A DNA stretch of 55,573 nt, filler included, from a bacterium (GCA_027062325.1; 3 parts of 3 records of this genome joined end to end with filler, not necessarily neighbours in it); one strand, 5' to 3'. Counted from the first letter of the whole stretch, positions 1 to 55,573 are shown. Notes: generated by a model from the letters alone, not told the origin. A program made the numbers and translations.

Positions 1-2
1 AG

Positions 3-3000
3 ATTACGATTGGGGGTCAGGATTATTTTCAACTTGCTATTCCTGTTGGTAATGATGTGACAATTGGATTGGAGAATCCTCCCAAAGAGGACGATGCTAA
101 TCCTATGTTGAATGCTAATCATAAGGAACTTGGTGTTGATCTCAACTCTGATGGAAACATATCGGCTTTACCGAATACTGCAATTGTGAAAAAAGTTGAT
201 ATTACGAGTGATGGAGTGCCAGATTTTTGGTCAATAGCTTTTAGATATGAGATTTACTATAGAGAAAAGGACAAGACAATCAAACTTGCAGATGTGTACT
301 GTACTCCTACTACTTATACTACTGCTGGAGCAAAAAGTAGTAAAACTATGCAGTGGGTGGTTCAGTTTTACAATCCTAGTACCGGAGCACCTCAAGGGGG
401 ACCCATCGTCAATTCTACTGTAAAAAAGAACGGAACGAATACTTCTGATCCTACAGCTCCGGGAGAATTAGAAGGAATTTCATGGACTTCCTCTGCCCCT
501 AATCCGCTTTCTATTCAGGTTAAAGATGCAATAGCATCTCAGCTTTCGGTGAAGTTTTTAAAAGGTGGTATATACGAGATAAGAGGATTTGTTGAATATT
601 TGAAGTTGGACACTAATGCTATTAATAACTACTTAAATACGAATGTTGGTACTACAATTGCTACTTTAAATTCCCAAATATATAGTCAAATTAAGAGTTT
701 GATTCGATATGTTGATGGTAAATCCTCTACTACTGGGACAGTTCCTAGCCCGGCATTTGTAAAGTTAGTTTCTAAACCGCTGGATCACCGCATACTTGTA
801 AAGGTTGGTTACGATGTTTATCCAACGCCTCCTTACATAGAAAACATGAAGTTAACCTACACTGGTCCGAATCCTGTAGATGAAGATACCGATATTGGAG
901 GTAAATTTATCATCGAGTTTGATATGCAAATGGTTGCAGGAGAAGGCACAGTTTTAACTTCAAATTATACCAGTTGGACGAAGGTAAAACCGGGAATTGG
1001 TTGTTTTGCCTACAAGGATTTTAGAGATGGAAAGGGAATAAAGATGAGTTCTATCACGGCACAACCAAATAACTATGCGGGGCTATGGCAGGCAAATGAT
1101 AAGAGAAATGATGGAACTCCTGGACCGTATGGAACAAATGGTGGTGGAACTTCTGTTTACGATCAGGAAAGTAGAGTTAATGATCTTCAAGGTAAAGATA
1201 GGTACATTGTTCACTGGTTCTTAGTGTTTACTCCAATTTTGAGTAATGCCGGTTTAATTTCCACAGATCCTGCTAACAAGATTATGTTTTCTGAGTATCA
1301 AGTTGAGCAATTTACAAAGGGCAAGATGGGAACATCTGTTGGTTGTTGGGAAGGATGGAAATCAAAGGGAAGTGCAATGGACCCGTCTGCTCCAATGATA
1401 CTTTATGGAGATTTGAGAGATGCTCAAATAACTGCAGGTTCTCAGAATGGAAAGTTCCATGTAAAGATAACTGTGGATGGACCATTTAGATTCTTAGTTC
1501 CGGGACAATACATAGTTCGCTTTGGTCTGGTTTATCCAACTTTAAAGTGGGTTGATGGTTCTGAGGGAACTTATAAAAATCTAGTGCCTGATAAGATTAT
1601 GATTGCAGATCCTGATTTATATAGTAATGCTTCTAGCTGGTTTGGAACTAATAAAGTTCAGCAGATTAGCTTGTCTGATGAAAATGGAACGAATCCCAGT
1701 GGTCAGGTACTTATAACTGTGAATGACAAGACACCACCAGAGCTTATAAAGTTTGATGTTGCTGATAATATGACGACGGGAGATATTTATCCGGGACCGG
1801 TTACTATTAGAATAAGAGAGAATTACGTTGATTATATGCCACCTACTAATTTTGTACCAACTATAGGATTCTTTACAAGTAATGATCCGAGTTTCTCAAG
1901 CAGTAGTTATGATAATCCGCCTGCTAAAATTGATCAGCCGGATTACTTTGTAGATTATGGTGGTAAGAAGTGGGTAAGTGTGATTCAAACTGTAGGAGGA
2001 ATAGCGACACAGGAAGCTATAAAGATGGCTTTATTTGATGGGACAATGAACAAACCTAATCCTTACAATCATTACATATGGAGAGAGTTTGAGTGGACTT
2101 ATCGGTATACAGGTGGAGCAACAGGCGTTGGCGGAGGAAAAAGCTTTAGATTTGGAGACAAAGATAGGGTCGCGTATGTTACGGCGGGATTGCAATTCAA
2201 CGGTTTGAAGCTTGGAGATACGATTGGAGATCCAAATGGTACAATTGATATAAATTCTTCGATTCAAAGTAAGTCGCTTTACAAGTCAACGTTTGTTGAT
2301 TGGGATAGGAGAGGTACTCCGCCGGTTGGAACGATTACAATTGATCCAAATACTTATCCGTCATTGCCAACTCTTGTTCCCGGCACCCGGGAAGTCAAAA
2401 AACTTGGATGGAAGCCTTTGATACGCAAGTTTACAGTTTACGATAACGATCCTGCAGCTTTTGGAATAAAGTTCTTTAGTTATGCTTCTATGAAAAGTGT
2501 TAGCATAGAAGTAAAGTTTGGTAGTTCTGCTCGTGATATATTTGAGTACGATGGAAGTGCAATTCCAGAAAAAAGAGACTTGTTGGGTAAAGTAACTATT
2601 AGGACAATTGGTGCTATAGGACCAAATTGGACAGATATAACTAGCTATTCTAGTGAAGTAATAGAACCTGATCCTGCTATGGAGCCTTTGTTTGTGGGTA
2701 GTAGTTGGGGAGCTTATACCTCTGCAGGAGGCACTGTTGAGGAGAGCATAGACTTGACAGATACAACTGAGACTGATACTTTGATTCCGGCAGATGTCTT
2801 ATTATTTGTCAGGTATGCCAAAACACGTGTAGAGATTCCTGCTGATGCTTTTGAGGATAATATTACGACGTTTACTGACGTTCAAACTGGTGCTGAGCAT
2901 GCGAGTATTAGTGTAAAATTCATTCCTGCAAACGTGTTTAGAATTTACAATCCTTATATTTCAGCAAAGGCTTATTATATGACAGTGTTGCCTGTGGCAA

Positions 3001-3140
3001 CGTGTGAGATTGGGACCATTGAGGTGAAGGCTGTTGATAAGCAAGGAAATGTTAGAAGAGTTTTTGTGCCGTTTAAAGTAGTGCCAGCTCTTCAGCAAAA
3101 TACGATCTACAACATCCAAGGAGGAAGAAATAGTAGGTAG
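3..3140 (+). CDS. Very large secreted/surface protein with probable Ig-like modules (5' truncated by window edge)
   Basis: The frame is open from base 3 (ITIGGQDYFQ...), so GTG57 is probably internal. Rich in T/G/P/D/N beta-strand sequence, with module boundaries ITVNDKTPP and FTVYDNDP, a C-terminal VKAVDKQGN motif, and DLNSDG/DITSDG Ca-loop-like motifs. Confidence 0.6.
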   Translation: MTIGGQDYFQLAIPVGNDVTIGLENPPKEDDANPMLNANHKELGVDLNSDGNISALPNTAIVKKVDITSDGVPDFWSIAFRYEIYYREKDKTIKLADVYCTPTTYTTAGAKSSKTMQWVVQFYNPSTGAPQGGPIVNSTVKKNGTNTSDPTAPGELEGISWTSSAPNPLSIQVKDAIASQLSVKFLKGGIYEIRGFVEYLKLDTNAINNYLNTNVGTTIATLNSQIYSQIKSLIRYVDGKSSTTGTVPSPAFVKLVSKPLDHRILVKVGYDVYPTPPYIENMKLTYTGPNPVDEDTDIGGKFIIEFDMQMVAGEGTVLTSNYTSWTKVKPGIGCFAYKDFRDGKGIKMSSITAQPNNYAGLWQANDKRNDGTPGPYGTNGGGTSVYDQESRVNDLQGKDRYIVHWFLVFTPILSNAGLISTDPANKIMFSEYQVEQFTKGKMGTSVGCWEGWKSKGSAMDPSAPMILYGDLRDAQITAGSQNGKFHVKITVDGPFRFLVPGQYIVRFGLVYPTLKWVDGSEGTYKNLVPDKIMIADPDLYSNASSWFGTNKVQQISLSDENGTNPSGQVLITVNDKTPPELIKFDVADNMTTGDIYPGPVTIRIRENYVDYMPPTNFVPTIGFFTSNDPSFSSSSYDNPPAKIDQPDYFVDYGGKKWVSVIQTVGGIATQEAIKMALFDGTMNKPNPYNHYIWREFEWTYRYTGGATGVGGGKSFRFGDKDRVAYVTAGLQFNGLKLGDTIGDPNGTIDINSSIQSKSLYKSTFVDWDRRGTPPVGTITIDPNTYPSLPTLVPGTREVKKLGWKPLIRKFTVYDNDPAAFGIKFFSYASMKSVSIEVKFGSSARDIFEYDGSAIPEKRDLLGKVTIRTIGAIGPNWTDITSYSSEVIEPDPAMEPLFVGSSWGAYTSAGGTVEESIDLTDTTETDTLIPADVLLFVRYAKTRVEIPADAFEDNITTFTDVQTGAEHASISVKFIPANVFRIYNPYISAKAYYMTVLPVATCEIGTIEVKAVDKQGNVRRVFVPFKVVPALQQNTIYNIQGGRNSR

Positions 3141-3160
3141 TAGATGTAAAATTTGATATG

Positions 3161-3210
3161 AAAAAGCCACCTTAAAAATTAAGGCGGCCATTGAGGCCGC
3201 CTTTGCTTTT
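3161..3210. terminator. Overlapping intrinsic terminators for the convergent large ORF and tRNA
   Basis: Plus strand: AAGGCGGCC-attga-GGCCGCCTT followed by TGCTTTT. Minus strand: GCCGCCTTA-atttt-TAAGGTGGC followed by TTTTT. Confidence 0.75.
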
Positions 3211-3217
3211 CATAAAA

Positions 3218-3290
3218 AGCGGGCGACGGGACTCGAACCCGCGACCCTCAGCTTGGGAAGCTGATGCTCTACCAACTGAGCTACGCCCGC
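3218..3290 (-). tRNA. tRNA-Gly (anticodon CCC), CCA end not encoded
   Basis: Reverse complement GCGGGCGTAGCTCAGTTGGTAGAGCATCAGCTTCCCAAGCTGAGGGTCGCGGGTTCGAGTCCCGTCGCCCGCT folds as a cloverleaf. Anticodon loop is TTCCCAA, T-loop GTTCGAG, discriminator U73. Confidence 0.97.
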
Positions 3291-3324
3291 TTGAGCTTAA
3301 ATCTATGTATAAAACCCACTTACA

Positions 3325-3354
3325 ATTGTAAAAAAAGTATTTCTTTGGTGTCAA
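3325..3354 (-). promoter_or_regulatory. Sigma70-type promoter for tRNA-Gly
   Basis: Minus strand TTGACA-N18-TACAAT; the -10 element ends about 35 nt upstream of the tRNA 5' end. Confidence 0.7.
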
Positions 3355-3710
3355 CATGGAGATGTTAGAAAAGACATTTGGAGTTTGGGTGGTGTGATAC
3401 AGAGGAGGGATGATTTATTAAAATAGTAATGCTAAAGGTGAAATAATGATGTCTAATGCAATGTAATAGAGGGCGATTCTAAAATACGATAAAAACAATA
3501 AGAAATGCAGGTGAGAAGGAGAGATTAAACGTGATCATTGTTTGATAGCAGGTGGTCAATTTTGACACACGATACCTAATTTTTATTAAAATAATATTGC
3601 GAGGGTAGAATAAAGATATGGGAAAGACTCGAAACGTTTAGAATGGTGAAAGATAATTACTCCGAGAGAAGTAAGGAGTAGCCCAGAAGAATGGAGGAGG
3701 GGTGAGGAGT

Positions 3711-4922
3711 ATGAAGAAGGTAGCTTTGTTGTTGGTGTTGTTGATGGTTGGTGCAGGATTTGCTGCTACTGCAGAATGGACATTCATGGTATTGGTCAAT
3801 GGAGACAACAACTTGGAGAAGTTTGGTTATGATGACATTGATGAGATGGAGAAAGTAGGTAGCACTGACAAAGTCAACATTGTTGTAATGTTTGATCGTG
3901 CAAATGGTTACTACACTGGTGATGGCGATTGGAAAGGTGCAAAGATCTTCCACATTCAGAAAGGTGACAAGCCATTTGTCATTGAGTCCACTCTTTTGAA
4001 GGACCTGGGAGAAGTTGACTGTGGAAATTGGCACACAGTAGTCGACTTTGTAAAATTTGCTGCAAAGAAGTTTCCAGCAAAGAAGTACGCTTTGATTATC
4101 TGGAATCATGGTGGCGGTTGGAAAAAGAAAGAGGAAGTAAATGTCACCAAAGGATTGTCCTATGATGATGAGAGTGGAAATCACATCAGCACTTGGGAAA
4201 TGGCAGACATGATGAAAGCAATAGATGATGTTTTGGGTAAGAAGTTGGATCTTTTTGGAATGGATGCTTGCTTGATGGGAGCAATTGAGGTAGCATACGA
4301 GATTAAAGATTATGTAGATGTAATGGTTGCAAGTGAGAAAACTGAACCAGGAGATGGATGGCCATACGATGATTTCCTTGCACCATTTGTAGCAAAGCCA
4401 GAGATGGATGCAAAGGAACTTGGAGTTTTGATTGCTAAGAAGTATGTTGAGTCTTATGATGGTGGAAGCCAGGGTAATAGTGCTGCAACTCAGGCGGCAA
4501 TTGATCTTGCAAAAATGGTTGAGTTGAGAAAAGCACTTGATGTTTTTGCTGAGGCTGTAATGAACGATCCTAACAAGGCAGCACTTCAGAGAAGTATGAA
4601 GAATGCTTATGGATTCGGCGGATGGTTCTCTTCTGATTACAAGGATATTGCAGCTTTGGTTGATGCTGCTGCTTCTACCGCTTCTGCAAGCAAGGCAGTA
4701 AAAGAGGCAGCAGAAAAGGTAAAGGTAGCATTAAAGGATGCTGTATTGTGGGCTGGAGAGACCAGACGCTTGGGACATAAGACTTGTGGTTTGACCATTT
4801 GGTTCCCAGGAAATTCTTCCGGAAGTATGACAAATTATGCCAAGATCAAACTTGCTAAGGATGGTAAGTGGGACGATATGCTCCATTACCTCTACGGTAA
4901 GAAGATTGAGATGGAAGAATAA
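3711..4922 (+). CDS. Secreted clostripain-family (C11) cysteine peptidase
   Basis: Signal peptide MKKVALLLVLL...AFA. Motifs WTFMV..NGDNNLE, WNHGGG (catalytic His), DACLM (catalytic Cys) and ASE..PG.GW.Y. GAGGAG lies upstream of ATG3711. Confidence 0.9.
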   Translation: MKKVALLLVLLMVGAGFAATAEWTFMVLVNGDNNLEKFGYDDIDEMEKVGSTDKVNIVVMFDRANGYYTGDGDWKGAKIFHIQKGDKPFVIESTLLKDLGEVDCGNWHTVVDFVKFAAKKFPAKKYALIIWNHGGGWKKKEEVNVTKGLSYDDESGNHISTWEMADMMKAIDDVLGKKLDLFGMDACLMGAIEVAYEIKDYVDVMVASEKTEPGDGWPYDDFLAPFVAKPEMDAKELGVLIAKKYVESYDGGSQGNSAATQAAIDLAKMVELRKALDVFAEAVMNDPNKAALQRSMKNAYGFGGWFSSDYKDIAALVDAAASTASASKAVKEAAEKVKVALKDAVLWAGETRRLGHKTCGLTIWFPGNSSGSMTNYAKIKLAKDGKWDDMLHYLYGKKIEMEE

Positions 4923-4949
4923 ATGATTTGTATAGTATTTAAAGTGCTA

Positions 4950-4987
4950 AAGGGGTCGGTCGATTGGCCGGCCCTTTTGTTTTTTTT
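4950..4987 (+). terminator. Intrinsic terminator after the peptidase
   Basis: GGGTCGGTC-gatt-GGCCGGCCC hairpin (with G-U pairs) followed by TTTTGTTTTTTTT. Confidence 0.85.
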
Positions 4988-5055
4988 GTTAAAATTTACT
5001 TGTAATTTAAAACATTTTTAGCTTTTATTCAGCAATTACTCGGGGAGGCTATTTA

Positions 5056-6441
5056 ATGAAGTTTAGTAATAAGAATGTGGACAGTGATAATTTGAGCTCT
5101 GAAAAAAAATCTGTGACTGGGCAAAATTATGCTGATGAAAGTTCTAGTGCTGGTTATTATAGGCGGCGTCGAGGAATTCTTTGGTTTTTCCCGTTCAATG
5201 TCATAACCTTGGCTTTGATTGTTTATCTTGTTTTTGCTTCTTTTGCTGCCTCTTCTCTCTTCAAAACTTATGAAGTAAATGGTTATATAAAAAAAGGTTC
5301 ATCTGTTAGGAAGGCTGTTTTTGAATTGGCAGGATTTGGTTGGTTTGGTTGGTTGAAGTTGAGAATGCTTGATTTTGTGATAGCTCATATGTCTTCAAAA
5401 GCGAAAAGATTTTTCTTAGAAACTATGTTGAGTATTAGCGAAGATGATTATGATTTTCCGGATTCTTTATATAAGAGACTCAACAGTCCACGTTTTTACA
5501 TGTGGCAAAATGGTGTGGGAATAATTCCAAAAGTGGTATATCCAAAAGTAGTAAAGGGAAAGTTTACATTGCTTGAATTATTTGATGAGATTTCCCAGAA
5601 ACCTCATGTGTATTTTCAAGTCCGTCTCACTCCAGGGCAGACTGTTGCAGAGTTTTGGAAAAGATTGGAAGAAAACTTGATGCAGGTAGGAGAAAAGAGT
5701 GGATTTCTTGCTCAATACATGCGGGATGAGAAAGTTGGTTTAAAAAAAGCTGTAGAGGATTACTTGAGAATTATGAAAAATAATTTAAAGAGTTTGTGGG
5801 AAGAGTACATTGCAGAGTTTGAAAAAAGGGGCTATAAAAAGCCCAAAATTGAGTTGAAAACTCTTGAAGGCTTGATATTGGCTGAAGATTATAAGTTTGA
5901 TAGTGAGTTGTATCCTGAAGAGAATGCTTACTATTTTTTTGAGGTATTTGTAAAAGAGCTTAAGGAAAGAAAGAATCAATTGAAGAATTTTGCTCAAAAA
6001 CATGGGTTAGATTTGTATCAAATTTTGACTTTAGCAAGCATAGTGGAAAAAGAGGCGACTGCAGGTGATAAAAGATTGGTAGCTTCTGTATTTTTGAATA
6101 GATTAGGCTACGGAATGAAATTGGAGTCTTGTGCCACTTTGAATTACATTTTGAAAAAGAAGAAAGTACATCTGACTTACAAAGATTTGAAAGCTGATTC
6201 TGAATACAACACTTATAGGCATGAAGGTTTGCCTCCGACTCCTATCTGTTGCTTTTCACTGGATACGTTAGATGCTGTTTTAAACGCTCCTAAAACTAAA
6301 TATTACTATTTTTTCACACCTGATGGGAAACGGCACCTCTTTTCTAGGACCTACAAAGAACACAGACGTAAGATAAAGAAATACGGAGTTTACGGCAGAG
6401 TGTATCAGCGTCAGCGAAAGGGTAATGAAGGGGATTGGTGA
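5056..6441 (+). CDS. mltG: Endolytic transglycosylase MltG (YceG-like)
   Basis: N-terminal TM helix; motifs LTLASIVEKEA (catalytic Glu), VASVFLNRL..GMKLESCAT, YNTY...GLPPTPI and HLFSRTYKEH. Confidence 0.9.
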   Translation: MKFSNKNVDSDNLSSEKKSVTGQNYADESSSAGYYRRRRGILWFFPFNVITLALIVYLVFASFAASSLFKTYEVNGYIKKGSSVRKAVFELAGFGWFGWLKLRMLDFVIAHMSSKAKRFFLETMLSISEDDYDFPDSLYKRLNSPRFYMWQNGVGIIPKVVYPKVVKGKFTLLELFDEISQKPHVYFQVRLTPGQTVAEFWKRLEENLMQVGEKSGFLAQYMRDEKVGLKKAVEDYLRIMKNNLKSLWEEYIAEFEKRGYKKPKIELKTLEGLILAEDYKFDSELYPEENAYYFFEVFVKELKERKNQLKNFAQKHGLDLYQILTLASIVEKEATAGDKRLVASVFLNRLGYGMKLESCATLNYILKKKKVHLTYKDLKADSEYNTYRHEGLPPTPICCFSLDTLDAVLNAPKTKYYYFFTPDGKRHLFSRTYKEHRRKIKKYGVYGRVYQRQRKGNEGDW

Positions 6442-6480
6442 TATACGTTAAAATTTGTGCGGATAAAGAGAGGGGTGGCG

Positions 6481-7179
6481 ATGAACTTATCTAAGTTTAT
6501 AGGACTTTTATCTTTATTTTCATTGTTATTCTTGCTTTCATGTGCTTCTGGAGATAATAATGATGTTGTGATGGTGGGAAGCTTGATAAAACCTCCTGTT
6601 GAGAAGTATTTGAATTCGCTTGGTTACAAGGTTGTTGGAAATGGCATGGGAATGATTGTGGCTGCAATAAATACAGGGCAGCACGTAGCAGCATGTTTGA
6701 TATCCGATGTGTATGTGGATCGTATTGATTATGAATATAGAAGAGAGGCAAGAATTTTTAAGTTAGCTTCTGTTCGTCTTGTTGTGTTTACTAAAAAGGG
6801 TTCAAGATTTGAGGAAGATGTAAAAAAAGGGGATATAGCAGCTTTAATTGAGAAAGGAGCTAAATTTAGTGTGCCGGCGTATCCTCAAACATTGGTAGGA
6901 GTGATGCTTCACAAAGCTGGAATTTATGACCGGCTAAAGAAAAAGGCACTATCATTTGAAAGCAAGGCAACGCTTGCTGTGCTGAAAGTTGAAGAAGAAT
7001 TGGTGGATATTGCTTTTGGAATGGAGCACTATGTGGCTAAGCAAAAGGATTTAGTGTGGTGTAATTTAAATGTTAGAATGCCACTTGTTTGGGTTTGTTG
7101 GGATGATAAGTTGGCTAATAAGAAGAAAGTTGATAAATTGCGGGAACTTTTAATTAAATATGGTTTGAAAAAGTTATGA
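6481..7179 (+). CDS. Divergent ModA-like periplasmic substrate-binding lipoprotein
   Basis: Lipobox LLSC; about 230 aa with a layout resembling molybdate/tungstate binding proteins (VMVGSL, GMGMIVAAINTG, LVVFTKKG, VDIAFG). Similarity judged by eye. Confidence 0.5.
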   Translation: MNLSKFIGLLSLFSLLFLLSCASGDNNDVVMVGSLIKPPVEKYLNSLGYKVVGNGMGMIVAAINTGQHVAACLISDVYVDRIDYEYRREARIFKLASVRLVVFTKKGSRFEEDVKKGDIAALIEKGAKFSVPAYPQTLVGVMLHKAGIYDRLKKKALSFESKATLAVLKVEEELVDIAFGMEHYVAKQKDLVWCNLNVRMPLVWVCWDDKLANKKKVDKLRELLIKYGLKKL

Positions 7180-7230
7180 GTAATAGTTGGATCAACTTGA
7201 TTGTAGGTGAGTATCACGGAGGTGTTGATA

Positions 7231-7740
7231 GTGAGAATTAATGTGTTGAGTGTACTACTTTTCCTATTAGTTTTGACAGTTGAATTTTCAGAGGCACGCC
7301 AGCCAAGTGTATTTAAAGCAGAGTTTATAAATACTCCTTATATTGTTAAAATACTTGGTTTGGATGAGGAAGAAAAAGAAGCAGTTTACTGGGTGGATAA
7401 TAAATATATTCCTCGTATAAAAGAGTTGAAAAGAGAAATAATAGCTCTTTACGTGCAGCTTAGAATTTTGACAGCTTCTGGTAAGTTGAAGGTTGAGGAG
7501 TTTGAAGCTATAAGAGAAAGGATTTTGCAGCTTGAGAGGATGTTTTGGGATTGGTTGTGGACTTATTATGCAGCTTATAGGAATGTTTTGGATGAGGAAA
7601 AGAGAAAAGAGTTTGACAAACTGATATATGCTCAGCTCAAAATGTATGGGGATCCGGATGAAATTTTGAAGAAGATGAGAAGATATGTGGAAGAGTATTT
7701 GGGAGAGGAAGGCGATAATTCTGAATCGGGTAATAAGTAG
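7231..7740 (+). CDS. Exported helical protein, Spy/CpxP-like
   Basis: Signal peptide ending SEA. LGLDEEE and VLDEEKR resemble the two LTxxQ-like ends flanking a long helical hairpin. GGAGG precedes GTG7231 (ORF track starts at 7207). Confidence 0.5.
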   Translation: MRINVLSVLLFLLVLTVEFSEARQPSVFKAEFINTPYIVKILGLDEEEKEAVYWVDNKYIPRIKELKREIIALYVQLRILTASGKLKVEEFEAIRERILQLERMFWDWLWTYYAAYRNVLDEEKRKEFDKLIYAQLKMYGDPDEILKKMRRYVEEYLGEEGDNSESGNK

Positions 7741-7782
7741 TTAAGATTGGGTGCGGATTTATTAGAAGTGATGTTTTAAGGA

Positions 7783-8274
7783 GTGATGATTTTGAGAAGA
7801 AGTGTGTATGCTCCACTTTTAGTGATTTCTATTGTTTTTTATTTGGCTTCTTTGTGGTATCACTCTCACATGGAGACAGTTGTTGCAGGGAAGGGGGCAA
7901 AGCTTGAAATATTTGCCTTTTCGCGTGAGAAGAGGTACTTAGTTGGAGTTTGCAGGCTATTAGTAGATGGAAAGAGTGAGATTGTGACAGGGAGGCTCTG
8001 GCTTAGGATATATGTGAGAGTTTCAGATGAAGAAGGAGATAAAGTTTTTAAGGTTTTTGATGCGGCAGCTGATGTTGGAAGATCTAGTTGGAAGGAGATG
8101 AGTATAGGAGTTTCAATTTTCAAGAAAAAGGGGAAATTTTTACCAATTGGAGAAATAGATATGAATCCGTATATTTTAGATGATAAAACTGAGTGGGTTG
8201 TAGATGTGGAGTTTGATACTAAAAAGTTTGGCAAACTGAAGAGTAGGGTGATAGTTGAGAATTTAAAGAGGTGA
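7783..8274 (+). CDS. Hypothetical membrane-anchored protein
   Basis: 163-aa ORF with an N-terminal TM helix and AGGAG upstream; no recognisable motif. Confidence 0.6.
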   Translation: MMILRRSVYAPLLVISIVFYLASLWYHSHMETVVAGKGAKLEIFAFSREKRYLVGVCRLLVDGKSEIVTGRLWLRIYVRVSDEEGDKVFKVFDAAADVGRSSWKEMSIGVSIFKKKGKFLPIGEIDMNPYILDDKTEWVVDVEFDTKKFGKLKSRVIVENLKR

Positions 8275-8369
8275 GGTTTTTTGATAAACTAAAACAGCAA
8301 AAGGGAAGAGTATAGATTTGAGCTTGTTTTTACTATATTGTGAGCTATGAAAGTAAGGAGGGGTGGAGA

Positions 8370-10712
8370 GTGAAGTTTACATATTCGATGTTAAAGGAGT
8401 TTTTGAATTTGAATATATCTCCGCAAGAGGTTGCAGAGGTTTTGGATAAGCAATGTGCAGAGGTTGCAGAGCTAAAAGAGATAGGTGGTTGGCCAAATGT
8501 TGTGTTGGGAAGAATAGATGAGATTGAAAAACATCCAAATGCGGATAAGTTAAAAATTTGTCGTATTAATGTTGGAGATGGTTACAAGCAGATTATAACA
8601 GCAGCTCAAGTTCATGAAGGAATGTGGGTAGGAGTAGCGTTACATGGAGCCAAACTTGTGTCGGGCACTATTAAAAAGACGAAGTTGCGTGGAGTATTAT
8701 CTGAAGGGATGCTGTGTGCGACTTCTGAACTTGGAATTGATGAAGTGTGTGATGGAGTTAGTGATTTGCAATCGGAGCTTCCAAATTTTGAGTTTAGGGA
8801 TGAGTTATTAGGTAAAGATTTAGGTGAAGCTCTGGGGTTGAAGGATTGGTTGTTTGAGATAGAGGTTAATCCCAATAGACCCGATTTGCTTGGAGTGGTT
8901 GGAGTTGCTAGAGAATTGGTAGCGGCAGGTGTAGCAGAGTACAGAGGAGAGTGGAGTTCTGGTTATCCAATTTTTGCTTTTGACGTTGAGAAAAGTATGC
9001 CGCTTTCTATAAGGATAGAGGATCCTATGGCTTGTTACAGATACACCGGTGCAGTTTTTGATGTTGAAGTTAAAAAGTCAGATTTAAGAATGCGCTTTTT
9101 ACTTAAGGAATGTGGGTTCAAGCCAATAAACAACGTTGTTGATATGACAAATTTTGTGATGCTCATGTTTGGACATCCAGTTCATGCTTTTGATTACGAT
9201 AAATTTGGAAATGAAGTGGTTGTTAACTATTCCTTAAAGGGAGAAAAGTTTGTAAGTTTTACAGGAGAAGAGATAGAATTGCCTGAGGGGTTACTTGTTA
9301 TCAGAAATGGTGCTGGAAAAATTGGAGCTGTAGCAGGAGTTGTGGGAAGTCCTGAGTTGTCGGTAAGTGATGATACAAAGAGAATAGTTCTTGAGGTAGC
9401 AGCTTTTAATCCTAAAGTTGTGAGAAAATCTCAGAAAATTTTGGGAGTGACGGAGAGTTCATATCGTTTTGTTAGATTTGTTGATCCTGATAATCCACTT
9501 CCAGTGGTTGGTTATTTTGCTGAAGGTATTAAAAAGAAGGCTGTAGCTTATGAGGATATGTATGTAAATAAAGTTGACCAGGCAAAGGTTAAGGTTAATT
9601 CTCGATGGCTGAAGAGATTTTTGGGATTTGATGCAACGGGTGAGTTTGAAAAGATGAAAAGGTTGGGATTTGCGGTAAATGTTGAGAAGGATAATGTTGA
9701 GATAACAGTTCCTAGCTGGCGAATTGAAGATATTAAAGCTCGTGAAGATGTGGCAGAAGAGTTGTTGCGCCTTGCAGGTTTTGATAAAGCTCCTTCTACA
9801 CTTCCCCATATTGTGGATGGAAATGATTATCCGAAGACTTTTGATTTCAAAGTTAAGTTGTCTTCCATGCTTAGAGCGGCAGGGTACGATGAAATTGTAA
9901 CGAACTCTTTGGTAGAAAAAGGAGAACTACGTTTGGAGAATCCTGCAAGTGAGAAAATGGCTTATTACCGAAAGAGCTTATTGCCGGAGTTGTTGCACGT
10001 TGTGTTGAGGCGATTCAATTTTGGGGGTGAGATGTTTAAAGTATTTGAGATAGGAAATGTTTATGTGCATGGAGCTGAGCGCCTTGTAGTGGCAGCTGTT
10101 GCTGGAGGTAAAGAGGAGTTTTGGCATGCGACTCATGAGTTTGGTTATCAATGGATCAAATATGCTCTTGAGTTAATGGAGAGGGCATTTGGAGTGGAGT
10201 TTAAGTTTGTTGAGTTAGATAAAGTGAAAGTGAATAAGAAAGAGGTTGATGTGGATGTGGAGGACAGTGGATACCTTCCCGGTAAAGTAGCTGCTATATT
10301 GTATAACGATGTGGTTGTGGGAACTGTTGGAATGATATATCATGGTGAGTTGGAAGATGTTTTGGAAAGGACAGAACTTTTTGCATTTGAGCTGTGTTTG
10401 GATTCGTTTGATTTCGTGGAATATAGATTAAAACCTGTGTTTGATATGGCTGCTGCTAAAAGAGATATTGCGCTTCTCGTTCCTAATGGTGTGACTGCAA
10501 GGGAAATTGAAAAGGTGTTTGCACGGAATCGCTTGATAGAAAGTTACCGTCTTTTTGACGTATATACTGGGAAATGGCAGGATAAGAGAAGTTTAGCTTG
10601 GCGCTTGATTTTCCGCTCTGATAAGAAATTAACTGATAAAGAGGTTGATAAGGAGATAAAGAAAATTTTGAAAGACCTGGAAAAGTTAGGAGTTGTGTTG
10701 AGAGATGAGTAG
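8370..10712 (+). CDS. pheT: Phenylalanine--tRNA ligase beta subunit
   Basis: Motifs HPNADKL, LRGVLSEGMLC, PNRPDLL, INNVVDMTNFVM, PSWR.DI...EDVAEE and a C-terminal FDX-ACB domain (RDIAL, LFDVY.G, SLA.RL.F). Confidence 0.96.
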   Translation: MKFTYSMLKEFLNLNISPQEVAEVLDKQCAEVAELKEIGGWPNVVLGRIDEIEKHPNADKLKICRINVGDGYKQIITAAQVHEGMWVGVALHGAKLVSGTIKKTKLRGVLSEGMLCATSELGIDEVCDGVSDLQSELPNFEFRDELLGKDLGEALGLKDWLFEIEVNPNRPDLLGVVGVARELVAAGVAEYRGEWSSGYPIFAFDVEKSMPLSIRIEDPMACYRYTGAVFDVEVKKSDLRMRFLLKECGFKPINNVVDMTNFVMLMFGHPVHAFDYDKFGNEVVVNYSLKGEKFVSFTGEEIELPEGLLVIRNGAGKIGAVAGVVGSPELSVSDDTKRIVLEVAAFNPKVVRKSQKILGVTESSYRFVRFVDPDNPLPVVGYFAEGIKKKAVAYEDMYVNKVDQAKVKVNSRWLKRFLGFDATGEFEKMKRLGFAVNVEKDNVEITVPSWRIEDIKAREDVAEELLRLAGFDKAPSTLPHIVDGNDYPKTFDFKVKLSSMLRAAGYDEIVTNSLVEKGELRLENPASEKMAYYRKSLLPELLHVVLRRFNFGGEMFKVFEIGNVYVHGAERLVVAAVAGGKEEFWHATHEFGYQWIKYALELMERAFGVEFKFVELDKVKVNKKEVDVDVEDSGYLPGKVAAILYNDVVVGTVGMIYHGELEDVLERTELFAFELCLDSFDFVEYRLKPVFDMAAAKRDIALLVPNGVTAREIEKVFARNRLIESYRLFDVYTGKWQDKRSLAWRLIFRSDKKLTDKEVDKEIKKILKDLEKLGVVLRDE

Positions 10713-10753
10713 TGTTAGGTTTGAATTGCTGATAGATTAAGGGAGGGGTATAT

Positions 10754-11779
10754 ATGACAGAGATGCACGTAAAGGCAATTTCTCAAATAGTGGATTGCTC
10801 TGTTTTAATTTGGGTAATTTACAACTTTATACGTGGAATGGTGAGAGGGCCTTTAACAGAAGGCTTTAGATTAGCAGGTTTTATATTTGGAGGAGTTTTG
10901 ACTTGGTTTTTTAATAAGAATTTAACAAATTGGTTTGTAAACTCTTTGAAGTGGCCGGTTAGTATGGCAGCTCCAATTTCGATAACTCTCATTTTCTTTG
11001 GTGTTTATCTTGGATTTACTTATCTTGGAATGATACTTACCTGGGCATTTACACGAGGAGGAGATGAGAAGTCTCCTATGTCTTTGAGTGATAGAATGCT
11101 TGGAGGACTTGTTTCGTTAGTTACTGCTAGTGTAATAGCGATTTTATTCCTTGTGGCGCCGCTTGCTTTATTCGAGAATATGGGCTTTAATCCTGCTAAG
11201 TATTCTTATAGCTACAAGTATACTAGGAAGTTGTCTTTAAAGTTGTTTACAATGCTTGGAGGAGCTGTGAATCCCAATCTTGTATCTACTGCTAAGGTTG
11301 GTGGGGGATCTTCAGCTGGTTCTAATACTTCCGGAAATACTCTTGGAGGTATGAAGGTGACGCCTTCTAATAGCTCTGGAGATTCTGGTTCAAAACCTCT
11401 CAGTATGGCTGATATTTTTAAAGTTTACAACGTCGTTTCGCAAAATCCTGATGTTGCAATGCAAGCTATTATGAAAGATCCAGCAGCGCAGAAGTTGTTA
11501 ATGCATCCTAAGATAAGAGATGTTATATCGGATAAGGAGCTGATTGAAAAGGTGCGTCAAAAGGGTCCAATGGTGGTTATGGATCCATCAGTAATGGCAA
11601 GAGTTAATGAAATACTTACTGATCCAGAGATTGCTAAGCTTTTTAGAAATATCGATTGGGAAAAGATAAAGAAGGAGATAGAGGCTGCTCAAGAGACAGA
11701 GACAGGAGCTAAGTCTAGAAATACCAATACGAAGACCAATAGCGGTTCTGGTGGAGGACTCTTTGACTGGTTCAAGTGA
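10754..11779 (+). CDS. cvpA: CvpA (colicin V production) family membrane protein with a long C-terminal extension
   Basis: Four TM helices, G..RG...E motif and DRMLGG motif, followed by a G/S linker and a DP-repeat helical tail. Confidence 0.75.
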   Translation: MTEMHVKAISQIVDCSVLIWVIYNFIRGMVRGPLTEGFRLAGFIFGGVLTWFFNKNLTNWFVNSLKWPVSMAAPISITLIFFGVYLGFTYLGMILTWAFTRGGDEKSPMSLSDRMLGGLVSLVTASVIAILFLVAPLALFENMGFNPAKYSYSYKYTRKLSLKLFTMLGGAVNPNLVSTAKVGGGSSAGSNTSGNTLGGMKVTPSNSSGDSGSKPLSMADIFKVYNVVSQNPDVAMQAIMKDPAAQKLLMHPKIRDVISDKELIEKVRQKGPMVVMDPSVMARVNEILTDPEIAKLFRNIDWEKIKKEIEAAQETETGAKSRNTNTKTNSGSGGGLFDWFK

Positions 11780-11793
11780 TGGAGGGATAGAGT

Positions 11794-12327
11794 ATGGAGT
11801 TTAATTCAGCGGCTTTAAGAAAACTGTTTGAGAGTAGAAGGAGCATAAGAAAATACAAAAGAGCTGCCACATTGGAAGAATTGAGGAAAATAGTCGAACT
11901 TGCTAGGTTGGCTCCCTCTGCGAAGAATATGCAACCTTGGAAAGTTAGTTTAGTTACGGACCCGGACTTGAGGGTTAAGATCAGAGATGAGGTTTGCAGG
12001 GGGCGTGAGTTTATAGCTCAGGCTAGTTTAATTTTGATATGGACTGAACCTGCTATTGCCTATAAATCTTGGAGAGCTGTTGATGGAGATAATACTGCTG
12101 ATGTAGATGCAGCGATATTCACAACTTATGCCATACTTGCAGCGAAGAGCTTGGGATTGGGAAGTTGTTGGATAGCAGCTTTTGATGAAGATAAAATTTT
12201 TGACATATTTCCGGATAAAAAGAGAAAGTACAGATTATTTGCTATACTAACTGTCGGCGAGCCAGCAGAAGAGCCAGTGCCGCGCGGTAGGAAATCTGTG
12301 GATGAGATAATTTTAGAGGAAAGATAA
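11794..12327 (+). CDS. Nitroreductase family flavoprotein
   Basis: Motifs RRSIRKY, APSAKNMQPW, LGLGSCWI and RGRK. Confidence 0.93.
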   Translation: MEFNSAALRKLFESRRSIRKYKRAATLEELRKIVELARLAPSAKNMQPWKVSLVTDPDLRVKIRDEVCRGREFIAQASLILIWTEPAIAYKSWRAVDGDNTADVDAAIFTTYAILAAKSLGLGSCWIAAFDEDKIFDIFPDKKRKYRLFAILTVGEPAEEPVPRGRKSVDEIILEER

Positions 12328-12378
12328 GTTGTTCAACTTTGGCAAATATAGTTAGGTTGGTGTTGTGGAGGGGGCGTT

Positions 12379-13152
12379 TTGAAGTTACTGGTCAATAAAA
12401 AAGAGAAGAGGTTTCGTGGATTTACGGGAATTTGGAAAGGGTTGAAGATTTTTTTAGAGGAGTATCCAGAGGCCATTCATGATGGAGCAAGAGTAGTTGT
12501 AGGTGTATCTGGTGGAAAGGATAGCTTGGTTTTGAGCTATATTGTGGAGATTTTAAGAAAGTCTAAAAATTTTGAGGTTGAGTATGTGTTTGTTGATGCA
12601 GGTTTTTTAGAAAAGGAAAAAATTAGTAAGTTCAAATGTGAATTTGAAAGAATTATAGGACGAGAACTGCTTATCTTAAAACATCATGAAATAAAAAATG
12701 CTGTAGTGGAAGCACTTGATGAATACAACGCATGTTTTACCTGTTCGCGTTTAAGAAGAAAGTGGTTGTTTGAGTACTGTAGAAATAGGGCAGAAGTTTT
12801 GATGTTGGGACATCACAGAGATGATGTGGTGGTTTCGCTTTTGATGAGCATGCTTTTTTCGGCACGGATTGAAACAATGCTCCCTGTAAAGCCCATATTC
12901 AATGCTACTCTCAAACTTGTTAGGCCGCTTTACTTTGTTTGGGAGAAAGATATTAGGTCTTTTGTAAAATCTAAGGGTTGGAAACTTCTTGATAAGAGCT
13001 GTAATTATGCAGATGATACTGGAAGAAAATATGTTGAGGATGTTTATCACTATATGGTAAGGAAAGAGCCGCGTTTATTCAAATTTAATCTTTTCAACAG
13101 CATAAAAGCAGTAAAAAGGTCTGGGATTTTGAAATTGCATCCTTATACGTAA
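12379..13152 (+). CDS. ttcA: TtcA-like PP-loop tRNA thiolation protein
   Basis: SGGKDS PP-loop, CFTCSRLRR, GHHRDD, RPL...E and a single distal Cys (KSC). Confidence 0.75.
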   Translation: MKLLVNKKEKRFRGFTGIWKGLKIFLEEYPEAIHDGARVVVGVSGGKDSLVLSYIVEILRKSKNFEVEYVFVDAGFLEKEKISKFKCEFERIIGRELLILKHHEIKNAVVEALDEYNACFTCSRLRRKWLFEYCRNRAEVLMLGHHRDDVVVSLLMSMLFSARIETMLPVKPIFNATLKLVRPLYFVWEKDIRSFVKSKGWKLLDKSCNYADDTGRKYVEDVYHYMVRKEPRLFKFNLFNSIKAVKRSGILKLHPYT

Positions 13153-13182
13153 ATATGTAAAGCTGAAGTTGCTGCTTGATGA

Positions 13183-14067
13183 GTGGTTGGGATGGAGATG
13201 GAGTCGAAAGATATAACAGAAGTTGTAAATGAAGTAAAAATCAATCCACAAAATTCTGAGCAAAGAAGCGAGGTAAAAAATTCTTCACCTGTTTATAGGA
13301 TAAAAATGTATGGGGTTTTTAAGCCCTTTCCTATGCTTACATCGTTGGTGTTACCGTTAGGAATATACGATGAATATGAACTTCAATTGATAGAGAGTAA
13401 AGGTGATACTGTTCCTCAAGGAAAAGTTTTGGTGGCAGGAAGAAGGGATAAGTATCAGGTCGGTATTGAAGTTGAGTCTGGATACAAGTTAAAGATTTTT
13501 TCCCACATACCATATGATGAGAGGTTCTTCTTGCACTTTATCGATCAAATGGCTTATAACAGTTTGAAGATGGGGGGATTTCCTGATGCTTTTAACAATT
13601 TAAGAAGTAATCTTGAAGTTGCTATTGCTTCTTACGAAAATGTGGCAACCATTTGCCCTGAGCAGATAGTTTCCAAAATTGGGGTAGTTCACTACCACGT
13701 TGGATTTGTTTTTAGCAGAATATTTGAGCGTCAAGTTTATAACTTCAACTTTGGAATAAATCATGAGATAGTAGATTATATAGCGGAACTTGTTCTTGCT
13801 ATATCAAATGAATATCGTGATGAATTTTTGTCTAGGTTAAAGCGAGTCTTTAACGCTTTTTACGTGCCAAGAAATTTTCCATTTGCAAATTATGTTTACT
13901 CCATCTGCAACGCTCATGAGGTAGCTTACTGGTTGGTTGGAGATGGATTTATAATGCTGATAGGAGATGAGAGGCTTAAAGGGGCTTTAGGAGCTTTAGT
14001 TTCCTTCTTGGAAGAAGAGGGATTTGAGGCTAAATATGAGGAGTATCGAATGAAGGTTGACATTTAA
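13183..14067 (+). CDS. Homoserine kinase (ThrB/GHMP)-like protein with degenerate catalytic motifs
   Basis: Segments collinear with ThrB (SLVLPLGIYD, KIFSHIP, LVLAI, WLVGDG) but lacking the PxxxGLGSS, HxDN and SGAG motifs; adjacent to aspartate kinase. Confidence 0.5.
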   Translation: MVGMEMESKDITEVVNEVKINPQNSEQRSEVKNSSPVYRIKMYGVFKPFPMLTSLVLPLGIYDEYELQLIESKGDTVPQGKVLVAGRRDKYQVGIEVESGYKLKIFSHIPYDERFFLHFIDQMAYNSLKMGGFPDAFNNLRSNLEVAIASYENVATICPEQIVSKIGVVHYHVGFVFSRIFERQVYNFNFGINHEIVDYIAELVLAISNEYRDEFLSRLKRVFNAFYVPRNFPFANYVYSICNAHEVAYWLVGDGFIMLIGDERLKGALGALVSFLEEEGFEAKYEEYRMKVDI

Positions 14068-14083
14068 GGAAAGAGGTGTTTAT

Positions 14084-15151
14084 ATGAGTGAAGTGCTTTT
14101 GGTTAAATACGGTGGAACTTCAGTGCGTGATGCGTATCACATAAATCAAGTTGCTAAAAGAATTGCAGGGGAAGCTGAGAAAAGAAGTGTTCTTGTCGTT
14201 GTCTCGGCTATGGCTGGTTTTACAGATTACTTGAAGGAGATGGCTGAGCATTTTTATCAGCATCCAAGTGTTGAAAAGGACTACATACTATCTACTGGAG
14301 AGGAAGCGACGGCAGCTCTTTTGAGCTTGGCTTTGAAGAGTTTGGGAGTGCGAGTTAAGTTGTTTTATCCTGATATGATCAATCTTGTTGTGAGTGGAGG
14401 AGCTTCTAATGGTAAGTTGATTGGAGTGAATGTTGATAGGTTAACTTCGGCTTTGCAAAATTCCGTAGTGGTGGTTCCGGGATTCTTTGCAGTTAGGGCA
14501 GATGGATATCGTATTACACTGGGAAGGGGTTCTTCTGATTTGATAGCGATTTTTTTAGCTCACTGTTTGGCTAAGGCAGGTTTTGATAATATAGATGTGA
14601 GAATAAGAACGGATGTTGATGGGATTTACACTTTTCCCCCTGAACTAGAATTTGCTAAAAAAGTTGATGAGTTATTTCACGAAGAGGTAACGGAACTTGC
14701 AAGATATGGAGCAAAGGTTATGCAGTATGAAGCTGCAAGGTTTGCTATGGAAAAGAAAGTTGATTACTGGGTTGAAGCTTCGCATATCAATGTGAGGGGG
14801 AGTAAGGTTCACGATGACGTAGAACGTAAAGCAAGAGTGATTGCGGTTACTAGACAGAGAGTGGCTTTGGTGGAAGATGAGAGTGGAGTAAGAGTGGTTC
14901 CGCGTGCAATGTTGCGTGAGGTACTAGAAGAAGGAAACGTTGGCTGGCGGCGAGTTGAAACGGAGTATGAAAGGGTGAGCGTAGTGGGATATGATATTCA
15001 AAAATTAAGTGTAGTCGATGATGTTGTGAAAATTGCGGCTTATTTGGCGGCTAGAAATGTGGAGACGGCGCGACATCGTATAAGTTTTGTTGTGCACAGC
15101 TTTAAGGTTACAGAGGCTATGAATAGATTGAATGCTCTCGTAATGAATTGA
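14084..15151 (+). CDS. lysC: Aspartate kinase with shortened ACT region
   Basis: Motifs KYGGTSV, VVSAM, STGE, TLGRGSSD, TDVDG and GAKV. GAGGTG precedes ATG14084. Confidence 0.9.
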   Translation: MSEVLLVKYGGTSVRDAYHINQVAKRIAGEAEKRSVLVVVSAMAGFTDYLKEMAEHFYQHPSVEKDYILSTGEEATAALLSLALKSLGVRVKLFYPDMINLVVSGGASNGKLIGVNVDRLTSALQNSVVVVPGFFAVRADGYRITLGRGSSDLIAIFLAHCLAKAGFDNIDVRIRTDVDGIYTFPPELEFAKKVDELFHEEVTELARYGAKVMQYEAARFAMEKKVDYWVEASHINVRGSKVHDDVERKARVIAVTRQRVALVEDESGVRVVPRAMLREVLEEGNVGWRRVETEYERVSVVGYDIQKLSVVDDVVKIAAYLAARNVETARHRISFVVHSFKVTEAMNRLNALVMN

Positions 15152-15227
15152 CTTCAATAGCTTGTAATAGCGTTAAATGGCGCGGGCTGGTAAAGTTTTC
15201 TTAAAGTATTGTGCAAACCTTGTGTTA

Positions 15228-15440
15228 TTATTTGCAGCATTTTTCATTTAGCTCTTTTAAAAATTCCTCATTCATTTCGTAGTTGTTTATTCTACAAAGA
15301 TCTTCTAGGGTTCCCCAAAAAACATCCCCGCATGTTAAAAGTTTTATTCCATACTTCATGCCTATTTTTATGGATTCAGGACAGTTCTTCAGAATATCCT
15401 CAACCGGAGTTGTCCAGTTAATACAGTTGTTAGAAGACAT
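15228..15440 (-). CDS. Small DUF1858-like protein
   Basis: Pattern T.VEDIL..CPE...G..YGI....CG....TLEDLC with RBS AAAGGAGG upstream. Confidence 0.65.
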   Translation of the reverse strand: MSSNNCINWTTPVEDILKNCPESIKIGMKYGIKLLTCGDVFWGTLEDLCRINNYEMNEEFLKELNEKCCK

Positions 15441-15566
15441 AAAAAAGCCTCCTTTCGTGCTTATATTACGAGTGAGTTGTTAGCTTATCTTACTTCTAAA
15501 TTTATCCTAAAGTTCGAATAGAATCAATTTTGGCCGGTTGAATTAATTGTCTTGAAAAACTAATAA

Positions 15567-16229
15567 TTACGGTATTTTCAGTTCTAATTCAGGATGGACA
15601 GCTTCATGGATTGCCTTTTTTGTTAGATATAGAATTTCATCTTCATCTTCAGAAAAGATTGCTGGCATAAATCTCAATTCCACACTGCCGGGGCGTGGTA
15701 CTATCTTTCCTTTTGGTAGAACTTTGTGAGCTCCAATGACGGCACATGGAATAACCGGTACTTTTAATTTGGCGGCAAAGCGTGCGAAACCTTTTTTAAA
15801 CGTGCGAAGTTTGCCGTCAGGAGAGCGGGTACCTTCTGGAAATATTGCCAAAGTTTTACCGTGCAGAAGCTTTTCTTTGACTTTTTTGAATAAGGTGGCA
15901 GGAGGATTACGTCTATCTATGGCTATGAAGCCGGATCTGTGCATTGCAAAACCTACAAAAGGTAAGTCAAAGACCTCTTTTTTGCTTATAAAGACTACTT
16001 CTCGCCCCGGGGTTGCAAAGATTAGAGGTCCCTCTATGAGACTGACGTGGTTAGCGGCTATTATGCAATTTGAAGGAGGAAGATTTTCAAGACCTGTAAA
16101 CTTGTAGTCGATGCCGTACATCTTCATTATATCCAATACTACTTGCTTTGTTTTAAGAATATATGGGTCTGAAATTGGAATTACAGAAGCTCTGCAATTT
16201 TTAAAATTAATTTTTTCTAAATTGCGCAC
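15567..16229 (-). CDS. plsC: 1-acyl-sn-glycerol-3-phosphate acyltransferase
   Basis: Motifs NHVSLIE (HX4E variant), FISKKE, IDR, IFPEGTRS and FKKG. Confidence 0.88.
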   Translation of the reverse strand: MRNLEKINFKNCRASVIPISDPYILKTKQVVLDIMKMYGIDYKFTGLENLPPSNCIIAANHVSLIEGPLIFATPGREVVFISKKEVFDLPFVGFAMHRSGFIAIDRRNPPATLFKKVKEKLLHGKTLAIFPEGTRSPDGKLRTFKKGFARFAAKLKVPVIPCAVIGAHKVLPKGKIVPRPGSVELRFMPAIFSEDEDEILYLTKKAIHEAVHPELELKIP

Positions 16230-16252
16230 TCCCCATGCCTCCAGTTACTGCT

Positions 16253-16666
16253 TTATTCTTCTACCTGAGTTGTGATTGATACATTTTGAATGCCAAATTT
16301 GTTGACAATATCTAAAACACGGACTACTATTGCAAACATGACATTTTTATCGGCACGTATGCTTACAAATTCTGGGGTGTCTTTCATTAAAAAGTTCGGA
16401 ATCTGCCATGCTTGGATTTTAGTTGGTTCGGTTTGCTTATAGGAAGAGTAGAAAAGAGCTGGTTCTGTAGTTATGCTAATCTCTGCCCATTTTGAGGGAG
16501 AGGAGGCTTTGGTACCTCCTTTTGGAAGTGATACTTTGATTTTGCCCTCTATGTGTGAATACTGAGCCACAACAAGCAAGAATGCCACGATTATCAAAAC
16601 TGCATCCAACATTGGAGTTAAATTAACTAGTTGACGCTTGGGTTTACGCCATGGGAGATTTGGCAT
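16253..16666 (-). CDS. exbD: ExbD/TolR family protein
   Basis: NLTPMLD with the conserved TM Asp, followed by V.LP and IRADK....V..VLD. Confidence 0.88.
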   Translation of the reverse strand: MPNLPWRKPKRQLVNLTPMLDAVLIIVAFLLVVAQYSHIEGKIKVSLPKGGTKASSPSKWAEISITTEPALFYSSYKQTEPTKIQAWQIPNFLMKDTPEFVSIRADKNVMFAIVVRVLDIVNKFGIQNVSITTQVEE

Positions 16667-16721
16667 ACCAAAGCCTCCTTTTGCTTTGAATTTGGAATTT
16701 ACACTACAATTTCTACGTTTT

Positions 16722-17987
16722 TTACATCTCTAATTCTGGATAAAGTGGGAACTCCTCTGTGAGTTTAATCACTTCTTCTTTTACCTTTGCTACAACTTCA
16801 TTTATATTTTCGGATTTTGCATGTTCGATTATTTCGGTTATAAAGCCTGCGATTTTTTTCATCTCGGCTTCTTTCATGCCGCGGGTTGTAACAGCAGGGG
16901 TTCCCAATCTTATTCCACTTGTAAGAGTTGGCTTACGGGGATCAAATGGGATCGCGTTTTTATTTACGGTTATGTTTGCTTCTCCCAAAAGACGTTCGAT
17001 CTTTTTACCAGATACATCTTTTTCGACAAGGTTTACCAGCATTAAATGATTATCAGTGCCGCCGGATACAAGCTTAATTCCACGATCAATGAGTGCTTGT
17101 GCTAATGCCTTTGCATTCCTTACCACTTGTTTTATGTACGATTTGAAATTATCGGATAGTGCTTCTTTGAAGGCGACAGCTTTTGCTGCAATTATGTGCA
17201 TGAGTGGACCACCTTGTATTCCGGGGAAGACGAGCTTGTCAATCCTTTTTCCTAATTCCTCGTTGTTTGATAGAATCAATCCTCCACGAGGACCACGTAA
17301 AGTTTTGTGAGTGGTTGTTGTAACAACATGAGCGTATGGGAGTGGAGATGGATGCTCTCCTGCTGCTACAAGTCCAGCTATATGAGCCATGTCCACAACG
17401 AGGTATGCTCCCACCTTATCAGCAATCTCGCGTAAGCGCTTGAAGTCTATGATTCTAGGATAAGCACTTGCTCCAGCCATTATAAGCTTAGGTTTGTGTT
17501 CAATAGCCAGTTTTTCGACTTCATCGTAATCAATTGTTTCTGTTTCTTTGCTTACACCGTAAGATACAACGTTGTATAGCTTTCCAGAGAAATTGACAGG
17601 AGATCCGTGGGTTAGGTGACCTCCAGCTGCAAGATCCATTCCCATTATTGTGTCGCCCGGTTCCAAAAGAGCCATGTACACAGCCATGTTTGCTTGAGAT
17701 CCAGAGTGAGGCTGTACATTTGCCCACGCACAGTTAAAGAGTTTTTTTGCACGTTCGCGTGCAAGTTCTTCTGCTACGTCGACGTATTGACATCCACCGT
17801 AATAGCGCTTTTTTGGATATCCTTCGGCATACTTATTTGTCATAACACTTCCTGCTGCTTCCATTACTGCAAGTGATGTGAAATTTTCCGAGGCTATTAA
17901 TTCCAGATGATGACGTTGACGCTCTAGCTCGCTTTTTATGGCTTCGTAAATTTCAGGATCACTTTGCTTTAAAAATTTGAAATCCAT
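16722..17987 (-). CDS. glyA: Serine hydroxymethyltransferase
   Basis: Motifs [43 protein letters not shown] and GGTDNHL. AGGAGG lies upstream of ATG17987. Confidence 0.98.
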
Positions 17988-18016
17988 GTGATTCAACCTC
18001 CTTTAAATTTCTTTGT

Positions 18017-18805
18017 TTACGTTGAGGATGATAGACCATTTGTATTTTTACAATCCCTTATTATCTTACAAAACGCGTTGTATGGATGGATACTTTCAAA
18101 ACTTTTAACCTCTACTGTAAATTTAACATTTAGATTTTCTAATTTAGATGCAATTAAACGAGCAATATCTTCTACAAAATTGGGTTTTTCGTAAGATGAT
18201 TCGGTTACAACTTTTTCATCGGGGCGTTTTAAAATTGGAAACAGAGGGGATGAAGCGGCTTCATCCACAATTTTTACGATCGAGTGGAATAAATCCATAT
18301 CACTGTAGACTCTTACTATTACACGAGCGCGTTGATTGTGGGCGTTGTATTTTGAAATTTCCTTTGAGCATGGACAGAGAGTCATAATTTCCATTGTTAC
18401 TGTTTGCCAAATTTTTCTTAGGTTTTCGTCTATCAAAACGCCAAGCTCATAATTCACAGGATAGAACCCATTTCTTTTCGTAGCAGGAGATGATTTTCTC
18501 ACAAAAACTTCACAAATGGCTTTTATCATTGCAAGATCAGATGCGAGTTTATCTTTTAAGTGCTTCGCTTTCTCCAAAAATGAGCTTATACTGATCTCCA
18601 AAGGAGAAGATAGAATCTCTTCAGAAATTCTACTCATATGTGTTCCTTTGTAATTTTCAGAAAGAGAAACCAGGGCAGAAACTGTTGCTACAGAGGTTGA
18701 AGGTTCTGCAAATTTAAGAATACATGGAACTTTTACATCGGTGATACCCACCATATCTATTGGTATTTCAATTTCAGGCTTTAGGCTTTGAACGTCAATG
18801 AGCAA
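18017..18805 (-). CDS. folE2: GTP cyclohydrolase IB (FolE2)
   Basis: Motifs DVQ, KGTHMSR, TLCPCSKEIS, AHNQR, LKRPDEK, FVED and ESIH. Probable TTG start at 18805 after GGAGGG, overlapping queD. Confidence 0.93.
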   Translation of the reverse strand: MLIDVQSLKPEIEIPIDMVGITDVKVPCILKFAEPSTSVATVSALVSLSENYKGTHMSRISEEILSSPLEISISSFLEKAKHLKDKLASDLAMIKAICEVFVRKSSPATKRNGFYPVNYELGVLIDENLRKIWQTVTMEIMTLCPCSKEISKYNAHNQRARVIVRVYSDMDLFHSIVKIVDEAASSPLFPILKRPDEKVVTESSYEKPNFVEDIARLIASKLENLNVKFTVEVKSFESIHPYNAFCKIIRDCKNTNGLSSST

Positions 18806-19161
18806 CAGGATCCCTCCGTTTCCCAAACTTTTACAAAGCTAAGTTTAACTCGATGGGTGAGATTTGACTCTTTTAATTTGATTTCAAGCTGTTGAGATAT
18901 AAAGTCAGCTATATTCTCGGCAGTTGGGTTTTCTATCAAATCATTTATTAAAGTGTGGTCTAAGGAGTTCAAAATTTCTTTAAGCCATTTTTTTAGAAGT
19001 TTAAAATCAACCACCATTCCATTTTCGAGTTTCGAAGAAGAAAGAGCGACTTCCACTTTCCAGTTATGACCGTGTAAATTTTCACATTTACCGTGATAAT
19101 TTGGCAAAAAATGTGCTGCTGAAAAACTAGCGGTAACGCTTACTGTCCACAGCTTTTGCAT
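18781..19161 (-). CDS. queD: 6-carboxy-5,6,7,8-tetrahydropterin synthase
   Basis: Motifs FSAAH.L..Y.GKCENLHGHNW, G.VVDF, LDH, PTAENIA and WET. Confidence 0.93.
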   Translation of the reverse strand: MQKLWTVSVTASFSAAHFLPNYHGKCENLHGHNWKVEVALSSSKLENGMVVDFKLLKKWLKEILNSLDHTLINDLIENPTAENIADFISQQLEIKLKESNLTHRVKLSFVKVWETEGSCCSLTFKA

Positions 19162-19189
19162 ATTACTTTTAATCCTCCTTTGGTTTAGT

Positions 19190-20272
19190 TTATGAATAAA
19201 GTTTTCTTATGGCTTTCTTTATCTTCTCTTCAGCTTCTTGAAGAGTGCTGTTTTTGATTGTGGTTCCGGATGCTCTAAGATGACCGCCACCCCCGAGTTC
19301 AACTGCTAACTTTTGAACGTCTGTTTCTTTACTTCTAAAGCTTACAATAATATCTTGTTCTTCCGCACTCATAACTACTGCAATATCGGCTTCTTGTATG
19401 AGATTTATGTGAGAAGGCAAGGCGGCAACTGCTTCGTTTTTCAAATTATAGCGTTCTAGCATTTCAGGTGGAACAGAGCATATTGCTGTTCTTATAGGAA
19501 GTTCAGGTGGAGTTATCAACTTTGTTGAAATGGTTGCTTCTGATACGAATTTCATAACCGTATAAGGTTTTTCCCGCACAGCTTTCCTATATATAAACCA
19601 TGGATCGAGGTCATAATGGTTGGCGAGTTTTAGCATCAAAAATATCGACTCTGGATTGTCAAGAGAGAAGGCAAAACCTCCTGTATCTGTTACAAAGCCG
19701 AAGAATAGGAATTTAAATGCTTCTTTGGTTAAAGGAAGGTGTGAATTCATTAACATAAGTGTAATAAGATACGTGGTTGATGGAGCGTGTGATACTAGAT
19801 TTATAGATCCAAATTTACTATTTGTACCATGGTGATCTATTACCAATACAGGCTTTGAATTGGATTTAAATTTTTCTAGTAATTTGTGCTTTTCATTCAA
19901 AAATCTATCAGGACTACTTGTATCCACAACTATGAGTAAGTCGTATTTTTCAGGGACTATCTCTTGCCATTCGATTCCAGCTTCAGGATTTAGAAACTCT
20001 GCTTGAGATGGAAGATCCCAAATTTTAACAATGTCGGCTATTTTTCCTGCTGCTCTCAAGGTGTTGAGAAGTCCATTAGTGGATCCGACACTATCACCAT
20101 CAGGGCGAATGTGACCGCTTATGAGAATAGAAGAGGCGTTATCGATTGCAGCTAGTGCTTTTTCAATATCTTGTACAATTGGAGTGGTTTGTTCCTTTAT
20201 CATGGATACTAAAAATTGGTCAGTTAGCATATCCATATTAAGTTTGCTTTTAAAAGAGTTTGTTTCCTTCAC
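19190..20272 (-). CDS. nrnA: DHH/DHHA1 phosphoesterase (NrnA-like)
   Basis: Motifs H..PDGD..GS, VVDTS, IDHH, TDTG.F, SFRS and GGGH..ASG. Confidence 0.85.
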   Translation of the reverse strand: MKETNSFKSKLNMDMLTDQFLVSMIKEQTTPIVQDIEKALAAIDNASSILISGHIRPDGDSVGSTNGLLNTLRAAGKIADIVKIWDLPSQAEFLNPEAGIEWQEIVPEKYDLLIVVDTSSPDRFLNEKHKLLEKFKSNSKPVLVIDHHGTNSKFGSINLVSHAPSTTYLITLMLMNSHLPLTKEAFKFLFFGFVTDTGGFAFSLDNPESIFLMLKLANHYDLDPWFIYRKAVREKPYTVMKFVSEATISTKLITPPELPIRTAICSVPPEMLERYNLKNEAVAALPSHINLIQEADIAVVMSAEEQDIIVSFRSKETDVQKLAVELGGGGHLRASGTTIKNSTLQEAEEKIKKAIRKLYS

Positions 20273-20293
20273 AGTATTTACCTCCTTTAAGCA

Positions 20294-20464
20294 CTAATGT
20301 TGTGTTTTGGAAAGACGTTCTGCCTCTTTTGCTACTTTCTTAGCAGCTTCCTCTAGCCATTTTCTGACGTCTTTTCCTGTATTGAGAGCATTTGCAAGGG
20401 CTTCACCTAAGAAAATTCTTCCTGTCATCCATACAGGATCGAAAGGTTCGTATTTAGCGTACTC
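20294..20464 (-). CDS. C-terminal fragment of a probable ABC extracellular solute-binding protein (truncated by gap)
   Basis: Manual translation EYAKYEPFDPVWMTGRIFLGEALANALNTGKDVRKWLEEAAKKVAKEAERLSKTQH* resembles the C-terminus of sugar-binding SBPs. Not in the ORF track. Confidence 0.5.
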   Translation of the reverse strand, partial: EYAKYEPFDPVWMTGRIFLGEALANALNTGKDVRKWLEEAAKKVAKEAERLSKTQH

Positions 20465-20465
20465 A

Positions 20466-20565
20466 NNNNNNNNNNNNNNNNNNNNNNNNNNNNNNNNNNN
20501 NNNNNNNNNTTAATTAATTAANNNNNNNNNNNNNNNNNNNNNNNNNNNNNNNNNNNNNNNNNNNN
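20466..20565. other. Assembly gap with artificial linker
   Basis: 44 N + TTAATTAATTAA (stops in all six frames) + 44 N. Confidence 0.98.
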
Positions 20566-23500
20566 GATGGAAAGGATACGGTTATTGGGAATGCAGCGGT
20601 TGTTGTTACTAATATAAGCACGAATAAAAGATATACAAAGCTGACTGATAACTCAGGAGTTGCTTTGTTTATTGGTTTAGATATTGGTGTTTATAAGGTG
20701 GAGGTTTCAAAAGAAGGATATCAGAGTTCAGAAACAACTGTTGTTCTTGATACCCCTAAGGAGATAATAGTTTATTTGAAAGTTGAACAGAGTCCCAATA
20801 CTGTTAGTGGAAAAATATACGATGCAGATACTAATGAGCCAATTAGTGGTGCAGCAATTGAAGTAAGGGATGCAGACAATGCAATGACTTTTTACGGTTC
20901 TGCTAGGAGTGATTCTGATGGAGAATATGTGGTTTACCTAAAAAATCTTCCTACTGATAGGGATCAGGTTTATTTGAAGGTTGGAGTTACAGCTACAGGT
21001 TATAAACTAGCTGAGAAGTATCCAATTCTTACAATAGGAGAGTATATTAAAGATTTGGATTTTGCTCTTAAAAAAGCAACTACTGAAGATACAGGAAAAG
21101 CTCAATTAACTGGTATTGTAAAAGATGCTGTTACAAATCAATTATTATCAGGAGTTCAAGTTTATCTGAAAGGAGAAGGTTTTGAAAATACGAAAGTGAC
21201 GGATAGCTTTGGTGTTTTCAGTTTTTCAGATTTAACTTCTGGAAAATATTTACTGGTAGTGAAAGATTCTAATAATAAGTACCAACCTTATATGACAGAG
21301 TTGGATTTAAGTAGTGGCTTAAATACTATTACAATAGAGCTTCATTTGGTTGGAGAAGGGGCTACGTGTGAGTTAAGAGGGTTGGTTATTGACAAAGATA
21401 CAGGGGCTACTGTAGAAGGTGCAGTTGTTGGCGTACTGTTTGAAGGAGGTAGTAAAGAGGTAACTACTGATTCAGCTGGGAAATTCGAGTTTAAAAAACT
21501 GGAGACTGGTCAAGTTACAATGTATGTTCTAAAAGATGGATATAAACCTTATAATGAGACGTTTACTCTTAATGCTGGTTTAAATCTTAAAACAATTAAA
21601 CTTGAGAAGTCTTTTAAAGATAGTGCTTATCTTGGAGTTACAGTTTATGATGAGAGTGGCAAAATATTAAGTTTTCCAAGTGATGAGGCGACAATCTACG
21701 TACAAATTTTTGGAAATGGTAGCACTATTGAGATGGAGGCTACGTATGGACTTGCTTTCCCTTATGTAGAAGTGAGTAGTGAAATTGATTATGTTATGAA
21801 GGTATGGGCGGATTACTATTATCCTACAGTTGAGACTGTAAATTTGAGGCCCTCAGAAGTTAAGCAAATGCCGGTTGTTCTTTTCCATTATAAAGGGAGT
21901 ATAGGAGGACGTATTATAGATAAGGATAGTGAAATGCCGGTTGCATCTGCTACTATTGTCTTAACTTCAGATATAAAAACTTATACTGGTCAGACAGATG
22001 ATAATGGTTATTTTTCTTTTGATACTTTGCCTTATGGGACGTATGATATATATATTACAGCTGATTATTATCAATCTACTTCTGAGGAAATTGTGTTAGA
22101 TGCTACTAATCCGACCTACTTTAAAGTTTACAAGCTTGAAAATAGTCAAACAGCTAATATTGTTGTTCTCTTAAAGGATTACAGTACAGGACAGCCTATA
22201 AAAAAAGCCAGTGTTGAATTGGTTTATAATGGTTCGATGTATGATTTTACTTCTCAGGGAAGTGGAGTGTACGTTTATCAAGGTGCTACTGCGAATGTTC
22301 TATTGGTATTACTTGTCACAGCAGAAAATTTTGTAACTACGACGGAGAGTTTTACTTTGAAACTTGGAGAAACTAAAGTAATGAATGTTAATCTACGCCC
22401 AATGTCGTTTACAATTGGTGGAGTTGTTGTGGATAAGACTGATCATAGTAAGATACAAGATGCGTTTGTAGTGGTATATGGAGAAGGAACATACGCAGTT
22501 ACTACAAGTGCTGCTGATGGTAGCTTTAATGTTACAGGACTTAGAGCTGGAACCTACTCTGTAAGAGTTAGTGCAGATGGTTACAATACTTATAGTACGG
22601 AGGAAATCCTATTAGGTAAAGCAACTCCATCTGTATTTTTAGAGGTTGAGTTGTCTAAGTTTAAAGGAACTTTAATAGGATGGGTATTGGATGCTTCAAG
22701 TTCTGCTCCAATAAGTGGAGCACAGGTGAACTGTGTCTATGGTAATGAAACTACGGATACTTCTGGTTTCTTCAAGTTCGAAGATTTGCCTTCAGGTGAG
22801 ATACTTTTAAACTTCTATGCTGCAGGTTATGAGTTTGTAACTAAATCTGTAACGGTTAACGGTGGAGATGTTGCTAGTATTACTGTTAAGTTGCCGCCTG
22901 CAGCGGGGGGAATAGAAGGACGTTTGAGAACTCCGGACTTTGAGCCTCTTGAAAAGGTGAGCGTTGAGATAATACAGCTTGGATTAGTGGCAACTACAGA
23001 AAGTGATGGTAGTTTTAGATTTACAGGGGTTCCTGCTGGAGATTACCTTATATATGCGTTTTCTCCTACAATAGAGGCTACTTATGATAACATCACAGTT
23101 AATTATTATGCTACTGCTTATGTTGAATTGATTACTGAAAGAAAAACAACTCCGGAATTAATGTTTTATGTATATGACGCTTCGACTTCTTTAGGAATTG
23201 AAGGGGCAACGGTTAGGGTTTTGTGGGTAGATGAAAAAACTAGTGAAGAAGTTAAGACTGCAACTTATGGTTTTACCACTCTAGGTGTAAAGGTTATAGG
23301 GAAAAAGTATATTTATCTTGTTTATAAGGAGGAGTATGCCACTTATTCTTCAGATGTAATAGAAGCCCCTACTAGTAATGTACTTATAAAAGTACCGCTT
23401 GCTCCAATTACTCGAGTTGTTACAGTTACAGTTGAGAATACAATTGATAATTCTCCAATTGCTGGAGCAAGAGTTGAAATAACAGAAGGAGATAATGTTG

Positions 23501-26500
23501 GCTATGTGGGCTATACGAATAGTAAGGGAGTCCTGGTGTTACCGCCTGTTTCGAAATATTCCACAGTATCTGTGCATGTTACAAAGGGAGATAATTTTGA
23601 GGACGGTTACGGAAGCGCAGGTGCAAATGAAAAACAAATTTTAGTTAAACTTATTCCAAAATATGCATTGGTGTATGGTACTGTAGAAGATTCGGAAGGT
23701 TATGGAATGAAGAACGTGCATGTTTATGAGGAAAGTGAATTACTTGCTACAACAAATTCAACTGGAGAATTTTCTCTTACAGTGCTTTTGACAGATGTTG
23801 TGGGGAAAGTTGTTAACTTAAGGTTTGAAAGGGATGGTTATGAAGTTTTATATAAAACCTTCTATGTCTCAAGGGGAGCAAGCTATGAATTAGTTGCTAC
23901 AATGGAAAGCTTACCTTCTGGCTCGGTTACATTCAAGTTAATGGATAAGGATGGAGGTTTAATTTCTTCTGATAAAAACGCGACTATTGAGATTGTTGGA
24001 GCACTATACTCTACTACTGCAGTTTTCAAAGGACCAATTCAGACTATAGAGTTACCTTCGGGAGAGTATACAGCTATTGCAACAGCAGATTGGTACTGCT
24101 CTAGTGTGGATAGTTTTATTGTTGGAGCTGGAGAAAGTTTAATTAGAGAAATACAACTTTCTCCTAAAAAAGGAAAGGTTTGGGGTTATGTTTATATTCG
24201 CCGCATAATAAATGGTGCTACGTTTGAAGAGCCTCTTGAAAATGTTAGTGTTGTTGTTAAGGATTCGGCTGGGAATGTAGAAGAAGTAATCACTAATAGT
24301 AGTGGGTTGTGGTTTGCAACTGTAGAATACGGTACGTGTTCAATAGTAAGAGCTTATCATCCGACGTATGGAATTTATGATACTTATGAAGTGGTAAATA
24401 AAACTGGAAGTATTAGCGTTTTTCTAGATGAGCCTGCTACTCAGATGGCAACGCTTATATTCTATGATAAATACTGGTATATAACTGGTGAGATTTATAT
24501 GAAGTATCATAAGGATTTAAATGATATTGATGTTTCACAGGAAATCCCTCCGTTTGCTTCGGTAACAGTTAAGTTATTAGGTTATGATGAAGCTACTTGG
24601 TCTACTGCAGTTGTGAATAACGGTCAGTATATTTTTAGAGGCGTCCCGGAGAGAAAAAGTGGTTATAAAATATATGTTATTTCAAACGAGTTTTATCCAT
24701 TGTTTGCTGATGTAGGTTACACTGTGGAGAGTAGATTTACGGGTCCAACTTTGGAGCTTTCTCCTAAATTTTACAAAGTTTCGGGACGGGCCTTGGATTT
24801 ATTCTATTATAATTTAACAGGGAACGATAAAGAGATTCCGGGGGTTACAATTGAAGTTTATGACTTATTGGAAAATTCTGTGGAAACACGTGTGAATGCT
24901 GATTTTGCAGGTAGCTTTGAGTTTAGTGTGCCAATTGGTGTTTACAGAATTGTTGCAGCTTCACCTGAAAGATGTTGGTTGGAAAAGATAGTTTCTTCTT
25001 CTCTTGTGGCTACAGCTGATGTGAATTTAGGGAATGTATATTTATTTCCCAGTACTGAAACTGTGACGGGAAGTGTGTACTTGGATGAAGATAAAGATGG
25101 AGTTAAGGATGCTGATGAAGATTGGATAAGAGTTGCTAAAAATTATCTTTATAAAGATACCAGTTTGAAGATTTTATATACATACAGAGGGTTATGGGTT
25201 TCTACAGAAAATTATGTTGATTCAAATTCAAGTTTTGAGCTAGTTGTCCCGGTAGCAACCTCGAGTTGCTCGTATTTGGGGGTTGATGCTTATAGAACTA
25301 TAAGAGTTAGTGCGGAGAATAAACTGGCGAATGCTGATGTGAATGTGTGGTTGTATAAAAAGAGCAAAAGTTTGAAAATAGGTATGACTGAATATTCCAG
25401 TATTGGGGCTTGGATATGTGGTAGGTTAATAGATGCTTATCTCTACAATTTAAGCGGAGCAGTGTTAACTGTAAATCAAGCTACAGTAGGGGTCTATTCT
25501 CAAGATGGAACTGTTAAGTACGCCTCGGCAAATGTGGATGCAGCAGGTGTATTCCGCGTTTATATTCCAAGATGGCCTGAAGAAAAGGTTTTACTGAGGA
25601 TAGTGCCAACGGAGGAACTTAGCTTAAAGTGTAATAATCAACTTGTTACAGAGAGAAGATACGCCACATTAGAGCTTTATCAAAAAACTTCTGCGGAATG
25701 TAATGTGAATACCACATATGAGATAAACCCAGTTTTTGGTGTTGTTAAATTGGTAATTAAATATGATGCGCGTTTTTGGGAGTGGGAGTTTAAAAAGAAA
25801 AATGAGTGGGCTGTTGCTTATGGTGTTAAGAGTAATACTCTTCATGCTGGGGATTGGAATATGAAGCCTGATCCTACGGAGGAGCTTATAACGAATATTA
25901 CTCCAAATTATTACAACGAAAAACAGAGTGATTCTAGCAAAAAAATTGCAGTTCAATATCCGGGTATAGATTTATCAAACTTTACCTCTGATATACGTTA
26001 CAGTTATTGGGTTAATGGATATTCCATGTGGGTAGAGTTGCAAAATATGCCGGGAGCTGTAATAACCCTTACTCATGTTCCGGTAGGAAGTCATGAATTT
26101 TATGTATCAGCGGAAGGGTTCTGGACTTCTCGTGTTTACAGGTTGATTGAGTATAATGTTGGCGATGGGACTGGAACTTGGGAGGGAATAATAGGAGTTT
26201 GTAAAGACGTGTTGGTTACGGCTGAAGCTGCGATGATGCCGATGGGAGTTAATGCCATAGTAGGTTATTATGGATCATTTAAAGTTACAGATGAGAGTAG
26301 TGATAAATGGTTGGCTTGGAAGTGGTGGTTGGCGTCTGATGAGACAAATTATGCTACTGGGTATGTTGAATTTCTACCAATGGGATGGCGTTATCCATTG
26401 AATTCTTCTAGTGATCCTTATTTGTTTACTGTGTATTCATTCCCTGCATCGGGTAATCCAGCTTGGATTTTGCCGCATCCAGCTTTGTTGCCAAGTTATG

Positions 26501-26724
26501 GAACGGGGACAGGAGAATACGGGGCATATTACTACGGTACTGTATTTTTCTCAACGTATGGTGCGGGTATAGATCAACCGAAACCACCTGATCCGACGGT
26601 GAGTGTAAAATTGTATGCTCCGATACCTTCTTCTAACTTTTATGTAGGACCTGGTGGATATTACGGAGATTTTTCAGTTACAGCCGAACAGTGGTTTGAG
26701 CCTCAAATTCAATTAGGTGAGTAG
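20566..26724 (+). CDS. Giant surface protein with tandem carboxypeptidase-regulatory/Cna-B-like domains (5' truncated by gap)
   Basis: Frame is open from the gap edge. Repeated ~85-90-aa modules of the form G.V.D..T..PI.GA.V......T...G.F.F..L..G.Y......GY, plus an SdrD-B-like loop YLDEDKDGVKDADE. Confidence 0.8.
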   Translation, partial: DGKDTVIGNAAVVVTNISTNKRYTKLTDNSGVALFIGLDIGVYKVEVSKEGYQSSETTVVLDTPKEIIVYLKVEQSPNTVSGKIYDADTNEPISGAAIEVRDADNAMTFYGSARSDSDGEYVVYLKNLPTDRDQVYLKVGVTATGYKLAEKYPILTIGEYIKDLDFALKKATTEDTGKAQLTGIVKDAVTNQLLSGVQVYLKGEGFENTKVTDSFGVFSFSDLTSGKYLLVVKDSNNKYQPYMTELDLSSGLNTITIELHLVGEGATCELRGLVIDKDTGATVEGAVVGVLFEGGSKEVTTDSAGKFEFKKLETGQVTMYVLKDGYKPYNETFTLNAGLNLKTIKLEKSFKDSAYLGVTVYDESGKILSFPSDEATIYVQIFGNGSTIEMEATYGLAFPYVEVSSEIDYVMKVWADYYYPTVETVNLRPSEVKQMPVVLFHYKGSIGGRIIDKDSEMPVASATIVLTSDIKTYTGQTDDNGYFSFDTLPYGTYDIYITADYYQSTSEEIVLDATNPTYFKVYKLENSQTANIVVLLKDYSTGQPIKKASVELVYNGSMYDFTSQGSGVYVYQGATANVLLVLLVTAENFVTTTESFTLKLGETKVMNVNLRPMSFTIGGVVVDKTDHSKIQDAFVVVYGEGTYAVTTSAADGSFNVTGLRAGTYSVRVSADGYNTYSTEEILLGKATPSVFLEVELSKFKGTLIGWVLDASSSAPISGAQVNCVYGNETTDTSGFFKFEDLPSGEILLNFYAAGYEFVTKSVTVNGGDVASITVKLPPAAGGIEGRLRTPDFEPLEKVSVEIIQLGLVATTESDGSFRFTGVPAGDYLIYAFSPTIEATYDNITVNYYATAYVELITERKTTPELMFYVYDASTSLGIEGATVRVLWVDEKTSEEVKTATYGFTTLGVKVIGKKYIYLVYKEEYATYSSDVIEAPTSNVLIKVPLAPITRVVTVTVENTIDNSPIAGARVEITEGDNVGYVGYTNSKGVLVLPPVSKYSTVSVHVTKGDNFEDGYGSAGANEKQILVKLIPKYALVYGTVEDSEGYGMKNVHVYEESELLATTNSTGEFSLTVLLTDVVGKVVNLRFERDGYEVLYKTFYVSRGASYELVATMESLPSGSVTFKLMDKDGGLISSDKNATIEIVGALYSTTAVFKGPIQTIELPSGEYTAIATADWYCSSVDSFIVGAGESLIREIQLSPKKGKVWGYVYIRRIINGATFEEPLENVSVVVKDSAGNVEEVITNSSGLWFATVEYGTCSIVRAYHPTYGIYDTYEVVNKTGSISVFLDEPATQMATLIFYDKYWYITGEIYMKYHKDLNDIDVSQEIPPFASVTVKLLGYDEATWSTAVVNNGQYIFRGVPERKSGYKIYVISNEFYPLFADVGYTVESRFTGPTLELSPKFYKVSGRALDLFYYNLTGNDKEIPGVTIEVYDLLENSVETRVNADFAGSFEFSVPIGVYRIVAASPERCWLEKIVSSSLVATADVNLGNVYLFPSTETVTGSVYLDEDKDGVKDADEDWIRVAKNYLYKDTSLKILYTYRGLWVSTENYVDSNSSFELVVPVATSSCSYLGVDAYRTIRVSAENKLANADVNVWLYKKSKSLKIGMTEYSSIGAWICGRLIDAYLYNLSGAVLTVNQATVGVYSQDGTVKYASANVDAAGVFRVYIPRWPEEKVLLRIVPTEELSLKCNNQLVTERRYATLELYQKTSAECNVNTTYEINPVFGVVKLVIKYDARFWEWEFKKKNEWAVAYGVKSNTLHAGDWNMKPDPTEELITNITPNYYNEKQSDSSKKIAVQYPGIDLSNFTSDIRYSYWVNGYSMWVELQNMPGAVITLTHVPVGSHEFYVSAEGFWTSRVYRLIEYNVGDGTGTWEGIIGVCKDVLVTAEAAMMPMGVNAIVGYYGSFKVTDESSDKWLAWKWWLASDETNYATGYVEFLPMGWRYPLNSSSDPYLFTVYSFPASGNPAWILPHPALLPSYGTGTGEYGAYYYGTVFFSTYGAGIDQPKPPDPTVSVKLYAPIPSSNFYVGPGGYYGDFSVTAEQWFEPQIQLGE

Positions 26725-26800
26725 TCCTGTTATTTTGAGTTGTGTAAAGTTTGTTTTAAAGGGGCTTTAATGATTTAGCATTTTTCAATAAGATGGGAGG

Positions 26801-27994
26801 TTGAAAATGATGTTGGATCTTGCCCTTGTAAAAAGGGGAGTAGTGGATTTTATAAGCGAAGATGAGCTTTTGAGTAAGGTAAAGGAAAAGGGTGTGGAGA
26901 ATATTGTTGTAAAGTATGGAGCAGATCCCACTTCCAAAGATTTACATCTGGGACATACTGTACCTTTGAGAAAATTACGTCAACTTCAGGAAATGGGGAT
27001 GCAGATAGTGTTTTTAATTGGAGATTTTACTGCTATGGTGGGAGATCCTACTGGGAGGAATAAAACTCGCCCGCCGCTTTCTGAAGGTGAGATAAGGGAG
27101 AATGCGAGAACATACCTTGAACAGGTTGGTAAGATTTTGGATGTTGATAAGATAAAGGTAGTTAGAAATTCAGAGTGGTTTGCTGATATGAAATTGCCGG
27201 AGTTTATTAAAATAGCTGCAAACTACACTGTAGCTCGCATGATAGAGAGAGATGATTTTGCGAAACGTCTGAAGGAAGGTATACCAATTTTCATGCATGA
27301 GATAATGTATCCACTTTTGCAAGGATATGATTCTGTTGTTTTGAAGGCAGATGTAGAGGTGGGGGGAAGTGATCAGCTCTTCAACTTTATAGTGGCAAGA
27401 GAACTTCAAAAGGCTTACTCTGAGGAACCAGAAGTGGTTATAACTATGCCGCTTTTAGTAGGATTGGATGGAAAGGCTAAAATGAGTAAATCTTACGGCA
27501 ATTATGTTGCAATTAACGATGATCCTGATACCATGTTTGGAAAAATTATGTCAATACCAGATGATTTGATGTGGGATTGGTGGTTGCTTTTGACTGATGA
27601 GAGTGAGGATAAGATAGAAAAGATGAAGCGAGAGGTAGAAGCTGGGAAAAATCCAAGGGATATTAAGTTGGATCTTGCTCGTACAATAACTAGTCAGTTT
27701 TGGGGTGAAGTTAAGGCAAAAGAAGCTCAAGAGAAGTTTATAAAGGTGTTCAGCAGGAGAAACTTTGAAGATATGGCTATTGAAGTTAAGGTAAAGCCTG
27801 GAGAAAAACTCATAGATTTACTAGTAAGGATAGGGTTTGCATCTTCTAGAAGTGAAGCTCGCCGACTCGTAAAACAAGGAGGGGTTAGTATTGGAGGAGT
27901 AAAGCAGACAGATCCTTTTGTCGAATTAAAGTTTGAAGATGGTGTAATTTTGAAAGTTGGAAAGAGAAGATTTGCAAAACTTTTTAAAGAGTGA
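26801..27994 (+). CDS. tyrS: Tyrosine--tRNA ligase
   Basis: Motifs G.DPT..DLHLGH, YPLLQGYD, GGSDQ, KMSKS and a C-terminal S4 domain. Confidence 0.98.
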   Translation: MKMMLDLALVKRGVVDFISEDELLSKVKEKGVENIVVKYGADPTSKDLHLGHTVPLRKLRQLQEMGMQIVFLIGDFTAMVGDPTGRNKTRPPLSEGEIRENARTYLEQVGKILDVDKIKVVRNSEWFADMKLPEFIKIAANYTVARMIERDDFAKRLKEGIPIFMHEIMYPLLQGYDSVVLKADVEVGGSDQLFNFIVARELQKAYSEEPEVVITMPLLVGLDGKAKMSKSYGNYVAINDDPDTMFGKIMSIPDDLMWDWWLLLTDESEDKIEKMKREVEAGKNPRDIKLDLARTITSQFWGEVKAKEAQEKFIKVFSRRNFEDMAIEVKVKPGEKLIDLLVRIGFASSRSEARRLVKQGGVSIGGVKQTDPFVELKFEDGVILKVGKRRFAKLFKE

Positions 27995-28092
27995 GAAAAA
28001 AGAGTGTAGTTATCGGTAGAATTTAAGTTAGCTTTTGTCTACCTTTATGATTAATGTTATTTAACAATTTAAGAGTTGGCGAGGTGTCAGAG

Positions 28093-28725
28093 ATGCAGCT
28101 TACCCGTTTCTTAGTTGGATTAGTGGGGCTATTGTTTGGAGTGTTTGCAGTTACAGGTTGTGATGATGATGGAACTTCGAGTCTTGGAGATGTTTTGGGA
28201 AGCGTGAATTCTAAGTATGGAACATTAGTTTTGGAGATTATCAACCGTGCTGTGTTTGAGAATGGCTTGTCTTTTTCACGTGTGGAGACGAAAACAGATT
28301 ACCTTGAAAAAGTTTATTTTCACACTTTTCAGGTGGTTTTGAGTAATTTTAAAATTTACGATAAGAATGGTCGTGCTTATGAGTTAAGGCAAGAGCCTGT
28401 AAGTATTGATTTGGAGAATGCAAAAATTGAACCTCTACCTCTTCTTACCAAGAGTGATCTGCCGATTGGGGAGTATGTGGCTTTGAAGTTTTATTTGCAA
28501 AGTGTAAGAATTGTTGGAGAAAACTTTGATACTACTTTGTCCCTAAATAAGGAAATATTTTTAAGTGTTGATAACTTTACAATGAGTCGTCTGGAGATAA
28601 AAGGGGGAGAGGAGTTGACAGCCAATCTCATTTTTGATATTGAGGATAAGGTTTTTAAAGACGTCAGTAATAGGTGGAGGATATATCCAGCAGTGATATT
28701 GACCGAAGGGGGAATGGATCTGTGA
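28093..28725 (+). CDS. Lipoprotein, DUF4382-like
   Basis: Lipobox VTGC after ATG28093; beta-rich body with IDL, LP.GEY, L.FD and .YP elements. Confidence 0.55.
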   Translation: MQLTRFLVGLVGLLFGVFAVTGCDDDGTSSLGDVLGSVNSKYGTLVLEIINRAVFENGLSFSRVETKTDYLEKVYFHTFQVVLSNFKIYDKNGRAYELRQEPVSIDLENAKIEPLPLLTKSDLPIGEYVALKFYLQSVRIVGENFDTTLSLNKEIFLSVDNFTMSRLEIKGGEELTANLIFDIEDKVFKDVSNRWRIYPAVILTEGGMDL

Positions 28726-29804
28726 AGAAAATTAAAGTTGTTATTACCGATGATTCCTTGGTTGCTAGGAAGTTTTTGGAGAAATTTGTTACTTCTGATG
28801 ATGAGTTAGAGTTAGTTCAAACTTTCAGCAGAGCTACTCACTTACTTGAATGGTTGGAGAACAATTCCCAAATGGTAGATGTTATTCTGTTGGATATAGC
28901 AATGCCTGAGATGTCAGGGCTAGAAGCGTTAGAGATAATCAAAAAGAAGTGGCCAAAGATTCAGGTCATAGTTGTCTCCTCGCTATCCGACAGGGATACC
29001 ATATTTGAGGCTATGGAAAAGGGAGCATTTGATTTTGTTGTTAAAGAGAGACAGACTATAGAACTTACGCGTTTGAAGGATGACATTATTGAGAAAATCA
29101 AAGCTTCAGTTGGTCGCAGTAAAGGGTTGGATACTGCTCAAATTAAAGAGAGTTTGAAAGTTGGATTAATAAAAGATGTTGTAAAAAAAGTTGCTTTATC
29201 TCCAACTTCTTTGAGGAAATACTTTATAATAGGAGCTTCTACTGGTGGTCCTGCTACAATTGAGGAGATATTAAAGAATTTAAAATATTTTCCCGATGTC
29301 GCAGGATTTATAATACAGCACATGTTTCCTGGTTTTACTTCAACGTTTGCTAACCGATTAACAGAGCAACTTAGGGCTCTTAATCCCAATAAGCACTGGA
29401 TTGTTAAGGAAGCTGAAGATGGAGAAATGGTAAAGGGAGGAGTAATATACGTAGCTCCCGGTGGAAAGAATATGATATTTAGAAAAGAGGGACTTGACAT
29501 ATACATAGTCATAGAGGATCCTAAGCCGGAACATACTTATGTTCCGAATGTAAATTACGCATTTGAGAAGATAATAGAAGTGGTAAGACCTTCCCAACTT
29601 GTTGCTGTTCTGCTCACAGGGATGGGAGATGATGGGGCTGTAGGACTTAAAATAATCAAAGAAGCAGGGGGTTGGACAATAGTTGAGAGTAGGGAAAGTG
29701 CTGTAGTATGGGGAATGCCACGAGTTGCTTATGAGATTGGAGCGTATTGTGAGGTGCTGCCGAAGTGGAAGATAGCAGAGGCGATGAATGCAAAACTATT
29801 GTAG
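28722..29804 (+). CDS. cheB: Chemotaxis response regulator protein-glutamate methylesterase
   Basis: REC domain (DDS, LLDIAMP, K) plus methylesterase motifs GASTGGP, QHM and LTGMGDDGA. GTGA overlap with the upstream gene. Confidence 0.95.
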   Translation: MKKIKVVITDDSLVARKFLEKFVTSDDELELVQTFSRATHLLEWLENNSQMVDVILLDIAMPEMSGLEALEIIKKKWPKIQVIVVSSLSDRDTIFEAMEKGAFDFVVKERQTIELTRLKDDIIEKIKASVGRSKGLDTAQIKESLKVGLIKDVVKKVALSPTSLRKYFIIGASTGGPATIEEILKNLKYFPDVAGFIIQHMFPGFTSTFANRLTEQLRALNPNKHWIVKEAEDGEMVKGGVIYVAPGGKNMIFRKEGLDIYIVIEDPKPEHTYVPNVNYAFEKIIEVVRPSQLVAVLLTGMGDDGAVGLKIIKEAGGWTIVESRESAVVWGMPRVAYEIGAYCEVLPKWKIAEAMNAKLL

Positions 29805-30286
29805 AGGCAGGGACAGAGGATGTCTATTTAGAAGATAAAATAGGTGTGATAAAAAAAATAGATGAAGAATTTGTTGCAGTGAAAGTTTTCCCTTCGCGGG
29901 CGTGTATTGGTTGCAAAGGATGTTCAAATGATGTGGTCAGAGTGCTGAAGTTTCCGAAGAGTTTATTTAAAGAATACGAGATTGAGGTGGGAGATGTTGT
30001 TTACTTAAGTTTTGATACGCTAGCGGCGTTGAAATTGAGCCTCAAAGTTTTTGTTGTTCCTGTGATTACTTTTTTGCTTCTAATTTTTACTTTGTTGCCC
30101 TATCTGAAGCACCTTTTTAGCTCTCAAATTGCTGAATTTACTGTTATAATTATCTGGGGTGCAATGTTGTGGTTATACTTAAAAATCTTAAATAATCGCG
30201 GGAGATGGGACTTTTTTGTTGTTAAGGAGGTGCTAAAAAGTGGTCAAAGGGTTAAGAATCCTCATTCTAATGGTGTTAGGGATTAG
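29765..30286 (+). CDS. RseC/MucC (SoxR-reducing) family protein; start uncertain
   Basis: ACIGCKGC cysteine motif, VGDVV and two C-terminal TM helices. Confidence 0.7.
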   Translation: MEDSRGDECKTIVEAGTEDVYLEDKIGVIKKIDEEFVAVKVFPSRACIGCKGCSNDVVRVLKFPKSLFKEYEIEVGDVVYLSFDTLAALKLSLKVFVVPVITFLLLIFTLLPYLKHLFSSQIAEFTVIIIWGAMLWLYLKILNNRGRWDFFVVKEVLKSGQRVKNPHSNGVRD

Positions 30287-31178
30287 CTTCCTATTTTTCA
30301 TGGCAGGTTGTGGTGCGGAAAAGAAGCCCCAGAATACTTCTACAAAGAGTGCAGCTTTAGAGGATGAGAGCGCGGGGAAGGTTTTAAAGCTTGGGAGAAT
30401 AACTTATTTGGATCCGCGTGAGATGATAAAGCAACACAAGCCACTTCTTGATTATCTTGCGAATCGCTTGAAAAAATACGGTTATAAGAAGGTAAAACTT
30501 GTTTTGGCAAAGGATTACGAAGGGGTTTTGAAAAAACTTTTGAGAGGGGATATAGATGTGGCTTGGTTGGGAACAGCTGTTTATGCCCAGCTTTTAAATC
30601 AGGGTAAGGAGTTGCCGGTTTTAGTCAGAGCCGTGTGGAAAGGTAAACCTACTTACAAGGGCATGATAGTGGTCAGAGCAGATTCTCCTATAAATGCTAT
30701 AAAGGATTTGAAGGGGAAAAAGTTTGCTTTTGTGGATGAGCATTCAGCAAGTGGATTTGAGTATCCTTTTGCGCTCCTTGTTGAGAATGGAATAAATCCG
30801 CGTACGGATTTTGCTCAGATTGGATTTTTGAAACAGCATGATAGAGTTTTGAAAGCAGTTTTTCTCGGCAAATTTGATGCAGGGGCGGTTTATAAGGATG
30901 CGAGGAAAAGAATAAAGGATGAGATACCACCTAGTAAGTTTAAGATAATTGCAGAAACAAAGAATATTCCCAATGAGCCAATTGTGGTTAGGAAAGATCT
31001 AAGTGAGAATGTGAAAGAGGAGATAAAGAAAGCGCTTTTGGACTTAAAGATAGATGATCCCCAGTCGAGAAAAATATTGAAGAGTTTCGGAGAGCTTACA
31101 GGTTTTATTGAAGCAAGTCCGAAAGATTACTACTATGCGGCGAAAGTTTTAAGAATTATAAAAAAGTATTGGCATTAA
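30240..31178 (+). CDS. Phosphate/phosphonate-type (PhnD family) substrate-binding lipoprotein
   Basis: Lipobox MAGC; motifs DY......L..G.ID.A, DLKGKKFAFVD..S.SGF.YP, H..V..AV..G..DAG and IPNEP. Confidence 0.88.
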   Translation: MVKGLRILILMVLGISFLFFMAGCGAEKKPQNTSTKSAALEDESAGKVLKLGRITYLDPREMIKQHKPLLDYLANRLKKYGYKKVKLVLAKDYEGVLKKLLRGDIDVAWLGTAVYAQLLNQGKELPVLVRAVWKGKPTYKGMIVVRADSPINAIKDLKGKKFAFVDEHSASGFEYPFALLVENGINPRTDFAQIGFLKQHDRVLKAVFLGKFDAGAVYKDARKRIKDEIPPSKFKIIAETKNIPNEPIVVRKDLSENVKEEIKKALLDLKIDDPQSRKILKSFGELTGFIEASPKDYYYAAKVLRIIKKYWH

Positions 31179-31237
31179 AGGGCGTAAATTTTGTGGTACG
31201 GTTTTGTGTAAGTTGATGCGATACGGGGGAAGCAGGA

Positions 31238-32992
31238 GTGAGTGTAGACAAAGAAGGGGAAGTGTTGAGTTTCAAAGGATTAAGAGGGAGCATTAGAGGG
31301 AAGAAGTGGGTTCCATTGGGACTAAAGCTATCCTTGTTGTTGATGTTTTTGATAATAGGTATAACTCTCATACTCACTTTCTTTTTTATACGGCGTCAGA
31401 CACAATATATAAAGATGACAGCTGTTGAGTTCGCTCAGTTTGTAGCAGAGAATGCGGCACATGCGTCTTTGAATTTTTTGGTAACGAGTGATTATAACTC
31501 TCTTGATAACTTAGTAAAGAAGATTAGTCGTCACCCTGATATTGAAAAGGTCGCTATAGTTGAGAGTGCGACTAATCGCATAGCTGCTACGAATGATAAA
31601 GACTTGCTTGGTAAAAAGGCTGATGTTTTAAAAACTTACCTAGTTAATAAGGAAAAGGTATTTGTTGGAGAGAAAAATGTTATTGTAACAGTTCCCATTC
31701 AGGAAAGTGGGGAGGTGTACGGCTACTTAGTATTATGGTTAAAGCTAGATCGTGCTTTTGCAGAGATCAGTAAAGCACGAAATTTTGCTGTGGGAATGGG
31801 AGTTTTTGCAGTTGTTATAGCGATTTTTCTTGGATTTTTGTTTATGAAGAAGACAGTTATTACTCCTATCCAAACTGTTATAGATGGTATGCAGAAAGTT
31901 GCAGGGGGAGACTTGGATTATGCAATAGATTTGAGGACAAATGATGAATTTGAGATAGTGGCCAACAACTTCAACAAGATGACTAAGAATGTTTCTGTTT
32001 TGTATTATATATCCCAAGTTAGTAACTATTCCTCAAATGTTGAGAGTTTGTTGAAGGTGATTTTAGAAAAAGCTATAGAAGTTACCAATGCTGAAAGGGG
32101 TTCTTTGTTGCTTATTTCTGAAGATGGAATGAGGATAGAGACAAAACTTGTTGTTGGTTTATCTGAAGAAGCAGCGGGATTTGTCAGTTTTGAATTGGGA
32201 GAGGGAGTTGCAGGGCAAGTGGCTCAAACCCAAAGGGCTGTTATAGTGAATTTGGGTGCGAAGGATCCGCGATTTAAACTGAAAGCTGAGTGGAGTTCTA
32301 ATGTCAGAAATTTGCTTGTTGTTCCTATGGTATATCACGATGAACTTGTAGGAGTATTGAATATAGTGAATAAAAGAGATGGTGATTTTACGGAGGGGGA
32401 CTTGAATATTGTTAAAACAATGGCAACGCAGGCTGCAAGTGCTATTCTCAAAGCGAAGCTTTATGAAGCCTCGATAACGGATGGATTGACTGGCTTATTT
32501 GTGCACAAGTACTTTCAGGTGCGCCTTGCTGAGGAAATAAAGAGGATAAAAAGATACGGTGGATCTGTTTCACTTGTTATGACTGATGTTGATCATTTCA
32601 AAAGCTTTAATGATACGTATGGGCACCAGCAGGGAGACATAGTCCTGAAGTATGTGGCTAAACTTATTAAAGAGACTGTAAGACAAAATGTTGATGTTCC
32701 TTGTAGGTATGGAGGAGAGGAATTTGCGGTTATTATGCCAAATACGGATTCGGATGGAGCTTTGACTTTTGCAGAACGCCTTCGCAAAAAGGTAGAGGAG
32801 TTTCCATTTCCAGGTCAGGAGAAGCCATTACATGTTACCATAAGTATAGGAGTGGCTACTGCTCCTGATGATGCAGATGATAAGTTGGATCTTATCAAAA
32901 AAGCGGATATGGCTCTTTATTTTTCAAAGGAAAACGGTAGAAACAGAGTTACGGCGTGGAGGGATATTACAGATAAAGTATCTGAAACTTGA
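31238..32992 (+). CDS. Membrane sensor diguanylate cyclase (periplasmic sensor, HAMP, GAF, GGEEF)
   Basis: Two TM helices, HAMP (GDLD...DEF....FN.M), GAF (GEG.AG.V, NK..G.FT..D), and GGDEF-domain motifs DGLTGL, D.DHFK.FND.YGH..GD, RYGGEEF and K..GRN. Confidence 0.95.
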   Translation: MSVDKEGEVLSFKGLRGSIRGKKWVPLGLKLSLLLMFLIIGITLILTFFFIRRQTQYIKMTAVEFAQFVAENAAHASLNFLVTSDYNSLDNLVKKISRHPDIEKVAIVESATNRIAATNDKDLLGKKADVLKTYLVNKEKVFVGEKNVIVTVPIQESGEVYGYLVLWLKLDRAFAEISKARNFAVGMGVFAVVIAIFLGFLFMKKTVITPIQTVIDGMQKVAGGDLDYAIDLRTNDEFEIVANNFNKMTKNVSVLYYISQVSNYSSNVESLLKVILEKAIEVTNAERGSLLLISEDGMRIETKLVVGLSEEAAGFVSFELGEGVAGQVAQTQRAVIVNLGAKDPRFKLKAEWSSNVRNLLVVPMVYHDELVGVLNIVNKRDGDFTEGDLNIVKTMATQAASAILKAKLYEASITDGLTGLFVHKYFQVRLAEEIKRIKRYGGSVSLVMTDVDHFKSFNDTYGHQQGDIVLKYVAKLIKETVRQNVDVPCRYGGEEFAVIMPNTDSDGALTFAERLRKKVEEFPFPGQEKPLHVTISIGVATAPDDADDKLDLIKKADMALYFSKENGRNRVTAWRDITDKVSET

Positions 32993-33008
32993 AGGCGCGG
33001 TGGTGTAG

Positions 33009-34670
33009 GTGGCAGAGATAGCGAATTTAAAAGAGGGGCTCACGGATAAGGAGTTATTGGCTGAAATTGATGCTATAGATAGACGTATTGAGAAGGAGAT
33101 AGAAAGACTCAATATCAAAGAGGAAAAGAACGATGCTTGGAGGAGTTTGATAAGTGTTTATTGGCAACTGTGCGAGTGGATAATAAAAAAGCAACTCAAA
33201 AGTTTTGGAATATTTGACTCTCAAAATTTAACACCTCTAGAGAGAAGTATTTTAGACTTTGGATTTTTAGATTCGAGGATTTCAGGAGATCTTGTTAATA
33301 AGTTAGGGACTCTTTTGGAAAGGTATAAAAAAGTGGTGAGGATCAATAAATTTGTTTTTTATCCAGTTAGTGAATATTTGAAGGAGATTTTTTTAAGAAA
33401 AGTTGGATGGTATGCACTTCAAGAGGAGAAAAAGAAATTGGATGAGCTGAAGGCTCAGTACTCTAAAGTTGTTGAGACAATAAAAGTGTTAGCCGGTAAA
33501 TTACAGCAACAGTTGCATTATAACTTTTTTGAGTTCATGAAAAAGGTTGATAGGAAAAGTTTTTTAAGGTTTAAGTTAAATTCTGGGCAAGTTTTGCCTC
33601 CTGAAGAAAAACAAGAGTTACTTTCACTTGAGGAGGAATTAAATGCTACTAGTGAGACTATAAAAATGGCTGCAAGGAAGGTTTCGGAAGGGCTCGCTTC
33701 TATGGTTACTCAATGGTTTGGGTTATTCGATACTCAAAATAAACTTGCTTCTGAATTAGAGAAGCAACAGGGAAAAGTGACAGCAATGCAGAATGATTTT
33801 GACAACATGAGATTAGCTGTGAAAGAGGATAGAGTTTTAGAGGCGTATAGGTTGTTAAGGCAGTACATAAAACATACTCCACTTTTGAGCATGTGGGGAG
33901 AGGAGATAGAGCCTTTTAAGGTGGTTTCATACTTTGAAAATTTAATTTTCCTAAATGATAGGCGCTTTTCTGAGAATAGTAGGGTAAAAAATAAGATAAT
34001 AGAGATAGTAGTAGTTCCCGGATGTAATCGCTACGGAACTTTCATTTTTGAGGAGAGTTTCTTTATGTTTCCTTTGGTGGCAGAAAGGAACGTTTTGGAG
34101 GTTATAGCTTCTTCTGTTGCAGATTTTCATTGGTATACAGATGACATGTATGAATTAAGGGGGAGTTTTCAAACGATCAGTAAAGAGCTTATGCGAATGT
34201 CCACTGCTGGATTGAAAAAGGAGTGGTTTAATAGCTACATTCTGTGGATAGTTAAGGAATCTCAAGGTTACAAGGTTATGGATAAGAATTATAGGAAGTG
34301 GTTTAAAGGATTTTTGAGGCCTATTTCTAAGAAAAAGTTAGAAGAGATGTTGAGGGGTAAAGAGGAGAAAGAGCAGAAGAAAGAGATTGAAGTTAAGGAT
34401 GATCGGGAGGAGCAGAGTAGAAAAGAGTTGGAGGCTAAGCAAGAGCAATTGAAGAGCATTGTAGCAACAGTTAATAATACCTTTTCTCAGGTGGTGGAGA
34501 AATTAGCTTCTCAAAATAAATTTTTTAAAGAAAAATTAAAGGTAAGTGCTCGAATAAATGTTGACAAAGTAGTATTTGATTTAAGTATATCGGATTGCAG
34601 TGCTAGTGAACTTGAAACTATTATGAGTGAATTGATAAAAGTTATCTCTGTTGTGAAAAAAATAGTTTAA
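33009..34670 (+). CDS. Hypothetical coiled-coil protein
   Basis: 553-aa E/K/Q-rich heptad segments flanking a W/F-rich globular region. Confidence 0.7.
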   Translation: MAEIANLKEGLTDKELLAEIDAIDRRIEKEIERLNIKEEKNDAWRSLISVYWQLCEWIIKKQLKSFGIFDSQNLTPLERSILDFGFLDSRISGDLVNKLGTLLERYKKVVRINKFVFYPVSEYLKEIFLRKVGWYALQEEKKKLDELKAQYSKVVETIKVLAGKLQQQLHYNFFEFMKKVDRKSFLRFKLNSGQVLPPEEKQELLSLEEELNATSETIKMAARKVSEGLASMVTQWFGLFDTQNKLASELEKQQGKVTAMQNDFDNMRLAVKEDRVLEAYRLLRQYIKHTPLLSMWGEEIEPFKVVSYFENLIFLNDRRFSENSRVKNKIIEIVVVPGCNRYGTFIFEESFFMFPLVAERNVLEVIASSVADFHWYTDDMYELRGSFQTISKELMRMSTAGLKKEWFNSYILWIVKESQGYKVMDKNYRKWFKGFLRPISKKKLEEMLRGKEEKEQKKEIEVKDDREEQSRKELEAKQEQLKSIVATVNNTFSQVVEKLASQNKFFKEKLKVSARINVDKVVFDLSISDCSASELETIMSELIKVISVVKKIV

Positions 34671-34706
34671 AATTTGCCAGTTGTGCTGTTTTAAGGAGGG
34701 TTTGTC

Positions 34707-35918
34707 ATGATTGGAAATTCGGGAGCAAATTTTTCTAGAAGATTAAAGGATTTTCCATCTTCTCCTATAAGAAAACTTGTCAAGTATGCAGATGAGGCCA
34801 AAAAAAGAGGAAAAGAGGTTTACCACCTCAATATAGGTCAGCCGGATATTCCAGCTCCCGATTATGCCTTGAAGAATTTTGCTTATCGGATTCCTGAAGT
34901 GGTTGCTTACACGCACTCTTACGGTTTAGAGGATTTAAGAAGATTGTGGGCAGAGTATTATAAAGACATAGGTATCGATATAGATTATTCAAACTTAGTG
35001 GTTACAACTGGTGGTTCTGAAGCAATAATGTTTGCACTTTTTAGCATAGCTGACTTTGGAGATAATGCCATAGTGTTTGAGCCTGTTTATACTAACTACC
35101 TAGGATTTGCAGAATTTTGCGGAGTTGAGTTGAGGGCGTATCCTTTGGATGTAAGAAATGGTTTTCATTTTGATAATTTGAATGGAATGGAGAAACTGGT
35201 AGATAGTAAAACTCGAGCGATAATAGTTGTAAATCCAAATAATCCAACAGGAGTTGTGCTTTCAAGGGAAGAGGTAGAGCTTATAGTAGAGTTTGCACGA
35301 CGACACAACTTGTGGATAATAGCAGATGAAGTTTACAAGGAGTTTGTTTTTGAAGGGGATTTTGTGAGTTTTCTTAGTACGGGTTACGAGAAAGTAATAG
35401 TTGTTGACAGTTTGTCAAAGTTGTTTAGTATGTGTGGAGCGCGTGTTGGAGCTTTGGTGTCTCATGTCAGAGAGATTTTAGAAGGAGTTTTGAAGTTGGG
35501 GCAAGCAAGGCTTTGCCCTCCTCTTCTTGGACAACTTTTGGCTATTGAGGTTTTTAAAGATAAAGATAGCTACAGAAAATATTTAAAACAGGTAAAAGAT
35601 GAGTACAGATTGAGAAGAGATGTGGTTTGGCAAGAGAGTGAAGGGAGTTCTGAGATTAAGATCTACAAAAAGCCAGAAGGGGCCTTTTACGTTGTAGCTG
35701 CTTTAGATGTTGAAAATGCAGAAGAGTTTGCAAAATGGATGTTAACAGATTTTGATAGGGATGGCAGGACAGTTATGGTGGCTCCAGCAGCTGGCTTTTA
35801 TGTTTCTGATAGAGGAAAAGATGAAGTTAGGATAGCTTATGTTTTGAATTCTGATAAATTGAGAAATGCAATAAAAATTCTGAAAGAGGGTGTGCGTGTT
35901 TATAAGAATAGAGGGTAG
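34707..35918 (+). CDS. PLP-dependent aminotransferase class I/II
   Basis: Motifs LNIGQPD, GGSEA, NPNNPTG, DEVY, SLSK...CGARVG, GAFY and R.AY. Confidence 0.93.
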   Translation: MIGNSGANFSRRLKDFPSSPIRKLVKYADEAKKRGKEVYHLNIGQPDIPAPDYALKNFAYRIPEVVAYTHSYGLEDLRRLWAEYYKDIGIDIDYSNLVVTTGGSEAIMFALFSIADFGDNAIVFEPVYTNYLGFAEFCGVELRAYPLDVRNGFHFDNLNGMEKLVDSKTRAIIVVNPNNPTGVVLSREEVELIVEFARRHNLWIIADEVYKEFVFEGDFVSFLSTGYEKVIVVDSLSKLFSMCGARVGALVSHVREILEGVLKLGQARLCPPLLGQLLAIEVFKDKDSYRKYLKQVKDEYRLRRDVVWQESEGSSEIKIYKKPEGAFYVVAALDVENAEEFAKWMLTDFDRDGRTVMVAPAAGFYVSDRGKDEVRIAYVLNSDKLRNAIKILKEGVRVYKNRG

Positions 35919-35985
35919 AACTAGATTTTAAGTAATATTTTGAGAGGTGATGGTAATCAAGGGGTAAGCTAGAAGGGGGCGTCTT

Positions 35986-36669
35986 GTGGTGAGATTTAAA
36001 TCTGGTGCTGAGAGTAAGGTTTTTAAAGTAGATTTGCATTGTCATACTTCTGACTTTTCAGCATGTGCTCGTTCAAGTTTAGAAGAAGTTTTGGAAGTTG
36101 CTTTTTCTAAATTGGATACGTTGTTTATAACGGAGCATCACGTTATTTATCCTCACGAACAGATAAATTTTGTACTCTCTAAATACTCTGGTTTATTTGG
36201 AATTTTAAGTGTTATTCCTGCGCAAGAGGTTACGGTTTATGAAGGAGGAGACGTGTTAATCTACGGTGTGGATTTTGACATTCCTGCTCGGATAAGCTTG
36301 AAAAATTTAAGAGAAATTGTTCTCTCTTACAACTATGATGAAAGAGATGTTGTTGCTATATGGGCGCATCCTTATAGATTTGGAGCTCCTTTGGTTGAAT
36401 ATGTTGAGTTGATGGATTTTATTGATGCAATAGAGGTTTTGAATGGCAACTGCACAGATTATGAGAATGCGTTGGCTATTGAGCTTGCGGAGCGTATGGG
36501 GAAGCCTATGGTTGCAGGAAGTGATGCTCACAGGGCAAAAGATGTGGCAAGGCTTTACAATCTATCCTATGTTCCAATTCACAATGTTGGTGATTTAAAA
36601 TTGGCTTTAAAGAGTGGAAAGATTAGGCCGTGCTGTTTGGAGAGAATTGTAAATGGAAGTAAGAATTAG
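35986..36669 (+). CDS. PHP-domain metallophosphoesterase
   Basis: Motifs DLHCHT, TEHH, AHPYR, IEV.NG and GSDAH. Confidence 0.88.
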   Translation: MVRFKSGAESKVFKVDLHCHTSDFSACARSSLEEVLEVAFSKLDTLFITEHHVIYPHEQINFVLSKYSGLFGILSVIPAQEVTVYEGGDVLIYGVDFDIPARISLKNLREIVLSYNYDERDVVAIWAHPYRFGAPLVEYVELMDFIDAIEVLNGNCTDYENALAIELAERMGKPMVAGSDAHRAKDVARLYNLSYVPIHNVGDLKLALKSGKIRPCCLERIVNGSKN

Positions 36670-38005
36670 GGAAGAAGATCACGAACAAACAGATAGTTTT
36701 AATAAAAGTTTGAAACTGAAATGGAATAGAGAAAAATGCACGGGCTGCAGGGCTTGCGAAGTTGCATGTTTGGCAGCTTACAATGAGCAGCCTTTAGCGG
36801 TTAGTCTTTTATTTGTTGCTTCATCTCCGTTGAGATTCAAGAATGGGGAGATTGTTTTGTGTAAGCTTTGTAATGAATGCAAAGCTCAAGAGGCTTGTAC
36901 TTCTGGTGCTTTTAGAAGATCAAGCAAAGGTTTTGAAATAGATAGATATAGATGCACTTCTTGTTTGAGTTGCGTTGTTGCTTGTCCGTACGATGTGCCT
37001 TTTTACGATGGTAGTCGTGTTGTTATGTGTAATGCCTGTGACGGAGAATTTTCGTGCGTTAAAGCATGTAAAGGTGGAGCTTTAAGATTGGAAAGTTTGA
37101 AAGAAGAAAATTTTATAGGGAAAAGATGTGGAGAAGATGAAAATGAGTTGGAAGTATCGCGTTCAGAGATGAATTTTGTTGTTGGAGAAGGAGAGGTTGC
37201 ATGGGAGGTATTGAGAAGTTTAAAGGGGAAAAACAACTTTTTAGTGGGGCGCGTTTTTCCTTACTACTGTAGAAATATATCACTCATTGTTTTTAATTAT
37301 TCTTCGTTTAGAAAAGCAGAGATTGCGTCAAAAGATGAATTCTTTAAGGTTTGCAATGAGTTTATAGAAATTAAATATTATAGTGGTTTTGAAGAGAAAA
37401 TTTTAGAAGTTTTGGAGGAAAAAGTTGTCCGAAAAGAGGGTGATTTTGAAGTAAATATCTATCTTACTCCTGTTTTTGATATAAATGGAGTTTTGTTTGA
37501 GTTAGCAAGGAAGAGGGTTTATACTGAACCTAACAGAAGATTTTTGATTTATGGTACGGGCTTTAGAGCTCTCGAGTTTTGTTTGTTAGCTTCAGAAAAG
37601 GGATTTGAAGTTTTCTGGGCTTATCCTGGTAATTTCGGAGTTAAAACAGATCAAGAGGGGTTACTAAAAAGACTGTTATTTAGAAAGGGTATAAAAGTTT
37701 TTCCATGGTTTGAATTGGTGGAAGTGAAGCGTGGGTTTCTCTCCAACACTTATAGAATTATTTCTAAGAATGGGGAGATATTGGTTGGAGACTACTTTGT
37801 TGATTTTAGAAATTTAACTTACACCTATCCTTCATTTGATGTTGTTCAATTCAAAAATGCGCTGAAAAACTACAAAGTTAATTTAAAATTTGTTTCATTT
37901 TCAAAGCAAGAAATTTTCTCTAGGAGGTTTGAGGATTGGTGGATTTTTGAAAAAGATTACAAGGTGATCGTTAGGTATCCCTATAAAGTTAGTTTTAATA
38001 ACTAA
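36653..38005 (+). CDS. Multi-[4Fe-4S] ferredoxin domain fused to a degenerate FAD/NAD oxidoreductase-like domain
   Basis: Cys sets CTGCRACEVAC, CKLCNEC..EAC, CTSCLSCVVACP and CNAC...CVKAC. The C-terminal part has VVGEGEVA and IYGTGFRALE, resembling decayed Rossmann motifs. Confidence 0.65.
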   Translation: MEVRIREEDHEQTDSFNKSLKLKWNREKCTGCRACEVACLAAYNEQPLAVSLLFVASSPLRFKNGEIVLCKLCNECKAQEACTSGAFRRSSKGFEIDRYRCTSCLSCVVACPYDVPFYDGSRVVMCNACDGEFSCVKACKGGALRLESLKEENFIGKRCGEDENELEVSRSEMNFVVGEGEVAWEVLRSLKGKNNFLVGRVFPYYCRNISLIVFNYSSFRKAEIASKDEFFKVCNEFIEIKYYSGFEEKILEVLEEKVVRKEGDFEVNIYLTPVFDINGVLFELARKRVYTEPNRRFLIYGTGFRALEFCLLASEKGFEVFWAYPGNFGVKTDQEGLLKRLLFRKGIKVFPWFELVEVKRGFLSNTYRIISKNGEILVGDYFVDFRNLTYTYPSFDVVQFKNALKNYKVNLKFVSFSKQEIFSRRFEDWWIFEKDYKVIVRYPYKVSFNN

Positions 38006-38009
38006 AAGA

Positions 38010-38038
38010 TTGACAAGTTAACAATTAGAGTGTAAAAT
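38010..38038 (+). promoter_or_regulatory. Sigma70 promoter for the KamA-family gene
   Basis: TTGACA-N17-TAAAAT. Confidence 0.8.
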
Positions 38039-38232
38039 AAAAGTAGGATTTTCTTACTTCTGTATTAATAGAAATTAATTGAAGAATTTTGCTTTTAACT
38101 TTTCAAGTGCTAGGCAGATAGTCTTGCATGGAATAGATAGTTATTTTGATTGAGCAGTTTTAATCTGAAATGTTGCTTTGGTATTAGTATCAAAAGGGAT
38201 TTCATATATAGGAGTCCAGGAGGTGAAGAGGT

Positions 38233-39445
38233 ATGCCTGTGAAATTTTACAACAAAATTGACGATGTGCCGTATCTTAGCGAAGAGGAGAAAAAAGAGTT
38301 GAAACCAGTTGCAGAAAAATTTAACTTTTTAGTCAATGATTATTATCTGGGACTTATAAATTGGAATGATCCCAATGATCCAATAAGAAGGCTTGTGATT
38401 CCAACAGCTGATGAAATAAATGATGATTGGCCAACTGATCCTTCTAAAGAGTCCCACTACACGATTATGAAAGGAGTACAGCATAAGTATAAATCTACAT
38501 GTCTTTTTTTGGTTAGTTCTGTATGTGCGGGGGTTTGTCGCTATTGTTTTAGAAAGCGTATATTCTTTCAGGGAAAAGATCCTGAAAAACTTGAAGATTT
38601 GGAAAAGGCTTTGGAGTATGTGCGTGAGCACAAAGAGATTACAAATGTGTTGTTGACAGGTGGGGATCCACTCATGCTTCCTACAAAAGATTTGAGGCGA
38701 GTAATAGAGGGGCTTCGTCAGATAGAGCATGTTAGGACTATAAGATTGGGAACACGTGTTCCAGTTTACTATCCACAGCGTATTTTGGAAGATNNNNNNN
38801 NNNNNNNNNNNNNNNNNNNNNNNNNNNNNNNNNNNNNTTAATTAATTAANNNNNNNNNNNNNNNNNNNNNNNNNNNNNNNNNNNNNNNNNNNNGAAGATG
38901 ATGAACTTGTTGGTATGCTTTCAGAAAATAGCAAGCTTGATAAGAGAATATACATAATTACTCATTTCATGCATCCAAGAGAACTTACAGATGTTGCGAG
39001 AAAAGCCATAGATAAAGTTTTAAAGGCTGGAATTATAATGGCAAATCAAACTCCACTTATTGCAGGGATAAATGACAATCCAGAGACGCTACGAGATTTA
39101 CTTAATGAGCTTGCGTTTGCAGGAGTTCCGCCTTATTACATCTTCCAATGTCGTCCAACTGTCGGTAACAAGACTTACTCTGTGCCGGTGGAACGTGCTT
39201 ATAGAATAATAGAACAGGCTAAGAGTCAGGTGACAGGGTTAGCAAAGAGAGCTAAATATGCTATGTCTCATGCTACTGGAAAGATTGAGATAATTGGTTT
39301 AGATGATGAGTATATATACTTTAAGTATCACAGGGCAGCTCATGATGAGGATAGTGGTAAGTTTGTTATTGCCAAAAGGAATCCAGAAGGGTATTGGTTT
39401 GATGATTTTGAGGTTGTAAAAGAAATTAAGTTGGTGGATTTGTAA
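38233..39445 (+). CDS. KamA-family radical SAM enzyme (lysine 2,3-aminomutase-like); one gene interrupted by an assembly gap
   Basis: Before the gap: HKY, CAGVCRYCFRKR, LLTGGDPL and R.GTR.P. After it: THF.HP.E, NQTPL..GIND, PYY.FQ and GKIE. GAAGAT occurs on both gap edges. Confidence 0.88.
38794..38893. other. Assembly gap with artificial linker
   Basis: 44 N + TTAATTAATTAA + 44 N. Confidence 0.98.
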
Positions 39446-39480
39446 TATAGTTTCGTCGTTGAGGTTTTCTTAATGTTGCT

Positions 39481-39510
39481 GGGGGGCTTTGGTGGCCCCC
39501 TTTTGTTTTA
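39481..39510 (+). terminator. Intrinsic terminator after the KamA-family gene
   Basis: GGGGGC-tttggtg-GCCCCC followed by TTTTGTTTT. Confidence 0.85.
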
Positions 39511-39512
39511 TC

Positions 39513-39542
39513 TTGAGAAAAAGAAAATGGTTGCTGTATAAT
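39513..39542 (+). promoter_or_regulatory. Putative promoter of the rpmF-fab operon
   Basis: TTGAGA-N18-TATAAT, directly downstream of the terminator. Confidence 0.55.
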
Positions 39543-39626
39543 ACAATTATCAAAGTTTATTTGAGTAGCTAATATGTGGAATAATGTGTAATTAATCTCT
39601 AAGGGTTATAAAAGGAGGGATTTGCC

Positions 39627-39836
39627 ATGGCAGTGCCAAAAAGGCATAAGTCAACAGCTCGTCGTAGAATGAGAGAGGCTATGTGGAGAAGAAGACTTAG
39701 AATTCCTAATTTGGTAAAGTGTTCAAATCCTGCATGTGGCCAGCTCATAAGGGCACATCGTGTATGTCCTTACTGTGGGTGGTACAAGGGTAAGCAGGTT
39801 TTAGAAGCAGAGGCTAAGGGAGAAGTCAACGTATAA
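39627..39836 (+). CDS. rpmF: 50S ribosomal protein L32 (Zn-binding type)
   Basis: MAVPKR..S..RR, CSNPAC...HRVCPYCGWYKG; RBS AGGAGG. Confidence 0.97.
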   Translation: MAVPKRHKSTARRRMREAMWRRRLRIPNLVKCSNPACGQLIRAHRVCPYCGWYKGKQVLEAEAKGEVNV

Positions 39837-39864
39837 GCTCACGTTTTGTAAGTGAGGTAATGCG

Positions 39865-40863
39865 ATGGGAAATAGTGAGGTTACAGCTGTAGTTGATGCT
39901 ATGGGAGGAGACAGAGCACCTGAAGAGATTGTGAAGGGTGCTCTGCTTTTTTTAAAAAGAAATAAAGGACTAAAAGGGTCTGTAAGGGTTGTATTAGTTG
40001 GGGATAGAGAAAAGATTGAGTCTATATGTGGTGATTGTGCAGGAATTGAAATAATTCATACTGATAAATGGTTGGGGATGCATGAAAAATGGAATAGGCG
40101 TGATAGAGAGAATTCTTTAGCAGTCTCGATGGATATTGTGAAGCAGCGGGAGAATGCTTTTTTAATTTCTGCAGGTAATACAGGAGCTGTTACCGAAGGT
40201 TCATTTTTTACTTACAGAATGATTGAGGGGGTTAAAAGGCCTGCAATACCTACTATAATTCCAAGGTTTTACAAGAAAGAAGAGCCATTTGTGTTGTTAG
40301 ATGCTGGAGCAAATGCTGATTGCAAACCAGAGTTTTTAAAGCAATTTGCAATAATGGGGGCTGCTTATTATACTGCTTTGTTTGGTAAAGCACGTCCTAA
40401 AGTAGCGTTATTAAATATTGGTGAAGAGAATATAAAGGGAAATGCACTTGTGAAGGAAACGGATAAATTGATGAAGGATCACTCCAGTGATTTGTATGAG
40501 TATGTTGGATACATAGAGGGGCATACGATGTTTTCTGAAGATGTTGATGTTGTTGTAGCAGATGGATTTGTAGGAAATATCGTTTTGAAGAGTTTGGAGG
40601 GATTAGCTAAAGAGTTGTTGGGACTTATTAAGGATTCTGTATTTATGAAGTTAGGAGTATTTTTAAGTGGGTTGTATAAAAAGCTAAAATATGCAGATTA
40701 TCGTGAATGGGGAGGAGCTCCACTGTTAGGAGTGAAAAGACTTGTGATTATTGCTCATGGGAGTTCGGATGCCAAGGCTATAGCTAATGGTATTGATGTT
40801 GGTGTAAGGCTCACAGAGAGAGGGCTTATAGGTAGGATAAAAAGTATGATAGCAGAGGATTGA
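39865..40863 (+). CDS. plsX: Phosphate acyltransferase PlsX
   Basis: Motifs VDAMGGD.AP, SAGNTGA, LDAGAN, LNIGEE..KG, DGF.GN..LK and AHGSS. Confidence 0.97.
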   Translation: MGNSEVTAVVDAMGGDRAPEEIVKGALLFLKRNKGLKGSVRVVLVGDREKIESICGDCAGIEIIHTDKWLGMHEKWNRRDRENSLAVSMDIVKQRENAFLISAGNTGAVTEGSFFTYRMIEGVKRPAIPTIIPRFYKKEEPFVLLDAGANADCKPEFLKQFAIMGAAYYTALFGKARPKVALLNIGEENIKGNALVKETDKLMKDHSSDLYEYVGYIEGHTMFSEDVDVVVADGFVGNIVLKSLEGLAKELLGLIKDSVFMKLGVFLSGLYKKLKYADYREWGGAPLLGVKRLVIIAHGSSDAKAIANGIDVGVRLTERGLIGRIKSMIAED

Positions 40864-40988
40864 TAATGTGGTGAATCAGCGTTGAAAATTTTCTCTGACG
40901 TTGTCAAGATTTAAATTTTTAATATACTCATTGTAAGAAGTGTGCATTTAGATGTTAAATGAGTTATAGGTGTGAGGAGGCGAATGAT

Positions 40989-41981
40989 ATGTTTATTCCC
41001 ATGAAGATTGCAGGATTAGGAATGGCTTTAGGGGATAAGGTTATAGACAATGACTGGTTTGTAAAAGAATTGGGACTGGATACATCAGATGAATGGATAA
41101 CTGAGAGGACTGGAATTAAAAAGAGGTACTTTCTTTCTGATCCAGATAAGGCTTTATCTTACATTGGTGCGAAGTCTGCACGGCAAGCTTTGGAAATGGC
41201 GGGGGTGAAGCCTGAGGATGTTGATTTAGTAATATGTGCTACTTTCACTCCCGATTATCAAATGCCTGCGACAGCGTGTTTGATAAAAGAAGAAATAGGT
41301 GCTAAAAATGCTGGAGCTTACGATATGCAGATTGCATGTAGTGGTTTTGTTTATGCGCTTATTAATGCTGCTTCTATGGTTGCGAGCGGTATGTTCAAGA
41401 ACGTCTTGATAGTAGCCGGAGATGTGATTTCACGTTTTTTGGATTTTGAAGATAGAGGAACCTGTATCCTCTTTGGAGATGGAGCAGGAGCTGCTCTTAT
41501 TACACAAGCTGAGAATGGAGAAGGAATATTTGCTGTTGAGGTTGGAGCAGATGGGAGTGCACCTGAGAAACTTTTGATTCCTGCAGGTGGAAGTGCGCGT
41601 CCTGCAAGTGAGGAAACGGTTAAGAATAAGGAGCACTATCTGCGTATGAATGGGCGTGAAATTTTCAGGTTTTCTGTGAATGTTGTTCCTCAAACTATGA
41701 AATTACTCCTTGAAAAAAGTGGACTTTCTAAAGAGGAGGTTGATCTTTGGATTCTTCATCAGGCAAATATTAGAATAATAGAAGCTGCTGCAAAGCGCAT
41801 GGGAGTTCCAATGAGTAAGATGTACAACACTATAGCTGAATATGGGAATATTAGTGCTGGAACTATTCCTATTACGATGTATGAGGCTTACAAAAACAAT
41901 GTCTTAAAAAGAGGATCCATTCTTGGTCTTATAGGGTTTGGTGGAGGGTTAAGTTGGGGTGGTTTGATATTGAGATTTTAA
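40989..41981 (+). CDS. fabH: Beta-ketoacyl-ACP synthase III
   Basis: Motifs TSDEWI..RTGI, ACSGF (Cys), LFGDGAGA, HQAN (His) and YGN.SA (Asn). GAGGAGG precedes ATG40989. Confidence 0.96.
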   Translation: MFIPMKIAGLGMALGDKVIDNDWFVKELGLDTSDEWITERTGIKKRYFLSDPDKALSYIGAKSARQALEMAGVKPEDVDLVICATFTPDYQMPATACLIKEEIGAKNAGAYDMQIACSGFVYALINAASMVASGMFKNVLIVAGDVISRFLDFEDRGTCILFGDGAGAALITQAENGEGIFAVEVGADGSAPEKLLIPAGGSARPASEETVKNKEHYLRMNGREIFRFSVNVVPQTMKLLLEKSGLSKEEVDLWILHQANIRIIEAAAKRMGVPMSKMYNTIAEYGNISAGTIPITMYEAYKNNVLKRGSILGLIGFGGGLSWGGLILRF

Positions 41982-42031
41982 TTCTACAAATCGCAGTGAA
42001 TTTTATGAAAAAAATGCAAGGGGTGCTGTGA

Positions 42032-43153
42032 ATGAGTGTTTTGAAGTTTGTAAAGCGTCATATCAGGAACATGACGAATCAATTGGAGTGGGCAAGTGAA
42101 GAGGCGGATAGGACAGGAAACTATCCGGCGGAGGTTTTTGATCTTTTAAAAAAGAGTGGAATGTTTGCACTTCTCGCTCCCGAAAAAAGTGCTGGTGCTG
42201 GTTTGAGTTTTTCTGAATGGGTAGAAGTAGTTCGTGATGTTTCTTACTATTGCCCTTCAGCTGGAGCAATGGTTGCAGCTTTTAATGGGTTGGTTTTATT
42301 TCCCCTTGTTAGATTTGGTATGGGGAAGTTTGATGATTTGGTAAAGAGGATAGCCTCTGGTGAGATAACGGGGGCATTTTCAATAACCGAAAGAGATGCT
42401 GGTAGTGATGTAAGTTCTATAAAGACTGCCTTAATTGATGATCAGAAGGGATGGCGGATAAAAGGCTACAAGGTATTTGTATCGGGAGGTAGTATAGCTG
42501 ATTTCATAATAGCTTTTGCTAAGCACACGCGAAATGGAGAACTTACAAATAGAATAAGTGCGGTTGTTGTGCCGCGAGAAGCTTTCAAAGTTGTGCGTGA
42601 TGAGGAAAAGATGGGTCTGAAGGGAACCTATACTTCAGAGGTTATCATAGATGGTTGGATTTCCAAGGATAATATCCTATTCAGGCCTCAGCTTGGATTC
42701 AAAGTGATAGCTGACACTTTGGATGTTGGAAGAGTTGGAATTGCAGCACAAGCAGTTGGTATAGCACAAAGAGCTTTGGATGAGGCGAAACGTTATATGA
42801 ATGAAAGGACTCAATTTAATCAGAAATTACGTGAATTTCAGGGATTGCAGTGGTACATAGCAGATATGGCTACTGAGCTTGAGGCTGCATGGCAGTTAAC
42901 CTTGAAGGCTGCTGCAGAACTTGCAAAGCCGGGAGGCCGTCCGACACGTTACGCTTCCATGGCAAAGTATAAGGCTGCAGAGGTTGCAAATTTTGTGGTA
43001 GATAAGGCGTTGCAAATATTTGGTGGTTACGGTTATGTTAAAGGAGCTGTAGTAGAAAGGTTATACAGAGATGTTAGAGTGTTGCGTATCTATGAGGGGA
43101 CTAGTGAGATTCAGAAGTTGGTTGTATTTCAGGAGGAGATGAAAGGAATATGA
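42032..43153 (+). CDS. Acyl-CoA dehydrogenase family flavoprotein (short-chain/Bcd-like) inside the fab operon
   Basis: Motifs TE.DAGSD, G.K.F, KMG, LD.GR.GIAAQAVG, R.QF, QIFGGYGY and RIYEGTSEIQ (catalytic Glu355). Confidence 0.93.
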   Translation: MSVLKFVKRHIRNMTNQLEWASEEADRTGNYPAEVFDLLKKSGMFALLAPEKSAGAGLSFSEWVEVVRDVSYYCPSAGAMVAAFNGLVLFPLVRFGMGKFDDLVKRIASGEITGAFSITERDAGSDVSSIKTALIDDQKGWRIKGYKVFVSGGSIADFIIAFAKHTRNGELTNRISAVVVPREAFKVVRDEEKMGLKGTYTSEVIIDGWISKDNILFRPQLGFKVIADTLDVGRVGIAAQAVGIAQRALDEAKRYMNERTQFNQKLREFQGLQWYIADMATELEAAWQLTLKAAAELAKPGGRPTRYASMAKYKAAEVANFVVDKALQIFGGYGYVKGAVVERLYRDVRVLRIYEGTSEIQKLVVFQEEMKGI

Positions 43154-44028
43154 GTAGTGTGAAAAATGATTGGAAGATTGCCTGTTTTCCTGATATAGGA
43201 GCAAGGACAGATGTAGTTAATTGGGCAAGAAGGCACTTTCCAAAGGCTCACATAGTTTCGTTTTGGTTGAGAAATCCTGTTGATGCTGATAGTGATGAGG
43301 TGTACAAGCTTGAGGTAAGTAATACCTCTCCGTTTGAATTTGGAAAGCTTTTAGCAGAGTTTACCAAAGCTGAAAATTATGACTTGTTTGTGTTTCCTGC
43401 AACTTATGAAGGAAAGGTGGCTGCAGGAGTTCTAGCAGCTGCATTGGGATTAGGAGCAGTGTCGGATGTTGAGTTTGTTAAAGAGGAGCTTTATTACAAA
43501 AGTGTTGCAGATAATTTAGTTGGTATGAAGATTTTGTCAAGTAGAGCAGTGATTACGGTATCAGGATGGCTTGAGCTTGTTAAAGAGGCTTCTGGTGATT
43601 TCTCAACTAAGGTGCTTGAGGTTAAGGAAGATGTGTTGAATAGAGAATTTCAAAAGATAAAAGGAAAGGGAAGGCTGATAATAGGAATAGGTGGAGGAGT
43701 TTCGAAGAGTGCTATGCCCCTTGTTTTGCGTTTAGCAGAGTTGTTAGGGGCGGATATTGTGGGAACGCGAGTTGCTTTTGACAGAGGTTTAATAGATAAA
43801 TCTCGGTATGTAGGGCAAACTGGTATAAGTATAAACGGTGATATATACCTTGCACTTGGAATTTCTGGAGCTGCTCAGCATATGATAGGTGTTCCAAAGA
43901 GAATGAAGATTATTGCAGTAAATGTGGATGAGAAGGCTCCAATTGCTGCACTTAGTGACTACTTTGTTAAGGAGAGGGCAGAGGATTTTGTGAGAGCTAT
44001 GGTGGATATGCTTGAGGGGAAAGCGTGA
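43150..44028 (+). CDS. etfA: Electron transfer flavoprotein alpha subunit (divergent)
   Basis: Motifs AT..G...A..LAA.LG, GTR, VGQTG, LGISGAAQH..G and AVN.D..API. ATGA overlap with the ACAD stop codon. Confidence 0.9.
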   Translation: MSSVKNDWKIACFPDIGARTDVVNWARRHFPKAHIVSFWLRNPVDADSDEVYKLEVSNTSPFEFGKLLAEFTKAENYDLFVFPATYEGKVAAGVLAAALGLGAVSDVEFVKEELYYKSVADNLVGMKILSSRAVITVSGWLELVKEASGDFSTKVLEVKEDVLNREFQKIKGKGRLIIGIGGGVSKSAMPLVLRLAELLGADIVGTRVAFDRGLIDKSRYVGQTGISINGDIYLALGISGAAQHMIGVPKRMKIIAVNVDEKAPIAALSDYFVKERAEDFVRAMVDMLEGKA

Positions 44029-44041
44029 GGAGGGATAGAGT

Positions 44042-44938
44042 ATGCTTTTCATGTTTCCAGGTCAAGGAAGTCAATATGTAGGAATGGGCAAGAATTTATA
44101 TGAAAACTTTGATGTGGCCAAGAAAATGATGGATAGCGCTAATGAAATTTTAGGGTTTGACATTGTAAAGCTCATGTTTGAAGGGCCTGAGGAAGAGTTG
44201 AAAAAGACTTTGAATACTCAGCCTGCAATATTTTTAGTGTCAGTAGTTGCTGATGCTGTATTGAAAGAGAAAGGCTATGAGCCGACCGTGGTTGCAGGTC
44301 ACAGCGTAGGAGAGTATGCAGCTCTTTGTTCAGCGGGGGTTGTTAGTTTTGAAGATGGGTTGAGATTGGTTAGAAAGAGAGGAGAGTTTATGTATGAAGT
44401 GAAAGGTGGAGCAATGCTTGCAGTAGTGGGACTTTCAAAGGATATGATAGAAGAGGCTTGTGCAGGTAAAGATGCGTGGATTTCTTTATTTAACACTGAT
44501 ACTCAAATTGTATGTTCAGGTACAGAAGAGGCTATAGATCAGCTTTATGCTGAATTGAGTAATAAGGCCAAGGAGGCAGGAATTAGAAGGTGTAAGTTGG
44601 TTAAGTTGAAGGTAAGCGGACCTTTTCACTGTCCGCTTATGAAAAAGCCTGCTGAGAAGTTGGCTAGTGAAATTGAAAAAGTTGAGTTCAAAGAGCCTAA
44701 AGTTGATGTTGTGCCAAATGTTACTGCTAAACCAACCCGTGATGTTGATGTATTGAAGAAAGCGCTGATTGATCAGATGATAGAACCTGTTAGATGGTGG
44801 GAGAGCGTTATGGTTATAAAGGAAAGTGGAGTGGATAAAGCCTTTGAGGTTGGGCCAGGAAAAGTTTTGAAGGGGATGGTAAGACGCCTGTTTAAAGAGG
44901 TTGTATCGTTCCCAGATGATGGAATAGACAAAGTTTAA
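44042..44938 (+). CDS. fabD: Malonyl-CoA:ACP transacylase
   Basis: Motifs FPGQGSQ..GMG, TQPA, GHSVGE, VSGPFH and EVGPGKVL. Confidence 0.97.
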   Translation: MLFMFPGQGSQYVGMGKNLYENFDVAKKMMDSANEILGFDIVKLMFEGPEEELKKTLNTQPAIFLVSVVADAVLKEKGYEPTVVAGHSVGEYAALCSAGVVSFEDGLRLVRKRGEFMYEVKGGAMLAVVGLSKDMIEEACAGKDAWISLFNTDTQIVCSGTEEAIDQLYAELSNKAKEAGIRRCKLVKLKVSGPFHCPLMKKPAEKLASEIEKVEFKEPKVDVVPNVTAKPTRDVDVLKKALIDQMIEPVRWWESVMVIKESGVDKAFEVGPGKVLKGMVRRLFKEVVSFPDDGIDKV

Positions 44939-44951
44939 TGGAGGGGTTATT

Positions 44952-45644
44952 ATGGACAAGTGGGTAGTTGTAACAGGAGCAGGTAGGGGAATTGGGCTTG
45001 CTATAGCTCGTGAACTTAAAAATGCAGGATACAAAGTTGCGGGATTTTCGCGCTCTACGGATCCTGCAGAAGGAGTATTTGATTACTACGATAAGCTTGA
45101 TGTATCAGATTTTGAGGCTGTTAAGAATTTTGCTTCTAAGATAGAGGGTGAAGTTTGGGCAATTGTGAATAACGCAGGAATTACAAAAGATGCGTTGTTT
45201 GCTCGAATGACAGAAGAGGACTTCGACAAAGTTATAGCTGTTAATTTGAAAGGGGTTTTTAACGTCTGCAAGGCTTTTGAGGCAAAACTCAGGAAAAGTA
45301 AGGGAGTCATTGTTAACATAACTTCTATTTCTGGGCTATACGGTAATGTTGGACAGGCAAACTATGCTGCTAGTAAGTCAGCTTTGATAGGTTTTACCTA
45401 CACGCTTGCTAAGGAATATGGCCGTTATGGGGTGAGAGCTGTAGCTGTTGCCCCAGGTTTGATTGAGACAGATATGAGTGCAAAGATTCCAGAGAAGATA
45501 AAGGAACAGATGAAGTCCATGATACCGCTTAAGCGCTTTGGAAAGGTAGAGGAAGTGGCCAAGTTGGTTAGATTTCTCATATCTGAGGATGCTTCTTACA
45601 TAACAGGAACCTGCATAGAGGTTGCAGGAGGGTTCAGATTTTAG
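44952..45644 (+). CDS. fabG: 3-oxoacyl-ACP reductase
   Basis: Motifs TGAGRGIG, NNAGITKD, GN.GQANYAASK and PG.IETDM. Confidence 0.95.
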   Translation: MDKWVVVTGAGRGIGLAIARELKNAGYKVAGFSRSTDPAEGVFDYYDKLDVSDFEAVKNFASKIEGEVWAIVNNAGITKDALFARMTEEDFDKVIAVNLKGVFNVCKAFEAKLRKSKGVIVNITSISGLYGNVGQANYAASKSALIGFTYTLAKEYGRYGVRAVAVAPGLIETDMSAKIPEKIKEQMKSMIPLKRFGKVEEVAKLVRFLISEDASYITGTCIEVAGGFRF

Positions 45645-45700
45645 TTAATCTTATTGTGTCAGGTTTTATGCATCAACTTTTTAAAAGGGAGGGATAGAAA

Positions 45701-45943
45701 ATGACTCGTGAAGAAGTGTTTTCAAAGGTAAAGGATTTGCTTGCTCAGTCAATAGGAGAGGATAAAGCAGATTCCATTACAGAGGATGCTCTCTTGATGG
45801 ATGATCTTGGACTTGATTCTCTCGAAACTATGGATTTGATTATGAATCTTGAGAGTGAGTTTGGAATTTCCATTCCTGATGAGGATATTGAGAAAATTAA
45901 AACTGTGGGAGATGTTGTGAACTACATAATGGAGAAAATATAA
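45701..45943 (+). CDS. acpP: Acyl carrier protein
   Basis: Acidic 80-aa protein with DLGLDSLE (phosphopantetheine Ser), E.EFGI.IPD and TVGD. Confidence 0.97.
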   Translation: MTREEVFSKVKDLLAQSIGEDKADSITEDALLMDDLGLDSLETMDLIMNLESEFGISIPDEDIEKIKTVGDVVNYIMEKI

Positions 45944-45960
45944 GTGTTGTTTAATTAAAA

Positions 45961-46001
45961 ACGCGGGCAGGTGCTTCTTGTGAAGTGCCTGCTCGTTTGT
46001 T
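45961..46001 (+). terminator. Long stem-loop between acpP and fabF (partial terminator or mRNA stabiliser)
   Basis: CGGGCAGGTGCTTC-ttgt-GAAGTGCCTGCTCG, a 14-bp stem with G-U pairs, followed by TTTGTT. Confidence 0.7.
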
Positions 46002-46027
46002 GATTATACTCAATAAATGATTGAGGG

Positions 46028-47269
46028 GTGGTTGAGTTGAAAAGGGTTGTCGTTACGGGTATTGGATTGGTGACGCCTATTGGTTTGACAAAAGAGTTCA
46101 GAAATGGGATTTTTGAAGGAAAAAACGGAGCAGACTTAATAACTCGATTTGATGCTAGTGATGTTGGTAGTAAAGTTGCAGCAGAAGTCAAGGATTTTGA
46201 TCCTACGCCATGGATAGATAAAAAAGACTTGAAGCGTATGGATCTTGCTACTCAGTATGCTGTTGTAGCAGCGGCGCAAGCAATGGAAGATGCTGAATTG
46301 GAAGGAAAATTTGATCCAGAAAGAGCTGGGGTTATTGTTGGCTCCGGAATTGGTGGAATTGGTACAGTTGTTGAGCAAACACTAATTTGTGAGCAGCGTG
46401 GTGCCCGCCGTGTTTCACCGTTTATGATCCCAATGCTCATAGTAAACATACCTGCTGCAACTATTGCGATACGTTGGGGATTTGAGGGGGTTAATTTTGC
46501 AGTTGTTACAGCTTGCGCAAGTGCGGCTCACTCAATTGGGGAGGCTTTCTGGAAGATAAGGAGTGGCCAACTTGATGTAGCTTTGGCTGGTGGAACTGAA
46601 GCAGCAATAATTAAGGTGGCTGTTGCAGGATTTTCTAACATGAGGGCACTTACTACCCGTAACGATGATCCAGAGCATGCTTCTCGTCCGTTTGATAAAA
46701 ATAGAGACGGCTTCTTGATGGGAGAAGGGGCAGGAATTTTGGTGCTTGAGGAACTTGAACATGCTAAAAAGAGGGGCGCCAAAATTTATGCAGAAATTGT
46801 GGGATACGGTGCAAATGATGATGCGTATCACATGACAGCCCCGCATCCAGAGGCAAAGGGAATGGCCAAGTGTATGGAATTGGCCTTGAAAGATGCAGGA
46901 ATTAAACCAGAGGATATAGGTTATATCAACGCCCATGGAACAAGTACTCCTCTTAATGATAAAACCGAAACTCTGGCGATAAAGAAGGTATTTGGAGATC
47001 ATGCTTACAAACTGAAGGTAAGCAGCACAAAGTCAATGATAGGTCACCTCTTGGGGGCAACTGGAGCTGTAGAAGCAGCAGCTGTTGTGTATTGTTTGCA
47101 GGAACAAAAAGTGCATCCAACGATAAATTACGAGGAGCCAGATCCAGATTGTGATTTGGATTACACTCCTAACAAAGCAGTGGAGTGGGAGTTTGAGTAC
47201 GCACTTTCAAATTCTTTTGGATTTGGAGGACACAACGCATCGCTGGTGTTCAGAAAATGGAGCGAGTAG
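46028..47269 (+). CDS. fabF: Beta-ketoacyl-ACP synthase II
   Basis: Motifs [23 protein letters not shown] and NSFGFGGHN. Confidence 0.97.
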
Positions 47270-47949
47270 ATTATTCTCTTATAGAAAAAAAGGCGCATGT
47301 AGCGCTTAGGGATGTAAAAAAGACTGTCCGAATGTTGGTGCACTACTTTAACAATGCTGGTAAGCTAGAGTGGCGTACACATAAATCTATTGATGTAAAG
47401 TCAAACTATGAGGACCTGGAGTTTGTTGGAGATGCATTGATAAATTGGTTGGCAGCACGTTTTTTATTCACGCGTGGTGTAAAAATAGAGGGAATGTCGT
47501 CTGAGGGAAGTTTGACCTTTATAAGAAGGCGTTTGGTTGATGAAAAGGCTCTTGCTTACTTTGCGAAAGTTGTGGGGTTGGATAAATACATCCTGATTAA
47601 CGATGCTAATTCTAAGACTCTTTCGGTATTGTCTGATGTAGCTGAAGCTTTCGCGGCCCAAGTTTGGTTTGAGTTTGGGGAGAAAAAGGTTGAGGAGATA
47701 TTTACAGCTTATTGGTCAGTTGTTCTTGAGTTTGTAAATGAAAATACAGTTATTGATCCTAAGACTAGATTGAATAAGTATATTCAAAAGAACCACTTGA
47801 ATATAGAGTATGTCTATACTACAAAGGAAAAAGAGCATGTATGTTTAATAAAGGTTGGCGGTATCCCCATAGCTTATGGAAAAGATTACGTAAAAAAAGA
47901 GGCAGCCCAGAAGGCGGCATTTGAGGTTGGCAAAATTTTAGGGATTTAA
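47257..47949 (+). CDS. rnc: Ribonuclease III (divergent)
   Basis: Motifs [25 protein letters not shown] and a dsRBD (DPKTRL...KKEAAQKAA); canonical position after fabF. Confidence 0.85.
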
Positions 47950-49019
47950 TGTTTTGGGTTATGAGTAAGGATAAAGCGGCTAAATTTTATCCCCTAAAAT
48001 CTAAAGTGAAGAGGGCAGTGGTGTTTCTGCCCTGCGCTGGTTGTAAAAAGTTGTGTTCTTTCTGTGATCAGCGCATTATAACTAATAGGACTTTTCCTGA
48101 ATTAGGAACTATAGAGCAAGATTTAAAAGAACAGCTTTTTGGAATTTTGAAATGGTTGGAAAGGAAAATTGAGAAAATAACTTCGAAATTTGATTGCGAA
48201 ATACAGAATTCATTGGCAGTTGAGATAGCTTTTTTTGGTGGGACTTTTACCTCACTTGATATAGAGTACCGTTACAAGCTTTTAAGTTTAGCACGTGATT
48301 TGGGAAGTGAGTTTAAAAGACTTATTCCAGAAAAATTTTCCTCAATTGTAAAATGGCGTGGAATACGATTTTCTACAAAGCCAGGAACTGTTAATAGATT
48401 GGAATTTGAAGATTGGAAAAAATTTGGTGTGTTTGCTGTAGAGCTTGGAGTTCAGACTACTGAGGATGAGGTTTTGGTTTTGCACGGCAGAGATTACACT
48501 TTGGAAAATGTTATTAAAGATAGCAGTGCTTTACGTGAAGCTGGTTTCAGAGTTGGCTGGCAGTTTTTGGTTGGACTTCCTGGACAGAAAAGAGGATTTT
48601 GGAGAAAAGCTTTTAGCAAGTTTATACCAGATGAAGTTAGAATTTATCCACTGGTTGTGATAATGGGGACGCTTTTGGACAGGTGGATAGAGAATGGAGA
48701 GCTTGAAAAAAAAGGGATAAAATTGTGGAATTTTGAAGATATTCTCGAGGAAGCGACAGATCTTTATGAGGAATGTTTGAAGAGAAAAGTAGAAGTTTTA
48801 AAAGTTGGTTTACATTACGAAAAGAGTTTAGCGGAGCGTGCAAGAGAATGGTACAATTGGGGTGATTTGGTGCGTTTGAACTATCTTAAGAGACGTTTCG
48901 AGAGGAATGAAGAATTAACACCTCAGGAGAAAAAAATTTTATCCACGGCCTACGGGGGAGCCTTTTTAAAAAGTGGGAGTGGTTTAAAAGATTGGCTACT
49001 GAGGAGGAGTAGCAAATGA
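47949..49019 (+). CDS. Radical SAM protein (Elp3/HemN-like, commonly found after rnc)
   Basis: Motifs GCKKLCSFCDQ, AFFGGTFT, ST.P, VELGVQT, VGLPG, RIYP.VV and GL. Confidence 0.85.
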   Translation: MFWVMSKDKAAKFYPLKSKVKRAVVFLPCAGCKKLCSFCDQRIITNRTFPELGTIEQDLKEQLFGILKWLERKIEKITSKFDCEIQNSLAVEIAFFGGTFTSLDIEYRYKLLSLARDLGSEFKRLIPEKFSSIVKWRGIRFSTKPGTVNRLEFEDWKKFGVFAVELGVQTTEDEVLVLHGRDYTLENVIKDSSALREAGFRVGWQFLVGLPGQKRGFWRKAFSKFIPDEVRIYPLVVIMGTLLDRWIENGELEKKGIKLWNFEDILEEATDLYEECLKRKVEVLKVGLHYEKSLAERAREWYNWGDLVRLNYLKRRFERNEELTPQEKKILSTAYGGAFLKSGSGLKDWLLRRSSK

Positions 49020-50497
49020 CGAGAGATAGGAGAAAGCATCTGGAAAAATCTTGCTTTTTAAAGAAGCTTTTTATAAAAAGATGCGGTTGGATTGAGAATG
49101 CTGAACTTGAGTTTGGGGCTTCACCTGGTCTTTATATTTTGTGGGGAGAGAGTGGAAGTGGGAAGAGTATGATTTTGGATTCGGTTGCTCTAGCGCATGG
49201 AGTTATTTTACAGAGGTATCGTGGAATGGAGTTTGATATTGAGGTGAATACAAAGTGTGCCTCAGGTAAAAATAAAGCTGATGCTTATGAAATTGCAATA
49301 AGGGGGAAGAGAGTGTTTAGTGGAAAGACATTAAGGAGTCAATATTTTATAAATGGAGAAAAAGTTAAGCAAAATATGGTTGAGAAGCTGTTTCGGGAAA
49401 ATTTTGCCCATCAGGGACAGTTTTCTTTTGTAGAAATAAAAAATAATTTTAAGGAATTAATTTTGGATTACTCAGGTTTAAGGGAAGAGTATACTCAAAT
49501 AGAAGAGTTGCGCTCCAAAATTGAATTTTTAAAGAGTGTGGATGTGGAAGCTTTAAAAAATAAGTTGGATGAAGTTGAATTTCAATTGTCCAGAGTTGAT
49601 GAGGAAGTACTTGAGAAGAGTTGGGATGAGGTTGCTGACGAGGTTGCAAATCTTGAGGGAATAATAAGCGGTTATGAAAAGATTTTGAAATTTAGGGATA
49701 AGGCGATTGAGTTTTTAAACGTAATTTTTGGAATTGAATTTGAGGCTGTAGATGTTTTTAAAAGTCAAAATTTAATGGAGGCGTTTGTTAGTTTAAAAGA
49801 ATCTTTGGAATTCTTTTTAGATGAAACTGATCGTAAATTGAGTGAGATTGAAGATGTTAAAGTGAGGATTGAGGAGGCAAGGAGGATACTCAGGTATATG
49901 GAGGATATTGCTTCAATTTGGCAAGTTGCACCATTTGAGCTGCAGAGCAGGTATGAAGAGCTGATTTTAAAGAAGAAAAAGTTAGAAAGGGATTTGGAGG
50001 TTGTTGAAAACGAGTTGGAAAATCTTAAATATTATGAAGATGAGTTTAGTAGAAGTTGTGCTGAGTTTGAAGGGAATCTTAAGGATAGTTTAAAAAAATT
50101 GAAATTGGAGTTAGAAAGTGCTAGTGAAAAGTTGGGATTAGGGTTTGAGATTGATGTTGAAGTATCTTCAGTTGTTCCTTTGGAGGTAAAATTGCTTTTC
50201 AGAGATGATAGAGGAGATAGGGATGTTGAAAAGCTGTCAGGTGGTGAAAGACAACGTTTAATGCTTGCTTTATCTTCTCTTTTAAAAGTCAATATTATGC
50301 TTTTAGATGAGCCAGCAGCAGGATTAGATGAAGAAAATGCTACCAAACTGGTTGAGTTTTTAAAAGAGAGTTCTAGGAATAAGCAGATAGTAGTTGTAAC
50401 TCACAATAGAGTGATAAGAGATGCAGCAGACTGCGTTTTTGAAATAAAGCACGAGAATGGAAAGGTTCAGGTAAGAAGGGATAAATGTGAGTATTGA
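49016..50497 (+). CDS. recN: RecN-like SMC-family DNA repair ATPase (short)
   Basis: Walker A GESGSGKS, RS..FING, GQ loop, coiled coil, LSGGE signature, LLDEP and VTH. Confidence 0.72.
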   Translation: MTRDRRKHLEKSCFLKKLFIKRCGWIENAELEFGASPGLYILWGESGSGKSMILDSVALAHGVILQRYRGMEFDIEVNTKCASGKNKADAYEIAIRGKRVFSGKTLRSQYFINGEKVKQNMVEKLFRENFAHQGQFSFVEIKNNFKELILDYSGLREEYTQIEELRSKIEFLKSVDVEALKNKLDEVEFQLSRVDEEVLEKSWDEVADEVANLEGIISGYEKILKFRDKAIEFLNVIFGIEFEAVDVFKSQNLMEAFVSLKESLEFFLDETDRKLSEIEDVKVRIEEARRILRYMEDIASIWQVAPFELQSRYEELILKKKKLERDLEVVENELENLKYYEDEFSRSCAEFEGNLKDSLKKLKLELESASEKLGLGFEIDVEVSSVVPLEVKLLFRDDRGDRDVEKLSGGERQRLMLALSSLLKVNIMLLDEPAAGLDEENATKLVEFLKESSRNKQIVVVTHNRVIRDAADCVFEIKHENGKVQVRRDKCEY

Positions 50498-50534
50498 TGA
50501 TTTGAGTTGATTGGGTTTTAAAGGAGGAGATTAG

Positions 50535-50924
50535 TTGAAGTCATTTGTGGTTTACTTTGTTGTTGCAGTAGGTGGTGCAATTGGGGCTGTACTTAGGTAT
50601 TTTGTCTCTGGGATTTTCGCAAAGTGTTGTGGTTTTCTATTTCCGTGGGGAACGTTGGTTGTCAATTTGATGGGGGCTCTTTTCATAGGATTTATTTCAG
50701 GAATCAGTGAAGAGTTATTATTGAATCCCGAGTGGCGGCTTTTTTTAATGATAGGTTTATTAGGGGGATTTACTACATTTTCTACTTATGTTCTTGAAAC
50801 TTACAATCTTTTTGTTGATGGGGAGAAGCGAGTAGCTGTGTATAACGTTTTGCTGAACAATTTTCTGGGAATGTTGATGCTTATATTGGGATTTGCAGCG
50901 TCTAGGATGATTTTGAGAAAATGA
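50535..50924 (+). CDS. crcB: Fluoride channel Fluc/CrcB
   Basis: Motifs GGAIGA.LRY, FPWGTL.VN and G.LGGFTTFST. Confidence 0.96.
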   Translation: MKSFVVYFVVAVGGAIGAVLRYFVSGIFAKCCGFLFPWGTLVVNLMGALFIGFISGISEELLLNPEWRLFLMIGLLGGFTTFSTYVLETYNLFVDGEKRVAVYNVLLNNFLGMLMLILGFAASRMILRK

Positions 50925-50964
50925 GAGAAAAGGTGGGCAAAGGTGTGTTTGGAGGGGAGAAAGC

Positions 50965-51321
50965 ATGAGTAGTGATAATAAAATAACACTCCCTGAAGAT
51001 GGAATGCTTCTTAGGATATTTATAGGCGGTTGGGATAGAAAGGATGGTAGGCCACTTTATGAGTACATCGTATTGAAAGCACGTGAGATGAAGTTGGCAG
51101 GGGCTACTGTCCTGCGGGGAGTTATGGGGTTTGGTGCCAATAGTCATCTTCACACTGCAAAAATATTACGGTTATCGGAAGATTTGCCTATAGTGATAGA
51201 AATGGTTGATACGGAGGAAAATATAAAAAGTTTTCTTCCATTTTTAGAAGAAGTTGTAGATGATGGATTGATTACTCTTGAACGTGTTAAGATTCTTCGC
51301 TACAAAGCAAAGAGGGGATAA
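50965..51321 (+). CDS. DUF190 (PII-like) protein, usual crcB neighbour
   Basis: Motifs LLRIFIG..D..DG.PLY, AGATV.RG..GFG, LS.DLP.VIE.VD and GLIT.E. Confidence 0.9.
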   Translation: MSSDNKITLPEDGMLLRIFIGGWDRKDGRPLYEYIVLKAREMKLAGATVLRGVMGFGANSHLHTAKILRLSEDLPIVIEMVDTEENIKSFLPFLEEVVDDGLITLERVKILRYKAKRG

Positions 51322-51323
51322 CT

Positions 51324-52052
51324 GTGAAGGGAGCTACTGAGACGGCGAAAATTATATTAGTCTCTTCTCTTAGAAAGTCGTATTTAATAGGTTCTGAAAA
51401 ACTAGAGGTACTAAAGGGAGTTGACTTTGAAGTAAGAAGAGGAGAATTTGTATGCATAATGGGACCTTCAGGAAGTGGAAAATCAACCTTGATGCATCTT
51501 TTAGGCTGCCTTGATTCTCCTGACAGCGGTTCGTACATCCTTGATGGGGTAGAGGTGTCAACTCTTTCGGATTCGCAACTTGCCAGAGTTCGTAATCAGA
51601 AGATTGGATTTGTATTCCAAGCTTTTTTTCTAATTCCGTGGGCGACAGTTTATGAAAATGTTGAGCTTCCCTTGATTTATGCTGGTATTCCGTTTTACCG
51701 AAGAAGAAAAAAGGTATTGGCGGCTCTTGAATATGTGGATATGCAGCATCGTATTTGGCATAAACCTTCTCAACTTTCAGGAGGAGAGAGACAACGTGTG
51801 GCGATTGCAAGGGCAATAGTTAATGATCCAACTTTAATATTGGCAGATGAACCTACAGGGAATCTTGATACTAAAAGAAGTCAAATGGTTATGAATTTGT
51901 TTAAAAGGTTGAATAAGCAAGGAAAAACTGTTGTAATAGTGACTCATGACCCAGAGATTACTACTTGGGCAGAACGCGTGGTTTACGTACGAGATGGTGT
52001 CATAGAGAAGGAGGAAGTTTTGAAAAATGACAGCTTTGGTTCAAGCTTTTAA
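51324..52052 (+). CDS. ABC transporter ATP-binding protein (MacB/LolD type)
   Basis: Motifs [38 protein letters not shown] and VTHD. Confidence 0.95.
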
Positions 52053-53199
52053 GAGCATAATGGCAAATAAGGTTAGGACATTTTTAACCAGTCTTGGAAT
52101 AATAATTGGAACTTTTAGTTTATTTGTTCTGCTTGCAGTGGGAGAAGGGGCAGGAGAGGCTATGCAGGATACCATAAGAAGTTTGGGGAGTAATATCATA
52201 ATGATTTTACCGGCTCCTGGAATGCGTTTTAGAGCAAGGAAAGTGCGTTTTGATGAGGAGGATTTTTTAGCATTGAAGGCTTTAGATGAGGCAAAGCAGG
52301 TTGTTGGGTATGCGGAGAAAACGGCCATAGTTGGTGTTGGAGGGCGAAAGTTTGCTTCACGTGTTAAGGGGATATACGGAGATTATTTCCGAGCGATGAA
52401 TTTAAAACTTATAAAGGGACGATATCTTGATTATTTCGATTACAATTCCACAGATAGAGTTGTTGTTATAGGAAGTTTGCTTGCTAGGCGATTGTTTAAA
52501 GAAGAGGATCCAATTGGTAAGTTAATTGATATAGATGGGGTTAAGTTTGAAGTTGTCGGAGTTGTAGATAGAGAGTCTGCTACGTTTTCATTGGATAATA
52601 GCAGTTGTTTTGTGGGATTTAAGACTTTTGTAGCCGTATGGAAGATTCCTTTTTTCAATGTTTTTGTGTTGATTGCTAGAAATGAGGCAGATGTGGATGC
52701 TCTGCAGAATGAGGCAATACGTGCTCTTTATTCACGTTGGGGGGAAGATTTTATAGTTGAGTACGATGTTTTGAATCAACAAGAGTTGCTAAGTACTATG
52801 GAGAAAATTGGAGATATATTCAAGTTTTTCCTTGGAGTTGTGGCTTCAATCTCCCTTATTGTGGGTGGAATAGGAATAATGAACATAATGCTTGTCTCTG
52901 TTGCGGAGAGAACGCGTGAGATTGGGATAAGAAGGGCAATAGGAGCAACGAAGTTTAATATACTTGTAATGTTTATTTTGGAGGCAGTTGCTTTGTCTTT
53001 AGTTGGAGCTGTTGTAGGGTTGATTTTAGGTTGGTGGGCTGTAAAGTTTGTTGATAAACTAGGATATGCTGTATCTTATAATTGGGGACAGGTTATTGTT
53101 GCTACTTTGTTTCCAGTTGTAGTGGGAGTGGTGTTTGGATTTTTTCCTGCTTGGAGAGCAGCTTGTCTTAATGTGGTAGAGGCTTTGCGGTATGAATAG
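52027..53199 (+). CDS. ABC transporter permease (MacB/FtsX type)
   Basis: Motifs RTFLT.LGIIIG, a periplasmic core, VGGIGIMNIMLVSV.ERTREIGIRRAIGA and ALRYE. Confidence 0.93.
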   Translation: MTALVQAFKSIMANKVRTFLTSLGIIIGTFSLFVLLAVGEGAGEAMQDTIRSLGSNIIMILPAPGMRFRARKVRFDEEDFLALKALDEAKQVVGYAEKTAIVGVGGRKFASRVKGIYGDYFRAMNLKLIKGRYLDYFDYNSTDRVVVIGSLLARRLFKEEDPIGKLIDIDGVKFEVVGVVDRESATFSLDNSSCFVGFKTFVAVWKIPFFNVFVLIARNEADVDALQNEAIRALYSRWGEDFIVEYDVLNQQELLSTMEKIGDIFKFFLGVVASISLIVGGIGIMNIMLVSVAERTREIGIRRAIGATKFNILVMFILEAVALSLVGAVVGLILGWWAVKFVDKLGYAVSYNWGQVIVATLFPVVVGVVFGFFPAWRAACLNVVEALRYE

Positions 53200-53272
53200 C
53201 AGCTTTGTTTTAATATAATAATTGAAGTTGATGTGTATTTTTTGATAAAGTTTTTAATAAGTGATTGTCTAT

Positions 53273-53317
53273 ATAAAGAAGAGGATGATAAAGAAAAGGA
53301 TGATAAAGAAGAGGATG
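53273..53317 (+). repeat. Three-copy 15-bp tandem repeat
   Basis: ATAAAGAAGAGGATG / ATAAAGAAAAGGATG / ATAAAGAAGAGGATG, ending 15 nt upstream of the cheY-like ATG. Confidence 0.9.
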
Positions 53318-53332
53318 GGGGGGAAGAAGTAG

Positions 53333-53713
53333 ATGAAGGATTCTAAGATTCTAATAGTTGACGATGCAGAGTTTATGCGCTTTACATTAAAAAGAATTCT
53401 CAATAAGCACGGTTTTAACAATATAGTTGAGGCTGGCGATGGTAAGGAAGCTGTGGAGGTTTACTTTAAAGAAAAGCCAGATCTTGTTACGATGGATATT
53501 ACCATGCCGATAATGGATGGAATTGCTGCGACAAAAGAGATATGTTCTAAAGATCCAAATGCTCTAATAGTAATTGTTTCTGCAGCAGGACAGAAGGATA
53601 AGGTTTTAGAGGCAATAAAAGCTGGGGCCAAGTATTTCATCGTCAAACCTTTCAAAGAGGAATTTGTTATTGAGACTATCATGAAATTTTTAACTCAGAA
53701 AAAAGGCGGTTAG
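53333..53713 (+). CDS. cheY: Single-domain CheY-like response regulator
   Basis: Motifs ILIVDDA.FMR, MDITMP.MDG, SA.GQ and FIVKPF. Confidence 0.85.
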   Translation: MKDSKILIVDDAEFMRFTLKRILNKHGFNNIVEAGDGKEAVEVYFKEKPDLVTMDITMPIMDGIAATKEICSKDPNALIVIVSAAGQKDKVLEAIKAGAKYFIVKPFKEEFVIETIMKFLTQKKGG

Positions 53714-53774
53714 TTCTGTTTCCTCTATGTTTATTGATTGTAATTACACAATTTTATAAGGGGGAAATAAACTT

Positions 53775-54857
53775 ATGGTTAGGTTTAGAGTTGATGCAGC
53801 AGATATTAAGAAAAATGTTGTTGATTTGTTGAAAATTATAAAGACTAGAAGCTTTCAACCAATTTTAGCAGCTGTATATTTTAAGGCTGCTGGAGATAAG
53901 CTTTTGATGGTTGGGGCAACTCAGGAAGCTCAACTTTATGTTGAGAGTGGCGCAGTTATTGAGGAAGAGGGTGAGTTCTTGCTTCCTGCAAAGATTGCTG
54001 CTGATATTTTTAAGGATGCAGAGGGAGAGGTTCACTTTGAAATAAGTGAGGGAAATGTCTTTATAAAGATGGAAAGCGTTGAGTACAAGTTGCGTGTTGT
54101 GCCGGCTGATGATTATCCTTACAAAGAAGTGCCAACATTTGAAGGTCGTTTGACGTTACCTTCAGAGGTAATGGATTTAATTGTAAAGAAGGTGGCGATA
54201 GCTGCGGCTACTGATCCTGTTGATATTATGAGTGGAGTGTTGCTTGAGTTTGAAGAGGGAAAAGTTACAGCGGTTGCTTCTGATAACTACAGACTTGCAT
54301 GGTATGAGTTTGGCATAGATAATCAGTTGGTGGGTGAAAGATACATTGTTCCTCAGGCTGTCTTTGCGAGATTGGCAGACATATCTGATGAGGAGGTTTA
54401 TTTAACCTTTTCTGAAGGAAAAGTTTTTGCTAAAGGTGATAGAGGGGCAGTTTTAATTTCGAATCTTTTGCAGGGGTCTTTTCCAAATTGGCGTCAAGTA
54501 ATACCTCAGATGCATACGACGATGATTGAGTTTGAAAAGAGAGAGTTTCAACAGGCTTTGAAAAGAGTTGTTCCTATGGCAGAAGATAGACGCAGTGGTG
54601 TAAAGCTCAGTATATCCTCAGAGAAGATAGTGTTAGAAATAATGAATAGTCAGTTTGGAGAGGTAAAATCGAATGTACCTCTTTTGAGCTTTGAAGGAGA
54701 GGAAATGGAGATAACATTTGGAATAAATTACCTTGCCGCAGGTGTTGATGCTGCTGAAGAGGATACTGTGGTTTTGAAATTAGCTGGACCTATGAGTGCA
54801 GCCTATCTTTCAAGTGGGAAATTTAACTACATTTTAGTTCCAATGAGAGTTATATAA
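53775..54857 (+). CDS. dnaN: DNA polymerase III beta clamp
   Basis: 360 aa with PIL, DDYP, VASDNYRL, G.FP.W..VIP, FG..YL and Y.LVPMR. Confidence 0.92.
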   Translation: MVRFRVDAADIKKNVVDLLKIIKTRSFQPILAAVYFKAAGDKLLMVGATQEAQLYVESGAVIEEEGEFLLPAKIAADIFKDAEGEVHFEISEGNVFIKMESVEYKLRVVPADDYPYKEVPTFEGRLTLPSEVMDLIVKKVAIAAATDPVDIMSGVLLEFEEGKVTAVASDNYRLAWYEFGIDNQLVGERYIVPQAVFARLADISDEEVYLTFSEGKVFAKGDRGAVLISNLLQGSFPNWRQVIPQMHTTMIEFEKREFQQALKRVVPMAEDRRSGVKLSISSEKIVLEIMNSQFGEVKSNVPLLSFEGEEMEITFGINYLAAGVDAAEEDTVVLKLAGPMSAAYLSSGKFNYILVPMRVI

Positions 54858-54880
54858 GTGCAGCTTTGGAGGTGTTTGAT

Positions 54881-55231
54881 TTGAAGAATTGGTTTTGGAT
54901 GATAGTTGGAGCAATTGGCGGCTTTTTAGCGGCTTCGTGGTTGAAAGGTAGAGAGATAGTGTCGTCGCAGGAGAAGAAGGCTGTACGTTTTTTCTACCAT
55001 GATCCAAATGCTAAGAGTGTGGCAGTTGTTGGTGATTTCAATGGGTGGGATGAGACTAAGGATCAGATGTTTAATATGGGCGGAGGTCTGTGGGAAGCTG
55101 TCATATACTTGGAGCCCGGAGAGTATGAGTATAAGTTTGTAATTGATGGAGAAAAGTGGATTGAAGATCCAAATGCGAAGAAGTTTATAGATGATGGTAA
55201 GGGAAGAAGAAGTATCGTTACAGTTGAGTAA
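54881..55231 (+). CDS. Membrane-anchored CBM48/AMPK-beta-like glycogen-binding protein
   Basis: N-terminal TM helix; motifs A.SV.V.GDFN.W, G.W....L.PG.YEYKFVIDG.W..DP. GGAGG precedes TTG54881 (ORF track starts at 54866). Confidence 0.8.
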   Translation: MKNWFWMIVGAIGGFLAASWLKGREIVSSQEKKAVRFFYHDPNAKSVAVVGDFNGWDETKDQMFNMGGGLWEAVIYLEPGEYEYKFVIDGEKWIEDPNAKKFIDDGKGRRSIVTVE

Positions 55232-55573
55232 AGTTAGGTTACATAAATTTCCTGCTCTTGTAGATTACTATGTCTGGAGGGAGATATTTTCTCCTTTTGT
55301 ATTTGGGCTCTTTTTTTTTCTGTTGATTTTTATGATTGATTTATTGATGAGTTTAATAGATGACTTTATAAGTAAAGGTGTTCCATTTTACGATGTTGTG
55401 AAATTTTTTTACTATGCAATTCCTGCTTTTCTAGTAGTGGTTATTCCTATGGCAGTTTTATTTGGAGTAATAGTTGGAGTTGGAAGACTGCATAGTGGCG
55501 GTGAGATTACCGCTATGGTTGCAGGAGGATTGAGCCATTTTAGGATATTTATGCCTATTTTGGTGTTTGCAGT
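55224..55573 (+). CDS. LptF/LptG family LPS export permease (3' truncated by window edge)
   Basis: Manual translation MSKVRLHKFPALVDYYVWREIFSPF...IPMAVLFG....GRL...GEITAMVAGG.S..RI..P matches the LptF/G N-terminal signature. Not in the ORF track. Confidence 0.85.
   Translation, partial: MSKVRLHKFPALVDYYVWREIFSPFVFGLFFFLLIFMIDLLMSLIDDFISKGVPFYDVVKFFYYAIPAFLVVVIPMAVLFGVIVGVGRLHSGGEITAMVAGGLSHFRIFMPILVFA

What the first reader, a model, noticed from the sequence alone, without database searches (positions are those of the whole stretch)
39627..47949. Acyl-CoA dehydrogenase plus EtfA occupy the enoyl-ACP reductase slot of the FAS-II operon
Seen: the order is rpmF-plsX-fabH-ACAD-etfA-fabD-fabG-acpP-fabF-rnc, all co-oriented. 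Spacing is tight (50 nt, an ATGA overlap, 13 nt) with no terminator or mobility signs around the pair. The ACAD keeps its catalytic Glu (IYEGT), and no FabI/FabK/FabL/FabV is seen in the window. Established: many anaerobes place fabK between fabH and fabD; Bcd-Etf reduces crotonyl-CoA, the same chemistry as enoyl-ACP reduction; and some ACADs act on ACP-bound substrates in secondary metabolism. Inference: this pair may be an undescribed ETF-dependent enoyl-ACP reductase class for membrane fatty-acid synthesis. Alternatives are supplying short or branched acyl-CoA primers to FabH, or anaerobic acyl-ACP desaturation.
Basis: partly seen in the sequence, partly recalled or inferred. Interest (0 to 1): 0.9.

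Follow-up and report, generated by a model that had tools for sequence, protein, structure and literature searches.

The report
EtfB-less ACAD–EtfA pair in fab operon
In an uncultured hydrothermal-vent bacterium, the fatty-acid synthesis operon carries a flavin dehydrogenase and a lone electron-transfer partner where other bacteria carry the last reductase of the cycle, so the pair may be an unrecognised form of that reductase, but this is unproven.

Summary
The order is rpmF-plsX-fabH-ACAD-EtfA-like-fabD-fabG-acpP-fabF-rnc, all on the + strand, with a 50-nt gap, an ATGA overlap and a 13-nt gap around the pair.

The pair is very rare. An exhaustive search of 1.84 billion representatives found one closer relative of the EtfA-like protein. 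That relative, the only 49%-identical ACAD and the best FabH hit each lie on a single NCBI contig of 121,862 bases, so probably the same one.

There is no EtfB in the window, so the usual NADH-binding subunit is missing.

This scan found a three-gene form (ACAD-EtfB-ferredoxin-EtfA) in the same slot on other DNA. I re-found it. In 121 Nitrospirota genomes it was present in 53, and none of those 53 had FabI or FabK, while 58 of the other 68 did.

The window's ACAD is not in that clade. The analogy therefore rests on position and chemistry, not descent. No whole genome is held, so an ordinary enoyl-ACP reductase elsewhere cannot be excluded.

Best reading, at 0.45: an ETF-type flavoprotein enoyl-ACP reductase with an unknown electron donor.

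The parts
39481..39542 (+). Terminator-like hairpin (39481-39501) followed by a promoter-like site (39513-39542); likely upstream boundary of the operon
   Evidence: 8-pair hairpin with T tail, and the best promoter-like match (11 of 12). These are consensus scans only, and their counts did not exceed the shuffles.
39627..39836 (+). rpmF, ribosomal protein L32
   Evidence: Pfam PF01783 79.4 bits; TIGR01031 63.5 bits, over cut-off.
39865..40863 (+). plsX, phosphate acyltransferase
   Evidence: TIGR00182 285.4 bits, cut-off 243.4.
40959..41981 (+). fabH, ketoacyl-ACP synthase III. The database gene call starts 10 codons later (330 aa).
   Evidence: NF006829 378.9 bits, cut-off 249. P0391 is the 330-aa form.
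42032..43153 (+). Acyl-CoA dehydrogenase family flavoprotein (P0001, 373 aa, pI 9.09); candidate enoyl-thioester reductase
   Evidence: Three ACAD Pfam domains. Best NCBIfam match is AcrC acryloyl-CoA reductase, 310 bits, below the 640 cut-off. Best PDB matches are CarC 6fah_C and C. difficile Bcd 5ol2_C, about 226 bits. Glu355 sits in YEGT. One orthologue, P0122, at 49% identity. pI.
43150..44028 (+). EtfA-like protein (P0002, 292 aa). Both EtfA domains are present, with a diverged domain I and a conserved FAD-binding domain II. There is no ferredoxin domain and no EtfB partner gene.
   Evidence: PF00766 70.1 bits and PF01012 31.2 bits. AlphaFold2 mean pLDDT 85.4. The Foldseek top 19 ranks are all EtfA chains, E down to 1.5e-18. 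It keeps every invariant and nearly invariant column of 65 EtfA sequences in domain II. Only one closer relative, P0242.
44042..44938 (+). fabD, malonyl-CoA:ACP transacylase
   Evidence: TIGR00128 320.5 bits, cut-off 260.9.
44952..45644 (+). fabG, ketoacyl-ACP reductase (230 aa, short)
   Evidence: TIGR01830 259.9 bits, below the 297.75 cut-off. SDR Pfam families match. A Ser...Tyr-x3-Lys pattern is present.
45701..45943 (+). acpP, acyl carrier protein (pI 4.05)
   Evidence: NF002148 91.7 bits, cut-off 71. DSL motif present. pI.
45963..45996 (+). Strong hairpin after acpP
   Evidence: 15 pairs, 8 of them G-C.
46028..47269 (+). fabF, ketoacyl-ACP synthase II
   Evidence: TIGR03150 632.1 bits, cut-off 493.75.
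47257..47949 (+). rnc, RNase III
   Evidence: Pfam RNase III and dsRBD domains. TIGR02191 105.4 bits, below cut-off.

Best explanation
The ACAD and the EtfA-like protein are co-translated subunits of a flavoprotein enoyl-thioester reductase. It serves the fatty-acid synthesis cycle encoded around it, taking the place that FabK, FabI or the ACAD-EtfB-Fd-EtfA module holds in other bacteria.

Proposed mechanism, all inferred:
- The FAD of EtfA-like domain II takes single electrons from a donor that is not encoded in the pair. That donor could be reduced ferredoxin or flavodoxin, or an EtfB encoded elsewhere.
- It passes them to the FAD of the ACAD.
- The ACAD, with Glu355 as the proton-handling residue, reduces trans-2-enoyl-ACP to acyl-ACP.

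Shown: the gene order, the coupling, the intact catalytic and flavin motifs, the lack of EtfB in the window, and the rarity of the pair.

Inferred: the direction of the reaction, ACP rather than CoA as carrier, and the electron donor.
For: 1. Position and coupling. The pair sits between fabH and fabD with an ATGA overlap and 13 nt to fabD. Its composition matches its neighbours, and no terminator-like site separates them.

2. The same slot holds FabK in L258. It holds ACAD-EtfB-Fd-EtfA in L286 and in 6 of 14 further Nitrospirota loci. In 10 of those 14 the module lies next to fabD.

3. In 121 Nitrospirota genomes, 53 carry the three-gene-type ACAD. None of the 53 has FabI (229 bits or more) or FabK (over cut-off), against 58 of the other 68. 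An ACAD-ETF module therefore stands where an ENR is otherwise missing.

4. The ACAD keeps Glu355 and all 39 invariant columns of 60 ACADs. Its best solved relatives are CarC and C. difficile Bcd, which work as reductases (their physiology is recalled). Its sister branch consists of ACADs encoded beside etfB-etfA.

5. The EtfA-like protein folds confidently as a two-domain EtfA and keeps the conserved domain II columns.

6. A second, distant organism has ACAD (49%), EtfA-like (33-39%) and the best FabH hit (54%), each on a single NCBI contig of 121,862 bases.

7. Both ACADs of this two-member family are basic (pI 9.09 and 9.03). The median of 118 other ACADs is 5.99, and 7 of the 118 reach 8.5. 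The ACP is very acidic (pI 4.05). This is weak and only suggestive of ACP docking.
Against: - No EtfB is present in the window (tblastn, best E 0.19). The NADH-binding, bifurcating half of every characterised Bcd-type ETF is therefore absent, and no donor is identified.
- The window's ACAD is 32-35% identical to the fab-embedded three-gene ACADs, less than to ordinary ACADs (41-44%). It lies outside their clade. The Nitrospirota result supports it only by analogy.
- No genome is held. FabI/K/L/V, FabZ and EtfB may lie elsewhere, and fabZ is in any case not in this operon.
- The Nitrospirota exclusion follows lineages. The genomes are not independent, their completeness is unknown, and FabL and FabV were not tested there.
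- Adjacency on the sister contig was not seen.
- No ACAD has been shown to serve as the ENR of primary fatty-acid synthesis. Nothing was found in four library searches.
Confidence: 0.45

Rival explanations
1. The pair is an ordinary CoA-level short-chain enzyme of the butyryl-CoA dehydrogenase type. It reduces crotonyl-CoA or a branched enoyl-CoA to supply the acyl-CoA primer used by the adjacent FabH. A conventional enoyl-ACP reductase lies elsewhere in the genome.
For: The ACAD's nearest relatives and best solved matches act on CoA esters. It lies directly after fabH. The genome is unseen.
Against: - Primer supply would need a whole pathway (thiolase, hydroxyacyl-CoA dehydrogenase, crotonase). 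None of these is in the operon or among the 44 window ORFs scanned.
- The unusually basic ACAD differs from 111 of 118 other ACADs.
- The same slot holds an ENR or an ENR-excluding module elsewhere.
Confidence: 0.17
2. The pair works in the oxidising direction on acyl-ACP. It makes trans-2-enoyl-ACP from a saturated intermediate as the first step of anaerobic unsaturated fatty-acid synthesis, in the manner of FabX. The EtfA-like protein carries the electrons away.
For: ACADs are dehydrogenases by default, and ETF normally accepts their electrons (established knowledge, recalled). FabX of Helicobacter shows that such a back-reaction exists in fatty-acid synthesis (PMC8626469, abstract seen in the listing). 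No FabA or FabM was seen in the window.
Against: - No isomerase is encoded with the pair.
- No acceptor for ETF (ETF:quinone oxidoreductase, FixCX) appears among the ORFs scanned.
- In Nitrospirota the analogous module replaces FabI and FabK rather than adding to them. That fits an essential reductase, not an accessory desaturase.
Confidence: 0.1
3. The pair is a decaying remnant of a three-gene ACAD-EtfB-EtfA module. EtfB has been lost, the EtfA has diverged, and the enzyme is inactive or has another role. Its place in the operon is historical.
For: EtfB is absent. EtfA-like domain I is strongly diverged (PF01012 only 31.2 bits). Both proteins sit on long branches.
Against: - Both reading frames are intact, and catalytic and flavin motifs are kept.
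- The same two proteins persist in a second organism at only 49% and 33-39% identity. That implies long purifying selection on an EtfB-less pair, if the sister also lacks EtfB, which was not seen.
- The tight translational coupling is kept.
Confidence: 0.1

Closest known systems
Bcd-EtfAB and CarCDE: electron-bifurcating butyryl-CoA dehydrogenase and caffeyl-CoA reductase complexes (PDB 5OL2, 6FAH)
   Same: The ACAD subunit matches at about 226 bits, with the catalytic Glu kept. The EtfA FAD domain II matches at 65-70 bits, and both domains share the fold. The chemistry, reduction of an alpha,beta-enoyl thioester, is the same (recalled).
   Different: - No EtfB gene is present, so there is no second FAD and no NADH site (the role of EtfB is recalled).
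- There is no ferredoxin domain of the kind CarE has.
- The pair lies inside the housekeeping fab operon, not in a fermentation cluster.
- The ACAD is basic, pI 9.1.
ACAD-EtfB-ferredoxin-EtfA module inside fab operons. It is unpublished as far as my four searches show. This scan noted it repeatedly on other DNA, and I re-found it here in Nitrospirota and Elusimicrobia MAGs.
   Same: It occupies the same slot between fabH and fabD, with the same order (ACAD first) and the same protein superfamilies.
   Different: - The window lacks EtfB and the ferredoxin domain.
- Its ACAD is 32-35% identical to the module's ACADs and lies in another clade.
- The three-gene ACADs are 71-100% identical across 53 Nitrospirota genomes. 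The window's family has two known members.
FabK (enoyl-ACP reductase II, TIGR03151)
   Same: Same operon position: in L258 FabK lies between fabH and fabD. It is also a flavoprotein (recalled).
   Different: It belongs to an unrelated fold and family (the NMO/TIM-barrel FMN family, recalled). It has no homologue in the window.
Acyl-ACP and peptidyl-carrier-protein dehydrogenases of secondary metabolism (MbtN, RedW, PigA)
   Same: They are members of the ACAD superfamily that act on carrier-protein-bound substrates.
   Different: They score far below their cut-offs: MbtN 121.6 against 700, RedW 143.9 against 650, PigA 124.7 against 500. They oxidise rather than reduce and work without an ETF gene alongside (recalled).
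YgcQ-type short EtfA of Pseudomonadota
   Same: Similar length (285-287 aa), and the nearest clusters by language-model features (0.93-0.94).
   Different: YgcQ is encoded with an EtfB-like partner, YgcR (recalled). This is a feature-based lead only, with no alignment.

Membership tests
Acyl-CoA dehydrogenase superfamily | N-terminal, middle and C-terminal ACAD domains | tested here: met
   PF02771 41.5 bits, PF02770 65.7 bits and PF00441 159.9 bits, all over their cut-offs.
Acyl-CoA dehydrogenase superfamily | Catalytic glutamate in the Y-E-G-T motif near the C-terminus | tested here: met
   Glu355 lies in RIYEGT. The column is invariant in 60 ACADs.
Bcd-EtfAB / CarCDE bifurcating complexes | EtfB subunit carrying the second FAD and the NADH site, encoded with the ACAD and EtfA | tested here: not met
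   tblastn of three EtfB proteins against all six frames of the window gave a best E of 0.19. No ETF-domain ORF other than the EtfA-like one appears among the 44 ORFs scanned. The rest of the genome could not be searched.
Bcd-EtfAB / CarCDE bifurcating complexes | EtfA with FAD-binding domain II | tested here: met
   PF00766 70.1 bits. The protein keeps all 7 invariant and 13 nearly invariant columns of 65 EtfA sequences. The fold matches EtfA chains.
Bcd-EtfAB / CarCDE bifurcating complexes | Physical complex of the ACAD with ETF | not testable with these tools
   The one modelling job returned no verdict (see Tried and rejected). A pull-down or a structure is needed.
Fab-embedded ACAD-EtfB-Fd-EtfA module | ACAD belongs to the tight clade of L286, L323, L262 and L317 | tested here: not met
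   In the tree of 57 rows the window and its sister form their own clade (100*). That clade is sister (95*) to L220 and L090 and lies outside the module clade (95*). Identity to the module ACADs is 32-35%.
Fab-embedded ACAD-EtfB-Fd-EtfA module | Located between fabH and fabD in the housekeeping fab operon | tested here: met
   for the window; for the module.
Fab-embedded ACAD-EtfB-Fd-EtfA module | N-terminal 2x[4Fe-4S] ferredoxin domain on EtfA | tested here: not met
   No Fer4 family matches P0002. Fer4 is present in the L286 and L323 EtfA.
Known enoyl-ACP reductases (FabI, FabL, FabK, FabV) | Sequence membership of the SDR, NMO or FabV families | tested here: not met
   The ACAD and the EtfA-like protein match none of these families. 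The window has no FabI or FabK homologue.
Enoyl-ACP reductase (as a function) | Reduces trans-2-enoyl-ACP; the genome lacks any other ENR | not testable with these tools
   No genome is held, and there is no biochemistry.
Carrier-protein-dependent ACADs (MbtN, RedW, PigA) | Score over the NCBIfam equivalog cut-off | tested here: not met
   121.6 against 700, 143.9 against 650 and 124.7 against 500.

The most novel reading that the evidence does not exclude
A minimal two-protein enoyl-ACP reductase: an ACAD plus a lone EtfA, without EtfB and without an NADH site. It would be fed by ferredoxin or flavodoxin. It would have been recruited into the FabK slot independently of the widespread ACAD-EtfB-Fd-EtfA module. 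If so, ACAD/ETF flavoproteins have replaced the classical enoyl reductases of fatty-acid synthesis at least twice in anaerobes.
Probability: 0.3. Interest if true: 0.85.

Novelty: new variant of a known kind. Interest (0 to 1): 0.7.

Why it matters
Enoyl-ACP reductase is the step of bacterial fatty-acid synthesis with the most enzyme diversity, and it is a drug target. Only SDR-type (FabI, FabL, FabV) and FMN-type (FabK) enzymes are described (recalled).

An ACAD/ETF-based reductase would be a further class built from beta-oxidation and fermentation parts. It would explain how many anaerobes without FabI or FabK make lipids. It would also tie lipid synthesis to low-potential electron carriers.

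This window adds a stripped-down, EtfB-less form of independent descent. It would test which parts of the ETF machinery are really needed. The question can be tested directly with two small soluble proteins and an acyl carrier protein.

Tried and rejected
Own genome:
- The genome search 'own' twice: no genome is held.

Scans of genome contigs:
- With the ACAD and its sister: 160 loci. All are ordinary ACADs, and only L004 has any fab gene, 6 kb away.
- With FabF: 6 loci. The Chloroflexia ACADs near fabF are separated from it by PALP and AIRS genes, which is coincidence.
- With the two-ACAD alignment: nothing.

Scan of metagenome contigs:
- With the EtfA-like alignment: only the window's own contig at 100%; the next best is 31%.

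Structure and expression:
- Complex prediction of the ACAD with the EtfA-like protein: no verdict (score 0.00, controls not run). This is neither for nor against binding.
- The look-up of sequencing runs: no RNA holder listed. Parts of the stretch without cover in runs X2-X4 say nothing.
- ESM Atlas: only generic or YgcQ-type EtfA clusters.

Other searches:
- FabV search with PF12242 on five genomes: no hit, but the control rang nowhere, so it is uninformative.
- Taxonomic placement failed. The best FabH and FabF hits are 45-54% identical and spread over many phyla.
- Horizontal insertion of the pair was considered and rejected. Its composition equals its neighbours and there are no mobility genes.
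- I tried to read chain-length or carrier specificity from pocket residues. I dropped this because no coordinates are available and the mapping to solved ACADs rests on memory.

Literature (passages of two papers):
- Nothing on an ACAD-ETF enzyme as the ENR of fatty-acid synthesis.
- Supplementary files were not seen.

Full report
WHAT IS THERE

The window carries, all on the + strand, these genes:

| Gene | Coordinates | Note |
|---|---|---|
| rpmF | 39627-39836 | |
| plsX | 39865-40863 | |
| fabH | 40959-41981 | |
| ACAD | 42032-43153 | P0001, 373 aa |
| EtfA-like | 43150-44028 | P0002, 292 aa |
| fabD | 44042-44938 | |
| fabG | 44952-45644 | |
| acpP | 45701-45943 | |
| fabF | 46028-47269 | |
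| rnc | 47257-47949 | |

A terminator-like hairpin and the best promoter-like site lie just before rpmF, and a strong hairpin follows acpP. No terminator-like site lies between fabH and fabD. These are consensus scans whose counts did not exceed their shuffles. GC, GC3 and GC skew of the two genes equal those of their neighbours.

AcpP has its DSL serine motif, and FabG has a Ser...Tyr-x3-Lys pattern.

The arrangement is not an assembly artefact:
- Logan contigs of the probable source run bridge fabH|ACAD and run from the ACAD to rnc.
- A 151-base contig from another study bridges EtfA-like|fabD without a difference.
- A separately deposited 16,680-base contig is identical across the operon.

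The run label is 'hydrothermal vent metagenome'.

THE TWO PROTEINS

The ACAD has the three ACAD domains and Glu355 in RIYEGT. It keeps all 39 invariant columns of an alignment of 60 ACADs. Its matches are:
- Best curated family: AcrC (acryloyl-CoA reductase), 310 bits, far below the 640 cut-off.
- Carrier-protein ACADs (MbtN, RedW, PigA): 122-144 bits against cut-offs of 500-700.
- Best solved relatives: CarC (6fah_C) and C. difficile Bcd (5ol2_C), about 226 bits. Ordinary short-chain ACADs follow closely at 210-219 bits.

The second protein is a true two-domain EtfA. ETF_alpha scores 70.1 bits and ETF 31.2 bits. The AlphaFold2 model has mean pLDDT 85.4, and the first 19 Foldseek ranks are EtfA chains aligned over both domains.

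Domain II keeps every invariant and nearly invariant column of 65 EtfA sequences. From memory, these include the Arg, Thr, Gln and His that contact FAD in human ETF. Domain I is short and diverged, and there is no ferredoxin domain.

WHAT IS MISSING

There is no EtfB. Three EtfB proteins taken from fab-linked modules find nothing in the six frames of the window (best E 0.19). The only ETF-domain ORF among the 44 distinct ORFs scanned is the EtfA-like one.

In characterised Bcd-type complexes EtfB carries the bifurcating FAD and the NADH site (recalled). The pair alone therefore has no evident electron donor.

The window also has no FabI or FabK homologue and no FabZ. No whole genome is held for this window.

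HOW RARE IT IS

- In the word-indexed search of 5.8 billion proteins, the EtfA-like protein had no relative above 90 bits.
- In the exhaustive search of 1.84 billion representatives, 9,470 proteins matched at E up to 0.001. Only one, P0242 (285 aa, 138 bits), stood above the generic EtfA level of 104 bits or less.
- The ACAD has a single orthologue, P0122 (373 aa, 49% identity, 367 bits). The next hit scores 279 bits.
- P0122, P0242 and the best FabH hit P0392 (54%) are each NCBI-only, each on one contig, and each contig is 121,862 bases long.

The three are therefore very probably linked in a second, distant organism, though I could not see their order. That contig is in neither collection I could scan.

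THE THREE-GENE RELATIVE OF THE IDEA

Notes of this scan say that an ACAD-EtfB-EtfA module was found before on other DNA, between fabH and fabD, in many anaerobic phyla. One of those reports is marked 'part of it fell', with no detail given. I treated these notes as a lead and tested it.

A sample of 80 FabH loci gave the following.
- L286 (a Nitrospirota MAG): plsX-fabH-ACAD-EtfB-ferredoxin-EtfA-fabD-fabG-acpP-fabF-rnc.
- L323: the same with inserted genes.
- L262 (Elusimicrobia): the module after fabF-rnc.
- L317: the module divergent from plsX.
- L258: FabK in the slot (499.9 bits).

The four module genomes had no FabK over cut-off, only NMO-family paralogues of 97-187 bits. They had no FabI above 81 bits and no FabV hit, although the FabV control was silent.

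In 121 Nitrospirota genomes:

| Class | Genomes |
|---|---|
| Module-type ACAD (71-100% identity) | 53 |
| FabI-like hit of 229 bits or more | 52 |
| FabK over cut-off | 7 (one also has FabI) |
| None of the three | 10 |
| Overlap between module and FabI or FabK | 0 |

As a table, 0 of 53 against 58 of 68 gives Fisher p = 2e-24. The genomes are related, so this is not a count of independent events.

Of 14 module loci fetched, 10 have the module beside fabD, 6 of them as the full operon. The other 4 do not within 7 kb.

This is good comparative support that an ACAD-ETF module can stand in for the ENR.

HOW THE WINDOW RELATES TO THAT MODULE

It relates by position, not by descent. The window's ACAD is 32-35% identical to the module ACADs, less than to ordinary ACADs.

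In a tree of 57 rows (quick search, SH-aLRT support):
- The window and its sister form a long-branched pair (100*).
- That pair is sister (95*) to two ACADs from ordinary ACAD-EtfB-EtfA clusters (L220, L090).
- The module ACADs form a separate clade (95*).

So the pair most likely descends from an ordinary ACAD-EtfB-EtfA cluster, lost or relocated EtfB, and entered the same operon slot independently.

One shared oddity of the two-member family is its charge. The pI values are 9.09 and 9.03, against a median of 5.99 for 118 other ACADs, of which 7 reach 8.5. The module ACADs have pI 6.0-6.9. The ACP has pI 4.05. This fits docking to an acidic partner, but it is weak evidence.

READING

The most likely reading (0.45) is that the pair is a flavoprotein enoyl reductase for the surrounding fatty-acid synthase. 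The EtfA-like FAD would relay electrons to the ACAD from a donor encoded elsewhere.

Rivals:
- A CoA-level enzyme supplying FabH primers (0.17).
- An oxidising acyl-ACP dehydrogenase for unsaturated fatty acids (0.10).
- A decaying remnant (0.10).

The rest of the probability is open.

Four full-text searches found no paper describing an ACAD-ETF enzyme as the ENR of fatty-acid synthesis. I read passages of two hits, and neither is relevant.

Noticed in passing
window 38233-38841 and 38915-39445: Two adjacent + strand ORFs match the N-terminal and C-terminal halves of KamA-family radical-SAM aminomutases. This is a split gene, a frameshift or a sequencing error.
   Followed up: no
window 36653-38005: A 450-aa protein with N-terminal 4Fe-4S ferredoxin-type domains lies 1.6 kb upstream of the operon. 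It could be a low-potential redox partner. No link was tested.
   Followed up: no
window 20665-26724: A very large ORF of 2019 aa, acidic (pI 4.66). It was never scanned against a family library.
   Followed up: no
G001 and G006-G125 (Nitrospirota sample); loci L286, L323, L328-L341: The module-type ACAD (53 genomes) and FabI or FabK (58 genomes) never co-occur in 121 genomes, and 10 genomes have none of them. In 10 of 14 fetched loci the ACAD-EtfB-Fd-EtfA module lies beside fabD.
   Followed up: yes
L166:6537-12676: A long-branch member of the module ACAD clade lies beside FabF-like and FabD-like genes in a deltaproteobacterial MAG. It may be a polyketide-like or second fatty-acid cluster.
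   Followed up: no
G001-G004 (e.g. G003:C5:29922-30950): Genomes with the fab-linked module still carry NMO-family proteins of 355-390 aa that score 97-187 bits to the FabK model, far below its 453-bit cut-off. Whether any of them is a divergent enoyl reductase is open.
   Followed up: no
window 53775-54857: dnaN (DNA polymerase III beta subunit) lies near the window's end. The cumulative GC skew rises over the whole window, and nearly all genes are on the + strand.
   Followed up: no
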